Source: Methanotrichaceae archaeon
Lineage (GTDB): Archaea > Halobacteriota > Methanosarcinia > Methanotrichales > Methanotrichaceae
DNA length: 64,000 nt
Direction of reading: 5' to 3'
Assembly: GCA_963803145.1 (NCBI GenBank)
Contig: CAWDLW010000027.1
Location: 32,001-96,000 of the forward strand
In this document: positions 1 to 64,000 of the stretch, piece by piece
Layout of the letters: each line of letters starts with the position of its first letter
How positions within the stretch are numbered: position 1 is the first letter of the stretch
Translations under genes and position numbers: made by a program
Notes under the pieces: generated by a model
What the model was told of the DNA's origin: nothing
Seen by the model: the letters and a program-made list of their open reading frames with translations, nothing else
Database searches by the model: none

Positions 1-232
1 TGTGCAAGGGATCAAGCCAGCTAGTGTACTTTTTGATTGCATATGGGCTATAAGGCTGGGGCGAGCACGGGGCAAGTGGATTTAGCTCTCGCTAAGCCTT
101 CTCCATCATCCTTCCATAGTATTCATCATCGAAGGCTATTTGAATTCTAATTAATCTCTTAGATACTGTAATCATTGAGCTAATCTTAGACCTGCGTTTC
201 CGCGCCAAGGATATTTGGAGTTGAGTAAGATC

Positions 233-1720
233 ATGAAGGAGCAGACCGATGTGATGGCAGAAGAGACAGCAGAAGAGACACTTGATCCAGAAGATTGGGA
301 GTCCATGCGAGCACTGGGCCATCGCATGCTAGATGATATGATGGACTATTTGGAGACATTGCGAGATCGCCCTGTCTGGCAGCATGCTCCGCTTAGTGTA
401 AAGGAGCATTTCGAGGGGTTACCCCCTCTTGCGCCCCTGCCGCCAGAAGAGGTTTACCAAGAATACGTCCAGTATATACTTCCATATCAAATGGGCAATA
501 GCCATCCACGATTCTGGGGTTGGGTACTCGGAACGGGAAATGTGATGGGGATGTTTGCAGATATGCTGGCATCTGCAACGGATGGTGTCAGTATAGGCTT
601 TTCCTATAATAGTAACAACTATGTCGAGTTGCAGGTTCTTGACTGGTGCAAAACGATGCTTGGCTATCCTCTCACTGCCAGCGGTCTGCTTACCAGTGGC
701 GGCTCCGCTTCAAACCTCATTGGACTCGCAGTCGCCCGTAACGCCAAAGCGGGTTTCGATCTACGGGGCAAGGGCATGCAAGCTGCACAGAAGCAGATGA
801 TAATCTATTGTTCTGAGGAGGCTCACTACTCGATCCAAAAAGCAGTTGAGCTGCTTGGCTTTGGGAGCAATGCGCTCCATCAGGTGCCTGTAAACGAGTC
901 AATGCAGATTGACCTTACGGCCTTAAAAGAAGCAATCAAGAACGATCGGGAGAACGGACTTTTACCTATCTGTATTGTTGGGGCAGCTGGAACAACCAAC
1001 ACTGGCTCCATTGATGATCTTGAGGGCCTCGCAGACATTTGCCATGAAGAGGACTTGTGGTTCCATGTAGATGGTGCATTCGGTGCATGGGCAGCCATCG
1101 CTCCCAAATCCAAGCAGCTCGTAGCTGGCATAGAAAAGGCTGATTCGTTGGCGTTTGATCTTCATAAGTGGATGTACCTATCTTACCCTATCGGCTGTGT
1201 CCTTATCAGAAATGCAGATGATCACCGGCGCGCGTTCTCTCTAACACCGATATATCTAGCGCACGGCGAAGGAGAACGTGGGCAGACAGGCATCGATGTG
1301 CCATGGTTCCCGGACTACGGTTTTGAACTATCACGTGGCTTCCAGGCTCTCAAGGCATGGATGACGATCAAAGAGCAGGGCACTGAAAAGTATGGGCGTC
1401 TCATACAACAGAATATCGACCAGGCGCATTATCTGGCTGGATTGGTCGAGACCTCTCCGGAACTTGAGATGGCATTACCAGTATCGCTGAACGTAGTTTG
1501 CTTCCGTTATACCCGACCTAACCTCGACGACAGTACGCTTGATAGTCTTAATAAGCAAATCGAGGTCGAGCTTCAGGAACGCGGGATTGCTGTGCCGTCC
1601 ATTGTCAATATCAAGGGCAAGAAGTATCTGCATGTAGCAATTACTAATCATCGCAGCCGCAGGAATGACTTTGACTTACTAGTGCAAGAAGTGATACGAA
1701 TCGGCAATGAGCTATCCTAA
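233..1720 (+). CDS. PLP-dependent group II amino-acid decarboxylase (aromatic-L-amino-acid/DOPA decarboxylase family)
   Basis: Motifs TSGGSASNL, EEAHYSIQKA, WFHVDGAFG and FDLHKW (PLP lysine). ATG at 233 preferred over TTG at 215. Confidence 0.9.
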   Translation: MKEQTDVMAEETAEETLDPEDWESMRALGHRMLDDMMDYLETLRDRPVWQHAPLSVKEHFEGLPPLAPLPPEEVYQEYVQYILPYQMGNSHPRFWGWVLGTGNVMGMFADMLASATDGVSIGFSYNSNNYVELQVLDWCKTMLGYPLTASGLLTSGGSASNLIGLAVARNAKAGFDLRGKGMQAAQKQMIIYCSEEAHYSIQKAVELLGFGSNALHQVPVNESMQIDLTALKEAIKNDRENGLLPICIVGAAGTTNTGSIDDLEGLADICHEEDLWFHVDGAFGAWAAIAPKSKQLVAGIEKADSLAFDLHKWMYLSYPIGCVLIRNADDHRRAFSLTPIYLAHGEGERGQTGIDVPWFPDYGFELSRGFQALKAWMTIKEQGTEKYGRLIQQNIDQAHYLAGLVETSPELEMALPVSLNVVCFRYTRPNLDDSTLDSLNKQIEVELQERGIAVPSIVNIKGKKYLHVAITNHRSRRNDFDLLVQEVIRIGNELS

Positions 1721-1935
1721 TCTCCAAATACCTTGACTCGCCGCTTAAACTGTGGATGAAACGGATAGCGTAACTGTCCCTTTTTCCGAAAACAGAAGGC
1801 CAGACGTATGACCGGCCAGCCTAGATCCTATGGCCTTCAAAGACTCCATAGATGGTTCTGAGGTTAAAAATGTCAGAGATGTGTGCGGGGCGAATGGAAA
1901 CCTTCTGGATTCTCTAGTTGCTGGATACTGAGTAT

Positions 1936-4689
1936 CTAGGCATACTTCTTCAGGACTTCAGCCAGCTCTCCCAACTTCACGGGCTTAGCGATGTAGTCAT
2001 CCATGCCTGCCTCAAGACACTTTTCTCGATCGCCATCCATTGCAAATGCTGTGATAGCAATAACCTTCGGTCCATTGTCAGGCCAAAGCTTTCGTATCTC
2101 CCTTGTGGCAGTAAGTCCATCCATCTCTGGCATCTGTATATCCATGAATAGCAGGTCGTAAGGCCGGATTTGGAGAGCTTGCAGAACTTCACACCCATCT
2201 GCAACAGCATCCGGCCTGTAGCCCAACCGTTTCAGCATCTCAACGAGAACTCTCTGGTTTGAAGGATTATCTTCGGCTACAAGAATCGCCAGAGACTTTT
2301 GAGCCGAGAGATTCTCGTAGACAGCGGCTTTATCCTTCTCGCTTAAGTCCAGTTGCTTTCCTGGAATAGTCTCTGCCGGAATAGTGAATCTAAAGGTCGA
2401 GCCTTTTCCTTCTATGCTTTCAGCCCAGATCTCTCCTCCCATGAGTTCGACAAGCCTCTTGCTTATAGCCAATCCGAGTCCTGCGCCATCGCGTTTTCGG
2501 CTTATGTTATACTCTAGCTGTTCAAATGGCTGGAAGAGCCTGTCCATCTTATCCTGAGGCATGCCAATGCCCGTATCCATAACTTTAAAGGTTATTTGGC
2601 GCTTATTGCCTTCAAGGGATTTGGAGGAGACTGAAACTGATATATCCCCAGCGTCCGTAAACTTGACAGCGTTACTGAGCAAATTGGCCAGTATTTGCCT
2701 GAGCCTTCCAGGATCGCTTATAATAGTATCTGGAGTCCCGTAAGCGACGGTATAAGCGAGGTTCAAGCCCTTATTATTGGCCTGCGCTGCCACCATACCC
2801 ATAGACTCCTCAATGGAAGCCTTGAGGCTGAGAGGCTGATGTTCCAGCGTTATTTTCTCCTTCTCTGCCCTCGAAAACTCTAGAATATCGCTTATAAGGG
2901 CCAGAAGAGCTTCGCCGCCTGTTCTAATTCTCTCGATGTCCTCCTTCTGATCCTGAGTGAGGTTATCATCCAGGAGAAGGCTTGAGAAACCAATCACTGC
3001 ATTCAGGGGTGTTCGGAGTTCATGGCTCATATTTGCCAGGAACGCAGCTTTGGCCTCGACTGCAGCCTCGGCGGCTTCCTTGGCTTTTGTCAGATCTGCG
3101 GTCCTCTCCTGGACTCTCAGCTCAAGCTCGTCTCGTGCATGCCGAAGCTCCTCCTCCATAAGCTTGCGCTCTGTAATATCCGTGACCATTCCAAGAGCGC
3201 CCGCAAACTCACCGCTCTTATCTGTCAGTGGCGTAACACTTGAGATCGTCCAGAGAGGCGTGCCATCTTTCCGAATATATTTTACTTCCGGATTGCTTTT
3301 AATACCACGCTTGCGCTCTTTAAGTCTTAGCTCCGAAGCTGCCCTGTTTTCTTCATCCATAAAGTCAAAGGAGCATTTACCAATTATTTCTTCAGGCTCA
3401 AACCCCAACATCTTGGCTATCTTCTCATTAACGTAGGTTGTTCGAGCCTCCGCATCTATAATCCATATGCCCTCATTGGCTGTTTCTATGAAGGTACGGT
3501 ACTTCTTCTCACTCTCCCTTAAAGCCTCCTCTGCCAGCTTGCGCTCTGTGATTTCCGCCTGAAGCTGTGCGTTGGCATCTTCGAGTTCGTAGGTACGCTC
3601 TTGGACAAGCTCTTCGAGGTGTTTGCGGTATTTGTCCAGTTCGTTCTCAGCCCGCTTGCGTTCAGTTACATCGCGGGCTGCAGCGAATACCCCCAAGACT
3701 TTGCCTCGGATATCTTTGTAAACGCTGGCATTATAGAGAACGTCTGTAAGCCTTCCATCCTTATGTCGAATCTCCAGAGCATAATCGCGTACAAAGCCGT
3801 TTTCGAAAACCTGTTGATAGCAGGCGCGAGCTTTATCTGGTTCTGTGAAATAGTCTGAGAAATCTGTGCCGATAAGATCTCCTCGGCCGTAGCCCGTAAC
3901 GGCCTCAGTTGCAGCGTTCACATCGGTGATCTTTCCATCGGGGCCAATTGTCACCAATGGATCTAGGCGGACTTCAATCAAATTCTGGTTATAAGCACTC
4001 GCTGTCCTGAGTGATTCTTCTCCCTTCTTGCGCTTAGTTATATCGCTTACGGCAATCCTGCACTGTCTCCCATTTAGCTTGTGGCCTCTAGTAGACATAC
4101 CCTCGATTTGCGCATAGACTGTAGGCACTTCATTCCTGAGAAGGCACAGTTCGCAGGTCTGTCTGGTAGAAGTCTCAAGCGCTTTATTATAGAAAGAATC
4201 AAAGGATAGACGATCCTCCGGTGCAATAAACAGTCCAAAATGTTTGTTCAATAGGTTGCGCTTTTCCACTCCGAGAAGTTCAGCCCCAGCAACGTTGACC
4301 TCAAGGATATGCCTCTTCTCATCGAGGGTGAACAATCCTATGGGAGAGAAGTCATAAAGATCGGAGTACCTTTCCAGTGCAATCTCTGTCTCAAGCTTTA
4401 ATCGCTTCAGCTCTTCATTCTGCATCTTTAGCTCAATTTGGTGTACCTGCAGCTCCTGTACCAATGCTAGAGCATCTGTGCTTGCCTTCGCAGGCTCAAT
4501 GGATTCCTCATTATGCTGCGTAAGCTCCTCACCTGCAGACGATAGCTCCTCAATGCTGGCCTGAAGACTCTCCAAGGCATCGGATAGGACTTCGGGCGCA
4601 TTTGCTGGATCGCTCACACACTTTGTCTGGAGTTCATCTAAACGCTCGGAAAGCTCGGAGACCTTTTGGGAGAGGTTATCAGCGGTCAT
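1936..4689 (-). CDS. Multi-PAS hybrid sensor histidine kinase/response regulator
   Basis: Three PAS/PAC blocks (D[IV]TER-type ends), H-box FLANMSHELRTPL, N/G boxes NLLSNAVKFT, DTGIG and GAGLGL, C-terminal receiver (AEDN, MDIQMP, AKP). Confidence 0.95.
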   Translation of the reverse strand: MTADNLSQKVSELSERLDELQTKCVSDPANAPEVLSDALESLQASIEELSSAGEELTQHNEESIEPAKASTDALALVQELQVHQIELKMQNEELKRLKLETEIALERYSDLYDFSPIGLFTLDEKRHILEVNVAGAELLGVEKRNLLNKHFGLFIAPEDRLSFDSFYNKALETSTRQTCELCLLRNEVPTVYAQIEGMSTRGHKLNGRQCRIAVSDITKRKKGEESLRTASAYNQNLIEVRLDPLVTIGPDGKITDVNAATEAVTGYGRGDLIGTDFSDYFTEPDKARACYQQVFENGFVRDYALEIRHKDGRLTDVLYNASVYKDIRGKVLGVFAAARDVTERKRAENELDKYRKHLEELVQERTYELEDANAQLQAEITERKLAEEALRESEKKYRTFIETANEGIWIIDAEARTTYVNEKIAKMLGFEPEEIIGKCSFDFMDEENRAASELRLKERKRGIKSNPEVKYIRKDGTPLWTISSVTPLTDKSGEFAGALGMVTDITERKLMEEELRHARDELELRVQERTADLTKAKEAAEAAVEAKAAFLANMSHELRTPLNAVIGFSSLLLDDNLTQDQKEDIERIRTGGEALLALISDILEFSRAEKEKITLEHQPLSLKASIEESMGMVAAQANNKGLNLAYTVAYGTPDTIISDPGRLRQILANLLSNAVKFTDAGDISVSVSSKSLEGNKRQITFKVMDTGIGMPQDKMDRLFQPFEQLEYNISRKRDGAGLGLAISKRLVELMGGEIWAESIEGKGSTFRFTIPAETIPGKQLDLSEKDKAAVYENLSAQKSLAILVAEDNPSNQRVLVEMLKRLGYRPDAVADGCEVLQALQIRPYDLLFMDIQMPEMDGLTATREIRKLWPDNGPKVIAITAFAMDGDREKCLEAGMDDYIAKPVKLGELAEVLKKYA

Positions 4690-5211
4690 ACTCTACCTGG
4701 CCTAGACTGCCATAGATAATCGCGTTTTACTATCTATAATTTCCCTTCGGCTATTGTTATTGGCCGGTAACAGATTATGAGAAGCCTAAGAGATTTAACA
4801 ATCACCATCATCTTTCGAGGGCATTTGTTCCACAACCCAATTCTTTTCTCAAAGCCTGCAGCAAACCATAACATCAATAATAGCTCGAAATCCATGCCTT
4901 AGAGTCAGCATTAACAGAACTTAAGGCCAAGGCGAGAGCATGGCGAAAGTGAGAATTGTTGAGGCATGATTATTGCTGGGGCATTGCGAGTATCAACTTC
5001 AAGGAGAAAACGCCATGCAATGGCTCAAAAGCTGTTAAATACGAGTATCAGCGAGTATCAAAAAACCTCCCATAAAACACAGCATCGAATCCCAGACGCC
5101 TCCCCTTATCCTGCCCCAATTCCACATCTTCTGACAGCCATCATAATGTAGCTTATTGCTGGGCAGGATGGCCTCCTTTTACCCACGTCTACCCTACCCA
5201 AACTCCAAGTT

Positions 5212-5643
5212 TCAAAAATCGTCTTCATATTTCTCAGCACCCAACCTTAGTGCCTCTTCGACCGCAGCCAGGTCATTCATGAGAAATATTCTTTCATTTG
5301 GAGTCTCGGCGTAAGCCACTGAATTCTTCAGTACCTGTGCATACTTGCTGAACTTGTCCAGCTTAACGATAAAAGGCTTCAAATCCTCTATTAGCTCATA
5401 ATCGTAACCCTCACGCTCCAAGATTTTCAAAGCCTCATTTCTTGCGCCGAATGACTTGAACTCGAAGCGATATTTGTCTTTATCATAATATTCCGCCAAC
5501 GCCCTGAAAGTCTCTTTATCCTCAAAAAAGTACTTGAATACCCATAACTTGCCTATCTTGAAGAGGGTGATGAATTTTCTCCGTTGGGTAACATCAGAGG
5601 TTGGAAATTCGAGCGGATTTTGAAGGGTTTCTTTATTAGGCAT
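5212..5643 (-). CDS. Conserved hypothetical protein
   Basis: 143-aa ORF with natural composition, downstream of 5708-6187. Confidence 0.6.
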   Translation of the reverse strand: MPNKETLQNPLEFPTSDVTQRRKFITLFKIGKLWVFKYFFEDKETFRALAEYYDKDKYRFEFKSFGARNEALKILEREGYDYELIEDLKPFIVKLDKFSKYAQVLKNSVAYAETPNERIFLMNDLAAVEEALRLGAEKYEDDF

Positions 5644-5707
5644 TCGAGCGAGGCTCCATTGAAGAGTTTGTAGTTAATGATCGCTATTAAAGCGGATTAA
5701 ACTTACG

Positions 5708-6187
5708 TTAGATAGCGGCCAAGCTTTTTGCAATAATTCTTGCGTCAGCCTTCGGTCCTTCATCGAAGTGGAATACTCGATCCGCAATTGCAGCAAGCTC
5801 TTCAAGGTAGGGATCGGCACCAGGCGCATAGAGCAGCACAGCCGCCTCATTCGAAGCTTCTCTCATAGCCTGGGAGATGTATTCCGTCATCTCTTGGGCA
5901 TCCTCGTAGAGCAGGGGGTCATGCTCTATTATCACAATTGTATGGCGGTTCTCCCCGAGGATTGTCATGAGCTGAAAGACGGTGAAGGCCCGGCGAACCT
6001 CTAAGGCCTCGAACCTGCGGTCCAGGCTGCTGAGGATCGAGGAATAATTCCCGCAGACATAGATCACCTTGAACCTCTGCAGGTTGAGGTTGCGATTGAG
6101 GGCCTGGATGAACATCTCCCTTGGGGCTAGGAGGGCGTTGAAGGACCTGGATCTGAGGGTTATTGTGGGGTATAACTCAAAGTCCAT
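5708..6187 (-). CDS. Hypothetical protein, possibly a degenerate RecA/RadA-like (ImuA-like) fold
   Basis: RRAFTVFQL and VIIEHD resemble inactive RadA-like proteins; no Walker A. A decayed second copy lies at ~8866-9107. Confidence 0.5.
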   Translation of the reverse strand: MDFELYPTITLRSRSFNALLAPREMFIQALNRNLNLQRFKVIYVCGNYSSILSSLDRRFEALEVRRAFTVFQLMTILGENRHTIVIIEHDPLLYEDAQEMTEYISQAMREASNEAAVLLYAPGADPYLEELAAIADRVFHFDEGPKADARIIAKSLAAI

Positions 6188-6256
6188 ACAAAGAGTGGGA
6201 TACTTCAGGGATTAAAGGACGAGGATTTTGAATAAATGGTTGCGGAAGTGTCTGCA

Positions 6257-6391
6257 ATGGAAAAGGAAGAGCTCATTCGTATCCTAAATGATGACTTTGT
6301 TGCGGAATTAGAGGCTACGATGGTCTATACGAGAAACTCGTTCGTAATGAAGGACTGCGATCCTAGCCGGGTCACTGAATGCTCTAGTTGA
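6257..6391 (+). pseudogene. Truncated ferritin-like (bacterioferritin-type) protein, N-terminal fragment
   Basis: Translates MEKEELIRILNDDFVAELEATMVYTRNSFVMKDCDPSRVTECSS*: first helix of a ferritin-like bundle (ExxAxxxY), ending before the ExxH motif. Confidence 0.55.
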
Positions 6392-6469
6392 TTCGGTTAC
6401 AAGGGAAATTCTCTTATATTTTCTATAGTAATTCACATAGATTATAGATCCTTGGAGATGATTTGAGCT

Positions 6470-7912
6470 ATGAAAGAACAAATGACAACAAATCAAGGTC
6501 ATCCAATAATAAACGATGACAGCTCGCTAACAATCGGCAATCGTGGTCCTACATTGTTACAGGACTTCCAGTTCATCGAGAAGATCGCCCACTTTGATAG
6601 GGAGCGCATTCCAGAGAGGGTCGTGCATGCAAAGGGTGCTGGAGCTTTTGGCTATTTTCAGGTCTATAAGTCTATGGCCAAATATACAAAGGCCAAATTT
6701 TTGCAAGACCCAGCCAAACAAACTCCTGTCTTTGTAAGGTTCTCAACTGTTGCAGGAGGCAGAGGTTCGGCTGACACTGTGAGAGATGTAAGAGGATTTG
6801 CAACCAAGTTCTACACAGAAGAGGGTAACTACGATATCGTGGGCAATGACATTCCCGTATTCTTCATCAGAGATGCCATGAAGTTTCCAGATCTTGTACA
6901 TTCCGTAAAAGCCGAGCCCCATAACAACATACCTTCATCTTCAACTGGCCACAACAACTTCTGGGATTTCGTGTCCTTGACCCCTGAGTCGACTCATATG
7001 CTTACATGGGTATTCTCTGATCGTGGAACTCCGGCAAGCTACAGAATGATGGAAGGTTTTGGAGTTAATACATACAAATGGGTGAACAGTGACGGTAAGG
7101 CTATCTATATCAAATATCACTGGAAGCCAAAGCTAGGTGTAAAAAACTTCGATCGCCAAGATGTTACCCGGATTGCTGGCGAAGACCCAGATTATCTCAC
7201 GCGCGATCTTTGGGATGCCATAGCTAGAGGCGAATTTGTTGAGTACGAACTGAACGTCCAGATAATGGAGATATCTGATGAGCTCAACCAGACCTTTGAC
7301 CCCCTCGACCCGACGAAAACCTGGCCGGAGGATAAGTTCCCATTAATGCCTGTGGGAAAGATGATCCTCAATCGCAACCCAGATAACTTCTTCACCCAGG
7401 TTGAGCAGGCGGCATTCTGCCCGGCCAATCTCGTTCATGGTGTTGAGTTTTCGGATGACAAGCTGCTTCAGGGCAGGACCTTCTCTTATGTGGACACTCA
7501 GCGTTATCGTCTGGGAGCCAACTTCCATGAGCTGCCCACAAATAGGCCGCTTGCGCCTGTGGCCAATAACCAGCGCGATGGTGCCATGCAATTTGAGGTA
7601 TTCAAGGGCAAAGTCAACTTCGGACCGAGCAGCCAGGGAGGTCCCCAGACCGCTGCTCAAGATGGTACTCCATACAAGCCATTTATCCAGGGGAACATAA
7701 TCCGCGAGAAGATCTTCAAAACAAATGACTTCTTCCAGGCTGGAGAGAGGTATCGAACATTAAACAAGACGGAACAGGAACATCTGGCTGGTAACCTTGT
7801 AGCCGATCTGAGCCATGTCACCGATTCTGCCATTCAAAAACATGCAATCGAAAATTTGCGACAGGCAGATGAGAATTTGGCGGCATCTGTAGCAAGAGGA
7901 TTGGGCCTTTAA
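6470..7912 (+). CDS. katA: Monofunctional heme catalase (small-subunit type)
   Basis: FDRERIPERVVHAKGAG active-site signature, RFSTVAG, and GRTFSYVDTQRYRLG heme-ligand signature. Confidence 0.96.
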   Translation: MKEQMTTNQGHPIINDDSSLTIGNRGPTLLQDFQFIEKIAHFDRERIPERVVHAKGAGAFGYFQVYKSMAKYTKAKFLQDPAKQTPVFVRFSTVAGGRGSADTVRDVRGFATKFYTEEGNYDIVGNDIPVFFIRDAMKFPDLVHSVKAEPHNNIPSSSTGHNNFWDFVSLTPESTHMLTWVFSDRGTPASYRMMEGFGVNTYKWVNSDGKAIYIKYHWKPKLGVKNFDRQDVTRIAGEDPDYLTRDLWDAIARGEFVEYELNVQIMEISDELNQTFDPLDPTKTWPEDKFPLMPVGKMILNRNPDNFFTQVEQAAFCPANLVHGVEFSDDKLLQGRTFSYVDTQRYRLGANFHELPTNRPLAPVANNQRDGAMQFEVFKGKVNFGPSSQGGPQTAAQDGTPYKPFIQGNIIREKIFKTNDFFQAGERYRTLNKTEQEHLAGNLVADLSHVTDSAIQKHAIENLRQADENLAASVARGLGL

Positions 7913-8076
7913 AGTAAGTGTGGAGGCTGACTAAGCTTGGCTGATTTCCGAATCGGCTCAGGTCGGTCAGCTTATTTTCAATTTGTGTGGTTGGCGTAAT
8001 CGCTGGCAAAGACTTCGAAATGATCTCAAAATGATAGAAGAATAAAAGGATAGGCGATGTTAGAAATGGTGAGAAA

Positions 8077-8655
8077 ATGAAGAGCTTAAAAGGCACAAAG
8101 ACTGAGAAAAATATATTGTTATCCTTTGCTGGGGAATCACAGGCGAGGAATAGATACTCATATTTTGCCTCACAGGCAAAAAAAGAAGGCTATGAGCAGA
8201 TAGCAGCAATATTCCTCGACACAGCCGACAATGAAAAGGAGCATGCCAAGGTGTTCTTCAATCTTCTTGAAGGCGGAGAACCCTTACAGATCTCTGGTGC
8301 TTTTCCAGCCGGAGTTATAGGTGATACAAAGGCCAATCTGAAGGCCGCTGCAGAAGGTGAGATGCTCGAGAATACCAAGATGTACCCTGGTTTTTCAGGC
8401 ATCGCCGATGATGAGGGCTTCCCAGAGATCGCCAGGACCTTCGATCTTATATCCAGCGTCGAGAAAGGGCACGAGAAACGATATCGATCACTTCTCAAGA
8501 ACGTAGAGGAAGGCACAGTCTTCAAGAAGAGCGGGAAAGTTTTCTGGAGATGCCGAAACTGCGGATACATTCACGAGGGCAACGAGGCCCCGGAGGAGTG
8601 TCCAGCCTGTCAGCATCCCAGGGCGTACTACGAGTTATTGGGCGAGAATTACTAG
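8077..8655 (+). CDS. rbr: Rubrerythrin
   Basis: FAGESQARNRY, EKEHA and EKGHE diiron motifs; C-terminal CRNCG...CPAC rubredoxin-like site. Confidence 0.96.
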   Translation: MKSLKGTKTEKNILLSFAGESQARNRYSYFASQAKKEGYEQIAAIFLDTADNEKEHAKVFFNLLEGGEPLQISGAFPAGVIGDTKANLKAAAEGEMLENTKMYPGFSGIADDEGFPEIARTFDLISSVEKGHEKRYRSLLKNVEEGTVFKKSGKVFWRCRNCGYIHEGNEAPEECPACQHPRAYYELLGENY

Positions 8656-8865
8656 AGAGAAAGAGCCGACATGAAGGATCGGCCTATTTTATTTTTTGGA
8701 GCTATTAAAATCGGGTATCATAGTTGATTATAGCCAGTAATCTCCCACAAGCAAGTAGATTTTATCCCTAGATGGATCTATGCCGACTTCGCCTCTTTCC
8801 AGCAGGATCATGCAGGTATTTGCACCTCACCGTCCTTCAAAGCCTCCCTCATGGACAGGGAAATA

Positions 8866-9107
8866 TATTCCGTCATTTCCTGGGCATATCTTTCATAGAG
8901 CTGGGGCTATGCTCTATTATCACAATCGTATGGCGGTTCTCCTCAAGGATAGTCATGAGCTGAAATACTGTGAAGGCCGGCGAACATCAAGGGCCTCGAA
9001 TCGGCGATCAAGGCTGCTGAGGATTGAGGAATAGTTCCCGCAGATGTATCATCTTGAACCTCTGTAGATTGAGGTTGCGGTTGAGGGCCTGGATGAACAT
9101 CTCCCTT
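8866..9107 (-). pseudogene. Decayed, frameshifted paralogue fragment of 5708-6187
   Basis: Aligns by eye to 5881-6122 (e.g. gctctattatcacaat, aggctgctgaggat, gagggcctggatgaacatctccctt) with small indels. Confidence 0.85.
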
Positions 9108-9257
9108 AATCGATTAAATGGCTAGGGATATGTGTAGGGTGAATGTAAGAAATAAAGAATTCACATTCTATAACTCACATCGCTTCTTCAAGATTTGTCT
9201 GCAGTCCGCCTATCGGAACACAATATTTATGCACTTACACTCAATTGGTATTCACAA

Positions 9258-9941
9258 ATGAGCAGAACACAAGGCTACAACATTTCAAAAGATCCCCAAG
9301 TAGTGGCCCTAGCTGTCGTTTTCTTGTTATTTGCCCTTGCTTTGTTGCAGCACCATTTTATCTTCCCTGAGCACTGGTTTCCATCCCAATTTGTATCTTC
9401 GGCTTTTACGCTCCTTTTTTGCATATGGATTTTAAGTGAAATCGCAAATTCCATCTGGAGCAGGAAGAATTCGAGTACAACAAATCAAGATAAAGGTTCC
9501 TTTTGGGTTGTTATTGCAGCATCTTGGTCAACAATCTTTGTTGTTTTCATAATTCGCAGCTACGAGATTGGAACATTCAGCGGAAATGTGCAATATGTTG
9601 GGCTAGTTCTGCTTACTGCTGGGATTGTGCTCCGCGAATGGGCAGTCATGGTCCTTGGAAAGCATTTTACTGTGAGGGTACAAGTTCATGAAAAGGCAAA
9701 ACTTGTAACGCAGGGTCCATACAATTATATTCGGCACCCATCATACACAGGCAGCCTGTTAATTTTTATAGGGCTATCTCTGGCGGTTGGATCCTGGCTT
9801 GGCACGCTTTTAGCTCTTGCTGTAAATTTGATCGCTTATAAATATCGCATTCGAGTTGAAGAAGAGGCACTACAAGAGGCTTTTGGCTCCGATTACGAAG
9901 AGTACAAAAAAAGAACTTGGAAATTATTTCCAGGATCATAA
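9258..9941 (+). CDS. Isoprenylcysteine carboxyl methyltransferase (ICMT/Ste14) family membrane protein
   Basis: LVTQGPYNYIRHPSYTG and RIRVEEEAL...FGSDYEEY motifs; ATG at 9258. Confidence 0.9.
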   Translation: MSRTQGYNISKDPQVVALAVVFLLFALALLQHHFIFPEHWFPSQFVSSAFTLLFCIWILSEIANSIWSRKNSSTTNQDKGSFWVVIAASWSTIFVVFIIRSYEIGTFSGNVQYVGLVLLTAGIVLREWAVMVLGKHFTVRVQVHEKAKLVTQGPYNYIRHPSYTGSLLIFIGLSLAVGSWLGTLLALAVNLIAYKYRIRVEEEALQEAFGSDYEEYKKRTWKLFPGS

Positions 9942-9968
9942 CGTTTGCAATAATATCAGGGATAGGAT

Positions 9969-10559
9969 CTACTCAAAAACAGCATCATAGTCTTTCAGCA
10001 GGGCTTTGATCACATCAGGATAGACCTCACCGCTGATCGGTGCAAATGCACTCTTCCTGTAACCGCCGATCCCTGCTCGCTCCATATCTCCTTTGATCCA
10101 TTCCTCATGCGTGACTTGATCTAGACCCAACTCGCGAACAGCTATGCGATATAGGCTTGCAGCAAGCAGTTTTGCAGATATCGCCGAAATTTGGGCAGAT
10201 ACATATACAGGGCTTACGAAGAAGCTCGACTTCGGCTTCAATAGTTGATCCAAAACAGCATGCAGTATTTCATAGCCTGCCCTTTTATCGAAGCCTCCTG
10301 CACAAAGGCAATAAACATCAAGCTCGACCAGGGCAAAGCGGCTCCTTGGAGTATTGATCATAATAGCAACATAGGGACGAGCATGCGCAGAACACCAATC
10401 CCAATACTGGTTCGAGACATGGCGATTGAACATCCTGATCACATGGCGCGCTGTAATTGCCTCTTCTAAAGTTTCATGCGGTTTTAGCACATATTGATGA
10501 TAGCCGGCATCCTTTAAGTTCATTGCTTTTAGGATGAAAGCAGGGCTAATCAGTGACAA
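9969..10559 (-). CDS. Hypothetical protein
   Basis: 196-aa ORF, no recognised motif. Confidence 0.5.
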   Translation of the reverse strand: MSLISPAFILKAMNLKDAGYHQYVLKPHETLEEAITARHVIRMFNRHVSNQYWDWCSAHARPYVAIMINTPRSRFALVELDVYCLCAGGFDKRAGYEILHAVLDQLLKPKSSFFVSPVYVSAQISAISAKLLAASLYRIAVRELGLDQVTHEEWIKGDMERAGIGGYRKSAFAPISGEVYPDVIKALLKDYDAVFE

Positions 10560-10659
10560 ATATACTTCCTACAGAATAGATTTTCATGGGATATACCAGG
10601 AATAAATTAATATAATCAAATATACGTTATGTTCGTATATCTTATCTTGAGGTAGCACT

Positions 10660-10938
10660 ATGGCTGAAAGGGTATCAAGAAATTTTGCCCTCCGAGATGC
10701 TAAGGGTAACGAGATTGGTGTATTTGCAGGAAAATCGCCCAGGCAGGCTGCACTGAAGGCTGCAAATAGGGGCCATACAGATATCAAATTGAGAGAGCGA
10801 GGAACAAAGAAAGTCCATATATTCACCGGTGAGCGGAAGCAAATTAAAAAGCCTGCTAACGCCCCTGCATGGATGCCTGCAAAGATTTGGAAACCTAATG
10901 TCAAAAAGGTAGGTACCGAAAAGCTAACGGAAATTTAG
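10660..10938 (+). CDS. mc1: Non-histone chromosomal protein MC1
   Basis: RNFALRD, GVFAGKSPRQAALKAA, LRERGTKKVH and PAWMP are characteristic MC1 motifs. Confidence 0.93.
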   Translation: MAERVSRNFALRDAKGNEIGVFAGKSPRQAALKAANRGHTDIKLRERGTKKVHIFTGERKQIKKPANAPAWMPAKIWKPNVKKVGTEKLTEI

Positions 10939-10970
10939 CGTCAGACTGATCAACAAAGCTAAAAGATTCA

Positions 10971-11729
10971 ATGGGGGAGGGTGTAATTACGACCAACGGG
11001 ATGGGACCAAAAATAACATCTTTGGATATTAATTTGAAATCTTCTGCCTCATCCTATCAATTAAATCAGTATCTGCAGAAAGGCATATATCGCTTGATAA
11101 TTGTAGCACCTTTTAATTCCAGGATTCTAGTTACGCCCTTGACCCCTCCTATGGGATTTGATTTTCAACCGGATTTAGATCCGAATCCGGAAATTTGGAA
11201 TTCACTATTAATTACGCCTCAGGAGGGCCAATATGCCTTTCTGGTGACATTAGATAGACCAATCGAAAATGATACGCTACATGTACAGTTCATTTTCCAG
11301 CAAGCCCCTCCGCCTGTAAACCCACCTCAGCCGCCCGTAACACCTCCAGTAACTCCCCCTCCAGGAGATATGCAGGAGACCTATAGGCAAAGAGGATATA
11401 GGATTGCATCAGATGGCGCAGTTGAGTTCTACTATGTATCCTTTAGGACTCACAAAGTGAATGGATCCAGGGAAATATGCATAAACGGTCTCTTCTCTTG
11501 GTCCAACGATTTGCATGACCCTGCCTTAACTATGGGACGACTTGCCAAAGAGGACGCAAATTATAGGCTCAATCGTTATGGGCCATTTCCAACAAGAGCC
11601 GGAGCAGAGGGAAGTGCCATTCAGTTCGCCACTCAGATTTTCGGTGATCCCACAAGGTATGGTATTTGGGGCACTGGAGGGCTGCGAGATATTCAAGTTA
11701 GCGATTATAGAAATCCAGAATTTAGATAG
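10971..11729 (+). CDS. Hypothetical two-domain protein with proline-rich linker
   Basis: PPPVNPPQPPVTPPVTPPP linker between two globular segments. Confidence 0.55.
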   Translation: MGEGVITTNGMGPKITSLDINLKSSASSYQLNQYLQKGIYRLIIVAPFNSRILVTPLTPPMGFDFQPDLDPNPEIWNSLLITPQEGQYAFLVTLDRPIENDTLHVQFIFQQAPPPVNPPQPPVTPPVTPPPGDMQETYRQRGYRIASDGAVEFYYVSFRTHKVNGSREICINGLFSWSNDLHDPALTMGRLAKEDANYRLNRYGPFPTRAGAEGSAIQFATQIFGDPTRYGIWGTGGLRDIQVSDYRNPEFR

Positions 11730-12019
11730 GCCAGAAAATAATAACATCTGATCTTGAAAAAGCGCTATAGACAGAGTTTAGAAAGCAACAAGTTCTGGCA
11801 TAATGCCTATTCGAATTCGGAGCTTGGAAGCTCGGCGCAAACTCGCAATTTCCGGGATTATGATGGTAAATGACTGACGCAATATAGGGGGTTGTCAACT
11901 ATAAGAGGTCAATATTCGATATATAAGCCCTTGCAATCTAAGATTGGCTTCATTGCTATGAGTACAGAATAAATTTCTTTTAGATTCATATAATTGGTGG
12001 CAGCACAAAGTCACAAAGT

Positions 12020-12409
12020 TTGCAGAGAATTAGCAAAGGCGGAGTATACAGCATATCCCTGATAAGCCCTCAATGCTCCGATATCCTGAAGAGCTATCTT
12101 GAGATGCGACCACCCCTATATATCGACGGCAAGCAACCATTATTCTATACCGATTACGAAAATCGCTGGCAAGGAATCGAGGTTTCCCGGCTGTTTCACA
12201 ACTACAAGAAAAAAGCCGGAATCGATAAGCCTGGCGGTGCTCATGTCTTTGCACGACATACAGTCGCCAGCTTGATGGTAAAGAATGGCTGCGATTTACT
12301 GACAATCATGCAAGTTCTGCGACACAAATCAATAGAAAGCACAATGCGGTATTTGCATCTGACCGATGCTACAAAGAGAGCGAAGTACAATAAGTTCTTA
12401 AGGTTGTGA
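12020..12409 (+). pseudogene. Tyrosine recombinase/integrase, C-terminal fragment
   Basis: HVFARH, LRH and TMRYLH catalytic motifs; clearly homologous to 19758-20639; N-terminal half missing. Confidence 0.85.
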
Positions 12410-12724
12410 TGCTGCAAAAAGAGAGAGGCATAGCTAATATCTTACCCTTTAGATTCTTTCGCTAACTTCGAATACTTTGGATTTCTTATTTTTCAATTAA
12501 TAAATTATTAATATCTTTAAATAGCCTTTCGAATCTACTAAGTGCTAGGTCGAGATCTGTGAGAACAGACTTCAATTCTGCAGTATTTTCTGCTAGAAAG
12601 GAAGACGGCATGAAGTGATCAAACTCTTGAAACTGCTCACGAGGCAAAAGTGCAAAATGTCTCTCTATTTCTTTTAGAACTCGAATTGGAGCATCCAATG
12701 GTTTCTCTTTTGGAATCGAATTTG

Positions 12725-13949
12725 GGTCGTGTATGCGTTCCGATGAAATAGTTATATGTTTATAATGATACATTCTTTAAAAGGGATGTATCAAAAATGT
12801 CTGATATTACATTGTCCGATTACTGGTGCCATCATGAAGGCTGCCAGGATTATGGCATAAACGATAAAGGCAACATAGTGATAAAAGATCACTATGGAAA
12901 GAACAACCGTGCGCTCTTGAAGTGTAGAACATGTGGTCATTGTTTCAGCGAGACTCGTGGAACAATATTTTTCGGTTTAAGCACATCAGATGAGGAAGTC
13001 TTAGATGTCCTGGCCCAATTGGTAGAAAAAGGCAGTATTCGTGGTGTTGCAAGATCTACAGGTCATGATAAAAATACAATCTGCCGATGGCTCAAAAGGG
13101 CAGCGGATCATTGCAAAGAGGTCAATGATTACTTCCTGAACCATCTTCATCTTACACAAGTGCAGATAGATGAAATATGGTCATTTTGTAAAAAAACAAA
13201 AAAATGTAAGTAGCTATGACTCAAAAGACGTTGGTGACGTATATAGTCTGACAGCAATAAATGCTGAATCAAGGTTACTAATCTGCCATCATGAAGGTGG
13301 CCGAACTATAGAAGATGCAACTGCCTTATTTAGTGACTTAGAACATAGACGGGCGACAGGCACACCTCTTCCGGTATTCGTTTCCGATGATTGGGATCCA
13401 TTTTCCAATGCCCTCCTTGAAGTCTACGGTGTCAAGGAGACGCCTGAATACAAAGGACTAGGCAGAAAACCAAATCCTATACTTGTTCCTCCTCCTGACC
13501 TTAAATATGCTCAAATTGTGAAAAATAAAAAGAATGATGAAGTGGTTAACACATTTGAACGGATTGTATATGGTGACCCGAAAGATGTGCTTGAACTGCT
13601 TTGCCCAACATCGAAAGAACATATCCAGACATCCTACGTCGAACGAATGAATCTCACTTTCAGGAATTATCTGGCCAGGTTTATACGTGAGTCTATGAAC
13701 TTTAGTAAAGATAGGCAAATTCATACCGGCGCAATAGACTTTTTCCAAGCTTGGTACAACTTCGTTAAGCCGCATGATTCTTTAAAAATTGAGATAAACC
13801 TTGACATGGAAGAAGTGGGATTCGCTCTGAATCCTAAAAAATGGATCCCTCGAACGCCTGCGATGGTTGAATTGATTACCGACCATATTTGGACTATGAA
13901 GGAGTTAATGACTTGGAGGATCCCATTTCAATAGGTCACATACACAACC
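12725..13949 (+). mobile_element. IS1-family insertion sequence
   Basis: Imperfect TIRs ggtcgtgtatgcg / cacatacacaacc; 8-bp TSD CGAATTTG at 12717-12724 and 13950-13957. Confidence 0.92.
12797..13934 (+). CDS. IS1-family transposase in two ORFs (12797-13213, 13170-13934)
   Basis: Zn finger + HTH, QIDEIWSF, VSDDW and TSYVERMNLTFR. ORF2 is in the +1 phase around TTTTGTAAAAAAAC. Confidence 0.85.
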
Positions 13950-15350
13950 CGAATTTGAATCGCCTAATGAATAACATTTATTGACCAGTGTGACATAGAA
14001 TGATCTGCCAAGCAGGTCTTCAATATCTGCTTCATCCTGATCTGTGTACATTTCTGCACTAAAAACATGTCCCTTTTTAAGCAATATCGATTCTTTGAGA
14101 CTTCGGACTTTCTTTTTTTGACCTTCAGAGAAATCGACTAAAATCGCTACATCTAACTTATTTCCGCCGAATAGAGAGTTGAAACTCGCAACTTTATCTA
14201 TACCGCCACATGGCGCAATTATCCATTTGGAGTCTAAGTAAATTCTCCCTCGATTCTTAAGCTCATTAGAAAACCACTTTAAGTACAACAAATCAGAAGG
14301 ACCTTCAACTAATAAAGTATGTTTTCCAATAAATAATGTCTGAGTTACATCATAACCTAGAGCCGCTTGCAGTGGAAAGATTGTATCTGCATCTGTGCTA
14401 AGGACTTTATCCCCTACTTTGGTGCCTTTGATCTCATCATCAATGACAACGTCCTCGATAGTCCTAACACTTAATAAATTATCAGGATCAATCATGAAAG
14501 GTGAATGAGTGGTATAAATAACTTGATACTTTGGCTTAAGTTCATCATTGAAATACCTCAGCAAATCTGATTGTGCTTTGCCATGAAGGCTAAGTCCAGG
14601 CTCATCAAGCAGAATAATTAGGTTGTCCCCATAATTTTTATTTAGCTGTGAAAGCCAAACTAGGAACGAGAAAAACCAAATGAATCCGGTACTGCGATCA
14701 TCAAAGCTAACTGAAACTCTATGGCGTTCATTTCGTATGCGTGTTCTAAATACATAACCCTCGTTAAAGGGAGGTTCATCTTTAGGTTTTCCCATTTCAT
14801 AGGTGAAATCTACACTTAAATGCTTATTCTGACTCCAATATCTAAAAATCGTCCTACTCAATCTATTTTCTATAGCTTCTAATTTAGCTCTAAGTTCTTC
14901 ATACTTGGCAATATTTTGGATTTCCTCAGGGTCCGTCTTAGCCAAATCCAATAATGCTAAGAAAATATTATCTGAAAATTGCAGTTGCTTTTGGCTTTTT
15001 CTCTGCATAAGCGCATTTATTGCCACTTGACCCGGCAGTTTATGATATTCAGCGAAGTAAAGAAATTTAGGCAATTTATCTTTTAATAACCTAATTATGG
15101 CACGCTTCGTGCTCTTATCTGGAAAAAATGATTTTACTTTCACTAATAGTTCTGTTTGGGATGATTGTGGCTCCGGAGATGTTGAGTTCTTTTCAAGTTC
15201 TTCGCATAACTCCTTTATCGTTTTAGCCTTTGACAAATTTTCTATTTCATAAAGATTGGCCGATTTGAGAAGGAATTCTACAACTCTCTTTTCATCTATG
15301 TCGATATTCCAATATTGGGTATTATCATAACCTTTTTTTATTGTTATAAG

Positions 15351-16881
15351 TAACATGCTCAATAGCTTGTTCAGATCAGCAGATTAAGACGTATCGTTCA
15401 GAAATTAAAAATGCTGAGAAAACTAAATAAGTATACTTGTGGATAAGGCAATTGAAGAAGAAATAATAACCCTTGATATCGATAAGATCGACTTCGATGA
15501 CAAGGAGGCAACTAAAGAGCTATTCCGAAAGTTGCTCAACTTTATAGAATATCAAGCTCAAGTGATACGGCGGCAAAATGAGATAATCCAACAACAAGGT
15601 GATGAAATAGCAAGATTAAAAGGTTTGAAGGGCAAACCGAAGATCGCGCCAAACATCCCTAATCTGGAACCAAAACAAGCATCAGCAGAGAAGTCTAAGA
15701 AATGGTCAAAGGGATCGAAGAATCCCAAGATAAAGATCAATCGAGTAGTTTGGTTAGATATCGAGTCCGATATCTTGCCGCCGGATGCTGTATACCGTGG
15801 GTATGAACCTGTAATAATCCAAAATATCAAGCTACAGACTGATAATATCGAATATCGGCGAGGACACTATTATTCCAAGTCACTGGACAAGCATTATTAT
15901 GCTGAGCTTCCAAAGGAAATTCAGAACACCCAATTTGGCAGCGACCTAAAGGCGCTCATTGCTACATTTTATTATGCAGGCAGAGTGACTGAAAACAAGA
16001 TCCATAGTATCTTAACTGATTTTGGTATCTTCATCTCAGAAGGCGAAATCTCAAATATACTGACTAAAGAGAAGAGCGGAGTCTTCTCAGCTGAGAAATC
16101 AGCAATATTTGAAACCGGTATGAGGTGCGCCAAGTATTTCCAAACCGATAGTACTGGCGCAAGGCATTCAGCCAAGAATGGCGATATGCATTATATCGGC
16201 AATGAAGAATTTTCTACTTATTTTATCGAGAAAAACAGGAAGCGAAAAACAATTAGAGACCTGCTCGGATTATTGGATGGAGTCTTGACGCCTACTCCGA
16301 TGGTAACCGATAGTGCTCATCAATATGACGGCATAGCTTGCCATCATGGTCACTGCTGGTTACACGAGATACAGCATTACATTAAGTTGAAACCTTATTT
16401 GGACCTTCACCGATCAATTCTGGAAAAATTCATTGCCAGTCTTTGGAAGTTCTACGATTTATTGAAGAAATTCAAATCCCAACCAAAGATTGATCTCAGA
16501 AGGTTAATTGAACGAAGGTTTGAATCCCTGTTTACAACGACTACAGGATACTTCGAACTGGACAAGCGGATAGCATCGACCCATAGCGATCGAGATAAGT
16601 TGCTCCTTATGCTCGATTTTCCGGAGATCCCTCTTCACAACAATGGATCTGAAATAGCTGTTCGCGAGGGTGTGCTAAAAAGAAAGATCAGCTATGGCAC
16701 TAGATCTGAGTTAGGCAAAGCAGCCTGGGGGAATTTGCTTTCTATGCTTGATACTTGCAGAAAGCAAAAGGTTAGATTCTATTTGTATGTCAAGGATATT
16801 TATTCTAATAGCTTTTCTATGCCAAGATTAGCCGATATGATCCCAAAGGTCGGCTAATTTTACCTGCTATTGAGCATGTTC
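15351..16881 (+). mobile_element. IS66-family insertion sequence (single-ORF type)
   Basis: TIRs aacatgctcaatagc / gctattgagcatgtt; 8-bp TSD GTTATAAG at 15343-15350 and 16882-16889. Confidence 0.92.
15439..16857 (+). CDS. IS66-family transposase (TnpC-like)
   Basis: Leucine-zipper N-terminus, QTDSTG, VTDSA, CWLHE and PLHNNGSEIAVR motifs. Confidence 0.9.
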   Translation: MDKAIEEEIITLDIDKIDFDDKEATKELFRKLLNFIEYQAQVIRRQNEIIQQQGDEIARLKGLKGKPKIAPNIPNLEPKQASAEKSKKWSKGSKNPKIKINRVVWLDIESDILPPDAVYRGYEPVIIQNIKLQTDNIEYRRGHYYSKSLDKHYYAELPKEIQNTQFGSDLKALIATFYYAGRVTENKIHSILTDFGIFISEGEISNILTKEKSGVFSAEKSAIFETGMRCAKYFQTDSTGARHSAKNGDMHYIGNEEFSTYFIEKNRKRKTIRDLLGLLDGVLTPTPMVTDSAHQYDGIACHHGHCWLHEIQHYIKLKPYLDLHRSILEKFIASLWKFYDLLKKFKSQPKIDLRRLIERRFESLFTTTTGYFELDKRIASTHSDRDKLLLMLDFPEIPLHNNGSEIAVREGVLKRKISYGTRSELGKAAWGNLLSMLDTCRKQKVRFYLYVKDIYSNSFSMPRLADMIPKVG

Positions 16882-17437
16882 GTTATAAGTTTATTCTTTA
16901 GAGCCTCTAATCCCATTATAGAAGAGATCTTTGCAACTTCTTCATCTTTAAGCTCCCAGGTGGTGGTTAAAACGTTATCTTCATCTGCTTCTTGTCTTTC
17001 CTCATACTCAGATAATCTATGGCGTGGATACTCCAATTGATAATCAAAATCACCCTCTCCAGATATAGCAGGATTTAACTTGTACAAGGCTTGAAGAAGC
17101 GCAGATTTTCCTGACTCATTTTTACCAACAAGACAGGTGATTGGTTCAATTGAGAATTCATTTGAGTCTTCAATACACTTGTAATTTTGAACCCTAAGCG
17201 ATTTTAATATCATTCAACCCACCTGACAGGAGGGAGTTACAACAATACGAATTTAAGTATCTTATCCTTATAACATTGAAGCTTCATATGGTTAGGGATT
17301 TTCCAACAATTCGACTTTCTTATAATATAACTATTCTTTGAATTAGTTTTCAATTTTCGAATATTGCTATCCTTCAAGTGCTGCCAGATATAGCGGATCG
17401 GGTCAGGTATATCTATCAGCCAGGAAGACCTTTGATC

Positions 17438-18294
17438 CTAGGGCATTTTACAGAGGCAACATCTTAGTTCACATGGTTGTGTCTCCTTGTTTAGCTCATT
17501 TCCTATGTAATTTAGGAGCTTGTCTATTGGTGAGGCGATCTTATTAGCGACATCCTTCCTAATTTTTTCCTTAACATCTTCATCCCACTTTTTTAGATCA
17601 TCAATTGTTTGGATATTTTCGTCTGAAATTTTGTATTCGGGATCTTCTTCAAGTTCTGATATTTGGCAAAGCATTTCGTAAAGATCTTTAATCATTTGGT
17701 GGTCAGGCGCAATATGAAACAAATTTATAATTAATCCCACAATCTCGAATAATTCTCGAATATATCTAGCTGTTTCTAACCGCAATTCTGAGTTCCGCTC
17801 TTCTACTCGGTATGCGCGCTCTACATCTTTCTCTTCGTTCTCAGGTACTAGATAAGACCTCGTTATGTAAAAATCAATGGATGTGCTATATTCTAAATTC
17901 CTTGAAAGTAGCTCTACAAGCAAATCTCTTAGACCCATTAGCTGGCTGTAAACCCGTAGCTTTCTATGTTTCTCGATATTTTTATTTTTTATATAATCTC
18001 TACTGTAGTTTCCAAGTTTTTGGTTTTTGCTACTTAATAGGAATAGCAGATGGATATGATATTACGTGTCTATAAATAAATATTACAAAGGGGACAGGTT
18101 TTCTTACACATTTGTGAAAAGACTAAAATCTATATATAAAGATGGCGATCAGATGAAAAACTTGGAAACTACAGATCTCTAATCAGAGTGAGGCCGCCAG
18201 CCACAAAGGCGCCTAGGATTACACCAGCAGCAGCGATAATTGCTCCGTTTTGACTAGTTAAATTTATATCCGTGCTATCACTCCTTCCGCCCAA
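17438..18294 (-). pseudogene. N-terminally membrane-anchored hypothetical protein interrupted by a MITE
   Basis: With the MITE removed the frame reads DINLTSQNGAIIAAAGVILGAFVAGGLTLIRD-YIKNKNIEKHRKLRVYSQLMGLRDLL, continuous with ORF 17438-17938. Confidence 0.75.
18003..18174. mobile_element. 172-bp MITE with ends resembling the IS701-family element at 42959-44356
   Basis: Perfect 19-bp TIR CTGTAGTTTCCAAGTTTTT; 7-bp TSD ATCTCTA at 17996-18002 and 18175-18181; no transposase ORF. Confidence 0.88.
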
Positions 18295-18675
18295 TTGCTA
18301 ACAAAGGATACCTCCTGCTGGACTGATTGTATTACTATAAGAAAAACCTTCCTGAAGATACCACAGAACGATAAAGATCTTCTTAGGCGTTATAATGGCA
18401 ATGCTGGATTTTAAGGGCATTATAAACATTAATTTTCTATCAATTAGACATTAAAAAACAGAGATATTAGTTAGTAGTATGTGTTTAGCCCTCCTAAATA
18501 CATATCAGTAAACCCATTTTATGATAGCTCATATGATCAGCACCAAAGAGCTAATTTCAAGTAACTATGGCTATAGATATTGTTTTTTGTTCTGGTTCAG
18601 GCCTTTAGTCGTTATGCTTGGATTTGTTAAAATCAATATCAAGCGAACGATTTCATGGGAGCTAAACACTTACAG

Positions 18676-18924
18676 TTAGTATTCTGGCAATTTTCCCAAA
18701 TTATCTTTCTCAGTATTGTCTTTATCGGTTCTGATGAAATCATTCCCCTTTACTTTTACTATACTCACTTCGGCTCCTAGAGAAGTTTCAATCTTCTTTC
18801 CATTCTTCAGTAAATTTACCACCTCTTGTCTAGAAAATTCAGTTCCGTAACGCGTCTTTACTTTCTCAATGTGTTTTGGGTCCTTACTGTAATGCACTTC
18901 ATTTATGACGAAATCTGCAGTCAT
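18676..18924 (-). CDS. DUF3892-like small protein
   Basis: SRQEVVNLL...FIRTDKDNTEKDNLGKLPEY C-terminal pattern. Confidence 0.75.
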   Translation of the reverse strand: MTADFVINEVHYSKDPKHIEKVKTRYGTEFSRQEVVNLLKNGKKIETSLGAEVSIVKVKGNDFIRTDKDNTEKDNLGKLPEY

Positions 18925-18976
18925 AAGATTTTGTATAGTAAGTGGAGTACTTAAATTATTGCATTGTTGTTTGTTA

Positions 18977-19534
18977 TCAAATTATCATCTTAGAAAGGCA
19001 TGTGATACGGCTAATGGGAATGCCATCGCCGCGGCCAAAATTGATTGAGGAAATAATTTCCTCACTATTGCCTCTTCTTCGCCCGGTTAATAGAGTTTCA
19101 TGAAACTGTCTCTTGTTCGTCGGGTTATTTTGATACAATTCAACGCGCTTACCGCATACGTCCGTAAAACTAGACACGGATGCGACGCGTGCGCCTTCAC
19201 CTGGCACCAATTGAGGTAATGGTTCAACTTCGACCGGCTCAGCAGGCTCTAAGAGATCGCTGCCCGCTTCTAGGATGATATGATTGCATTCCGACACGGC
19301 AACCGTTAGGATGTCGATCTCGTCCTGTAGCTCCTTAATCCGTGCTTTAATATCGGCAATCTCATCCTTCATGACCTCAGCGACGTTCTCAACATCGGCA
19401 ACAGGCTCCTCAAATGTATCGAGGCCCATCTTCTTAGCAGCACTTAGACGCAGCCCGCTTTCGAAATCAAAAATTAGGTGTTTGCGGACTCCGATTGCCT
19501 GCTGCATTAAATGGGTGATATAGAACATCTTCAC
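18977..19534 (-). CDS. Hypothetical coiled-coil protein (possibly remnant)
   Basis: Acidic heptad segment; the C-terminal part looks less natural. Confidence 0.4.
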   Translation of the reverse strand: MKMFYITHLMQQAIGVRKHLIFDFESGLRLSAAKKMGLDTFEEPVADVENVAEVMKDEIADIKARIKELQDEIDILTVAVSECNHIILEAGSDLLEPAEPVEVEPLPQLVPGEGARVASVSSFTDVCGKRVELYQNNPTNKRQFHETLLTGRRRGNSEEIISSINFGRGDGIPISRITCLSKMII

Positions 19535-19607
19535 TTTTTATACTTGAAGCCTAATACTTGAATATAGCTGCGGTGAGTAAATGAAGCCAAAAAATTAGCG
19601 GCAGACT

Positions 19608-19655
19608 GAAAAGGTGCGGCTGCCGGGATTCGAACCCGGGTTACGGGCTTGGGAA
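19608..19655. repeat. att site: 48-bp copy of the tRNA-Gly 3' half
   Basis: Identical to 23629-23676 (gaaaaggtgcggctgcc...gggcttgggaa). Confidence 0.95.
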
Positions 19656-19757
19656 TCCCGGGTCGCGTACATATACTGCGGTATATGTACGCTCATGCTG
19701 ATTTGCGCCAATTCTATCGAATCGGGCTACGGGATTGTAGCCCAAGATGGCGATGAA

Positions 19758-20639
19758 ATGGCTCAAAGGGCTAAAATAAATATTGATTGGACAATAAAGA
19801 GCAATATCGATGATATCAAAAAAGAGTTGGCGCGTTATTCTAAATTTCTAAGAGAAGAAGGTTTAAGAGAATCTACCATTGAAGGATTCACATGGAAGCT
19901 TTCCCGGTATCTGAAAGCGATAGGTACAACGCGGCCATCTATACAAGATTCTGAGAATTACCTTAAAAGCTTACATGATTGGAAGAAGGCTAGAAATACC
20001 ATAAATCAATACGCCTATACTCTCCGATTATTTCATAGAATGCATGGCGAAGAGCTACAGGTTAAAAGACTTAGCACTAATGATAAAATACCCTATTTTT
20101 TTAGCGCTGAAGAAATCGCCAAAATCTTTGATGCATGCAATAACTTGAAGCATCTTGCGATGTTAAAGACTATGTTCTTTGCTTACTTGCGCGTATCCGA
20201 ACTTTGCTATTTAGATATTGAAGATATAGATTTAAAAACTTTGACAATACGCATAAGAAACGGTAAATGGGGTAAACAAGCGCTAATTCCCATAAATGAT
20301 GAAACGGGCCGGATATTAGCCCAATATCTTGAACTTAAACCACAAATAACGATTGATGGTAAATCGCCAGTTTTCGTAAGCGATTATGGAAATCGATGGC
20401 AAAGAGGCGAAGTCCATGCTATGTTTGTGAAATACAAGAAGTTAGCGGGTATTGAAAAGAAAGGCGGGCCGCATGTTTTTGCCCGCCATTCAAGCGCAAG
20501 CCTTCTAGCAAAGAATAATTGCGATATTTTAACCATTCAAAAATTGCTGAGACATGAAGATATTAGAACTACATCGCGCTATCTTCATTTGGATGATAAA
20601 GTACTTCGCGAAAAATGTAATAAGCTCCTACAATTATAA
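19758..20639 (+). CDS. Tyrosine recombinase/integrase (XerC/D-like)
   Basis: LRVSEL, GKWGK, HVFARH, LLRHED and TSRYLH. ATG 19758 preferred because the longer ORF start lies inside the att repeat. Confidence 0.93.
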   Translation: MAQRAKINIDWTIKSNIDDIKKELARYSKFLREEGLRESTIEGFTWKLSRYLKAIGTTRPSIQDSENYLKSLHDWKKARNTINQYAYTLRLFHRMHGEELQVKRLSTNDKIPYFFSAEEIAKIFDACNNLKHLAMLKTMFFAYLRVSELCYLDIEDIDLKTLTIRIRNGKWGKQALIPINDETGRILAQYLELKPQITIDGKSPVFVSDYGNRWQRGEVHAMFVKYKKLAGIEKKGGPHVFARHSSASLLAKNNCDILTIQKLLRHEDIRTTSRYLHLDDKVLREKCNKLLQL

Positions 20640-20789
20640 TATGAAATGCCTTGCATTATAGATGCTTTGCATTTCTGCATTTTCTTAGTGATCATACTAC
20701 TTGCGGTATACCCATCTTTGCGATGCTAAAAAAGAGAGAGGTATAGCCAATATCTTACCCTCTAACTCTCTCTTTTCAATTTTCAGTAA

Positions 20790-21944
20790 CTATCTAATCG
20801 TTTGCCTTGCTAAGACCACTAGGAATGATGCCATAAGTAGCCATCCAGAAAGTCGTTCTAATAGACACCACCATCTACTATCTCCGGTTATGCTACTTAC
20901 CTCTGTAGTAGTAGTAAGTACCACAAAGCTTAAACGTAATGCTTCAGGAAAACCTGTTTGTCTTTCTAATAAAAAGATCCCACAAAATACAAAAAGAATA
21001 ATCAATAATGCAATTAGGGGGTATTTAGAGCGAACACCATATCCATATGTTATGAAAGATATACCATCTATTAACCTATCTAATCCTTTAAGTTTTACTG
21101 CTCTCTTTAGCCTGTACTGATAATAACAATTATCTGCATCTCTATATAATCCTTGGTTATTATAACTTTTTACGAGTTTTAAGTATACCTCATCATTGTA
21201 TTCGAGATGATTTTTGATAGACTTCCAAGGTACTTTTATAAGAGTAAACATTGATCCTTTTAAGAGAATTCTATCATTAAATACAGTATCCTCAAAGCCT
21301 ACCTCAATACGGAATAGAGTATTAGCAAAATTAGCGAACTTCTCGAATCTAGCTTCTCTAAAGTTTGCATAATCGTTGAAATTCGCCCAGTAGAAACTAG
21401 TAACAGGTTCAAATTTGGCTTTTACAAAGTTAGCATAATTATTAAATTGAATTCCATCAAAGATTGCATTTCCATAGAACTTAGCATTTTCGAACCTAGC
21501 ATATCCATGGATCTTAGCTTCAGTAAATGTAGCTAAATGAAATTCTGCATCTTTGAAATTGGCTTCCTTTGCAAATTGCACATTCATGAAATTAGCCCCA
21601 TTGGAAAATTTAGCATTTGCAAAGCTCACTTCATCACTAAATTCGGTTCCACTAAAATTAACTCCTATATCAAAATCGTTATTAAATTCAGTATTTGCAA
21701 AGTTGATGATTCCACCAATTTGCGAATTAGTAATTTCTATTATTGATGAAGTAGAAAATATTTCACCAAATTTTATGCCTAGCTTGGTAATATCAAGATC
21801 CCCGATGACAGTAACATGCTCATACCTAACTGGCTCATTCATCTTGATTTTAGCTAGTATTTCGCCAGAGTAAACAGTCATCAGTTTAGTCATTTTTTGC
21901 GAGCTATCCCCCCTACGAGTTATACTCTCAGCCACAATTATCAC
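20790..21944 (-). CDS. Pentapeptide-repeat protein with C-terminal membrane (ion-channel-like) segment
   Basis: ANFxxAxF repeats; ADNCYYQYR, GYGVR and hydrophobic helices with LTTTT. Confidence 0.85.
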   Translation of the reverse strand: MIIVAESITRRGDSSQKMTKLMTVYSGEILAKIKMNEPVRYEHVTVIGDLDITKLGIKFGEIFSTSSIIEITNSQIGGIINFANTEFNNDFDIGVNFSGTEFSDEVSFANAKFSNGANFMNVQFAKEANFKDAEFHLATFTEAKIHGYARFENAKFYGNAIFDGIQFNNYANFVKAKFEPVTSFYWANFNDYANFREARFEKFANFANTLFRIEVGFEDTVFNDRILLKGSMFTLIKVPWKSIKNHLEYNDEVYLKLVKSYNNQGLYRDADNCYYQYRLKRAVKLKGLDRLIDGISFITYGYGVRSKYPLIALLIILFVFCGIFLLERQTGFPEALRLSFVVLTTTTEVSSITGDSRWWCLLERLSGWLLMASFLVVLARQTIR

Positions 21945-22279
21945 TATTTTTGGCGTTGGCTAATTCTTTCATTTAGTTTAAAGCCCTTTCCTTAGGGCAT
22001 GCAAACTTGGCGATGATTGTTACTTTGCGAAGTGGATAAAGACTTTCGCGGGTAACCCAAATATCCCTTGTCTTTCGCGAAGTTTTGAAAGCTCAAGCGG
22101 CCCGGCAACACCGGAACGCAAGACTTAGGCAAATGGTCGCCGAAGGGGTAATTAAAAATGGATTTCCCCATCGTTATTTGTTAATCTAGTCAACGATATT
22201 TGGTTTACCGTTATCTATATATGATAATTAACGACCTTTTATATATGTTGCATGTAGTCTTTTCCAAGAGGGTTTAAAC

Positions 22280-22522
22280 ATGCTCTACAAATCACCGCTC
22301 ATTCAGGCCATGCATATGAGGATCATGGCCGATAAGACCGCCAAAGACACCCTTAAAGAGAGTTTAAAGGGCTGCATGTTGATTGATAGCGATGTATCCC
22401 TTGTAGATGCTAAAAGCCTGCATTACTTCATCCTAGACTACTACAAGCTACCCAAAAATATCTTTGCTGATGTTAATCTTGTTGATTTTGTAGCACTTGG
22501 AAAAGCCATAATCTCTCAATAG
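22280..22522 (+). CDS. Small hypothetical protein (element cargo)
   Basis: 80-aa ORF preceded by an AT-rich TATA-like tract. Confidence 0.45.
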   Translation: MLYKSPLIQAMHMRIMADKTAKDTLKESLKGCMLIDSDVSLVDAKSLHYFILDYYKLPKNIFADVNLVDFVALGKAIISQ

Positions 22523-22963
22523 CTCCATCTTTTCTATCACATCCTAAGGGTAAACTATCAACCCTTTGCTGATCATCGTTTATATGCCGTTTTACGCGAA
22601 CCACATATCAAAGATTTCATAAATTGTAGGTATAATCATCAGAAATCTGATGAGGCATAGAAGAAAGGTTGCATTAGATGCATTCCCTTTTTAGGGGAAT
22701 ACCCGCTTAAACGGGTAATGGCTATTCCTTTCCTATGCCCCAAATAATAACCGTATCTTATGATATTTATTTTTGATGCTCACCGAAGATGCTTTTCCTA
22801 TAGGCCGCAATCTCGATCAAACCTCATTCCTTTTTGTTGCGGCCCATCAAACCTTTCAACGTTTACATAGCCCATGGGTTATCGAAAAAGGGGTTTAAGG
22901 TATGTCATATAGACTTCATATAAAGATAATTGATTTATGTCATCGCTATAAGCATTACTGATT

Positions 22964-23215
22964 ATGCGTCGATCCAATAGAACCAAGGAAGAAATTATCG
23001 CAAAAATCTTGAAGAATTGCTTAGCTGGTGCCAATAAAACGACTATAATTCATAAGAGCAACTCAAATTTTGCTGAAACGACTCCATATCTTAATTGTTT
23101 AACCCAAAGCGGATTAGTTACTATAATCGGATGTTTTCCTACAACATATAAAACCACCGATGAAGGAAAGGATTTTTTGAATAGGCTTAATGAGCTTCAT
23201 AAATTAAAGCCTTGA
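22964..23215 (+). CDS. Winged-helix DNA-binding protein (archaeal HTH_45-like)
   Basis: RTKEEIIAKIL...GANKTTII...YKTTDEGK pattern. Confidence 0.8.
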   Translation: MRRSNRTKEEIIAKILKNCLAGANKTTIIHKSNSNFAETTPYLNCLTQSGLVTIIGCFPTTYKTTDEGKDFLNRLNELHKLKP

Positions 23216-23635
23216 TATAAATCGATAGAGGTATATCACCTATAGCATATTGAATTTTAACTATCATTCTGTTGCCGATCATGTTTAAAGGGCCTTTTAC
23301 GCAATATATTATAACCAACCTTAACAATATTCTGCAAAATATATCTAATTAATTTTGGCGCGAATTTGCGCACCTAATCGATAGGCGTAAATTAGGGCTA
23401 AAATCGTTAACAGTAGTGGCCATGATCCATATACACATTATTATCAAAATACTCTTTTCTCTACAATCACCAGGTAGTGTGACGATATTTCTGTAATTTG
23501 TCCAAGCTCTGTATCCTTCATTAGTCACTCATCATTCCAAGATAAATACTGTTAACTATTTCTCGTTGATATCAATTAAGATAGAAACACCTAATCGCAT
23601 GAAGGATTGAGCAAATCAGTATGAGTAAGAAAAGG

Positions 23636-23707
23636 TGCGGCTGCCGGGATTCGAACCCGGGTTACGGGCTTGGGAAGCCCATGTCATAACCGCTGGACCA
23701 CAGCCGC
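23636..23707 (-). tRNA. tRNA-Gly(CCC)
   Basis: Reverse complement folds as a cloverleaf: GCGGCTG acceptor stem, anticodon loop TTCCCAA, GGTTCGAATCC T-arm. Confidence 0.96.
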
Positions 23708-23994
23708 CTGTTTGGTACTGATTATTTGGTTTTCTAGATATCGATTTTGCCTTAATCCTCTGGTAAATCCTATTACAACGTAGTATTTAAGCATTTTCAC
23801 GATAAGTAGTACAATCCTGTCATCCTTTTTTGCAATTAGGGATTATGCATTATCAAGTCTAAACCTTCAACATTTGACTGAATCCTTATATAAGATGTTG
23901 GTGAGGTAAATCATAGCCTTAAAACGCATTATAAAGGCTTGATTGCTCAGGATAAGGTGAAATATATATATGTTTACGATAGTGAGGATGCTAT

Positions 23995-24249
23995 ATGAGT
24001 CGGGAAACGTCCTATTCCATCGATAAAGCTCTTTACCATAAGATAAGCGAATTACCAGGATGCTCAAGTTTGGAGCTTTCCAAAGCTCTTAAATGGCCGA
24101 TCAAGAAAATTAATGGATCACTTAAAAGACTTGAAACCAAAGGCGTCATAAAACTAAATAAAGAATCGCGATCAGGAAAGCAAATAACTATTGTTATTCC
24201 ATTGGAATGGCCCGAATTAGCTTTGAAACCCGAAGATGCAAAACAATGA
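23995..24249 (+). CDS. Small winged-helix (MarR/ArsR-like) protein
   Basis: PGCSSLELSKALKW...LKRLETKGVI. Confidence 0.7.
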   Translation: MSRETSYSIDKALYHKISELPGCSSLELSKALKWPIKKINGSLKRLETKGVIKLNKESRSGKQITIVIPLEWPELALKPEDAKQ

Positions 24250-24693
24250 TACTATGTGATATGGCTCATCCTGACTATGGTGCATGAAGAAAGAAGACTT
24301 CCTCTCTTCTCCTACCTTGCAACCCTGACGGCAACAGTTATCTGTGTACATCTCTTCACCAGAGAACTCTATCGTCTGAGAATTTGTTCATGGACTTATA
24401 TTGGCTTGACAGAGAATATATTTTTTCACATGTATAAACTAATTATTCAGTTCTCAGTAATGATATCTCCGCCGACAGAGTTGTATAACAATTTATTTCC
24501 CAATAGCAGAATTTTTTTGATAGAACAATCGATATCATATACTCTCAATTAAATAACAGAAGATTGTAGGTTATACCCTATTAGAAAGATTATGGAAATT
24601 ATATTTATGAAAAACCGATAAAAAGGTTTATTAACCAGTAATAACAATGAAGCATTAATACGTATATCAAATTAGAATAATATATAAGGAGGA

Positions 24694-25704
24694 ATGTATA
24701 TGAAATTATTCTCGTATCTAGTGTTGATGTTAATGATCTCTTTCGCCTCAGCGGCTCCTAGCAGTGTAACAACAGGACCCTACAATATAACCTTTGATCC
24801 GGGCACACCCATGAACTATACCGTGGAGGTTATGCCACCCTATGAAAATGATAGTTATACCTCATACTCAGCCTCCATCAATGTCTCCAACACCAAAGCA
24901 GATATCATCATTTATGATCTGAAGACTCCCGAAGATGCAACTATTTCGACAGTTGCAGCGACGTATAGAGCAAACGTGCGCAACCTAAATAGTTCATCGG
25001 TTGAGATAGGAAAGATTGATGGAAAAGATGCAATAATTACACGTTACATAAACCCACAGAATAATAAGCAAATTTTAGGCGGCAAATATTGGGTGGATAG
25101 CCACAAAGTCGATGACAGTCCTCTATCAGAGGGATCGATAGAGGTCACAGTATACGCAAGCATGCCTCAGAATTCAGCAGAAGACATGGCCATAGCAGAG
25201 AGCATCGTCAACACATTGCATATTGTGAAGACTCAAGGTCAAGCTTCTCAGACAAACCAACCCGCTCAAACTGCTGTGCCGACTATTAGACCCGAGCCTT
25301 ACCTTAGTGTCCGGGATCAGAATGTCGAAAATAACGGCGGCAATGTAATAATCGATGGAGCTTATAGCAATGGTCCTGGCTGGGTAGTGATCTACAACGA
25401 GAGGTATGTCCCCTATTCTTCAGCACCTATGAACAATCCAATAGGCTATACTCACGTTGACGATGGTCTAAGCAATGCCGTCAAAGTCAAGCTGAATATG
25501 GCCCTGGTCACCGACCGGCTCTATGCAGTTCTCTTTAAGGACAATGGCCAAGTGGGCGCATTTGAATACCCTGGACCGGATTATCCTCTCAGTCTACATG
25601 CTGAAAAGATTTACTCCTTCAACTCCAAAACACCCCATCCAATGGATGACCTACGAATCAATTGGAGCGAACATGGATCTTCTCCCGATCCCTATTGGAT
25701 GTGA
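24694..25704 (+). CDS. Secreted two-domain surface protein
   Basis: Signal peptide; Q/T linker; C-terminal beta domain LSVRDQ...GPGWVVIY...IGYTHV...FEYPGPDYP. Confidence 0.75.
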   Translation: MYMKLFSYLVLMLMISFASAAPSSVTTGPYNITFDPGTPMNYTVEVMPPYENDSYTSYSASINVSNTKADIIIYDLKTPEDATISTVAATYRANVRNLNSSSVEIGKIDGKDAIITRYINPQNNKQILGGKYWVDSHKVDDSPLSEGSIEVTVYASMPQNSAEDMAIAESIVNTLHIVKTQGQASQTNQPAQTAVPTIRPEPYLSVRDQNVENNGGNVIIDGAYSNGPGWVVIYNERYVPYSSAPMNNPIGYTHVDDGLSNAVKVKLNMALVTDRLYAVLFKDNGQVGAFEYPGPDYPLSLHAEKIYSFNSKTPHPMDDLRINWSEHGSSPDPYWM

Positions 25705-25899
25705 TTCAAAACGAGTGCAAGAGTAAGAAAATGGTCAAAAGACTGCGCACCCTGCTGTATGCAGCGGGGCAGGCAATGTGCAGTCGCATGAAAATGAAAC
25801 CCAGGTCATCTGATCCATCTCTAAGTTGGATCCAGATACCTTTTACCCCCGCAGAGATCTGCGGGGTATGACATCTAAGAATAGGTGTGAGGTAAGATT

Positions 25900-27074
25900 A
25901 TGATGAACAGAACATATATCTGTATCATGGTAAGCTTCCTTCTCCTCGCTGGCATCGCCTTGGGAGGGCTGGACCAGTCAGGAGACACGGGAGCAAAGAA
26001 TCTGAGCATGGCTGATTTCAGCGCTTTAGGCGTAGGAGACAACGCTGGAAATGATATCGCTAGCGCTGGTGCCCCTGAAGTCGCTGCAACAGATCCTGGA
26101 ACTGAGCTGGCGGCTTACATTGATCAGGCTCCACCTGCAGCTGATCTAGAAAAGCCTCTGCCCTCCAGCATACTGACCAACCCGCCCCAATATATGTACT
26201 ACAATGGAAAATACCTGGCATGGAGAGATTTCTCGGCCACATTCTCCGGCAACCAGCCAGGATTATGGATTCAGAGAGCCGTTAGCTGGTCTTTGTATGC
26301 CACACTTCCCTTGGGCGGATGGACGCAAGAGCTGCTTTATGTGCCGACGGCTTCGCCTCTAACTATGTACGAGATTTATCCAGGCGGATATGTAATCGGA
26401 TATAATCTGGGATTTGTCAACCCGGGATACTACACATCTGGTATTATGCAGATTCACTTGGCCGGCATAGGAATGTGCTTGCCACATCCACCGGATACAG
26501 CAATTCAGTCATTATAGATGTATATTCGGTACAGCCATACCCCACGCCTATACGGCCCGACCCCAAGAGAGAATGTGAGAAGAATCCTAACTGCCAATGG
26601 GTAAACGGCCAGTGCATTTGCACAGATCCACAGAAGGAATGTGAGTCGAAGTCTTACTGTCAATGGGTAAACGGCCAATGCCTTTGCGTAATGCCGCCAG
26701 TGCCAGATCCAAAGAAAGAATGTGAGATGAACCCTAATTGCCAATATGTAAACGGCAATTGTCAATGTGTAATGCCGGATCCAGAAAAGATGCAATGTGA
26801 GAGCAATCCATTATGCGATTATGTGGACGGACATTGCTATTGCCGAGGGGCGAATCCCGAGCCTATGCCTGGACCAGTTCCAAACCCGAATCCTGAGCCA
26901 AACCCCGGACCATTTAATCCGGCCCCCAATCCTGTAGCTCAATGTGAACAGAATCCGAGCTGCCACTGGGTGGACGGCCAATGCCTATGCACAGGGCTGA
27001 ACCCAACCGGCGGTTCTGACGACTCTGATAATACAGGAAATTCTGCTACTACTGCCGAAGGACCTAACCATTGA
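25900..27074 (+). pseudogene. Secreted protein with five 4-Cys mini-repeats, frameshifted at ~26433
   Basis: Adding one base restores YYYIWYYADSLGRHRNVLATSTGYSN and joins ORFs 25900-26517 and 26475-27074; C-x5-C-x2-V-[ND]-G-x-C-x-C occurs five times. Confidence 0.75.
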
Positions 27075-27220
27075 GAAGAGAAACAAAAAGCTGACGGTGT
27101 GCTCTGCAGATTAGTAAAGCATACCGATCCCATTTTATTTTATCGTAATTCTACACCAAATTCAAGATTTCTATAGAAGGCATGAAAGGCTTATTAACAT
27201 GAGGATCGAAGAAGGCTAAC

Positions 27221-27475
27221 ATGAGAGTGAATAACCAGGTGATGGTGGGTCTGGTAACGATCATCTGTCTCATCTCCCAGGGGTACATTTTCACATACAT
27301 CCTGAAGGTCGAGCCGAACACCATTGTATCCCTAATTCCGCTCATTGCCTTTGTAATATACATATATGCAAGAAACAGTATGAGCTTGTATTACAATAAG
27401 CCTCTTTACTGGATTATAGCAATTATCGCACTCACGCTGATAGATCTCCTGCCCTACTCGTTAAGGATCATATAG
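27221..27475 (+). CDS. Small 3-TM membrane protein
   Basis: Three hydrophobic segments. Confidence 0.65.
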   Translation: MRVNNQVMVGLVTIICLISQGYIFTYILKVEPNTIVSLIPLIAFVIYIYARNSMSLYYNKPLYWIIAIIALTLIDLLPYSLRII

Positions 27476-27549
27476 ATAGTGGCGGCATAAGCAGCCAGCC
27501 ATCTACGCCAACAGTAGAGCAGAAATTTTAGCCAGGCTTTTATTACATT

Positions 27550-27796
27550 GGGAGTGCAGAGGGTCACGAATACCCCGACCTTTAGGTTGGGGATGAAGTG
27601 AACCCTCGCCCGGTTTTCATGTTTCTTAGATTGATTAACAAGGAATCTCTAGAAACCGAAAGCAAAGTTCCGATTGTTCAGATCATGAGATCTGGACAAC
27701 AAAAAATAGACAATTACTAGATTCCAGAAAACCGATCGGCGTGCGGCCCGAAGCATACCCCATCCCTTTAGGGTGGGGTGGCCGCACGCAGTTTGA
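27550..27796. mobile_element. Non-autonomous IS200/IS605-type remnant (PATE-like)
   Basis: Two subterminal hairpins, ccccgacc-ttta-ggttgggg and accccatccc-ttta-gggtggggt, each inside a longer stem; no tnpA/tnpB. Confidence 0.7.
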
Positions 27797-27862
27797 TTTT
27801 TACCGACATCAATAGATACAATCCCATAAATCTTTAATCCATCGTCACATCAGTAGTAATCT

Positions 27863-28492
27863 ATGCATTTTAAAGACAGAAAGGAAGCCGGCAGGAGGCT
27901 TGCAGAGGCCCTTGCAGCCTACATTGGAAAAGACGTTATTATATATTCTCTTCCCCGAGGCGGCGTCGTGCTGGGATATGAGATAGCCAAGAAGCTGGGC
28001 GCTCCATTGGACCTTTTGATTACTAGAAAGATAGGCTATCCGGGAAACGAGGAGTGTGCCGTCTGTGCGGTCGCTGAAGATGGCGATATGATATGCGATC
28101 GCGCTGGAGTGGCTATGGTAGATCCGGAGTGGCTCGATGCCCAGGCAAAAAAAGAACGTGAGGAGGCAGTGAGGAGGAGACAGGTTTATCTCAAGGGCAG
28201 AGAGCCGCTTCCAGTTGATGGCAAGATAGCAATCATCGTTGATGACGGTGTTGCCACTGGTCTAACAATAATATTGGCTATAAGAGAGCTGAAGCATAGA
28301 AATCCTCAGAAGATCATAGTTGCAGTCCCTGTAGCATCTGAACAGGCAGCAGAGATCATTCGCCAGGAGGCTGATGAGCTAATTGCCTTGGACGTACCTG
28401 CATATTTCGCAGCTGTTGGCGCATATTATGAGAGCTTCCCACAGCTGACTGATGCTGAAGTCGTCAGGCTCATGGAGGAGGCCAGCAGCTGA
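27863..28492 (+). CDS. Phosphoribosyltransferase family protein
   Basis: FKDRKEAG, LPRGGV, IIVDDGVATG (PRPP loop) and AVGAYY. Confidence 0.92.
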   Translation: MHFKDRKEAGRRLAEALAAYIGKDVIIYSLPRGGVVLGYEIAKKLGAPLDLLITRKIGYPGNEECAVCAVAEDGDMICDRAGVAMVDPEWLDAQAKKEREEAVRRRQVYLKGREPLPVDGKIAIIVDDGVATGLTIILAIRELKHRNPQKIIVAVPVASEQAAEIIRQEADELIALDVPAYFAAVGAYYESFPQLTDAEVVRLMEEASS

Positions 28493-28888
28493 GAAGGCAG
28501 CAGTGTTGCTGCCGTCTTCGGGCGTTTTTATTACAGTACATAATATAGGGATATATTTTCAGGCTTTATTGGGATATGCTCTAATTTTACTTTCATTGAG
28601 ATATATAACCTATGATATACAAAATTGTTATTAAACTCATAAGATCTTTTTATAAGGATCGTATATTCATGTATACCTATTTATTGCAAGAAATATTTTA
28701 GGATCCAGAATATTGTATACAACCCACAGTTGTTTTTATTTGAGATTGGATAATTCTTAACTTAATTAGTGGATGATGTGTTATTAGTTAAGTTTCGCCG
28801 GATTTTATTAAAGATCAACGATGTGGTATGTTTTGCAAGATTTTGTAGATCTTGCAGGTAAAATGAATAAATATATAGGAGGCAAGTT

Positions 28889-29965
28889 ATGAGAGGTTTA
28901 ATATTAGCAGCCTTGGGTTTGCTGTTGCTCGTATCAGCAGCATCAGCAACAGGTAGCGGAAATGCAGTAATTTCTGAGGTGACACAGTCATCAACAGGAA
29001 CATGTATAGTAGGAGCCAACTTGGCTCAGGCTACAGTTCTGGATACCAACCTATTGGGCTGCGATAACTTAGTAGATCAGCAAATGTTTGTGACAGCTGA
29101 TGGTAACGACCTTATAGGCATGTCCAGCCTAATGGGTGAGGGCGGCGAGGGTGGCGAGGGCAACACAAGTGGTGAGGGCAGCGCAACTTCTGGAGAGATC
29201 GCAGATGAAGGCGAGTTCATGGGCATGAACTTCGTCCAGGGCGGCGAGATGGTATTCAACGCCACAGGATCCGATAACATCGGTTACCAGGATGTCGACC
29301 TCAATGCAAATGAAAACTGCCAGACATTCGGAAACTTCTCCCAGATGGGTATTCAGACAGCTGATGCTATTGGCTGCGATAATCTGATCTCCCAGGATAC
29401 CGACACCTATGCAGGAGTTATTCCAACGGCAGAGGGTGGCCCAATTGGCTCGCCCAACGACTTCGTAATGAGCAACACACAGCAGGCATCTCTCCTGAAT
29501 GTATGCACAGTAGGTGATGCAAACGATCTTGATCAGCATGCTGAGCAGGATCTCTTTGATAGCTGCGTGACCACATCCACACTCAGCCAGCAGGCTCTCC
29601 TCAACGCAGATGTATGGGGATGCGACAACACCAACGATGTTGAGGTTGGCCAGGGTGAGACAGATCACGGCCAGTCCTCTCTCCAGACCATAGACGACAG
29701 CAGTTTCCTCGGATCAGCTGTAGCTCAGGGTGTTAGCGAGAACGAGCAGGTTCTCGGAAGCGATAACGCCTTTGCTCAGTTTGGAAACACCTTGATCGAT
29801 GATAGCTGCTTCACCATGGGCACTGCATCCCAGAGCATTAGCGAGACATTTGCAACCGCAGGATGCGGCAACGCAGCAGACCAGGATGCAACACTCTCAA
29901 ATGTCGATAACTCCATAGTTGGCGGACGCCTTGCCCAGCAATCTACAATCGACACAAACCTCTAA
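28889..29965 (+). CDS. Secreted 35-aa-repeat beta-solenoid-like protein, paralogue 1 (divergent, Gly/Glu insert)
   Basis: Signal peptide ending ASA-TG; repeats with Q-x9-G-x2-N-x3-Q; RBS aggaggcaagttATG. Confidence 0.85.
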   Translation: MRGLILAALGLLLLVSAASATGSGNAVISEVTQSSTGTCIVGANLAQATVLDTNLLGCDNLVDQQMFVTADGNDLIGMSSLMGEGGEGGEGNTSGEGSATSGEIADEGEFMGMNFVQGGEMVFNATGSDNIGYQDVDLNANENCQTFGNFSQMGIQTADAIGCDNLISQDTDTYAGVIPTAEGGPIGSPNDFVMSNTQQASLLNVCTVGDANDLDQHAEQDLFDSCVTTSTLSQQALLNADVWGCDNTNDVEVGQGETDHGQSSLQTIDDSSFLGSAVAQGVSENEQVLGSDNAFAQFGNTLIDDSCFTMGTASQSISETFATAGCGNAADQDATLSNVDNSIVGGRLAQQSTIDTNL

Positions 29966-29982
29966 ATAAAACGAAGATAGAA

Positions 29983-30010
29983 TTAAGGCGAGAATCCGAT
30001 CTCGCCTTAA
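29983..30010 (+). terminator. Hairpin after paralogue 1
   Basis: ttaaggcgag-N8-ctcgccttaa. Confidence 0.75.
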
Positions 30011-30287
30011 ACAACTTTATTTAAGAACATTTGCATGATATCTAAATTTTTGGCGAAGCACTCTATTACTATTATTATCCTGAAGAAGGATAATTGAAGA
30101 ATGGCTATCTATACAGAGAATGTTTCTTCAATGGATATCTCTCATAGTCATCAAGTATCCCTTAAGCAACAATTACAGTTTGATAAAATTATAAATAAAC
30201 ATATACGTCTTCCCGAAATTATATCTGTTCGATTAATTATAATATTTGAAAAATTTAAAGAATTAATTGTCATCTATAAGAGCGGAA

Positions 30288-30454
30288 GATAAGTAATTTA
30301 TTTACAGGCAAATTGTACTTAACTCCTATATTGATGGCGTCTTCTTAATCAAATTTCTATTTATTTTTTAAATGAGTAAAGCTCAATTATTGATAGTGCT
30401 TCGCTATAATTCCTAGAACTTGTGAAGCATCTCGAAGAGATAAGGAGGCAAGCT
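30288..30454 (+). promoter_or_regulatory. Conserved promoter/leader of paralogue 2
   Basis: GATAAGTA...cttaa...tattgatggc...tcttaatcaaatttc...taaggaggcaag; repeated before paralogues 3-5. Confidence 0.75.
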
Positions 30455-31387
30455 ATGAAAACTCTAATAAAAATAGCCCTAGGCTTCTTGCTGCTGGTGT
30501 CAGCGGCTGCAGCCACAGGAAACTGGAACTGTGAGAATGTAAATATTTGTCAAGATGCAACAGGAAACTGTATCACAGGCGATGTCAATTTAGCCCAGAT
30601 AACAGATGCATCGTCGTTTGTCCTCGGCTCTGACAATTCAGTGGATCAGTGCATGGGCCTCAGCGCCGACGATAACTGCCTGACAGGCGTTGGAGAACAG
30701 TCCAACCTTTGCCAGAGAGGCGATTTGACTGCCAATGCAACAGGCTGCTATAACGATCTCGAGCAGGGAGTCGATTTCAGTGCCTACGAAAACTGCCTGA
30801 CTGATAGCAACATGACTCAGTGGGGCATGCAGGCGGGAGATGCCGTCGGTTCCTGTAACGATATTAGCCAGTATGCCGCAGCTGATGCCTGCGATAACTG
30901 CCTGACCATGAGCGATCAGAAGCAGATATCAGACTTCGAGGTATGCGCTACGGGCGATAGCAACTGTGTCGATCAGTGCCTCTACCAGGAAGCTTCGGAT
31001 AACTGTCTGACAACCTCCTGCCTCTGGCAGCAGACTGCCAAGGTAGTCGATATCCTTGGGTGCGATAATAGTGTCTACCAGGATAACAACCTCCAGTATG
31101 CAGATTATAACTGCATGACAGGCTCATTGTTGAACCAGGTAATCTGCGAGAATGCTCAGGTAACCGGCAGCTGCAACGAGGTTGATCAGGGAGCCTGCAG
31201 CGCGATGGAGACTGATGCATGCAACAACTGCCTGACCAATGCAGGAATGCTGCAGTCCATCAACAGCCAGGCCGTCGTAGAGGGCTGCAACAACTATGTC
31301 AATCATAATGTCTACCTCGACACAGATTGCAACAGTCTGACCGGCGGAATGCTGACACAGATGTCCACAATCAACTCCAACGACTAA
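30455..31387 (+). CDS. Secreted Cys-rich 35-aa-repeat protein, paralogue 2
   Basis: RBS-supported ATG at 30455; signal peptide; NC[LIM]T-initiated repeats; ends SND. Confidence 0.88.
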   Translation: MKTLIKIALGFLLLVSAAAATGNWNCENVNICQDATGNCITGDVNLAQITDASSFVLGSDNSVDQCMGLSADDNCLTGVGEQSNLCQRGDLTANATGCYNDLEQGVDFSAYENCLTDSNMTQWGMQAGDAVGSCNDISQYAAADACDNCLTMSDQKQISDFEVCATGDSNCVDQCLYQEASDNCLTTSCLWQQTAKVVDILGCDNSVYQDNNLQYADYNCMTGSLLNQVICENAQVTGSCNEVDQGACSAMETDACNNCLTNAGMLQSINSQAVVEGCNNYVNHNVYLDTDCNSLTGGMLTQMSTINSND

Positions 31388-31398
31388 ACTTGCAACGA

Positions 31399-31420
31399 AA
31401 GGCGAGGGTTTTCTCGCCTT
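31399..31420 (+). terminator. Hairpin after paralogue 2
   Basis: aaggcgag-ggtttt-ctcgcctt. Confidence 0.75.
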
Positions 31421-31592
31421 CAAAATTTATTTCTAGCATTTTGCAGTAACAGTTTAAAATTCATTAAATATCGTCTTCCAGATCTATCTACTTCTGAACT
31501 ACAGCATATTTAAGGATAAATTTTTGTACTTATTGAGATCCTAAGAACGATTACAAAAGAAAAAATATTCTATCGCGCTATTAGTAATATTA

Positions 31593-31759
31593 GATAAGTA
31601 TCTCAGTTACAATTAAAATTTTCTTAACTCTTGTATTGACGGCATCTTCTTAATCAAATTTCTATTTGTTTTTTAAAGGATTAACGCCCAATTAGTGTTA
31701 ATGCTTCGCTAGAGCTATTAGACCTTGCGAAGCGGTTGGGAAAAATAAGGAGGCAAGTT
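31593..31759 (+). promoter_or_regulatory. Conserved promoter/leader of paralogue 3
   Basis: GATAAGTA 167 nt upstream of the ATG, same internal motifs. Confidence 0.75.
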
Positions 31760-32719
31760 ATGAAAACTCTAATAAAAATAGCCCTAGGCTTCTTGCTGCT
31801 TGTGTCTGCAGCTGCAGCCACAGGTAACTTCAACAATGTGTACGTTGATATCTATGCAGAGGCAACGGGAAACTGTGTTTCAGGCAACGTTAATCTAGCT
31901 CAGATAACAGATGCTTCGGCGTTCGTCGAAGGGTCTTGCAATGATGTGTATCAGTGCTTAGGTACAGATGGCGAAGATGGATATGGCCTCTTTGCCGATG
32001 ATAACTGCCTGGCAGGAAACGGAAGACAGACAAACCTCATTCAGAGGGCTGATCTTATTGGAAACGCCACAGGCTGCAATAATTGCGTCAGTCAGGACCT
32101 CAACGATCTGGATGCAATTGATAACTGTGTAACGGACTCAAACTTGACTCAATGGTCAATTATGAAGGCTGACACCATAGGCTCCTGGAATGGAGTAGAT
32201 CAATGCACCGCATCCGATGCCTATGAAAACTGCCTGACATTGAGCGATCAGAAGCAGATGGCCGATTTTGATGCATGCACCACAGGTGATTACAATTGCG
32301 TTTCTCAAGACCTCTACCAGGATGCTTGCAATAACTGCGTGACAACCTCCTGCCTCTGGCAGCAGACCGCCAAGGTAGCCGATATCCTTGGGAGCTACAA
32401 TAGTGCCTACCAGGATAACAACCTCCAGTATGCAGATGATAACTGTCTGACGGGATCAGTATTGAACCAGATGATCTGCGATAGCGCTCAGATAACCGGC
32501 ACCTGCAATGAGGTTGATCAGGGATCTTGCAACGCGATTGAGACTGATGCCTGCAACAACTGCCTGACCAATGCAGGAATGCTTCAGTCCATCAATAGTA
32601 AGGCCCTCATAGCTGGCTGCAACAACTACGTCAATCACGAAGTCTACCTCGACACAGATTGCAACAGTCTGACCGGCGGAATGCTGTCCCAGATATCAAC
32701 AATCGTTTCCAACGACTAG
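31760..32719 (+). CDS. Secreted Cys-rich 35-aa-repeat protein, paralogue 3
   Basis: RBS-supported ATG at 31760; signal peptide identical to paralogue 2; ends SND. Confidence 0.88.
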   Translation: MKTLIKIALGFLLLVSAAAATGNFNNVYVDIYAEATGNCVSGNVNLAQITDASAFVEGSCNDVYQCLGTDGEDGYGLFADDNCLAGNGRQTNLIQRADLIGNATGCNNCVSQDLNDLDAIDNCVTDSNLTQWSIMKADTIGSWNGVDQCTASDAYENCLTLSDQKQMADFDACTTGDYNCVSQDLYQDACNNCVTTSCLWQQTAKVADILGSYNSAYQDNNLQYADDNCLTGSVLNQMICDSAQITGTCNEVDQGSCNAIETDACNNCLTNAGMLQSINSKALIAGCNNYVNHEVYLDTDCNSLTGGMLSQISTIVSND

Positions 32720-32730
32720 ACCTTTGATGA

Positions 32731-32753
32731 AAGGCGAGAGCTTCTCTCGCCTT
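32731..32753 (+). terminator. Hairpin after paralogue 3
   Basis: aaggcgagag-ctt-ctctcgcctt. Confidence 0.75.
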
Positions 32754-32845
32754 CAGAAATTTTAACATACTGTAGTTTACATCAATATCATGAATTTTGA
32801 ACATTGTCCTTCTTCAATATTTTGATATGGAATTGAAAAGCCGGT

Positions 32846-33011
32846 GATAAGTATTTCAGCTACAATTAGAATTTTCTTAATTTCCGTATTGATGGCATTT
32901 TCTTAAGCTAATTTCCCTTTATTTTATTAGAGAGCAAAGCCGTATAAGTGTTAGTGCTCTGCGGTTATTCCAAAACCCACGTAGCACTTAGGAAAAATAA
33001 GGAGGCAAGTC
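32846..33011 (+). promoter_or_regulatory. Conserved promoter/leader of paralogue 4
   Basis: GATAAGTA 166 nt upstream of the ATG. Confidence 0.72.
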
Positions 33012-33932
33012 ATGAGAAATCTTTTATTAATAGCCTTGGGCTTCTTAATGCTCGTATCAGCAGCAGCAGCCACAGGCAACTGTAACGATGTTTACACAAG
33101 CATTTATCAAGAGGCATCAGGAAATTGCATCACGGGCGATGTCAATTTAGCCCAGATAACAGATGCATCGTCGTTTGTCCTCGGCTCTAATAATGAAGTG
33201 GATCAGTGCATGGGCCTCAGCGCCGACGATAACTGCCTGACAGGCGTTGGAGAACAGACCAACCTCTGCCAGAGAGGCGATATGACAGGCAATGCAACGG
33301 GCTGCTACAATGATCTTGACCAGGAACTCGATTTGAATGCCTACTGCAACGATCTGACGAACAGCAACATGACTCAGTGGGGCATACAGGCTGGAGATGC
33401 AATCGGTAACTGTAACGAGTTTGATCAGTGCGCCGAAGCCGATGCCTGGTTTAACTGTCTCACCATGAGCGATCAGAAGCAGCTTTCGGACTTCAATGTA
33501 TGCGCGACAGGCGATAACAACTATGTCGATCAGAACCTCTATCAGGAGGCCGATGCTAACTGCCTGACGGGCTCCGAGCTCTGGCAGCAGACAGCCAAGG
33601 TAGCAGATATCCTTGGGTGCGACAACGAAGTCTATCAGGATTGCAACTACCAGTATGCAGATTGTAACTGCCTGACAGGCTCCATGCTGAACCAGATAAT
33701 TTGCGAGAACGCTCAGGTAACCGGCAACTGCAACTATGCCAATCAGGATTCCGAGACAGATGCCTTCAATAACTGCATGACAGGCGCAGGCATGCTGCAG
33801 ACCATCAGTGAGCAGGCTGTCATGGAGGGCTGCAACAACAATATCAATCAGAATGTCTATCTCAATACTGATAGCGATTGCCTGACCGGCGGAATGCTGA
33901 CCCAGTCGTCCTCAATAGTCTCCAACGACTAA
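33012..33932 (+). CDS. Secreted Cys-rich 35-aa-repeat protein, paralogue 4
   Basis: Signal peptide; most regular repeats; ends SND. Confidence 0.88.
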   Translation: MRNLLLIALGFLMLVSAAAATGNCNDVYTSIYQEASGNCITGDVNLAQITDASSFVLGSNNEVDQCMGLSADDNCLTGVGEQTNLCQRGDMTGNATGCYNDLDQELDLNAYCNDLTNSNMTQWGIQAGDAIGNCNEFDQCAEADAWFNCLTMSDQKQLSDFNVCATGDNNYVDQNLYQEADANCLTGSELWQQTAKVADILGCDNEVYQDCNYQYADCNCLTGSMLNQIICENAQVTGNCNYANQDSETDAFNNCMTGAGMLQTISEQAVMEGCNNNINQNVYLNTDSDCLTGGMLTQSSSIVSND

Positions 33933-33943
33933 ACACTCATAAA

Positions 33944-33968
33944 GAAAGGCGAGAGAAACCTCGCTTTC
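33944..33968 (+). terminator. Hairpin after paralogue 4
   Basis: gaaaggcgag...ctcgctttc. Confidence 0.7.
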
Positions 33969-34089
33969 AAAATTTTATTAGCTGTCTTTATCCTTTTTTC
34001 TCTACATAGCGTTCAAAGGTTAAATGTTTTATACAGTTTAGAAGTCTTGACAGAATGCCATAAGAAGATATTTATTGATTATAACAGCA

Positions 34090-34255
34090 GATAAGTACGG
34101 CTATTACTGTAAAGATTCTCTTAATCCTCTTATTGATAACGGTTTCTAAACCAAGTTTCCTTAAAACTTATAAAAGAAGCAAGCAATGTTAATGTTAATG
34201 TTCCGCTAGAGCTTTCAGCTCTTGCAGAACAATGGGAAAAATAAGGAGGCAAGTT
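34090..34255 (+). promoter_or_regulatory. Conserved promoter/leader of paralogue 5
   Basis: GATAAGTA 166 nt upstream of the ATG. Confidence 0.7.
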
Positions 34256-35290
34256 ATGAAAGGTCCTATATTAGCACTGTGCTTGCTGCTGCTAGTGTCT
34301 GCGGCAGGTGCAACAGGAAGCTATAATTGTGTAAATGTATACGGTAGTCAAGAAGTGTCAGGAAACTGTCTTACTGGAGCTGCTTTTGCCCAAGTAACTA
34401 ATGTAGATGCCAATCTATTGGGCACCAACATTGATGCTACCCAGTTCCTGGGCCTTCAGGCAAATGATAACTGTATAACAGGAAGCAATAACGGCGAGAC
34501 TAACTTCATCCAGGCCGGCGATATGGTAGCCAATGATACAGGCTGCAATGACTTTGATCTTCAGGCTGAGCTTTTGGCTGCGAACGAGAACTGCCTAACT
34601 ACAGGAAACATTACTCAGATTGCCGCACAGCATGCAGATACTGCAGGCAGCGACAACTATGTAGTCCAGGCAACAGCTGCCGCATTAGGTACAGTCGATC
34701 TCCCATGCTTCTGCCTAGGCAGCCCCAACTGTGTGACGAATAGCGATCTTAGCCAGCTATCTGCATTGAATGCATGCGTTACAGGCACCGATAACCTTGC
34801 AGCTCAGGTAGCTCTGCAGGGCACCTTCGACAACTGCCTGACCAACAGCGTTTACTACCAGCAGGCATCTCTCAACGCCGATATTCTCGGATGCAACAAC
34901 AACGGCATCTGCTTTGATGGAGCCGGATCCTATGTTGACACTATGGATAGCGTAGTTGGACCTTACTCAGATGGCACAGGCATATGCCTGCCGATACAGG
35001 TCAGTGTCCAGTACACAGATGATAACTGTGTGACAGATTCTCTGTTCAACCAGATGAACTGCATGGATGAACAGGTGACAGGAGAATGCAACAGTGTTGG
35101 CCAGTTCGCCCTTTCCGGTGTATCTTATGACTGCTTGACAGCAGGCAGCTTGCTCCAGATGAGCAACTTTAAGGCTGCAGAACTCGGATGCAACAATGCT
35201 ATCGGCCAATCCATCGAACTCAATAACGCTTGCAACAGCATAACTGGCGGCAATATTATCCAGCAGGCTACAGCCAATACCAACGATTAA
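34256..35290 (+). CDS. Secreted Cys-rich 35-aa-repeat protein, paralogue 5 (loop insertions)
   Basis: RBS-supported ATG at 34256; signal peptide; ends TND. Confidence 0.87.
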   Translation: MKGPILALCLLLLVSAAGATGSYNCVNVYGSQEVSGNCLTGAAFAQVTNVDANLLGTNIDATQFLGLQANDNCITGSNNGETNFIQAGDMVANDTGCNDFDLQAELLAANENCLTTGNITQIAAQHADTAGSDNYVVQATAAALGTVDLPCFCLGSPNCVTNSDLSQLSALNACVTGTDNLAAQVALQGTFDNCLTNSVYYQQASLNADILGCNNNGICFDGAGSYVDTMDSVVGPYSDGTGICLPIQVSVQYTDDNCVTDSLFNQMNCMDEQVTGECNSVGQFALSGVSYDCLTAGSLLQMSNFKAAELGCNNAIGQSIELNNACNSITGGNIIQQATANTND

Positions 35291-35316
35291 AACTGCAATA
35301 CTACCAGAGGAATAAA

Positions 35317-35338
35317 AGGCGAGGATTTACACTCGCCT
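35317..35338 (+). terminator. Hairpin after paralogue 5
   Basis: aggcgag-gatttaca-ctcgcct. Confidence 0.7.
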
Positions 35339-35501
35339 CAAACTATTTTTATCAAAAAGATGTTGGTTCTTATTAATAGAGGCTCCTAGCTCATAAGTGT
35401 AGGAAATAAGATCCCACACGTTAATGAATTCTACACTTTTTTAAGTAAGGTACTATATTGGATACCGTTCTCGGCAAGTATCACTGGGCTTGATCGGACT
35501 A

Positions 35502-36684
35502 GTGCAGCATAACACAAGTTTTTTATCCTAGCAAGTCCTTATGATCGCTAATCATGTCGAGGAAAACAATATTCGTCGTAAAATTGACAGATGAGGATCG
35601 GGAATATCTGAACCAGTTTATTCGCCATGGAAAGGCATCTGTAAGAAGCGTGACTCGTGCCAGGACACTGCTCATGGCAGACGAAGGTTACTCCAATAAA
35701 GATATCGTAAAGATTCTAAAAATAACCAGACCTACGGTTAACAGTGCAAGGAAAAGGTACTGCCAGGAAGGTTTGGACTCTGCAATAAACGATAAACCAA
35801 GAAGCGGCGCACCTCCAAAGATAGATGGAAGGATTGAGACACAAGTTACCCTTCTTGCCTGTTCGAAACCACCGGAAGGCAAATCGACCTGGACTCTGAA
35901 GCTTTTAGCCGATAGGCTCGTGGAAATGGAGGTAATAGAATCCATATCTACCATGACCGTTCAGAGGATCTTAAAAAAAGCGAGACCAAGCCTTGGCAGA
36001 AGGTTAGATGGTGTATTGGCGAGATAACAAGCGATTACATCATGCATATGGAAGATGTGCTGGATCAATATGAGCAACCCTATGATCCTAAGCATCCTTT
36101 AATCTGCATGGATGAGATGCCATGCCAATTGATAGACAACGTTTTAGTTCCTATTCCTCCTAAACCTGGAAAATCACAAAAAGTCGATTTTGAATATCGC
36201 CGTAATGGTACATGCTGTGTTTTCATCGCCTTTGATCCACATGCCCGTTGGAGAACAATATCTGTTGAAGAACACCGGACGAAAATTGATTATGCCCATT
36301 TTATGAAAGGGCTTTCCCAGAAATATCCTGAGGCAGAATACCTTAAAGTTGTCCAGGATAACCTTAACACTCACTCATCTGGTTCATTTTATGAAGCATT
36401 CTCGCCTGAGGAGGCGTTCCAGCTTGCCAAGAAGTTTGAGTTCCATTTTACTCCAAAGAAGGGTAGTTGGCTTAACATGGCTGAGATTGAGTTCTCGGCT
36501 CTTTCAAGGCAATGCTTGAACCGACGAATTGGCGATATCAAAACTTTAGCCAAGGAAGCGAAAGCTTGGGAACAGGATCGGAACAGGGCTAAAGTAGCTA
36601 TTCGATGGAAGTTCACCAAAGCCAATGCAAGAGAGAAGTTCTGTAGGCATTACCTTAAGATAAAGAATTAATGTTATGATGTAC
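35502..36684 (+). mobile_element. IS630-family insertion sequence
   Basis: TIRs gtgcagcataaca / tgttatgatgtac; TA duplication at 35500-35501 and 36685-36686. Confidence 0.92.
35554..36671 (+). CDS. IS630 transposase, two ORFs joined by a -1 frameshift
   Basis: HTH ORF plus DDE ORF (CMDE, VQDNLNTH, SWLNMAEIE); A7G slippery site at ~35973-35980. Confidence 0.9.
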
Positions 36685-38026
36685 TAGGTATGACCATATT
36701 GATGGGGCTACAAAGATTGACGCGAAGGTGCCCGTGATCAGACCCACGAATATGGCTAATGAGAACATCTGCAAAGGTTCTGCACCGAAGAAGTACAGAC
36801 ATCCTGCACCAATTACAACGATTCCCACTGTATAGATGGAACGAGTGAACACTTGCTTTACGCTTTGGTCCATGATCTCTGTTGGGTTCCATCCATTAGT
36901 CAGTCCTGAGTTTTCCCTTACGCGGTCGAATACGACTACGACTTCATTTGCTGCGTATCCTATAACGGTAAGCATCGCAGCAATGTAAGTGACATCAATT
37001 TCCAACTTAAAGATAGAGAAAACGCTAAGGAGGAATAGACCCACAGAAACGATACCGATTGTTGCAGCGGTGGCAATCCTCCAGTTGAATCTGAGAGTGA
37101 TGAAGATGAACATTGCTACTACTGCGAGGAATACTGAGATTATCGCTTTCATGGCGAGTTGCTGCGCAACGCTTGGATCTGAGGTGTTCTCTATATATGC
37201 CACGCCTTCGCCGTAGTTTTCTTTGAAGGCATTAACTACGGTTGTGATCTGTTCGTGGGTCAATACACTATCAAAACGAGCTGCGATTTGATTTGAATCA
37301 GTACCTCCAATGGCCACAGTTGCAGCGGGTATTCCTGCATCTTCCATGATGGATGTAGCATTCTCTTGATCGATGGCAGCCGGGAGAGTCACATCGAGGG
37401 CAGTCCCTGCCTTGAAATCAATATCGTAGTTAAAGGATGACAAGGCGATGCTCCCCATGCCTGCGATCAATATCAGTGAGGTAGCGATCAAGATAATATT
37501 TCGATGTCCCAGGATGTTCAGACCCATAGGCAGACTGGGGCTCTTGATTATATCCTTTAGCTCAATGGCGCCGGAGAAGCTATCCTGGTTAAAGACGAAG
37601 AGGCGCATCAATAACCGTGCAAGGAAGACGTTACTAACAAAGCTGGCAATTATGCTCAAGATCATAGTCAGGGCAAAACCTCTGATGGGGCCTATTCCCA
37701 TGGCAAAGAGGACAATTGCTCCGATTATGATAGTGATGTTAGAATCGAATATTGTGCGTAACGAAGATGCATAGCTGTTCTTCAGGGCTTTTACCTCGCG
37801 CTCCAGCTCCTTCGTGCAAACGCTGGTTACCGCAAATATTTCCACTTTTCTTCTTAAGTTGCGGCTAGGTAAAAACAAGATAAAGGAAAAATATCGCCGC
37901 TAAAATATAGACCAAATATTTCGCCAGGAAAATTATTAAGATATCGCAAATAACAGATTGTCCCAATAAATTATGCAAGATTGAAAATAGGTTTGCGTCA
38001 ATCTGCATAATAAACTGGATATGTGA

Positions 38027-39274
38027 TTATTTCAGCTTAGCCAATAATGCCTCAAGCGAAGACTTGCAGGTGGCGGCATTTGGATTTACGGCGCGGACTT
38101 GCCGCAATACCTGATCGATGGCGGTATCGATTTCCGTCCATTTGGTCGGATTCATCGGTTTCAAGCGAGCTTCGGAATTGTCCCATTCGTATTCCAGATC
38201 ATTGACCCGGGTTTTTGCGCCCGACAAATTGTTGGCGTTCACAAAACCAAGCGTATCCTGGGTTATCGTCTTAAAAACCGTCAAATCACCCAAAGGCGAT
38301 GATGCCGGACCGGATGAATTATCTGCTTGCGATAGAATATTTGCCTTGGCCTGGACCGCTGAATTGCACCAACAGTAGCCGGATACTGAAACAACCAACA
38401 GCAAACAAATAACGGTTGCAGTTTGCCAAATCGCAGGAATGCGTTGCGGTTTAATTTCCACCTCGCCAACTGACGGTTTGGCAATTAAATCCTTTTTGGT
38501 GATCGAAAGGAAAAGGACTGTTGTCAGGATTGCTCCAGTAAATATGAAAGTAGTAACCGTCGCTCCAAGACCCAATCCCCCGTATTTTTGGGATTGTGAC
38601 AGAAAATCTCCCATGGAAGCACCCAGCGGCCGTGTCATAATGTAAATAATCCAAAACGCCAGAACGGAATCCAAACCCATTTTCCAACCGATGGCAAAGA
38701 ATGCAACCGTTGCGACGACAATCACGCCGGTAGTTAAATAGCCAAGACCAAGACGTTCAGCCATCAAATCGCCGGACGCTGTTCCTAGCGCAAATGTAAA
38801 AAGAATTGCAAGCCAATAAAATGCTTCTCTTTGCCTTGTAAAGATTGAATGGATGGAAAGCGTTTTTTCCTTGGCATACCAAATGGCAAAAGTTATTGCC
38901 AGCAAAATGCTGAAAGCTATCGTGCTCAACTCAAGAGGTACATGCATGGCATCGCTTAAATTATCCGTTACCAAAGTGCCAAAGATGCTAATCAAGACCA
39001 CTGTTATCCAATAGATTCCGGGAATGTATCTCTTTGCCCTAAATTGGAAAAATAGCGCAATCAACAATAAAATCCCCATTACAATGGAAGTACCGGTCAA
39101 GCCAAAATTCAAATTAACGTTCAAGAAATCCGATGCGGTTTCGCCAACCGTGGTACAAAGGACTTTGATGACCCAGAAGTAAAGGGTGATTTCCGGAACT
39201 TTGCTTAACAACTCCCTTCCCGCCTCGAAGAAAATCCTTGATTGATTATCTATTGTGTTCATTTTCGTATCCAC
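38027..39274 (-). CDS. COG4705/DUF347-repeat membrane protein with C-terminal helical domain
   Basis: SKVPEITLYFWVIKVLCTTVGETASD, FALGTASGD and IMTRPLGASMGD. Confidence 0.88.
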   Translation of the reverse strand: MDTKMNTIDNQSRIFFEAGRELLSKVPEITLYFWVIKVLCTTVGETASDFLNVNLNFGLTGTSIVMGILLLIALFFQFRAKRYIPGIYWITVVLISIFGTLVTDNLSDAMHVPLELSTIAFSILLAITFAIWYAKEKTLSIHSIFTRQREAFYWLAILFTFALGTASGDLMAERLGLGYLTTGVIVVATVAFFAIGWKMGLDSVLAFWIIYIMTRPLGASMGDFLSQSQKYGGLGLGATVTTFIFTGAILTTVLFLSITKKDLIAKPSVGEVEIKPQRIPAIWQTATVICLLLVVSVSGYCWCNSAVQAKANILSQADNSSGPASSPLGDLTVFKTITQDTLGFVNANNLSGAKTRVNDLEYEWDNSEARLKPMNPTKWTEIDTAIDQVLRQVRAVNPNAATCKSSLEALLAKLK

Positions 39275-39833
39275 CTTTGAAATCCCAAGCCGATTCTTAT
39301 GTTTTGCACGAGAGACGGGCTAGTGAATATGATTACTGTTGATATTATTGCAACTATCAATATGTCAGCCCATATTTGGGATGATTTCTTCATAAAAGTT
39401 ACACACGGAATTTTAAATAAAATCTTTATGGCGCAAGCTATGGATTATAGAGCAAAGTGTGTATTATTAAGCACATTATTAATTATTATGTGTTAATTTG
39501 ATAAAATACACAGCAAATTAAAGATTTCGCTAATCGGAAGTTGAATTTTAGGTAAGGTCTCAGAGCTTGTATAGAGGATTTCAGCCTAGAACCAATTAAC
39601 GCTGCCTCGCTGGCAAAATAGAAGGCATGATAGCTTCAAGTGGAAAGAAGTTGATTGTGTTGGCCATAGCCATTGAATCCCTGCCCTCGTAATACTTTAT
39701 GATGACATTACATATGATATAGCATATTCTAATTATATTATCTTATTTTAATATTATAAATATTGAAATTAATAATAAAGTCCATAGTTTGCTTCATAAA
39801 GGCTATAACCGATAATGAAAATGGGCTTAAATT

Positions 39834-40181
39834 GTGTATGGAATCAATATCATATCCTGGCTAACGGCTGCGTCAGTGCCATTAGCTCCGAGCGATATTG
39901 GGCTTGAACCCCACGAGGAAACCGAACTGATACTCTGGTTACTTGCAGCCGTGATATCAATAGTTCCTATTGTGGTCTTCTTCGTGAGCTATCTCAGAGT
40001 AAGAAAAACGGTGCTTTTAATAGCAACTTCCGCGTTCTTCATCTTCTTCTTAAAGGCGATGATTTTGGCAATGAAACTATTCATGCCCTATTACGTGGAT
40101 GAGTTCTGGTGGTCGGTTGCTGCGATTTTGGATATCATAATGATAAGTCTCGTTGCCTTTTCCTTAAGTAAGAAGGCATAG
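39834..40181 (+). CDS. Small 3-TM membrane protein paired with a wHTH regulator
   Basis: Hydrophobic helices; 4 nt upstream of the regulator. Confidence 0.7.
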   Translation: MYGINIISWLTAASVPLAPSDIGLEPHEETELILWLLAAVISIVPIVVFFVSYLRVRKTVLLIATSAFFIFFLKAMILAMKLFMPYYVDEFWWSVAAILDIIMISLVAFSLSKKA

Positions 40182-40185
40182 ACAA

Positions 40186-40707
40186 ATGCAAGATGACACC
40201 GTACTTGAGAATAGAAGATTAATCTTTGAGTACATATCAAATAATCCGGGTACTCATCAGAGAAGGATATCAAGAGACCTTGATATGCATTACAGTACCC
40301 TAAGGTACCATCTAGACTATCTTGAGGAAAAGGGCATAATCGTAAGCCAAATGGAAGATAATCTAAAAATATATTTTGCATCAGGAAAGCTTAGTGCTAA
40401 TGAAAAGAAGCTGACAACGTTGCTTCAGCAGAAGAGATTTCGTGATATCATCCTAGTTGTAATCGATAACCCAGGTTCGACATCTTCTCAAATATCAGAT
40501 AAGCTCTCGGTGAAATCCACGACCATCTCAAAATACATGAATATCCTGGAAGACCGAGGAGTACTCTATCATGTGAAAACAGGAAGGGAGAAACGATATT
40601 TCATTAATGATGAAAAGAGCATCATCGGACTCTTGATGACTTATAAAAAATCCTTTTTGGATTCCTTCGTGGATAACGTTTTAATCCTTTATTTGGAAAG
40701 AGAGTAG
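40186..40707 (+). CDS. Tandem winged-helix transcriptional regulator (archaeal ArsR-like)
   Basis: Two NPG...wHTH repeats (STLRYHLDYLE; TTISKYMNILE). Confidence 0.85.
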   Translation: MQDDTVLENRRLIFEYISNNPGTHQRRISRDLDMHYSTLRYHLDYLEEKGIIVSQMEDNLKIYFASGKLSANEKKLTTLLQQKRFRDIILVVIDNPGSTSSQISDKLSVKSTTISKYMNILEDRGVLYHVKTGREKRYFINDEKSIIGLLMTYKKSFLDSFVDNVLILYLERE

Positions 40708-40823
40708 TCAATAATTCATCATAGTTCACATTTTGCTCCATAGTTCATGATTTGCGTCAGAAAATACTTATACACTAGCTCCAAAGTTGTTGCTCGTGGG
40801 GAAACCACGTGTGAGGAATAATA

Positions 40824-41315
40824 ATGAATCGATCTTTAAAATATGGATTAGTACTACTTTGTGTGTTTGTAGCGCTATCTGTGGGGAATGTTTTTGGAGA
40901 GAAGAGCACATCTGCTAGCACAGTGGCACAATCTAATTCTCTTAGCGCGATAAAGGCCGGATCAAATGCAGATGCAGCTGATGCCAATTCGGCCGTTATT
41001 AATAGCGTTACTTATAGCAAGACAAGCCAATCGGTGGAGATCAAAAATAATGAGACTTCAGCTCTGGATTTAACGGGCTGGAAGCTGGAGGTACAGAATA
41101 AGACAGTATATACCTTCCCAAAGTATACGCTTGATGTAAACGCTACAGTTAAAGTTCACTCAGGATTGGGTATGAATAATAAGACAGACCTCTTTGCTGG
41201 CGCTACTTTATTAACTAACGCAAACGATGAGGCATCCTTACTGGATACGACTGGAAGTGTGATAAGCACCTCTGAGGAATCCAAAGAAGCATCAGATAGT
41301 CCTAATGATGCTTAG
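40824..41315 (+). CDS. Secreted lamin-tail-domain protein
   Basis: Signal peptide; VEIKN...LDLTGWKL...YTFP...VKVHSG. Confidence 0.8.
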   Translation: MNRSLKYGLVLLCVFVALSVGNVFGEKSTSASTVAQSNSLSAIKAGSNADAADANSAVINSVTYSKTSQSVEIKNNETSALDLTGWKLEVQNKTVYTFPKYTLDVNATVKVHSGLGMNNKTDLFAGATLLTNANDEASLLDTTGSVISTSEESKEASDSPNDA

Positions 41316-41373
41316 CTGATACATCTCTGGCACCGGAAATATTTTTTTAAGCCGCAAAGAGAGGTATCATAAT

Positions 41374-41985
41374 ATGAATAAAAAAGTGGCCATCATTTTC
41401 ATCCTTACCCTGGCAGCTCTCGGTTACTTGACCTACTACTCGTTCGGGCCATCTTCGACCACAAATATTGGCCCACAGGTTAATCCAGAGTCACTGAAAC
41501 CTACACAAACAACCGCGGTGTCTCAAAATAATGAAACCCTTAACGTCTATCATAACAAGGATATTGCTGAGAATTTTTATACAATAAGTATTCCACAGTC
41601 CTGGCAGAATTCGTCCTCCACGCCTCGTGCCGGAGAGTATGATTTCATTTTCAGCGATGGAGCTGCAAGAGTCGAGCTAATGGACGTACCGGATAACAGC
41701 ACCCTTGAGCTTTTCGTATTAAGCCAGGAAGAACCCCAACTCAAAAACCTGCTTACCGGCTATAAACGAATTGATTATCAAAAATTGAATATAAGCGGCA
41801 ATGATGCCTATCAGCTTACCTACCTCAGCGATGTAAATGGCACTAAATTTGAGAGTATTAGAACATATATCGCAGGTTCTGATCAAGCTGCCGTTATCAC
41901 ATTCTCGCTTCAGGAAACAATGGCTGCATCGAAGAAGAATACATTCAGTCTTGTAATCAATAGTTTCTCATGGGAGAATAAATAA
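41374..41985 (+). CDS. Membrane-anchored PsbP/DcrB-like protein
   Basis: N-terminal anchor; ISIPQSW, ISGNDAYQLTY and VINSF. Confidence 0.6.
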   Translation: MNKKVAIIFILTLAALGYLTYYSFGPSSTTNIGPQVNPESLKPTQTTAVSQNNETLNVYHNKDIAENFYTISIPQSWQNSSSTPRAGEYDFIFSDGAARVELMDVPDNSTLELFVLSQEEPQLKNLLTGYKRIDYQKLNISGNDAYQLTYLSDVNGTKFESIRTYIAGSDQAAVITFSLQETMAASKKNTFSLVINSFSWENK

Positions 41986-41986
41986 C

Positions 41987-42181
41987 ATGAGACAAATTCT
42001 TCTTTTTATATCGCTTGTGGTGCTTTGCTTTGGTCTTTACCTGAAGTTATTCTACGATGTCCCAGACAGCCAGGAAAAAATCAATTTTTTCGTTAGCGGG
42101 TTTTTCATTATTATTGGTATTTCAAGCTTGCTGGTGAATCTCTTTTGGGACACTAAGAAAAAGAGAAAGAATGGGGAGTGA
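41987..42181 (+). CDS. Small 2-TM membrane protein
   Basis: Operonic spacing; two hydrophobic helices. Confidence 0.65.
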   Translation: MRQILLFISLVVLCFGLYLKLFYDVPDSQEKINFFVSGFFIIIGISSLLVNLFWDTKKKRKNGE

Positions 42182-42927
42182 AGGACCTGACCGATATAAT
42201 CGTTGCAGAAAACGTGAGCAAGTCGTATGGAGATAGAAAGGCTGTTGACGCCCTGACACTTCATATACAAGAGGGAGAAATCTTCGGATTCCTTGGACCA
42301 AACGGCGCTGGAAAAACGACAACCATAAGACTGCTCACAGGAATTCTTAAGCCGGATCAAGGCGAAGTAGCAATCGATCAACACTCATTATCGCAGCAGA
42401 GGAGAGAAGTTGCACAGGTGATAGGTGTCATCCCTGAAAGCCGCGGTCTATATAATTGGATGACTGCAACCGAATATCTCTCTTTCTTTGGGCATCTTTA
42501 CGGATTGAAAGAAGAATTGCTGGCAGAACTCGTTGAAGCTCTTCTTTCGCAAGTTGGACTCTTGAAGAGAAAGCACTCGGTGATCGGCACATTCTCCCTA
42601 GGAATGCGACAGCGTTTGGGGCTTGCTCGGGCGCTCATCAACAGTCCGAAAATCCTTTTTCTTGATGAGCCGACTCTTGGTCTTGATCCACAGGGTCAGG
42701 AGGATATTCAGAAATTGCTCAAAAAACTCAATGGCGAGGGTGTGACCATCTTTCTCTCGTCCCATCTCTTAAATGAGGTTTCTGATCTTTGCTCTCGTTT
42801 AGGAATCATCAATAACGGAAAGCTAGTAGCTGAAGGGACGATTGATGAACTTGGAAAAATGACCAATCTCCCAGGTGGAACACTAACTCAAATCTTCTTA
42901 CGTCTAACCGGCGAAGGAGTTGAATAA
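42178..42927 (+). CDS. ABC-2 type exporter ATP-binding subunit
   Basis: GPNGAGKTT, FSLGMRQR, LDEPTLGLD and SSH. Confidence 0.95.
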   Translation: MKDLTDIIVAENVSKSYGDRKAVDALTLHIQEGEIFGFLGPNGAGKTTTIRLLTGILKPDQGEVAIDQHSLSQQRREVAQVIGVIPESRGLYNWMTATEYLSFFGHLYGLKEELLAELVEALLSQVGLLKRKHSVIGTFSLGMRQRLGLARALINSPKILFLDEPTLGLDPQGQEDIQKLLKKLNGEGVTIFLSSHLLNEVSDLCSRLGIINNGKLVAEGTIDELGKMTNLPGGTLTQIFLRLTGEGVE

Positions 42928-42958
42928 GGTGTTCAAATATATTTGGAGAAAAGAATTA

Positions 42959-44356
42959 CTGTACTCTCCAAGTTTCTCACCAATTTATAATCTCCATTCT
43001 ATATCAAGTCATATCTTATATCCCTGTTCTCTGATTAGATAGAGTAAACCACTATCAGGAACTGGCAAATTAAAGTATTGTAATACATATATAAAGGCAT
43101 CAATGAATGCTTGAGCCTTTATACTATCTATCATATCTCCAATCGTTCTATTTTGTTGATTTCTTTCCACTGGTGGGTTTTTGAGTTCATATAAAACGAT
43201 AGCTGTCCAGACTGAGAAAACCATCTGAATAAATCTTTCAATTGATCGTTTTCCTCTTAATTGATAATCCTTGAATCCCAATTTTTGATTTGACTCTCTA
43301 TGAGCAGTCTCAATATCCCACCTATCCTCATAAATAGAAAGGATTTCTACCAAAGATAGTGAACAATTGGTGCTAATAAAGTAGTTGGCGTCACCATTTT
43401 TCTTTTTCTTTGAGATGACTAGCTTTACTTTGCCAATCTTATCTAAGATGACTTCTTTTTCGATTGCATAATATACCTTCTTCTTGCCGCGAACTTGGAC
43501 TGTAGTTCTTCTATAATAAATTTCGTCAATCTGATTTGCCAAGTCCCTGACCTGAAAGGACATATCCTTATTTATCCATACCTTTTTATCAGACTTAATT
43601 TCACAAACGACTTGATGACCTAAGTTCAGGCATTTAGTTATAAAATCAGCAGAAAACCACCAGCTGTCGAAAACAACATAAAGACTCAAGCCTTTTGGTA
43701 TTTTTAAGGGCTCGATGATATCTTTATAAGCGATTTCTATTTTAGTCATGAAATCTTCACTGCTGTCTATCTCTTTAGTATACATTTTTGCTTTATGTGG
43801 TATAAATATACCTCTAGATTGGAGGACTGAGGTAACAAAGTTGTTACCCATAATATAGTCATCTTTGCAATGATCGTAAAACTTGCCCACGCCATCAGTA
43901 CATTTCCCTTCCTTTTCATTATATGTATCGTCTATAATTAATAATATTTTGTCGCTTGCACTTAACTGAAGAGCTTCTATAAATAGATCCGCACTGCGCT
44001 GAGCTACTTCGTTCTCATCCCAGATTGCATCACTAAAGAACCAATTATAGGAAGAGCGTGATTTCGTACATTCTCGATCCTTTGCCATAGCATCACTAAG
44101 GTGTGCGATGGTCTTAGATTTATCACATACGCTCAGTGCTGAAATCATATCACAGAAAGAATTATAGCTCGGTATGGTGAATAAATCTTTAAATTCTTTT
44201 AGAAATGGCTCTAACTGTAATGGAATCTTAACTAATTTGATCATGACATAGTAAAATACTTTTATAAATAAATCTATTTTGTATCAAGAATTAATTTTAA
44301 TGGTAAAAGAAAATATAGCTATAAATATAAAGCTATGAAAAAGTTGGAGAGTACAG
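42959..44356 (-). mobile_element. IS701-family insertion sequence in the permease 5' end
   Basis: TIRs ctgtactctccaa / ttggagagtacag; 8-bp TSD AAGAATTA at 42951-42958 and 44357-44364. Confidence 0.92.
43009..44244 (-). CDS. IS701-family DDE transposase
   Basis: IIDDT, VFDSWW and YEDRWDIETAHRESNQKLG. Confidence 0.88.
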   Translation of the reverse strand: MIKLVKIPLQLEPFLKEFKDLFTIPSYNSFCDMISALSVCDKSKTIAHLSDAMAKDRECTKSRSSYNWFFSDAIWDENEVAQRSADLFIEALQLSASDKILLIIDDTYNEKEGKCTDGVGKFYDHCKDDYIMGNNFVTSVLQSRGIFIPHKAKMYTKEIDSSEDFMTKIEIAYKDIIEPLKIPKGLSLYVVFDSWWFSADFITKCLNLGHQVVCEIKSDKKVWINKDMSFQVRDLANQIDEIYYRRTTVQVRGKKKVYYAIEKEVILDKIGKVKLVISKKKKNGDANYFISTNCSLSLVEILSIYEDRWDIETAHRESNQKLGFKDYQLRGKRSIERFIQMVFSVWTAIVLYELKNPPVERNQQNRTIGDMIDSIKAQAFIDAFIYVLQYFNLPVPDSGLLYLIREQGYKI

Positions 44357-45105
44357 AAGAATTACAAGGAGAGCTCTATACCTGGAAGAGCATGTTATGG
44401 CTTGTCATCGCTTCACTTCTTTTTAGTTCTACAAGCTATCTTCTTCTTACCGATCGTGAGCTAAGCCTCCTAGACCAAACAGAGCTCATGTTACTTCTCG
44501 GTCAAATCATTATTGTAGTTGCACTTCTGGTCATAGCGATCGATGCATCATCAATCATCACGGCGGAGTTTGAAAATGAAACCGCAGAGACAATTTTCCT
44601 CACACCGCTTTCCATAACGGATTTTCTTTTTGGAAAATTCTTGGCCTCACTTACCCTCTGGGGTTTGCTTTTCGTTGTCTCATTGCCCTATATTATCGTC
44701 GCTTCATCAGGTTCACATCTGACAATAGCATTTATTGGCTACACTGCTCTTCTCGGCACCTTAGGAATCATAGGTGTAGTAGCTTTTATTTTCGCTATCT
44801 CTTTGCTTCTCCGTTCAACTAAAAATACACTCACAACTGCTATTATCACACTTCTTGTTCTTGCCATGCCTGCGTTCTTTTCTACAACCCTCAAGAACAA
44901 TGCCCTGTCACAACTCTTCAGCCAAATAGATCCTATCGATAATATATTCTCATCGCTTGATAATGTCTTAGTTGATTATCAAATCTCGGTCCTGCAAAAT
45001 TGGCAGTTTATTTTGCCAGTTCTTATGTTTTGCTTGCTAATGATTGTGTTCCTTGCTTTTGCTGCACGGAAATTCGATGAACAGGGGGTTATTAAAAGTG
45101 ACTGA
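44335..45105 (+). CDS. ABC-2 permease (native first codons stranded at 42929-42958; current start is IS-derived)
   Basis: Six TMs; ITAEFENETAETIFLTPLS...FGKF motif. Confidence 0.85.
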   Translation: MKKLESTEELQGELYTWKSMLWLVIASLLFSSTSYLLLTDRELSLLDQTELMLLLGQIIIVVALLVIAIDASSIITAEFENETAETIFLTPLSITDFLFGKFLASLTLWGLLFVVSLPYIIVASSGSHLTIAFIGYTALLGTLGIIGVVAFIFAISLLLRSTKNTLTTAIITLLVLAMPAFFSTTLKNNALSQLFSQIDPIDNIFSSLDNVLVDYQISVLQNWQFILPVLMFCLLMIVFLAFAARKFDEQGVIKSD

Positions 45106-45637
45106 TACGAAATGTTTTACCTTTTTATTTATTAGTATTTTTGTAATCATCCTGACGAGCTGTGCTTATGCCAGAAGCCTTCCACCGCCACTAGTCATTA
45201 ATATCACTTCTTCTAAAACCTTGGGTGGCACCGCCGGAGATTATGTGACGGTAGAAGGAACTATAAAAGATATTGGAGATAAACCGCTAAATGATATTGT
45301 CACATACTTATCATTGGTTGATAACGAAACTAAGCTCCCTGTCGATCTCGAAGACTGGAGCGCAGAAAAAGGGCTCTATATTGGGACTATTGGCGCCGAT
45401 CAGACATTACCGCTCAACTGGAAGATCCATTTTGTGAAAGCCGGTACGTACTCTCTCATCATCGTTGCAGAAGCTGCTGGCTACGACTTTCCGCAAGCTA
45501 GTAGCATCGTCCAGTTCAATGTGAATCCTAAGACTAATCTTAACCCAGGAGAGGTACTTCCAGTTGCATTGGGGACACCTGTTGCTCTGACCAGTATATT
45601 GTTTTTATTGGCATACAGAAGACGAGTGGAGGAATGA
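45098..45637 (+). CDS. Secreted Ig-like protein with C-terminal membrane anchor
   Basis: GTG at 45098 overlaps the permease stop; signal peptide, beta-rich core, TM + RRR. Confidence 0.7.
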   Translation: MTDTKCFTFLFISIFVIILTSCAYARSLPPPLVINITSSKTLGGTAGDYVTVEGTIKDIGDKPLNDIVTYLSLVDNETKLPVDLEDWSAEKGLYIGTIGADQTLPLNWKIHFVKAGTYSLIIVAEAAGYDFPQASSIVQFNVNPKTNLNPGEVLPVALGTPVALTSILFLLAYRRRVEE

Positions 45638-45873
45638 TTGCTTCCTCATCTTCTAATATATTAACTACAAAGGGGCCAATAGTGAAATCAATAGTTGAAT
45701 ACTTAAAGCATAAACCAAGCTTAAAGGGGCAACTCTTTGATCAGGGGGAGTTGAAACGTCTGGCTAGAGTATGCGGCCTGAGCCCGGAGGGGGCTCGAAG
45801 TGAATTGAGGAAGCAAGGCTTAATCCTAACCAAGAACGATCACGGAATCGCCATTTGGAAAAGATGTGGTTAA
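45634..45873 (+). CDS. Small hypothetical protein (possible HTH)
   Basis: ATGA overlap with the upstream gene. Confidence 0.45.
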   Translation: MIASSSSNILTTKGPIVKSIVEYLKHKPSLKGQLFDQGELKRLARVCGLSPEGARSELRKQGLILTKNDHGIAIWKRCG

Positions 45874-45908
45874 CTATGTTATCTTAGCAGCAAGTGGAAA
45901 AGATAATA

Positions 45909-46991
45909 TAGTTAATCATTGAGCTTATTGCCCTATAGATACATTTAATAATTAATGCGTGAAAATACATAGGCATGGGTAGAAAACCTATAATAATTAG
46001 GCATATATCAAAGATAGACCTTGATAAATTATATAAAAAAGAGACTGATCTAAGGATTAAGGAACGGTTATTGGCAATAATACATTTATATGAAGGGAAA
46101 AACGTATATGAGGTAGCTGATATTTTAAAAAGGGGCGAGAGGACAATAAAATATTGGTTAAGCAGATGGAATAATCAAGGCTATAATGGATTGACACCAA
46201 AGAATAGAAATGGCAAAAAGCCAAAGATGTCTCTTGATGAATGGGATAGAGTTATTAAAGAAATTGAAGACAAAGGAATGACGATAAAAGACGTATTAAA
46301 ATATGTAAGGGATACAAGAGGTATAGATTTTTCATATAAATATGGCTGGCGAATTTTAAGAGTAGTGAAAAAAGTTAAGTATGGGAAACCATACATCAGA
46401 AATGAAAAGAGGCCTGCAGATGCAGAAAGTTTTTTAAAAAAGGATAAAATCAGTGCTGACCACTGTTACTGATCCTGTTATAGGATTTCTTGATGAAAGC
46501 TCTTTACAACAGCGCCCTAATACACGTAGAGTCTTAAACACTCATTTAATAAATTATAAACCTGGAAAGGTTAGATCAAGAACTATTTTTGGATTTATAG
46601 CATTAAATGGCAATGATGAGGTTATGGTTTCCAACTCCTCTAAGAAGGAAGCGTTGATGGCATTTGCTCAAAATATAAGAAATAATAATATTATGAGGCC
46701 AATTTGTATACTTTTAGATAATGCTAGAATTCATTTGGCCAAGAAATTTAGAAAACTAGCTGAGGAAATCGATATTCACTTAATTTATAATATCCCCTAT
46801 TCACCAGATTTGAATCCTATAGAATTCGGTTGGAAGGATTTCAAAAGAGAGATCGCCAAATACACTGATTTCGATGAAGCTATTATAGCTAGCCAAGATT
46901 GCGCTTTAGAAATATTTTATTCCAAAAAGGATGGATATTCAAAGTCCTGGGTGGAGCGATTTCTTAGTGCAAAAAGCTAGGAGATTAACTA
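45909..46991 (+). mobile_element. IS630-family insertion sequence (second type)
   Basis: Ends TA-tagttaatc / gattaacta-TA. Confidence 0.85.
45975..46980 (+). CDS. IS630 transposase in two ORFs
   Basis: HTH ORF plus DDE ORF (FLDES, LDNARIH, PYSPDLNPIE). Junction at T6A6 (46430-46441); ORF2 is in the +1 phase. Confidence 0.85.
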
Positions 46992-47064
46992 TAATACAAA
47001 ATGTAATATCTATATTAATATGCTAATAACAAGCATTAGTATATGATAAAGTGCTTAAGAGGGT

Positions 47065-48012
47065 ATGTTGCCTATTAAATCATCGATATCAAAGGAGCGC
47101 TTAAAGCTTCTTGTTATAAACACCATAGTTACGGCGATACTGGCAGTATCCCTACAAATGGCTATTCCCATCCATAGACCTTGCCAGATTGAGCCCAATG
47201 CATATTCAATGTGCTTGCCGTATTATGCTTATCCCAGCATACATGCCAGCACATCATTTTCTTTTGTATTCCCCTTTCTTGGCCATGTCCTGTTTTATCT
47301 GCTGTACATTATTGCATTGCTGATCAGCTGGTCCAGAGTATATCAAGGTCTGCATTCTTGGTTAGATATCGGCGGAGGAATTGCAATAGCTGGGCTGGGC
47401 TACAATATTGCAGAGACGATAGTTAATAAACACAAAAGAATAATATTCAGAGATGACGAGAGATCAAGGCAAGCAGTGCATGCATCGATAGGCTTGCTGC
47501 TATGTTTTATGATACGCCTTATAGGTATTGAAAGGACCTCGTATTTTGTGCTGGCGGGAACTTGCGTTGGTCTTCTAATAATTGACGTTATTCTTATGGG
47601 AGTCAGAGTTCCAGGCATCGATAAATTACTTGATAGATTTGAAAGAAAGGGAGTCATGCCCGGCGAAGGTTCAATGTATTATGCCCTTGGAGTTCTCTTT
47701 GCCATCGGGTTGCTAAGAAATAATTCTGCAGAGGCAATTTCCGTTATATTGATACTGGCACTCGGCGATTCGCTCGCCACATATATCGGCAGATACTATG
47801 GGAAACACAAACTGCCATGGAACAGTGATAAGACAATTGAAGGCTCGCTAGGATTTGCAGCAGGAGCGATGTGTTCTCTATTGGTCTTGCCTGTACCAAT
47901 AACCATCCTTGTAATAATAATATCAACCACTGTCGAATCCCTGCCTATAAGGCTGGATGATAATATAACTCTGCCAATAGCAGTATCTTTGCTGTATTAT
48001 TTTACACTTTAG
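47065..48012 (+). CDS. PAP2 phosphatase - dolichol/phytol kinase-like fusion
   Basis: PAP2 motifs HRP, YPSIH and SRVYQGLHSWLD; kinase motifs RQAVH, LGDSLATYIG, KTIEGS and DDNITLP. Confidence 0.85.
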   Translation: MLPIKSSISKERLKLLVINTIVTAILAVSLQMAIPIHRPCQIEPNAYSMCLPYYAYPSIHASTSFSFVFPFLGHVLFYLLYIIALLISWSRVYQGLHSWLDIGGGIAIAGLGYNIAETIVNKHKRIIFRDDERSRQAVHASIGLLLCFMIRLIGIERTSYFVLAGTCVGLLIIDVILMGVRVPGIDKLLDRFERKGVMPGEGSMYYALGVLFAIGLLRNNSAEAISVILILALGDSLATYIGRYYGKHKLPWNSDKTIEGSLGFAAGAMCSLLVLPVPITILVIIISTTVESLPIRLDDNITLPIAVSLLYYFTL

Positions 48013-48116
48013 ATACAATTGAATAATATTGAGTTTGGTTTACAGTAGTAGCTGACTATAAAATCAGGATAAGATCTTTATATTAACCCGAGTCAAGTGC
48101 TAATCGGTGGGCAGGC

Positions 48117-50015
48117 ATGAATGCAGAAGAGCTTATCGATGAGTATGAGAAGGCGCTGAGCATTTACGAAAGAATACTTGCCTTTGAGATGGATTCTGTT
48201 CTGAAGGGTAATATCCAGAGAAAGATTGGGGATATCTATCTGGAGATCTCCAAATTAAAGGGCGGAAAGGATTACCCTATATTGGCGATTCAGGCCTACC
48301 TTAAATCGCTCGTTGGCTATAGTCCAGAGCACTTTCCTGCCCAGTACGCCAGAATCCAGAGAAGCCTTGGGTCTGCCTACTTTATGCTTGGATGTCACGA
48401 GAACGCAGAGATGAACCTCAAGTATGCTATTGATGCCTGGACGGATACAATAAAGTTCTATTCACTGGAAAGCTTTCCATCTGATTACGCAATCCTTCAA
48501 AATGATTTGGGATCTGCCTATAGAAGACTCGCAGGACACAGAAACATGGAAGAGTTCTGCGAGCGGGCAATTCAAGCCTGCAACGAGGCTCTAAGAATTT
48601 ACACGCAGAAGGATAATCCTATACAATACTCGGACATCCAAATAAACCTGGGCAGTACTTACGTAATGCTTATGGAGGCTAAGAATGATGCTGAAAGCTG
48701 CAAACATGCAATTCAGGCATACAAAAATGCTTTAGAGTTTTATACCTTAGAACGCTATCCCGTGCAGAATGCATCGATTAAGAATAATCTAGCCATTGCA
48801 TATATATCCATTTCAGAGCTGGAGAACAAAGCTGAGAACAGCAAACGCGCCATTGATGCCTGCAATGATGCGCTCTGGGTAAGAAGGCTTGAAGAATATC
48901 CTCTGCATTATGCAGCCACACAGAACAATCTCGGAAACGCCTATATCGCTCTTGCAGAGGTTGAGGATGGCACTCAAAACTGCGAATATGCGATCCAATC
49001 ATTCCAGGAAGCATTAAGAGTATATTCGCTTGTTGAGTTCCCGATGCAGTATGCTACAGCCCACAACAATCTTGGAAACGCCTACCTGATCATTGCCGAG
49101 TCTGGGAGCAGGGCGGAGAACTGTATGAGGGCTATTCGAGCGTGCCAAGAGGCGCTCAAAGTATTTACCCTAGAAAAATTTCCGTCGGATTATGCCGAGG
49201 TCCAGGGAACGCTCTGGCTTGCCTATTTGACTTTTGCCGATATTGAGTTCAAAGCAGAAAACTGCGCTCTTGCCCTGGATGCGTGCCTTGAGAGGCTCAA
49301 AGTATATACTGCAGATCAGCCTCTAAAGCATGCATCCTGCCAGAGAGATTTGGCAATCACCTATAACACCCTGGCGAATGTTGAAGAGACAGCAGAGGCA
49401 AAAGCCGATGATTGCAGAAAGGCAATTCTGGCATCAAAAGAGGCACTGCAAATCTACACCTCTGAGGACTTCCCAAGGGGATATGCTGAGATACAGATGC
49501 TGCTATGGGTCGCATTTGTTTCCCTGGCCGAAGTTGAAGGGAAGGCTGAGAACTGCAAATGTGCAATCGTTGCCTGCAATAATGCTTTGAAAGTATATGC
49601 TGAAAAGAGCTCGAAGGATTATGCCGATATACAGAAGAACCTAGGGTATACCTATGTTGCCCTTGCCGAGATAGAGAACAAGGCTGAGAACTGCAGGAGG
49701 GCGATTGAGGCATACAATATTGCACTCGAGTTCTATACTTCAGAGAAAGATCCTTTAGAGCACACCGATATAATTAGGGACTTGGGGTATGCTTATATAA
49801 CCTTATCAGATGTTGAAGATAAGGCGAAAAACTGCAGGAAGGCAATAAAGATCTACAAAAATGCCAACAAATCTTACATAGATCTGGCCAGCCAGCTCTC
49901 AGCAGTTGGAGATCCACGTGCTCTGGATGTGAGAGATAGAGCAGATGAGTGTCACAGATCGATGGATGCCTGCAAGAGAATTATAAAAGCATGTAAGAAA
50001 TCGGGAATGAGTTAA
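48117..50015 (+). CDS. Tetratricopeptide-repeat protein
   Basis: ~47-aa repeats YAxxQNNLGNAY...AIxAxxxALxxY. Confidence 0.9.
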   Translation: MNAEELIDEYEKALSIYERILAFEMDSVLKGNIQRKIGDIYLEISKLKGGKDYPILAIQAYLKSLVGYSPEHFPAQYARIQRSLGSAYFMLGCHENAEMNLKYAIDAWTDTIKFYSLESFPSDYAILQNDLGSAYRRLAGHRNMEEFCERAIQACNEALRIYTQKDNPIQYSDIQINLGSTYVMLMEAKNDAESCKHAIQAYKNALEFYTLERYPVQNASIKNNLAIAYISISELENKAENSKRAIDACNDALWVRRLEEYPLHYAATQNNLGNAYIALAEVEDGTQNCEYAIQSFQEALRVYSLVEFPMQYATAHNNLGNAYLIIAESGSRAENCMRAIRACQEALKVFTLEKFPSDYAEVQGTLWLAYLTFADIEFKAENCALALDACLERLKVYTADQPLKHASCQRDLAITYNTLANVEETAEAKADDCRKAILASKEALQIYTSEDFPRGYAEIQMLLWVAFVSLAEVEGKAENCKCAIVACNNALKVYAEKSSKDYADIQKNLGYTYVALAEIENKAENCRRAIEAYNIALEFYTSEKDPLEHTDIIRDLGYAYITLSDVEDKAKNCRKAIKIYKNANKSYIDLASQLSAVGDPRALDVRDRADECHRSMDACKRIIKACKKSGMS

Positions 50016-50091
50016 AGGCATAAAGATTTAGGGGATAAAAACCAATATCTGAAGCATCAAAAGTCGATGGAACTCATGATTAGGAAACAAA

Positions 50092-50568
50092 ATGATCAAC
50101 CTAACGGACAAGCAGGTTGCAGAATACTTCCGACGCTCATACACCGCAGTTGACGGCCTCTGGTTCATGAAGGTCGAGGAGAAATACGGCTTTGATTCTG
50201 CATTACAGCTGGATGAGGCTGTCTGGAGAGTGCTGCCGAAGATTCAGGCTAGAGCGATGAAATCAATGGCCTCCCTGGAGAATGGGCTCGACGGCCTCTA
50301 CGAGGGCATTACAACGCGGCTCGTCCTGGAAGGGTTCGAATTTGAGGCAGAAAAAGATGCTGAAGGTTTTCGAGTGCTCATCGAACGCTGTCCCTGGCAT
50401 GATCTGATGGTGAAATCAGGGCGGGAGAATCTTTCAGCGACCGTAAGCAACATCATCTGCGATATCGAGAACTCCACATGGGCGAATGAGTTTGGGGTAG
50501 CAAAATTTGATCGTGAAGCCAGGATATGCAATGGATCTGAAGGATGTATTCTGCGCTTCCGGCTGTGA
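50092..50568 (+). CDS. DUF6125-like / V4R-type protein
   Basis: DGLWFMKVEEKYG, CPWH, conserved Cys residues. Confidence 0.7.
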   Translation: MINLTDKQVAEYFRRSYTAVDGLWFMKVEEKYGFDSALQLDEAVWRVLPKIQARAMKSMASLENGLDGLYEGITTRLVLEGFEFEAEKDAEGFRVLIERCPWHDLMVKSGRENLSATVSNIICDIENSTWANEFGVAKFDREARICNGSEGCILRFRL

Positions 50569-50591
50569 TGTGAAGACAATTCTCTAATTCG

Positions 50592-50834
50592 CTACTGCAT
50601 CCTTTCTATCAGCGATAAAACTAATGATTGGGGTATAACTACCGTTCCCTGCATATTGTTGTTGGCAATCCATGTATTAAGCATTGTGCATACCATTAGG
50701 ACCTGCCGCGGGTCATCGATATTCTCGGCAGTGAGGCTGATGATCTCCTCTCGATTTTGAATTTTAATATCATATACCTGCTCAATTACGGTGAGCTGTG
50801 CATTCACCCTGCCCTCGATTTCGTTCATATGCAT
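50592..50834 (-). CDS. Small hypothetical protein
   Basis: Probable start MHMNEIEG after GAAGG. Confidence 0.55.
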   Translation of the reverse strand: MHMNEIEGRVNAQLTVIEQVYDIKIQNREEIISLTAENIDDPRQVLMVCTMLNTWIANNNMQGTVVIPQSLVLSLIERMQ

Positions 50835-51042
50835 ACCTTCTTGGCTCTGGATTAAAAGTTTAGTGAACCATTCCTTATGTTGTGAACTGTTCATTATTTT
50901 TTTAATCTTATATTGTTATTAACATCTATATTAATTACAAAATCGAGTTCGTCAGGGCATACTACGAACCAAAAAGATCATCTCTTACCGATTACAGACC
51001 TTACCATCAGGGGAGATTGCTATTCCAAGAATCTATGCAGAA

Positions 51043-51546
51043 GTGGATGATCATACTTTGGCGCAGCTTGAAGAGCTTGCTGAGAAAAGAGGCTGCAGTA
51101 AAAGACAGCTTGTTCTAGATGCAATTGGTCATTTCTTGAGTTATAAAGAGCCTGATATCTCAGAGGTTGATCAACTGAAGTCCGAGCTCAATCAAGCTAT
51201 CTCAGAAAGAGACCTGGCACACTCCGAGTGCGATAAAAAATCTGCTGAGATCAAAAGCATTGATCAGGAGATATCCAAGAGAAATGACGATATTGCAAAT
51301 GCCAAATCAAACATCGATAAACTTACGATCGGTCAGAACCAGCTCAGATCTGAGATCGTCTCAATCAAGGAAGAGGCAGAGAAGTTACAGAGCGAACTTG
51401 AGCATTCGCAGAGCACAATCAAGCAGAAAAACGAGGAGATAGCATTTATGAGAGGCCATATTCAACAGCTTTCTCAAAAGATAATATCTGCTCTGCCATC
51501 AAAAGAGGATAAAGCAAAAGCCGAGAAATGGTGGAAAATTTGGTAG
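51043..51546 (+). CDS. RHH/CopG-like N-terminus plus coiled coil
   Basis: VDDHTLAQLEELA...SKRQLVLDAI; heptads; WWKIW end. Confidence 0.7.
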   Translation: MDDHTLAQLEELAEKRGCSKRQLVLDAIGHFLSYKEPDISEVDQLKSELNQAISERDLAHSECDKKSAEIKSIDQEISKRNDDIANAKSNIDKLTIGQNQLRSEIVSIKEEAEKLQSELEHSQSTIKQKNEEIAFMRGHIQQLSQKIISALPSKEDKAKAEKWWKIW

Positions 51547-51675
51547 ATCGGGAGTTAAAGATCCAACTTAACAATTCCTTTTAACGATTTCCTTTAATGA
51601 TTCTATTTGTAATGTTCTATAAGCAAACTGTATATGCCGCTATATCTACTTATAAAATAAGCCGATTTTATCCAT

Positions 51676-52320
51676 CTAGCCACCTAAGGTTATATCTTGC
51701 TGCTTGTACCAATCCAGGGCCTTGTAGAAGTGCTCCGGCTGGAAATCAGGCCAGTAAGAATCAACCACATAGAAATCCGAATAGACCGATTGAACCGGCA
51801 GAAAACCGCTCAGCCTTCTTCTGCCGCCCCAGCGTATTATTAAATCAACCCTTGATACATCCGAAGATTGAATCTTCTCCACAAAGCGCTCCTGCTCTCC
51901 ACCTTCGACCATGGCGCGGCCCAGATCCCACTGCCAGCCATAATTCACCAGAAAGTTAATCTTAACTGCACCGGAGCCGAAGATGGTCCTTCTGGTATAG
52001 GGAAGAAGCTCCTTGGGAAACATCGGCGATTCCGAGTTGCCTACTATGAGAAGAGCTGCATCCTCGCTTGATATAATCTTAACAGCCTCTACACAAGCCT
52101 TTTGGAAGGATAGGGTCTGCTCCTTTGGCCTCTTGGTATTATCCTGCGTGAATCCATAGAAGGTTAGTTCCTTTATTTTCTCCTTCTTACATAGTTTGTA
52201 TAGAGATAAACCCGGAAATAGGCCTGCCTTATATCCTTCCTCCCTAGACAGTCCTCGCTCCTCTGCCCACCTTCTATTGCCGTCGGGAATAATTCCTATA
52301 TGCTTCGGTAATCTTTTCAT
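51676..52320 (-). CDS. uppS: Short cis-prenyltransferase (undecaprenyl diphosphate synthase family)
   Basis: PKHIGIIPDGNRRWA, FTQDNTKRP, DLIIRWGGRRRLSGF and WPDF. Confidence 0.85.
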   Translation of the reverse strand: MKRLPKHIGIIPDGNRRWAEERGLSREEGYKAGLFPGLSLYKLCKKEKIKELTFYGFTQDNTKRPKEQTLSFQKACVEAVKIISSEDAALLIVGNSESPMFPKELLPYTRRTIFGSGAVKINFLVNYGWQWDLGRAMVEGGEQERFVEKIQSSDVSRVDLIIRWGGRRRLSGFLPVQSVYSDFYVVDSYWPDFQPEHFYKALDWYKQQDITLGG

Positions 52321-52708
52321 GGTTTTGATAACTACCTTAGAGCTGCATAATTTACAGGAACTGAGTAATTTGCAGGAACTAGCATAATCTGCAAATCGAA
52401 GTGGCATGCTGCCACACATTACTAAAATTGTATATGTTCTCTGAGGCTTTAAGCCTTTTCATACTATTAGTAGTAGAACTACTGTATTATCAATAGTAGT
52501 AATAATATCGTATTCTATAAGAGCTGTCTTATCTGCTTCAGATGAATACACGTCATTGTTATTGAAAATCCGAATTGTAGGGCCGAGATTATCGACTAAA
52601 AACATATCAGCCTTTTTATAAGCCCTTGAAGGATCCAGGCAAATATCATGATAAGTCACCATCTCAATAAGCAAATCACCATGTGAGATTATATCATCAT
52701 AGAGCCAA

Positions 52709-53470
52709 ATGGATGAAGTGATGCATGAAGGCCGTTTTTGGGAGCTGGACCTGATCAGAGGAATAGCTGTTGTAATGATGGTGCTGTTCCATCTGGCCTA
52801 TGATCTAAACTTTTTCGGCGTATATGCATTGGATATCTACTCTGGATTTTGGTTCTATTTCGCTCGCATAACTGCTGGCATCTTCATCCTTCTGGTCGGA
52901 GTCTCGCTTGCCCTTTTTGCATCAAGGTCTACACACCGGAGGCAAGCGGACCTCCCCTTAAAGTTTTTTAAAAGAGGCACTGAGATATTTTCCCTAGGTC
53001 TAGGAATTACGGCTGCCACCTATTTTCTAATTGGCAAAGGGTTCATCATCTTCGGAATCCTCCATTTCATTGGACTTTCTATAATATTGGCATATCCCTT
53101 CCTGAATTTTAAGACATTGAACGTGATAATTGGAGCAGTAATAATAGCTGTGGGCCTCTATCTGCAGAATCTTGCCTTCGATTTTCCATGGCTGCTTTGG
53201 CTAGGGCTCGCTCCGGCGGACTTTTATACCCTGGACTACTTCCCTCTGCTTCCATGGTTTGGACTGATACTTATAGGGATATACATGGGCGATGCACTCT
53301 ACGGAGGGTATAAGCGTAAGGTAGAACTGCCCGATCTGTCGAGCTATGCCTTCATGAAGCCCATGATACAACTGGGCAGAAACTCGCTTGCAATCTATAT
53401 TGTTCATCAGCCATTGCTGATCTTAGCTCTTTATCTTTTAGGGACAAAAATTTCAATCCCGCTTCAATAA
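52709..53470 (+). CDS. DUF1624 / heparan-alpha-glucosaminide N-acetyltransferase-like membrane protein
   Basis: ELDLIRGIA, FGILHFIG, DYFPLLPW and GRNSLAIYIVHQP. Confidence 0.88.
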   Translation: MDEVMHEGRFWELDLIRGIAVVMMVLFHLAYDLNFFGVYALDIYSGFWFYFARITAGIFILLVGVSLALFASRSTHRRQADLPLKFFKRGTEIFSLGLGITAATYFLIGKGFIIFGILHFIGLSIILAYPFLNFKTLNVIIGAVIIAVGLYLQNLAFDFPWLLWLGLAPADFYTLDYFPLLPWFGLILIGIYMGDALYGGYKRKVELPDLSSYAFMKPMIQLGRNSLAIYIVHQPLLILALYLLGTKISIPLQ

Positions 53471-53584
53471 GACAGATATATTCATGTATTGCTACTATTG
53501 TGGTTCCCAATTAGAGTTGAATAAAAAATAGTTAAGGCCCTTCAGATAAATCACTAGCCCTGCGGCTGTCTACTCAGGCATGAT

Positions 53585-54490
53585 TCACTGGGCATATAGA
53601 CCTGCGCCCAGCCACCAGCCATTGTCCACCTTCTCGACATAGCTTAGCTTGAGCCTCGGCGTCATATTCTGTGATGGATCTGGATAGATATAATATGCGA
53701 ATCCTTTTCCCTCCATAGCTGCATCCATAGTGTCTCGAACGAATTTAACGCCATTTGGATCCGTTGCATTGATCCTGTTAGTGCCTATCAGATTCGGCTG
53801 AGTCGGGAGTGCGAGGGCGTTGCCGTTAAAGTCATAAGCGAACACATATAGGCCTCCTTTGAAGAATGCGCCGTTCTTATCGTTGAATTCCTTCAAAGCT
53901 CTCTCTTTTCCATTCTCTTTGGCATATTTAACAGCAGAATCAACGAAACTGACCAGATCATTCCTGGCTGTCTGACTAAAGTTGGCCGACATATTGGATA
54001 AATAGATTCCAGAGCCTAGCCACCAATTGTCGTCCACTTTCATCGCATAGCCAGTCTTGAACTCATTTCTGTTGCCGTGAGCTGGGTTTGGAAAGATGAA
54101 GTAAGTGAATCCCTCTCCACCTTTGGCAGCCTTGATAAGATTCTTAATGTAGGGAATGCCGTTGGAATCGGTCATATTCAGCTTGTTCACACCAATCCAA
54201 TCGGGCTTGAATGGGTGTGCGATATTTGTTCCCTGGAAATCATAGGCATAGATGTAGAGATCTCCTCTAACAAATGAGCCGGTCTTATTGCTGAACTCCT
54301 TCAGAGCCCGATCTTTGCCGTTTGCATGAGCATAAGCTACTGCTTCCTCTACAAAGTTGACGAGATCATCATGAGGCATGCCAATTGGCGATGATATGTT
54401 AACAGCCGTGCTGTAATTTCCATGGGCGGTATCGGCATGAACGCCGATTGGAACTACTAATAACAAAAATATAACTAGAGATGCCTTCAT
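53585..54490 (-). CDS. Stand-alone secreted tandem single-Cache domain protein
   Basis: Signal peptide MKASLVIF...; two repeats VEEAVAY...LYIYAYDF.G...AHP...DxNG...WWLGSG. Confidence 0.85.
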   Translation of the reverse strand: MKASLVIFLLLVVPIGVHADTAHGNYSTAVNISSPIGMPHDDLVNFVEEAVAYAHANGKDRALKEFSNKTGSFVRGDLYIYAYDFQGTNIAHPFKPDWIGVNKLNMTDSNGIPYIKNLIKAAKGGEGFTYFIFPNPAHGNRNEFKTGYAMKVDDNWWLGSGIYLSNMSANFSQTARNDLVSFVDSAVKYAKENGKERALKEFNDKNGAFFKGGLYVFAYDFNGNALALPTQPNLIGTNRINATDPNGVKFVRDTMDAAMEGKGFAYYIYPDPSQNMTPRLKLSYVEKVDNGWWLGAGLYAQ

Positions 54491-54683
54491 TAGCTCCATA
54501 AGTACCATGATTTTTGATGGATATTTAAAGATTCTGTAGCATACGCTTAAAAGGGATTTGTCCTCATCTTTATCGCAATCCACATATTTATTCACATTTA
54601 TATTTGATCTTTTTCTTATAAGCTTTTTTGGAGGTTTTACCTTATCGATTAAGACCCTATAAAATGGAAAGGGTCCATCTTAT

Positions 54684-55685
54684 CTATTCTCCTGGCGTGT
54701 TTATAAAATGCTTGAGCCAGATAGTCACATACACCGCTCCTACCAGAAGACCCATAAAGTAGGTTATTAACCTCCATAATGCCACCAGAATTCCCAAGAG
54801 ATAGGTGGGAACGAACTTTCCATAAATATAGCTCATGCTGAACTCAGCTATGCCGCTGCTTCCGGGTGTCAGAGGCAGTAAACTGATTATTGTTATTATT
54901 ATTTGCGCAGTGATCGAATACAGTAAGCTGGGACTCTGATTCAGCCCAATTAGAAGGATGGATGGAATCAGGAACTCGCATGTCCATATAATCACTGTGA
55001 CTGCTGCCATTGCAGGCATCTCTTTCCTTGCTTCCTTGATAAGATTGATATCCGCCTCGCGGAAAAGCCATGCCTGCTTCTCTATGAAGTCGATAGTCTT
55101 TCCATTGCCTCTTTTTCGTCTAATCCAATCAAATAATCGCGATATTCTATCTGGCCTTTTTATGAGCTCCCAGAGAAAGATCATGAGAAGAATGATCAGC
55201 ACCAGGAAAATGCCGCCAATTTCAAGCCCAACACCAATAACGAAGTTCGTGAGCAAGAGGCAAGCTGCTAGAGCAGCCAAAAAGAGAAAGCTGTCTAATA
55301 GCCTCTCCGCCAAGACGATAGTCATAGCGGAGCCATAACTCATGCCATTATCGGCAAGCATTTTTATTCTAACAGGTTCACCCCCGGCAGTGGAAGGTGT
55401 CAATGAGGCAACAAAGAGGGAAGCAAGAGTGGTCTGCATAGCCAGACCAAAGCTCACCTCTTGAGCAACCAATTTTGACAGGATCTGTATCCTCAGAGAC
55501 CAAAAAACCCAGGAGAGTGCCTGGAGGATGATTGCCAAGATTACGAACGCTACATTGATGCTTGAAAGAGCCTGGTAGGTTACACTAGTATTTGTGAATT
55601 TGAAAATGATGGTTATAGTAACTAGGCTGATAAAGATGGCTAAGATCATCTCTCGAGCTATATTTTTCTTTAAGTCCAAGAACAC
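54684..55685 (-). CDS. Flippase-like / lysylphosphatidylglycerol-synthase TM family protein
   Basis: LTPSTAGGEP, ERLLD, PLTPGSSGIAE and LWRLITY. Confidence 0.88.
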   Translation of the reverse strand: MFLDLKKNIAREMILAIFISLVTITIIFKFTNTSVTYQALSSINVAFVILAIILQALSWVFWSLRIQILSKLVAQEVSFGLAMQTTLASLFVASLTPSTAGGEPVRIKMLADNGMSYGSAMTIVLAERLLDSFLFLAALAACLLLTNFVIGVGLEIGGIFLVLIILLMIFLWELIKRPDRISRLFDWIRRKRGNGKTIDFIEKQAWLFREADINLIKEARKEMPAMAAVTVIIWTCEFLIPSILLIGLNQSPSLLYSITAQIIITIISLLPLTPGSSGIAEFSMSYIYGKFVPTYLLGILVALWRLITYFMGLLVGAVYVTIWLKHFINTPGE

Positions 55686-55753
55686 CTTAACTCATCCTCC
55701 TCAAGTCATCCTCCTCAAGCCCAAATAGCTTATCTCCGTCGATGTATTACGCT

Positions 55754-55996
55754 TCATAACCTGCAAAGGAGAGATATTCCCTCGAAAGGAGTTCCGACTG
55801 CCAGGTTATCCAAAAAGTTGAAATCTATTGTCTCATCGCCCGCAAGGCTTTTGATGATCTGGAGAGCATTAGTAATCATACTGTTATGTATACCTACATA
55901 ATACTGAGCAATCGCAATATCTATAACTGCTGATGCAACAGATATTGATGGAGATATCGCTGGAAGAATAGCAAATGTCGTTATTGAATAAATCAT
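55754..55996 (-). CDS. Hypothetical protein or fragment
   Basis: 80-aa ORF only. Confidence 0.3.
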   Translation of the reverse strand: MIYSITTFAILPAISPSISVASAVIDIAIAQYYVGIHNSMITNALQIIKSLAGDETIDFNFLDNLAVGTPFEGISLLCRL

Positions 55997-56403
55997 AGCG
56001 ATATTATTGGTTTTGAGCGAGTAAATATCTTATGCCGGAATTTCAAAGTGAAGCTTCATCAAGCTTCAGAGATTACGTATAGACGTATAGGTCCTATGAT
56101 ATCGTCTCGAAGTTGAGGGATATAGCTATTATGCTTTCAGGGAATACCTCTCCGGAAATTTGGCAAGATCTCCTAAGCTCCACGAGCTTTGTAATATTTC
56201 CATCCACTCTGCTTCTAAACTCATCTTTCGATCGTGATGATGACATGAGAGTTATCGGCACTCTTATCATATAATCCAAAGCTCTAAGCATATTAATTAT
56301 TTTTTTAAGAACTTATCAAGGTAATTTTAATTGTTGAAAAGATATAAGTAATATTAGATACAATAGTATAAGGGTCAGGTTTTATCTGACATCTTTAAAG
56401 GAC

Positions 56404-56589
56404 GTGATAAATATGATGCAGAAAGGAGAAGAAACAGACGAGTCCGAAATGGAAGGCGACTGGGGCTGGTGGAAGAATGTTCCCGAAGATAAGAAGAAGG
56501 CCTTTATGAAGGCTAAAATGGATTTTAAGATAAAGAAAGTACAAGCAAAACTGGATTTCCTGAAGGAAATTCAGAGAATCTTCGGATAA
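56404..56589 (+). CDS. Small hypothetical protein
   Basis: Upstream TATA-like ATAAGTA and downstream hairpin. Confidence 0.55.
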   Translation: MINMMQKGEETDESEMEGDWGWWKNVPEDKKKAFMKAKMDFKIKKVQAKLDFLKEIQRIFG

Positions 56590-56601
56590 GGTATAGTATT
56601 A

Positions 56602-56633
56602 AAAGCTTCGAACATAAATATATTCGAAGCTTT
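56602..56633 (+). terminator. Hairpin
   Basis: aaagcttcgaa-N10-ttcgaagcttt followed by a T-rich tract. Confidence 0.65.
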
Positions 56634-57056
56634 CTTGTATTTTCTGAAGACCTTTTGTCAGCTCTTTATCTCCATTTTTCAGTCTTGAGGAGCATCGCCG
56701 CTTCCAGGAGAGAGCCATAAGGGCTCTTGCTTACGGTCCAGCAGAAGCTAAGTCATAAGGAGCAACAATAATCTATTTCCATGCCCAAGCCTACATAGTT
56801 ATTGCCATATTGTTCTACGCCAAGGGGTCGATCCCTTAGGAATTAAACTCATTTTTAAATACTTTACATGTCTGTTAATATTAACTATCATCAAAATAGA
56901 AATGTGGCGCAGATCAAACCACAATTTGAGGATGTAAATTGAAGGCAGCAGTTTCGTCGATTTAAATTCCAGAGATTAATGATGGCACTATAATCACTGA
57001 TGTAAATAATTATTGCACGTTTTCGAAGCACTATATAGGGAACGCCTGGGTGATAG

Positions 57057-59426
57057 ATGGACCGAATGGAAAAGCTCGGAGTATGGATAGCCAAAAACCC
57101 CCTGGTAATAGCAGCTGTGGTTATCCTCATGACTATCGCCTCGGTGAACTTTGCGAGCCAGATAGAGATGCATGGCTTAGACACCGAGGACTTTGTAAGT
57201 ACAAATTCTCCGCTTTACGAAGTTTACAATCACCTTTACCTTGAAAACTTCGGCACCCAGTCCATAGCCATCCTGGTCGAGGGCAACGACGTGACCAATG
57301 AGGACGTCCTCAAGGCCATGTTGCGCCTCACCGACCGTATAAAAACCGAACCAAATGTCGTAGACGCGGTGAGCGTTGCTGACTTAGCGGCAGATGCCGA
57401 GGCAGAGCAAAGCGGCGTTCGCCAGATCCCATCCCAGGATGAGATCGATGCCATCCTGACAGAGGTCAGCCCAAATCAGCTCCAAAGCATCATGCCCGAC
57501 AGCAGGCACACCCTGATATCGGTGGTAGAGCCCAGCTATTTGAACGATGCACAGCAGAAGGACGTGCTCACCGAGACCCAGGCTGCAGTTCAATTTGCCG
57601 ATTTTCCTCCTGGATACAACATCATAGTCACAGGCTCGCCTGCTCTCACGGTAGCGATCACCAACACCATGAGCAGCAGCCAGGTAGAGCTTCTGGCTTT
57701 ATCCGGAATTCTCATGGTAGTGGCTCTCCTCCTGGTTTTCAGACACGTCAAATGGCCGCTGCTTCCCATACCCACAGTCTTTCTCGGAATTATTTGGACA
57801 TTTGGAGCCATGGGACTTTTAAAGCTGCCCATTACCTTGATCTCCTTCTCAGCCTTTCCCATCCTCATTGGGATTGGCATAGATTACGCCATCCAGTTCC
57901 ACAATCGCCTCGATGAGGAGTTCGTCAAGGGCACTCCGCCTGTCCAGGCCATGGCCAATACTGTCAACCATGTGGCTATGCCGGTGTTGATTGCCCTGAC
58001 GGTGACTGGTGCTGGCTTCATCTCCCTCATCAGCTCCTCTGTGCCCATGGTGCGCCAGTTCGGGATACTATGTTTTATGGGGCTCATCATGTGCTACCTC
58101 TCTGCCCTCTTTGTGGGTATGACTGTCCTTTACAGGGTGGAAAAAAGTAGAACGGACAAGAGTGGCCTTGATAAAAGGAACTCCGATAAGAAGAGCCCTG
58201 ATAAGAGGAACCAGTCCGAGAAAAAGAATGGCGAAAGCCGTGAAGTTAAAGGGTCTTCGATTGGATTATTCCTGGCCAGGATCGCCGACTTCAGCATACA
58301 GCGGTGGCAGTTGGTCCTTGCTGTAGCTCTGCTCCTGGCCCTGGCAGGCAACTATGCCGACACCAAGGTGCAAGTGGAAACCAACACCAACAACTACATT
58401 CCCCAGGATCTGCCGCCCCTTGTCCAGTTCAGACATCTGACGGAGATCTTCGGAGGCACCGACTCTCTGCAGTTCCTAATCCGGGCTGATGACGTTACAG
58501 ATCCGTCTCTTCTGAAATGGATGGACGATTTTGGAAACTATATTTCCAGGACCAAGCTTGAGGTTTATGGCGTGGATGATTTGGCCACTGCAATAGAGCA
58601 GGCTAACGGCGGAGAGCTGCCTGACAATAGGACTGCCATCAGGGCCATAATCAACTCCATGTCTGCAACCACCCGGGATAGGTATCTCAGCGGCTATACA
58701 TTGACGGTGATGAACGTAAACCTGGGAAACGCACAGGCTAACCTCGGATCTGAGGGTATCGACCTTATGATAAGGAATTTCGACAGAGACCTGGCATTCA
58801 TGCCCCCACCGCCGAGGGTCTCAGTAACGATAACAGGTCAGCTGGTAGTTTTTTCTACAATCATTGGCGCCCTTACAACAGGCAGAACAGAGACCACGCT
58901 TATTGGCCTTGCACTGATTTTCCTCCTCCTCTTCTTGATCTACAGAGGCGACCTCATCAAAGCTCTCCTGCCGGTCCTTCCAATGCTGGTGGTCATAGGC
59001 TGGATAGGCGGGGTCATGTATCTAGCAGGCCTGAAGTACACGCCTCTGACTGCAACCCTTGGTGCATTGATCCTGGGCGTTGGATCGGAGTACGCCATAC
59101 TCATGATGGGACGGTTCTATGAGGAGCTGCCGAAGGAGCACGATCCTCTTAGAGCTCTAAATATCACCGCCAGCCGAATAGGATCGGCCCTGATCGCATC
59201 GGGAATGACGGTGGTCTTCGGCTTTGCCGCCCTTATAACCTCGCCCTTCAGCATCACCAGCAACTTTGGATTAGTGACGGTCATGGCGGTGCTCTTTGCC
59301 CTTCTGACCACCTTCACCGTCTTTGTGGTGCTCATGGTAAACTTGGAGGAAAGGCGCAGCACCTGGGAGAAGGTCAAGCTCAGACTTCAAAGAGCCCTCA
59401 AGCTCACCAGCCCGGGAGGAGATTAA
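57057..59426 (+). CDS. RND-superfamily transporter (HAE3/MMPL-like)
   Basis: Two halves with GIGIDYAIQF and GVGSEYAIL; 12-TM pattern with two external domains. Confidence 0.92.
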   Translation: MDRMEKLGVWIAKNPLVIAAVVILMTIASVNFASQIEMHGLDTEDFVSTNSPLYEVYNHLYLENFGTQSIAILVEGNDVTNEDVLKAMLRLTDRIKTEPNVVDAVSVADLAADAEAEQSGVRQIPSQDEIDAILTEVSPNQLQSIMPDSRHTLISVVEPSYLNDAQQKDVLTETQAAVQFADFPPGYNIIVTGSPALTVAITNTMSSSQVELLALSGILMVVALLLVFRHVKWPLLPIPTVFLGIIWTFGAMGLLKLPITLISFSAFPILIGIGIDYAIQFHNRLDEEFVKGTPPVQAMANTVNHVAMPVLIALTVTGAGFISLISSSVPMVRQFGILCFMGLIMCYLSALFVGMTVLYRVEKSRTDKSGLDKRNSDKKSPDKRNQSEKKNGESREVKGSSIGLFLARIADFSIQRWQLVLAVALLLALAGNYADTKVQVETNTNNYIPQDLPPLVQFRHLTEIFGGTDSLQFLIRADDVTDPSLLKWMDDFGNYISRTKLEVYGVDDLATAIEQANGGELPDNRTAIRAIINSMSATTRDRYLSGYTLTVMNVNLGNAQANLGSEGIDLMIRNFDRDLAFMPPPPRVSVTITGQLVVFSTIIGALTTGRTETTLIGLALIFLLLFLIYRGDLIKALLPVLPMLVVIGWIGGVMYLAGLKYTPLTATLGALILGVGSEYAILMMGRFYEELPKEHDPLRALNITASRIGSALIASGMTVVFGFAALITSPFSITSNFGLVTVMAVLFALLTTFTVFVVLMVNLEERRSTWEKVKLRLQRALKLTSPGGD

Positions 59427-60608
59427 ATGGTTATCAGAACAAATCCCAGAATGAATCCCAGAACATACCTCAGAATGTTTCCAAGAATCGATTCCAGAAT
59501 TGATCTCAGGATGGATATCAGAACAGTTCTTTGTATCTGTTTAACATGTCTTCTCATACCTGCAGCCACAGCCCAGACACTGCCCACTACTGCGGCCGAG
59601 TCCGCTCAGGCATATAGCACATATATACCGATTACAGGCGGCCAGAACTACTACAACTTCTACGGCGGTCCAGAGATTGATGCCAGTGTTAGTGGCAACG
59701 ATATGTTCAATCGAGGGGATACCGTAACTCTTCTGGTGAGCCTTGCCAACTACGGCCGAGTTACCGGGTTTCAGCAGGATAAGACGCCCACTACTCCAAC
59801 TGAGTATGCTCTGGCCAATGCCGAGCAGCAGGAGGAGGGGAAGATCACCAATGCCATAAACATCAAGGCCACACTCATATCCAATACAACCCAGATAGAG
59901 GTCCAGTCAGGGGATCAGGTGGTTCAATCTCTGATGGCAGGTCAGACAGCCACAAGCCCCCTCAGGTACACTCTCCAGATAGCCAACCACGCCCCGGCAG
60001 GGCTGTATCCTCTGACCCTCAGAGTAAGCTACGATTACCAGTCCAATGTGGAGGTCTATGCAGCCAATCTGGCCAACATCCAGGGCCTTCCCCCGGTTTT
60101 CGTCAACGGTCAGTGGTCTTACTTCTACAGTCATGTCGTTAAGAACCTGACAGTGCCAATAGAGGTGAAGAAGGCTGCAGATTTCCAGGTGGTTTCAAGC
60201 GAGGCCAACACTACTGCAGGCGCAACCAACGGCCCTATTGTTGTGACTTATAGAAATATTGGCAATCAGCCCGTTACGGACGCTGTAGCCAGGCTCAGCT
60301 TCTTCACTCCCTTCTCCTCAACGGATGACCAGGCGTATCTCGGCAATATGACGCCTGGAGAAGAAAAAACAGTTCTCTTCAGGGTAGACGTGGCCTCGGG
60401 GACTACGGCCAAAGAGTACGGGGTAAACAGCGAGATCAAATACACAGATATAAGGGGAGCTACCGCCCTGTCTGAGGTCCTGATGGTGCCCGTAACCGTC
60501 AATCCATCAGGTTCTTCCATCCTAATACCTGCGATCATCGTTGTAGTCTTGATCGTCGCCATTGGAGGATATTGGTACTTAAGGAGACGAAGAGGAAAGA
60601 ATACGTAA
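59427..60608 (+). CDS. COG1361 S-layer-domain family protein (RND partner)
   Basis: Signal peptide, APAGLYPL, PFSSTDDQAYLG, C-terminal TM + RRRR. The true start may be the later Met (MDIRTV). Confidence 0.85.
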   Translation: MVIRTNPRMNPRTYLRMFPRIDSRIDLRMDIRTVLCICLTCLLIPAATAQTLPTTAAESAQAYSTYIPITGGQNYYNFYGGPEIDASVSGNDMFNRGDTVTLLVSLANYGRVTGFQQDKTPTTPTEYALANAEQQEEGKITNAINIKATLISNTTQIEVQSGDQVVQSLMAGQTATSPLRYTLQIANHAPAGLYPLTLRVSYDYQSNVEVYAANLANIQGLPPVFVNGQWSYFYSHVVKNLTVPIEVKKAADFQVVSSEANTTAGATNGPIVVTYRNIGNQPVTDAVARLSFFTPFSSTDDQAYLGNMTPGEEKTVLFRVDVASGTTAKEYGVNSEIKYTDIRGATALSEVLMVPVTVNPSGSSILIPAIIVVVLIVAIGGYWYLRRRRGKNT

Positions 60609-60806
60609 AAAGTCTCAAAAGATTCGTCTAGCGCATAGCTGTTCAGCCCCATGGGCCTATATTGCCCTTCTTTTCGCTTTTAATTACAACACATACTTAA
60701 CTTTGCATTGTATGTCCGCTCATGACGTGCTGTTAGTAAACTATATTCCTACAACTTTATTATAAATACTGCATAAACCTTTCTAAAAATTACAAGAGAG
60801 GAGAAT

Positions 60807-62006
60807 ATGAGGTACGTAGCGGTATTTTTGGTAGCCATAGCCCTCATTGCACTTTCAAGCAGTGCGTTTGCAGAGGATGCAAAGGCTACAAATGATAATT
60901 GCCCGATTAAACCGACAACCTCCTGTATGCCTACAGGTGCAGATTGCCCGACAAGTAGTGGCTGTCCAACTGGACACCATTGCACAACAGATAGCAGTTG
61001 TCCAACAGGATCAGGATGTCCGACTGGTTGTGGCTGTACAACAGGATCTGGATGCACTAGCGGTTCGAGCTGTCCAACTGGCTCAGGCTGCACAACCAAC
61101 TCTGTCTGTGCGTCATGTAGCGGCTGCATAACCAACAGCGGTTGCCCAACCGGCAGCGGCTGTACGACAGGCTCTGGTTGCCCAACAGGAACAGGCTGTA
61201 TTACCGGCTCTGGCTGTACAACTGGCTCAGGCTGTACAACGGGTAGCGGATGCCCAACAGGTTCTGGATGTGCAACTGGATCAGGGTGTGCCACTGCCAG
61301 CAGATGTACAACTAATTCATTCTGTCCGACTAGCTGTGGCTGCGTGACAGGCTCAGGCTGCCCGACAGGGACAGGCTGTACAACTGGCACAGGCTGCCCG
61401 ACTGGAAACCTCTGCACGACCGGCTCAGGCTGTACAACAGGCTGTGACTGCGCCACAGCATCTATTTGTCCAACAGGTAGCGGATGCCCAACAGGTGTGG
61501 GTTGCTCAACAGGATCAACTTGCCCAACAGGTTCAGGCTGCTCAACCAATACGGTATGCCCTAGCGAAACAACCTGCGTAACCAATTCATTCTGTCCGAC
61601 ATGTTCAGGATGCTTAACAACATCCTCTCGTCTGACAGGAGCTACATGTCCAACTGGCTCAGGCTGCACAACCGGCCCCAACTGTCCAAGCGGCACATCA
61701 TGCATAACAGGTACGGGCTGTATAACTGGCACAGGCTGCACAACAGGAGCAGGGTGCACCAGCAGCACATCATGCCCGACTGGAACGAGCTGCACCACAA
61801 ATTCAGTCTGTCCATCCTGCAGCGGCTGCATAACCAATGCCAAGTGCCCGACAAGTACGGGCTGCACAACAGGCTCAGGCTGCACAACTAACTCGTGCTG
61901 TCCAACAAGCAGCGGCTGTGTTACAACCCGTAACTGTCCCACCGGTAGCGGTTGCCCATGCAGTGGATGCAGGTGTCCGACAGGCTCATCTTCGCCGAAA
62001 CATTAA
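60807..62006 (+). CDS. Secreted Cys/Thr/Gly/Ser hexapeptide-repeat protein (C-x-T-G-S-G)n
   Basis: RBS gaggag; signal peptide ending AFA; Cys at almost every sixth residue over ~360 aa. Confidence 0.85.
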   Translation: MRYVAVFLVAIALIALSSSAFAEDAKATNDNCPIKPTTSCMPTGADCPTSSGCPTGHHCTTDSSCPTGSGCPTGCGCTTGSGCTSGSSCPTGSGCTTNSVCASCSGCITNSGCPTGSGCTTGSGCPTGTGCITGSGCTTGSGCTTGSGCPTGSGCATGSGCATASRCTTNSFCPTSCGCVTGSGCPTGTGCTTGTGCPTGNLCTTGSGCTTGCDCATASICPTGSGCPTGVGCSTGSTCPTGSGCSTNTVCPSETTCVTNSFCPTCSGCLTTSSRLTGATCPTGSGCTTGPNCPSGTSCITGTGCITGTGCTTGAGCTSSTSCPTGTSCTTNSVCPSCSGCITNAKCPTSTGCTTGSGCTTNSCCPTSSGCVTTRNCPTGSGCPCSGCRCPTGSSSPKH

Positions 62007-62074
62007 ATAGCTCTACCGGACCCGCATAGCTGAACCAGCGCTTCATAGTCTAAAGGACGCTTGGTTGATATGCT

Positions 62075-62112
62075 CTGCATGCATACACATGAAGCCACTG
62101 GTATGCATGCAG
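62075..62112 (+). terminator. 12-bp-stem hairpin downstream of the hexapeptide gene
   Basis: ctgcatgcatac-N14-gtatgcatgcag, then T-rich. Confidence 0.6.
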
Positions 62113-62235
62113 TCGGTTATTTTTCTATTTTTAAGAAGGCTATTTTAGTTATTAATAGGCTGTACTTACTGGAAAATCAATTTTATATAGTCTAGCCGCC
62201 AGTTAATAGATGTAATTGATTTTAGGAGGAATTGA

Positions 62236-62449
62236 ATGAGCGTAGAAGAAAACCCAAGGTTAATGAAAACGTTAGATGATGCTTGGAATGCAGGACCTGA
62301 AGGGCCCTGATGGGAAAATGATTCCTCCAACAAACAAGAAATTCCATATCGAGTTCTGTACGGTAGCTACATGGAAGGATGGCCAGATTGTCGAGGAAAA
62401 GCTGTTCTACGATTTGTTGGGAATGCTGAGGCAAATTGGCGTGATGTAA
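62236..62449 (+). pseudogene. SnoaL-like ester cyclase with internal deletion
   Basis: RBS aggagg, then MSVEENPRLMKTLDDAWNA; in another frame KGPDGKMIPPTNKKFHIEFCTVATWKDGQIVEEKLFYDLLGMLRQIG. Confidence 0.75.
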
Positions 62450-62580
62450 GGAGATAAAACTTACAAACTTTAATTTGAACCTTAACTCCGCGAATATGGG
62501 GAATAAATTGGGCTTTTAAGTGGTTATTTCGGCTCTAGATTCTTATTTGAGCGAAAGCTTAATTAACCTTTATTCCCCAT

Positions 62581-64000
62581 ATGGTGAATATGGAGACTTG
62601 GGCTAAAGAGTGGTTAGAGGATCAAAGAAAGAAAGGAGTTAAATGCCTTGAAATAAAACAGCATGGCGCTAAGCATTATGTTTACCATTCCACGACACAT
62701 TGGGATAAAACTCAAAATAAAGCGATAAAGACCTCAAAATATATTGGTAAACTTGATCAAGAGCGCGGTTTAATAAGGTCCCATGAAGAAGATAGCCAAA
62801 ATGTAAAGGTTGAAAAGTCAACAAAGGTTAGAAGCATTACCGAGTACGGCAATGCCCTTTTGCTTCACGAAGCCATGAAAGACATAAAACCGCTATTGAT
62901 GGAAGGTTTTCCTAACAATTGGTCGGAAATTTATTCGCTTTCTATGTTGAGAGTTATGGGAAATGTCCCTTTAAAAAGAGCTGAAAGCGCATGGCAAAAG
63001 CTCTATAATGTGGAATCCATTGAACCTAATCTCAAGTCTCAACATCTCTCTAAAGTAATGCAAGATATTGGCGGCAACCGCAAAGGTCAGAGCATATTAT
63101 TTAAGGGCCTTCTCGATCAAAGTGAACAGCTTGTATACGATTTAAGTTATATATTTTCGCGTTCTGTAAGCATACGTCAAGCAGAAAAGGGCTATAATAA
63201 AGATAAAATTCAATTACCTCAAATTAACATAGTGCTACTTTGTAACGCTGAAACTGGGCTGCCAACTATGATAAGATCCCTTCCAGGCAGTGTCAAAGAC
63301 ATAGCAACCCTGAGAAAATCCCTTTCTGAATTTGATATCCAAAACAAGATGCTCATATTGGATAGAGGTTTCTCCTCAGAAGATGTCTTTTCGGATTTAA
63401 ATGAACTTGATATCTCATACCTTATTCCGGCGAAAAGAAATAGCCATTATTATGATACGCGCATTCACCTAAATAGTCACTTTCGCTACCGTAAGCGGCT
63501 AATTCGATGTGGTAGCAGAATGTGCAAAGACAAGTATCTCTATCTATTTGAAGATCAAGAACTCTTGCTTGAAGAGCGTAATACCCTTTACGATAAACTT
63601 GATAAAGGTGAGATTGATAGAAATCACTTTGATAAAAATTTTAAAAAAGCTGGAAGGATTTTAATTCTGTCAAATCGAAAGATGTCTGAGCAGGAAGCTT
63701 ATGAATTCTACAAGAAAAGGGACGTTGTCGAGAAATTATTCGATACCTATAAATCAACTTTGTATGCAGATAGATTATACCTACATAACGATGAAAGCGT
63801 TTTCGGACATGTATTTATTGGATTTTTATCTCTCTACGCATATTGTAAAATCGAATCTCTATTAAAGAAAGCCAATCTAAATAGAACTATGATACCAATG
63901 GATTTACTATTTGAGTTTAGCAAAATATATCATATCGACTTTGGTGAAGAGGACGCTATTATGGAAATTCCTAAGAAAGTTCGTGATCTAGATGTAAGGC
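62581..64000 (+). CDS. IS1634-family transposase (runs off the window end)
   Basis: Open frame: METWAKEWLE...KYIGKLD, LVYDLS, ILDRGF and YKKRDVVEKLFDTYK. Probable left end near 62480. Confidence 0.85.
   Translation, partial: MVNMETWAKEWLEDQRKKGVKCLEIKQHGAKHYVYHSTTHWDKTQNKAIKTSKYIGKLDQERGLIRSHEEDSQNVKVEKSTKVRSITEYGNALLLHEAMKDIKPLLMEGFPNNWSEIYSLSMLRVMGNVPLKRAESAWQKLYNVESIEPNLKSQHLSKVMQDIGGNRKGQSILFKGLLDQSEQLVYDLSYIFSRSVSIRQAEKGYNKDKIQLPQINIVLLCNAETGLPTMIRSLPGSVKDIATLRKSLSEFDIQNKMLILDRGFSSEDVFSDLNELDISYLIPAKRNSHYYDTRIHLNSHFRYRKRLIRCGSRMCKDKYLYLFEDQELLLEERNTLYDKLDKGEIDRNHFDKNFKKAGRILILSNRKMSEQEAYEFYKKRDVVEKLFDTYKSTLYADRLYLHNDESVFGHVFIGFLSLYAYCKIESLLKKANLNRTMIPMDLLFEFSKIYHIDFGEEDAIMEIPKKVRDLDVR

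Follow-up and report, generated by a model that had tools for sequence, protein, structure and literature searches.

A tandem array of secreted 35-residue-repeat proteins in a Methanotrichaceae archaeon: candidate fibre subunits with a curli- and Fap-like design

Introduction

Five adjacent genes in a 64,000-nucleotide stretch of Methanotrichaceae DNA (hereafter, the window) encode proteins that consist almost entirely of repeats, and the question that they raise is what such proteins do outside the cell. The original prediction, made from the sequence, was of a curli/Fap-like fibre system reinforced by cysteines. On the computational evidence reported here, all of our evidence being of this kind, we lean toward a new kind of archaeal fibre that is analogous to curli and Fap but relies on Sec alone. 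In brief, the genes would encode Sec-exported subunits of a family found only in Methanotrichaceae, whose most likely function is extracellular self-assembly into cross-beta ribbons or fibres that serve as matrix, surface or sheath-associated material. Such fibres would work much like curli and Fap but would have evolved independently, and the Sec system would suffice for export because there is no outer membrane.

Results and discussion

Five gene cassettes

The array consists of five open reading frames (ORFs) in tandem on the + strand. All are paralogues, each with a signal peptide and about eight 35-aa repeats; signal peptides and their A-x-A cleavage sites are predictions read from the sequence by eye. 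The existence of a five-gene array of secreted repeat proteins is thereby confirmed. Its features are as follows.

28889..29965, + strand: paralog 1, 358 aa, p1 subtype, 9 Cys (ORF); acidic Gly/Glu insert at residues 82-109
30455..31387, + strand: paralog 2, 310 aa, p2-4 subtype, 25 Cys (ORF; start based on the Shine-Dalgarno sequence)
31760..32719, + strand: paralog 3, 319 aa, p2-4 subtype, 22 Cys (ORF; start based on the Shine-Dalgarno sequence)
33012..33932, + strand: paralog 4, 306 aa, p2-4 subtype, 21 Cys; reference for models
34256..35290, + strand: paralog 5, 344 aa, p5 subtype, 19 Cys in the mature chain (start based on the Shine-Dalgarno sequence); insert of ~30 aa
28877..28891, + strand: Shine-Dalgarno sequence and start of paralog 1, AGGAGGCAAGTTATG (motif search, upstream alignment)
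30443-30457, 31748-31762, 33000-33014 and 34244-34258, + strand: the same 15-mer, paralogs 2-5
28797..28813, + strand: AT-rich promoter-like (TATA-type) box, paralog 1 (upstream alignment)
30358-30374, 31663-31679, 32916-32932 and 34160-34176, + strand: promoter-like boxes, paralogs 2-5
29987..30005, + strand: terminator-like hairpin after paralog 1 (GGCGAG-loop-CTCGC, then a T-rich run)
31401-31417, 32733-32750, 33948-33964 and 35318-35336, + strand: terminator-like hairpins after the other four genes

The 15-mer AGGAGGCAAGyyATG is invariant before every array gene (5/5 in the window; none in 100 shuffled sequences), and its 7 matches in the 4.13-Mb genome each lie at a family gene. It places the true ATG codons at 28889, 30455, 31760, 33012 and 34256. 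Because the same Shine-Dalgarno sequence precedes all five ATGs, the "IRRQVM" extension is this sequence read in frame; the starts first assigned at 30422, 31736 and 34232 are upstream alternative start codons in the same open frames. The AT-rich boxes, which may act as promoters, lie 76-81 nt 5' of the ATG, each after a conserved block of ~46 nt. RNA folding of the terminator-like hairpins gave -10.4 to -16.9 kcal/mol (z -2.3 to -6.6). With its own promoter-like box, Shine-Dalgarno sequence and hairpin, each gene appears to be a separate cassette.

A patchily distributed family under purifying selection

Searches of the five proteins found no match in Pfam at E<=1 and none in NCBIfam, in agreement with the earlier view that they carry no catalytic domain. 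Across the wider family, 0/33 members matched any Pfam model, including the curlin repeat, at E<=0.01, and a family profile had 0 matches among PDB sequences at E<=10. A match to an already characterised family had been named in advance as grounds for rejecting the prediction, and neither Pfam, NCBIfam nor the PDB profile search produced one. We regard the family as previously undescribed, and as set apart from SH and MspA by their descriptions.

The family was detected in Methanotrichaceae only, where it is patchy: it is present in 23/105 genomes of the order and absent from 82/105, and in the largest genus it occurs in 1/59 genomes, yet the source genome has ten paralogs. Given this spread, it cannot be a core envelope component.

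In 10/10 family pairs, dN/dS was 0.22-0.39. Paralog 2 shares 75% identity with paralog 4 and 83% with the C16 copy (dN/dS 0.31-0.33); for paralog 3 the ratio is 0.22-0.29, and for paralog 5, which has a same-genus ortholog of 68% identity, it is 0.29. By these computations the array genes are real and under purifying selection. In the tree, the array subtypes have orthologs in other sources, with support of 100/100 for the clade of p1 and its orthologs and 100/99 for the p5 clade. The array comprises three anciently diverged subtypes (p1, p5 and p2-4), which may be major and minor subunits; paralogous subunits of these two kinds exist in Fap as FapC and FapB.

Repeat unit and predicted fold

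The five proteins contain 32 copies of the motif G-x2-[ND]-x3-[QH] (mean 2.15 and maximum 8 in 1000 shuffles), and 17 of its spacings are 35-36 residues (shuffle mean 0.003, maximum 1). The repeat consensus, calculated from 117 units in 19 proteins, is N1 52%, C2 37% (S 17%), L3 44%, T4 55%, S6 50%, Q10 94%, A16 52%, C21 32% (S 39%) and V25 53%, with G20, N23 and Q27 set by the anchoring motif used to align the units. This larger sample upholds the N-C-[LIM]-T-x-S-x3-Q pattern reported at first.

The predicted mature chains have 286-338 aa (29-35 kDa by length). For paralogs 1-5, respectively, they contain 9/25/22/21/19 Cys, 49/39/39/41/32 D+E, 1/3/6/3/1 K+R and 3/0/0/0/4 Pro, with 16-22% N+Q and 4.7-6.6% F+W+Y. 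The net charge is -31 to -48 per subunit. The proteins are therefore acidic, N/Q-rich and nearly free of K/R, and paralogues 2-4 are free of Pro, just as was first noted. They also lack the membrane anchor whose absence had been proposed: the chains stop within the last repeat, and no other anchor to the cell is evident.

AlphaFold (AF2) models of paralog 4 (pLDDT 91.8, pTM 0.87) and paralog 1 (pLDDT 84.1, pTM 0.82) predict the same flattened parallel beta-solenoid, all-beta and with a three-strand pattern that repeats; in paralog 4 the strands span residues 26 through 305 of 306. Paralog 1 has disordered loops at 82-109 and 252-258. Neither model has a capping element at either end, so that the predicted fold is neither capped nor non-solenoid, the two outcomes that would have counted against a fibre. 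After removal of the signal peptide, with predicted cleavage at an invariant A-x-A, the mature chain would form eight 35-residue rungs. Each rung would open with a short strand (2-4) followed by a long one (7-19), and the G-x-x-N turn (20-23) would lead into another long strand (24-35). Gln10, Asn23 and Gln27 would be stacked in columns along the solenoid; the predicted turn and Gln/Asn columns are supported in silico by the model together with the consensus.

Comparison with solved folds also points to a beta-solenoid. By VIA-align, the best matches of the paralog 4 model are SufB/SufD-type beta-helices (Z 19.9-20.8; rmsd 2.6-4.6 A over 231-244 aligned residues, 6-11% identity), and pectate-lyase-type helices score Z 11-14. 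CsgA (8c50_A) is fifth best among the matches listed, with Z 17.4 (rmsd 8.1, 187 aligned) and, in a second comparison, Z 15.2. FapC is not among the matches listed, which shows nothing either way. SufB/SufD share with the modelled proteins a flattened parallel beta-helix and a similar rung size. However, the array proteins have no Pfam SufBD match and comprise a signal peptide and, beyond it, nothing but the helix, whereas SufB/SufD are cytoplasmic and, in the matched structure entries, in complex with SufC. The fold is probably common to both; the function is not.

Chain ends and end-to-end stacking

Chain ends fall at fixed points in the repeat. The C-terminus lies 8 residues past the last Gln10 in 28/33 rows by regular expression, and the remaining five (four missed by the expression, one mis-trimmed) show the same register by eye. 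At the other end, A-x-A is followed within 2 residues by G-x-x-N in 30/33 rows. Across the family, then, the mature chain ends at repeat position 18 and is predicted to begin at position 19, so successive chains would abut seamlessly, a register that hinges on the predicted cleavage site. At each junction, one subunit would contribute its C-terminal half-rung and its successor an N-terminal half-rung to a common layer, giving a seamless solenoid.

A two-copy model of paralog 4 shows the self-association that had been proposed, at least in silico. The copies are predicted to stack head to tail and in register, with an ipSAE of 0.53 (runs 0.53, 0.54 and 0.51), the highest value among 3 controls being 0.00. 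Contact agreement between runs was at least 89%, and partner pLDDT at least 82. The interface joins residues 269 and 271-306 of copy 1 to residues 22-63 of copy 2, with in-register contacts such as 278:27, 284:33 and 291:40. Among solved structures, this ipSAE mark was attained by 20/30 proteins that form pairs of one chain and by 1/23 that are single chains, counts that are only roughly valid here because we supplied the alignment ourselves.

Some observations favor a different interpretation, in which the proteins are soluble or surface-adsorbed beta-helices that do not polymerise (acting, for example, as adhesins, or using the acidic face and thiol columns to bind cations, trace metals or minerals) and the stacking is an artefact, since end-to-end stacking may be what predictors return for any solenoid that lacks caps. 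In the structural matches listed, which are largely SufB/SufD, lyases, tailspikes and adhesins, most solved examples of the fold are monomeric or dimerise laterally. The extreme charge opposes self-association unless cations are bound; one solenoid face is predicted to be strongly acidic and probably needs or binds them. Terminal rungs are barely better conserved than internal ones (pairwise identity 0.39-0.45 vs 0.35-0.40), which is weaker than a dedicated interface would predict, and the variation in paralog number and Cys content resembles that of surface-protein families. Nonetheless, we consider this interpretation unlikely. The models are uncapped, and their half-rung ends would expose core residues in a monomer; the two ends have complementary registers that hold throughout the family; the two-copy model outscores its controls; and there are no loops or pockets suggesting a ligand site, with Lys and Arg nearly absent.

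Relation to curli, Fap and MspA

If the array proteins do form fibres, curli would be among their closest analogues. Like CsgA/CsgB, they are secreted and consist of little but imperfect repeats with strand-turn-strand rungs; they are modelled as uncapped beta-solenoids with Gln/Asn columns; end-to-end stacking is predicted; and the genes of several paralogous subunit types lie next to each other. There are also differences. Curlin rungs have ~20 aa according to PMC6242892, whereas those of the array have 35, with strands of ~13 and ~12 residues and a third, short strand. The host is archaeal, the family is far more acidic, and part of it is Cys-rich. The absence of a CsgG/FapF-type gene nearby, noted at the outset, holds among the 20 neighbouring proteins, in which Pfam identified no pore, chaperone or nucleator family and no CsgC/E/F-type gene; no such pore, chaperone or nucleator gene is conserved across 6 related loci.

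FapC, as described in PMC12822426, is a beta-solenoid of imperfect repeats with conserved Asn/Gln hydrogen-bond columns; it almost invariably has three repeats, in Greek-key layers with long flexible linkers, and requires FapA, D, E and F. In contrast, the array proteins have eight contiguous rungs, no linkers, no accessory genes and no Pfam match.

The columns and solenoid held in common with curli and Fap, and the rank of CsgA among the listed structural matches, might suggest that these proteins are divergent members of a described family, whether curlin/FapC, MspA (ABK14853.1) or SH; common to the array proteins and SH are the signal peptide, chains of 150-350 aa, clusters of multiple gene copies and a beta-arch architecture of two sheets (as outlined in PMC11576556). 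We judge this to be highly improbable. The Pfam and PDB searches above were empty, Curlin_rpt did not match 5 distant family members at E<=10, and hhalign of the family profile to E. coli CsgA gave a probability of 0.06%; a distant member aligned to CsgA by BLASTP only at E 0.54. The curli/Fap-like claim thus stands as an analogy of architecture, while homology was undetectable by these comparisons. MspA from M. thermophila/Methanothrix thermoacetophila is described in PMC6242892 and PMC10470525 as a 60.9-kDa protein with two Cys and 10.7% aromatic residues, and by this description differs from the array proteins in size, Cys and aromatic content.

Relation to the sheath

SH sheath proteins of Methanothrix/Methanospirillum (Medvedeva et al. 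2024; Wang et al. 2023) come from the same organism group, have an amyloid-like core and, like the array, no conserved assembly genes nearby. They are described as chains of 150-350 aa with a signal peptide, encoded in tandem clusters of multiple copies and built on a beta-arch of two sheets (PMC11576556), and as having a core of six beta-arches that forms rings, with antiparallel strands within each sheet (PMC10593813). The array family matches the first three features. Its model, however, is a parallel, in-register, direct-repeat solenoid that would give straight stacks and that fits parallel beta-helices over ~235 residues at ~3 A; this contrast is between the model and the published description of SH, for which the PDB has no structure according to the data statement.

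The proteins could instead be accessory parts of a Methanothrix-type sheath or its spacer plugs rather than free fibres, docking by their beta-edges onto amyloid-like SH rings and linked by disulfides. The same papers report SH genes in all Methanotrichales and in all members of the host family (PMC11576556), describe sheath hoops as disulfide-linked and give plug and assembly proteins as unknown (PMC11576556, PMC10593813), and the window paralogs are secreted, Cys-rich and anchorless. Yet the 82 genomes of the order without a family match, including 58/59 in the largest genus, argue against such a role, as do several paralogs with only 1-5 Cys. Also, no SH-like gene was identified beside the arrays, there being no SH seed for the search. 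We consider a sheath-accessory role quite improbable.

Cysteine columns

Returning to the fibre reading, its proposed cysteine reinforcement does not extend to the family as a whole. The Cys columns are real, but Cys content ranges from 1 to 25 per paralog across the family, even within one genome, and Cys-poor clades nest among Cys-rich ones in the tree. Cys presence co-varies between rungs two apart, not between adjacent rungs, so a disulfide ladder is unsupported. The columns at positions 2 and 21 are a lineage-specific addition, dispensable for the fold, with a possible role in cross-linking or thiophilic-metal binding.

A more speculative proposal, which we regard as a long shot, combines two ideas. 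First, members of the Cys-rich branch might form metal-binding, extracellular cross-beta ribbons: positions 2 and 21, which face away from each other across the flat rung and sit beside the acidic face, would form continuous rows of thiols along the ribbon edges, one per rung, binding Fe, Ni or Co, or seeding iron-sulfur chains, in a sulfidic, metal-limited habitat. Second, the signal peptide, which is unusually conserved in the family, might fill the empty half-rung before cleavage and, as a cap that is part of the protein itself, block polymerisation inside the cell. If true, the ribbons would serve a methanogen as filaments that harvest metals or even conduct electrons. Relatives of Methanothrix have, to our knowledge, no surface multihaem cytochromes, and such filaments might be their missing route for direct interspecies electron uptake.

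Locus neighbourhood

The genes that flank the array are listed below.

27863..28492, + strand: phosphoribosyltransferase-domain protein (Pfam Pribosyltran, 1.6e-17), conserved upstream neighbour
35554..48012, no strand assigned: IS-rich inserted block of ~12.5 kb (Pfam and synteny)
35554-36671 and 45975-46980, in this block: IS630-like HTH+DDE_3 pairs
43009-44244, in this block: DDE transposase
48117-50015, + strand: 632-aa TPR protein (Pfam), ancestral downstream neighbour, no signal peptide
50092-50568, + strand: DUF6125 protein (Pfam), ancestral downstream neighbour, no signal peptide

The phosphoribosyltransferase gene, copies of which (70-71% identical) adjoin family genes in two genomes of another genus, marks the ancestral locus; no functional tie to the array is indicated. 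The IS-rich block, which also contains a SecD/SecF-like fragment, DUF347, ABC transporter parts, and LTD and PAP2 proteins, separates the array from its ancestral downstream neighbours. In a same-genus genome, an 86% identical TPR gene lies directly 3' of the array, and the TPR and DUF6125 pair adjoins family genes in two further genomes.

A gene array with repeated expression signals

Five open reading frames (ORFs) that encode related repeat proteins, here called p1 to p5, were all found on the plus strand of the window. The proteins align over their whole length, with 38-42% identity to p1 and a mean column identity of 59%. The sequence AGGAGGCAAGyyATG, an invariant Shine-Dalgarno and ATG motif, precedes every array gene (five of five matches in the window, compared with none in 100 shuffles), and sets the following true starts.

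28889, plus strand, ATG of p1
30455, plus strand, ATG of p2
31760, plus strand, ATG of p3
33012, plus strand, ATG of p4
34256, plus strand, ATG of p5

Three start codons in the original prediction proved to be artefacts, as the motif places the true starts downstream. Because this motif is invariant before each gene, the 'IRRQVM' extension is the ribosome-binding site read in frame. In the 4.13-Mb genome, the 15-mer occurs seven times, each time preceding a family member.

Each array gene is a complete cassette consisting of an upstream block, an AT-rich box, the Shine-Dalgarno sequence, a coding region and a hairpin. The conserved block is ~46 nt long, and the AT-rich box, which probably acts as a promoter, is located 76-81 nt 5' of the ATG. 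The 3' hairpins (GGCGAG-loop-CTCGC, with a T-rich tail) fold at -10.4 to -16.9 kcal/mol (z of -2.3 to -6.6). Values of dN/dS were 0.22-0.39 in all 10 gene pairs tested; therefore, the copies are maintained by selection.

An inverted repeat (for example, GCTTCGC...GCGAAGC) is also present in the presumed 5' UTR at 28809-28891 and in equivalent stretches of other family genes, between the AT-rich box and the Shine-Dalgarno sequence. Among 12 paralog and ortholog leaders, seven of the eight predicted pairs exhibit a double change, and the consensus energy is only -2.3 kcal/mol. This stem may be an mRNA-stability or regulatory element.

Repeats and composition

The repeat in the array proteins is far beyond chance. 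The motif G-x2-[ND]-x3-[QH] occurs 32 times in the five proteins, compared with 2.15 expected in shuffles, and spacings of 35-36 between motifs occur 17 times, compared with 0.003 expected. From 117 units of 19 proteins we reproduced the repeat consensus originally proposed, namely N1, C2, L3, T4, S6, Q10 (94%), A16, G20, N23, V25 and Q27, in which G20, N23 and Q27 are set by the anchoring motif. (Positions are numbered from 1 to 35 within each unit, or rung.) Predicted mature chains are 286-338 amino acids long and contain 9-25 Cys residues. Their composition is as acidic, rich in Asn and Gln, and poor in Lys and Arg as had been claimed: net charge is -31 to -48, Asn and Gln together make up 16-22%, and only one to six residues are Lys or Arg. 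Likewise, the predicted mature chains of p2 to p4 contain no Pro.

Relatives and distribution

The array represents a real family that is under selection and was previously undescribed. For the five array proteins, Pfam gave no match at E≤1 above a curated cut-off, and NCBIfam no match of any kind; at E≤0.01, Pfam matched none of 33 family members. Searching PDB sequences with the family profile yielded zero matches at E≤10. Two isolated matches were taken as chance: Pfam DUF6048 for an array protein (E of 0.028, 14.7 bits against a cut-off of 27), and phycoerythrin, the sole match in a single-sequence PDB search (E of 0.15-0.81). No description of such proteins turned up in literature searches.

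A word-indexed search of 5.8 billion proteins retrieved 11 relatives, whose only source name is 'hypothetical protein [Methanotrichaceae archaeon]'. An exhaustive profile search covered 1.84 billion representatives and yielded 74 matches at E≤0.001, of which 55 had E≤1e-10 and 38 had E≤1e-30. The weakest rows of this search are unreliable, and at least one is false: match P0073 (E of 2.3e-6) is a eukaryotic Ki-67/FHA protein. The best score in an ESM Atlas search was 0.77, below the level of a lead, and viral contigs contained one pattern match and no relative.

Within the order, the family was matched in 23 of 105 genomes, spread over 11 of 16 genera, with a match in one of the 59 genomes of the largest genus. 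Matches at E≤1e-50 were confined to seven of these genomes (G000, G001, G002, G003, G004, G007 and G013), and that in G002 spans only profile positions 1-129. In a phylum-wide sample, nine of 12 Methanotrichaceae genomes had a match, compared with none of 388 from other families; this absence applies to the genomes searched.

The proteins matched weakly in other genera lack Cys, are 242-246 amino acids long and have rungs of ~30 amino acids with the motif G-N-x-V-[ST]-Q-S-A-x-N-A-A-V-V-V-G-x-N-N-x-V-x-Q. A 251-amino-acid protein of this kind (P0069) is related to the family with an hhalign probability of 97%. Two such relatives, each single, come from other genera of the same taxonomic family.

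L020, 4765-5493, minus strand, Cys-free relative
L022, 5000-5740, minus strand, Cys-free relative

This genome carries exactly 10 paralogs: the five of the array, two on contig C8, and one each on contigs C16, C44 and C42. In a maximum-likelihood tree of 35 rows, the array genes fall into three old clades, all of which also contain orthologs from other sources, with support of 100/100 for the p1 clade, 100/99 for p5 and 100/98 for p2 to p4.

Predicted fold

AlphaFold2 models of p4 (19-row alignment; mean pLDDT of 91.8, pTM of 0.87) and p1 (33 rows; mean pLDDT of 84.1, pTM of 0.82) are both all-beta with a repeating pattern of strands. Two parts of the p1 model are disordered: a Gly/Glu-rich insert (82-109) and a second loop (252-258). 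In both models a rung starts with a short strand at positions 2-4, followed by a long strand at 7-19, the G20-x-x-N23 turn and another long strand at 24-35. Foldseek against the PDB found nothing at E≤0.001 (TM of 0.07-0.18). Exhaustive structural alignment (VIA) matched flattened parallel beta-helices of the SufB/SufD type with Z of 19.9-20.8 over 231-244 residues (rmsd of 2.6-4.6 Å), the solved curli protein CsgA (8c50_A) with Z of 17.4 over 187 residues (rmsd of 8.1 Å, 19% identity; Z of 15.2 on a second look), and pectate-lyase-type helices with Z of 11-14. The models and these matches thus indicate a parallel beta-solenoid whose rungs are unusually long and flat; a beta-solenoid had been the original prediction. 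The p4 model has no cap, with strands running from residue 26 to residue 305 of 306, and the family is very probably a secreted, uncapped beta-solenoid.

Conserved positions alternate, being even from 4 to 18 and odd from 25 to 35, with positions 1 and 3 in addition. The side chains at these positions, Gln10 and Gln27 included, are therefore predicted to face the core. By the same periodicity, the second strand probably has an acidic outward side, with Asp at 41% at position 26 and 17-19% at positions 28-34.

Chain ends and stacking of subunits

Both ends of the chain have a fixed register. A regular expression placed the C-terminus exactly eight residues past the last Gln10, at position 18, for 28 of 33 rows; the remaining five, comprising four regular-expression misses and the mis-trimmed L005, exhibit the same register by eye. 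(L005 retains 10 amino acids of ribosome-binding-site read-through and lacks its last nine residues; results were not visibly affected.) At the other end, 30 of 33 rows contain A-x-A with G-x-x-N following within two residues. As one residue separates the invariant A-x-A from the turn, mature chains are predicted to start at position 19. The mature chain thus adds up to a whole number of rungs, with the cut falling immediately before the turn. In a stack, the C-terminal half-rung of one subunit and the N-terminal half-rung of the next would fill a single layer.

A two-copy model of p4 residues 22-306 gave an ipSAE of 0.53 (runs of 0.53, 0.54 and 0.51), compared with 0.00 for the best of three controls; this mark was reached by 20 of 30 proteins solved as same-chain pairs and one of 23 solved as single chains, a calibration that is rough here, as a custom alignment was used. 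Contact agreement between runs was at least 89%, and partner pLDDT at least 82. Residues 269 and 271-306 of one copy meet residues 22-63 of the other (278:27, 284:33, 291:40). This homomeric run, a check suggested with the original prediction, thus placed the copies head to tail and in register, above controls, which supports but does not prove such stacking. Two points count against it. Mean pairwise identity is only marginally higher in terminal rungs (0.39-0.45) than in internal rungs (0.35-0.40), and so slight a conservation would speak against a joint at these ends. The high negative charge also does so, and counter-ions would be needed. On balance, we regard the family protein as somewhat more likely than not to be a self-stacking fibre subunit.

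No segment of the family is as conserved as the signal peptide (p4 residues 1-21), which has a mean pairwise identity of 0.62, compared with 0.35-0.45 for the rungs; S16, A18, A20 and G22 in this region are invariant or nearly so. Such high conservation is unusual for Sec signal peptides. The p4 model draws the peptide as a strand in the vacant half-rung, and the p1 model does not. As speculation, the signal peptide might cap the half-rung.

Comparison with known fibre and sheath proteins

To our knowledge, secreted beta-solenoid fibres (curli and Fap) have so far been bacterial only, with elaborate outer-membrane machinery, and the only archaeal amyloid-like envelope proteins described are the SH sheath proteins, whose design is antiparallel and ring-forming. 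The description 'curli/Fap-like' holds for the architecture of the array proteins and fails for sequence membership: no Pfam family was matched, and hhalign of the family against CsgA gave a probability of 0.06%. Membership fails also on accessory genes, none of which was found among the 20 neighbouring proteins scanned. The Cys-free relatives are the branch that looks most like curlin by eye, yet the Curlin repeat model (Curlin_rpt) gave no match at E≤10 to these distant members.

If confirmed, the family would represent a self-stacking solenoid fibre invented independently in archaea, with Sec as the only export system required and with chain ends placed for seamless joining of subunits. It would then serve as a minimal model of controlled amyloid assembly, would be a candidate for a matrix or aggregation factor in methanogenic granules and digesters, and would make an attractive scaffold for materials in which thiols and carboxylates are regularly arrayed. 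On evidence that is computational throughout, we rate the family as a probable solenoid fibre of the functional-amyloid type, with an independent archaeal origin, export by Sec only and a seam-free joint.

FapC, in the available text of its description, consists of three Greek-key repeats with linkers and requires FapA-F (PMC12822426). Neither FapC nor the SH sheath proteins were among the listed matches of the structural searches; according to the data statement in the text available, SH proteins have no PDB entry (PMC10593813). Organism group, size, signal peptide and clustering are common to SH proteins, as far as their source describes them, and the array family (PMC11576556). SH sheets are described as antiparallel and ring-forming (PMC10593813), and on this description the array family would differ from them. 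MspA of Methanothrix thermophila, also compared by description only, is unlike the array proteins in size, number of Cys residues and aromatic content in the passages available (PMC6242892, PMC10470525).

Cysteines

Cys residues occur mostly at repeat positions 2 (37%) and 21 (32%), which are opposite ends of the flat rung, and alternate mainly with Ser. The array and C16 copies contain 25, 22, 21, 20, 18 and 9, and the other four paralogs one to five (one in L007, a C8 copy). Among natural variants, the Cys share ranges from nearly none to 8.6%, and in the tree Cys-poor clades are nested among Cys-rich ones; Cys content is lineage-specific. Covariation in the presence of Cys is strongest for a given position in rungs two apart (r of 0.87 for rungs 4-6 and 5-7), which fits an old two-rung super-repeat. 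None of the top 25 covarying pairs joins adjacent rungs, in a test that relatedness confounds. Of the Cys ladder originally proposed, Cys columns are present but lineage-specific, and disulfides between neighbouring rungs gain no support from covariation. Possible roles include free thiol rows, intermolecular cross-links or metal binding. Metal binding or electron carriage by envelope-associated proteins of Methanothrix relatives becomes testable.

Genomic neighbourhood

Immediately upstream of the array, here as in two genomes of another genus, is a gene for a phosphoribosyltransferase; in three other genomes, arrays are followed by genes for a 632-amino-acid TPR protein and a DUF6125 protein. 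In the window, the latter genes are displaced from the array by a ~12.5-kb insertion carrying three transposase units, which lie within 12 kb. Given these common neighbours on both sides, this site is the ancestral position of the array. No conserved neighbour resembles a pore, chaperone or nucleator, in agreement with the original remark that no CsgG/FapF-type pore is nearby. The neighbourhood is rich in exported proteins.

14000-24000 (approximate), low-GC stretch
19614-20639, tyrosine integrase (Phage_integrase, 7.3e-31)
20790-21944, pentapeptide-repeat protein
24694-25704, DUF7282 protein, probable surface protein
25900-26517, plus strand, ORF with a signal-peptide-like N-terminus
26475-27074, plus strand, ORF overlapping the preceding one
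35554-36671, transposase unit
36655-37878, minus strand, 407-amino-acid ORF with a SecD_SecF_C domain (4.7e-48)
40824-41315, Lamin-tail-domain protein, probable surface protein
43009-44244, transposase unit
45975-46980, transposase unit
48117-50568, TPR and DUF6125 genes (TPR gene with 86% identity to the same-genus copy)

Two transposase units are IS630-like pairs, in which DDE_3 comes after HTH_32 and is read in another frame, as in programmed frameshifting; the other is a DDE_5/ISC1217-like gene. The SecD_SecF_C ORF shares 17 nt at its 3' end with the end of an IS630-like element, and the N-terminal part of its product resembles the end of a SecD moiety. Insertion may have truncated or rearranged a SecDF gene to give this ORF.

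The overlapping ORFs at 25900-26517 and 26475-27074 matched no Pfam or NCBIfam family. The second encodes ~5 repeats of the Cys-rich motif C-E-x-N-P-x-C-Q-W-V-N-G-Q-C-x-C and a Pro/Asn-rich tail, and the two may be one frameshifted secreted gene. The low-GC stretch (0.35-0.40, compared with 0.42-0.49 around it), in which the integrase and pentapeptide-repeat genes lie, may be an integrated element.
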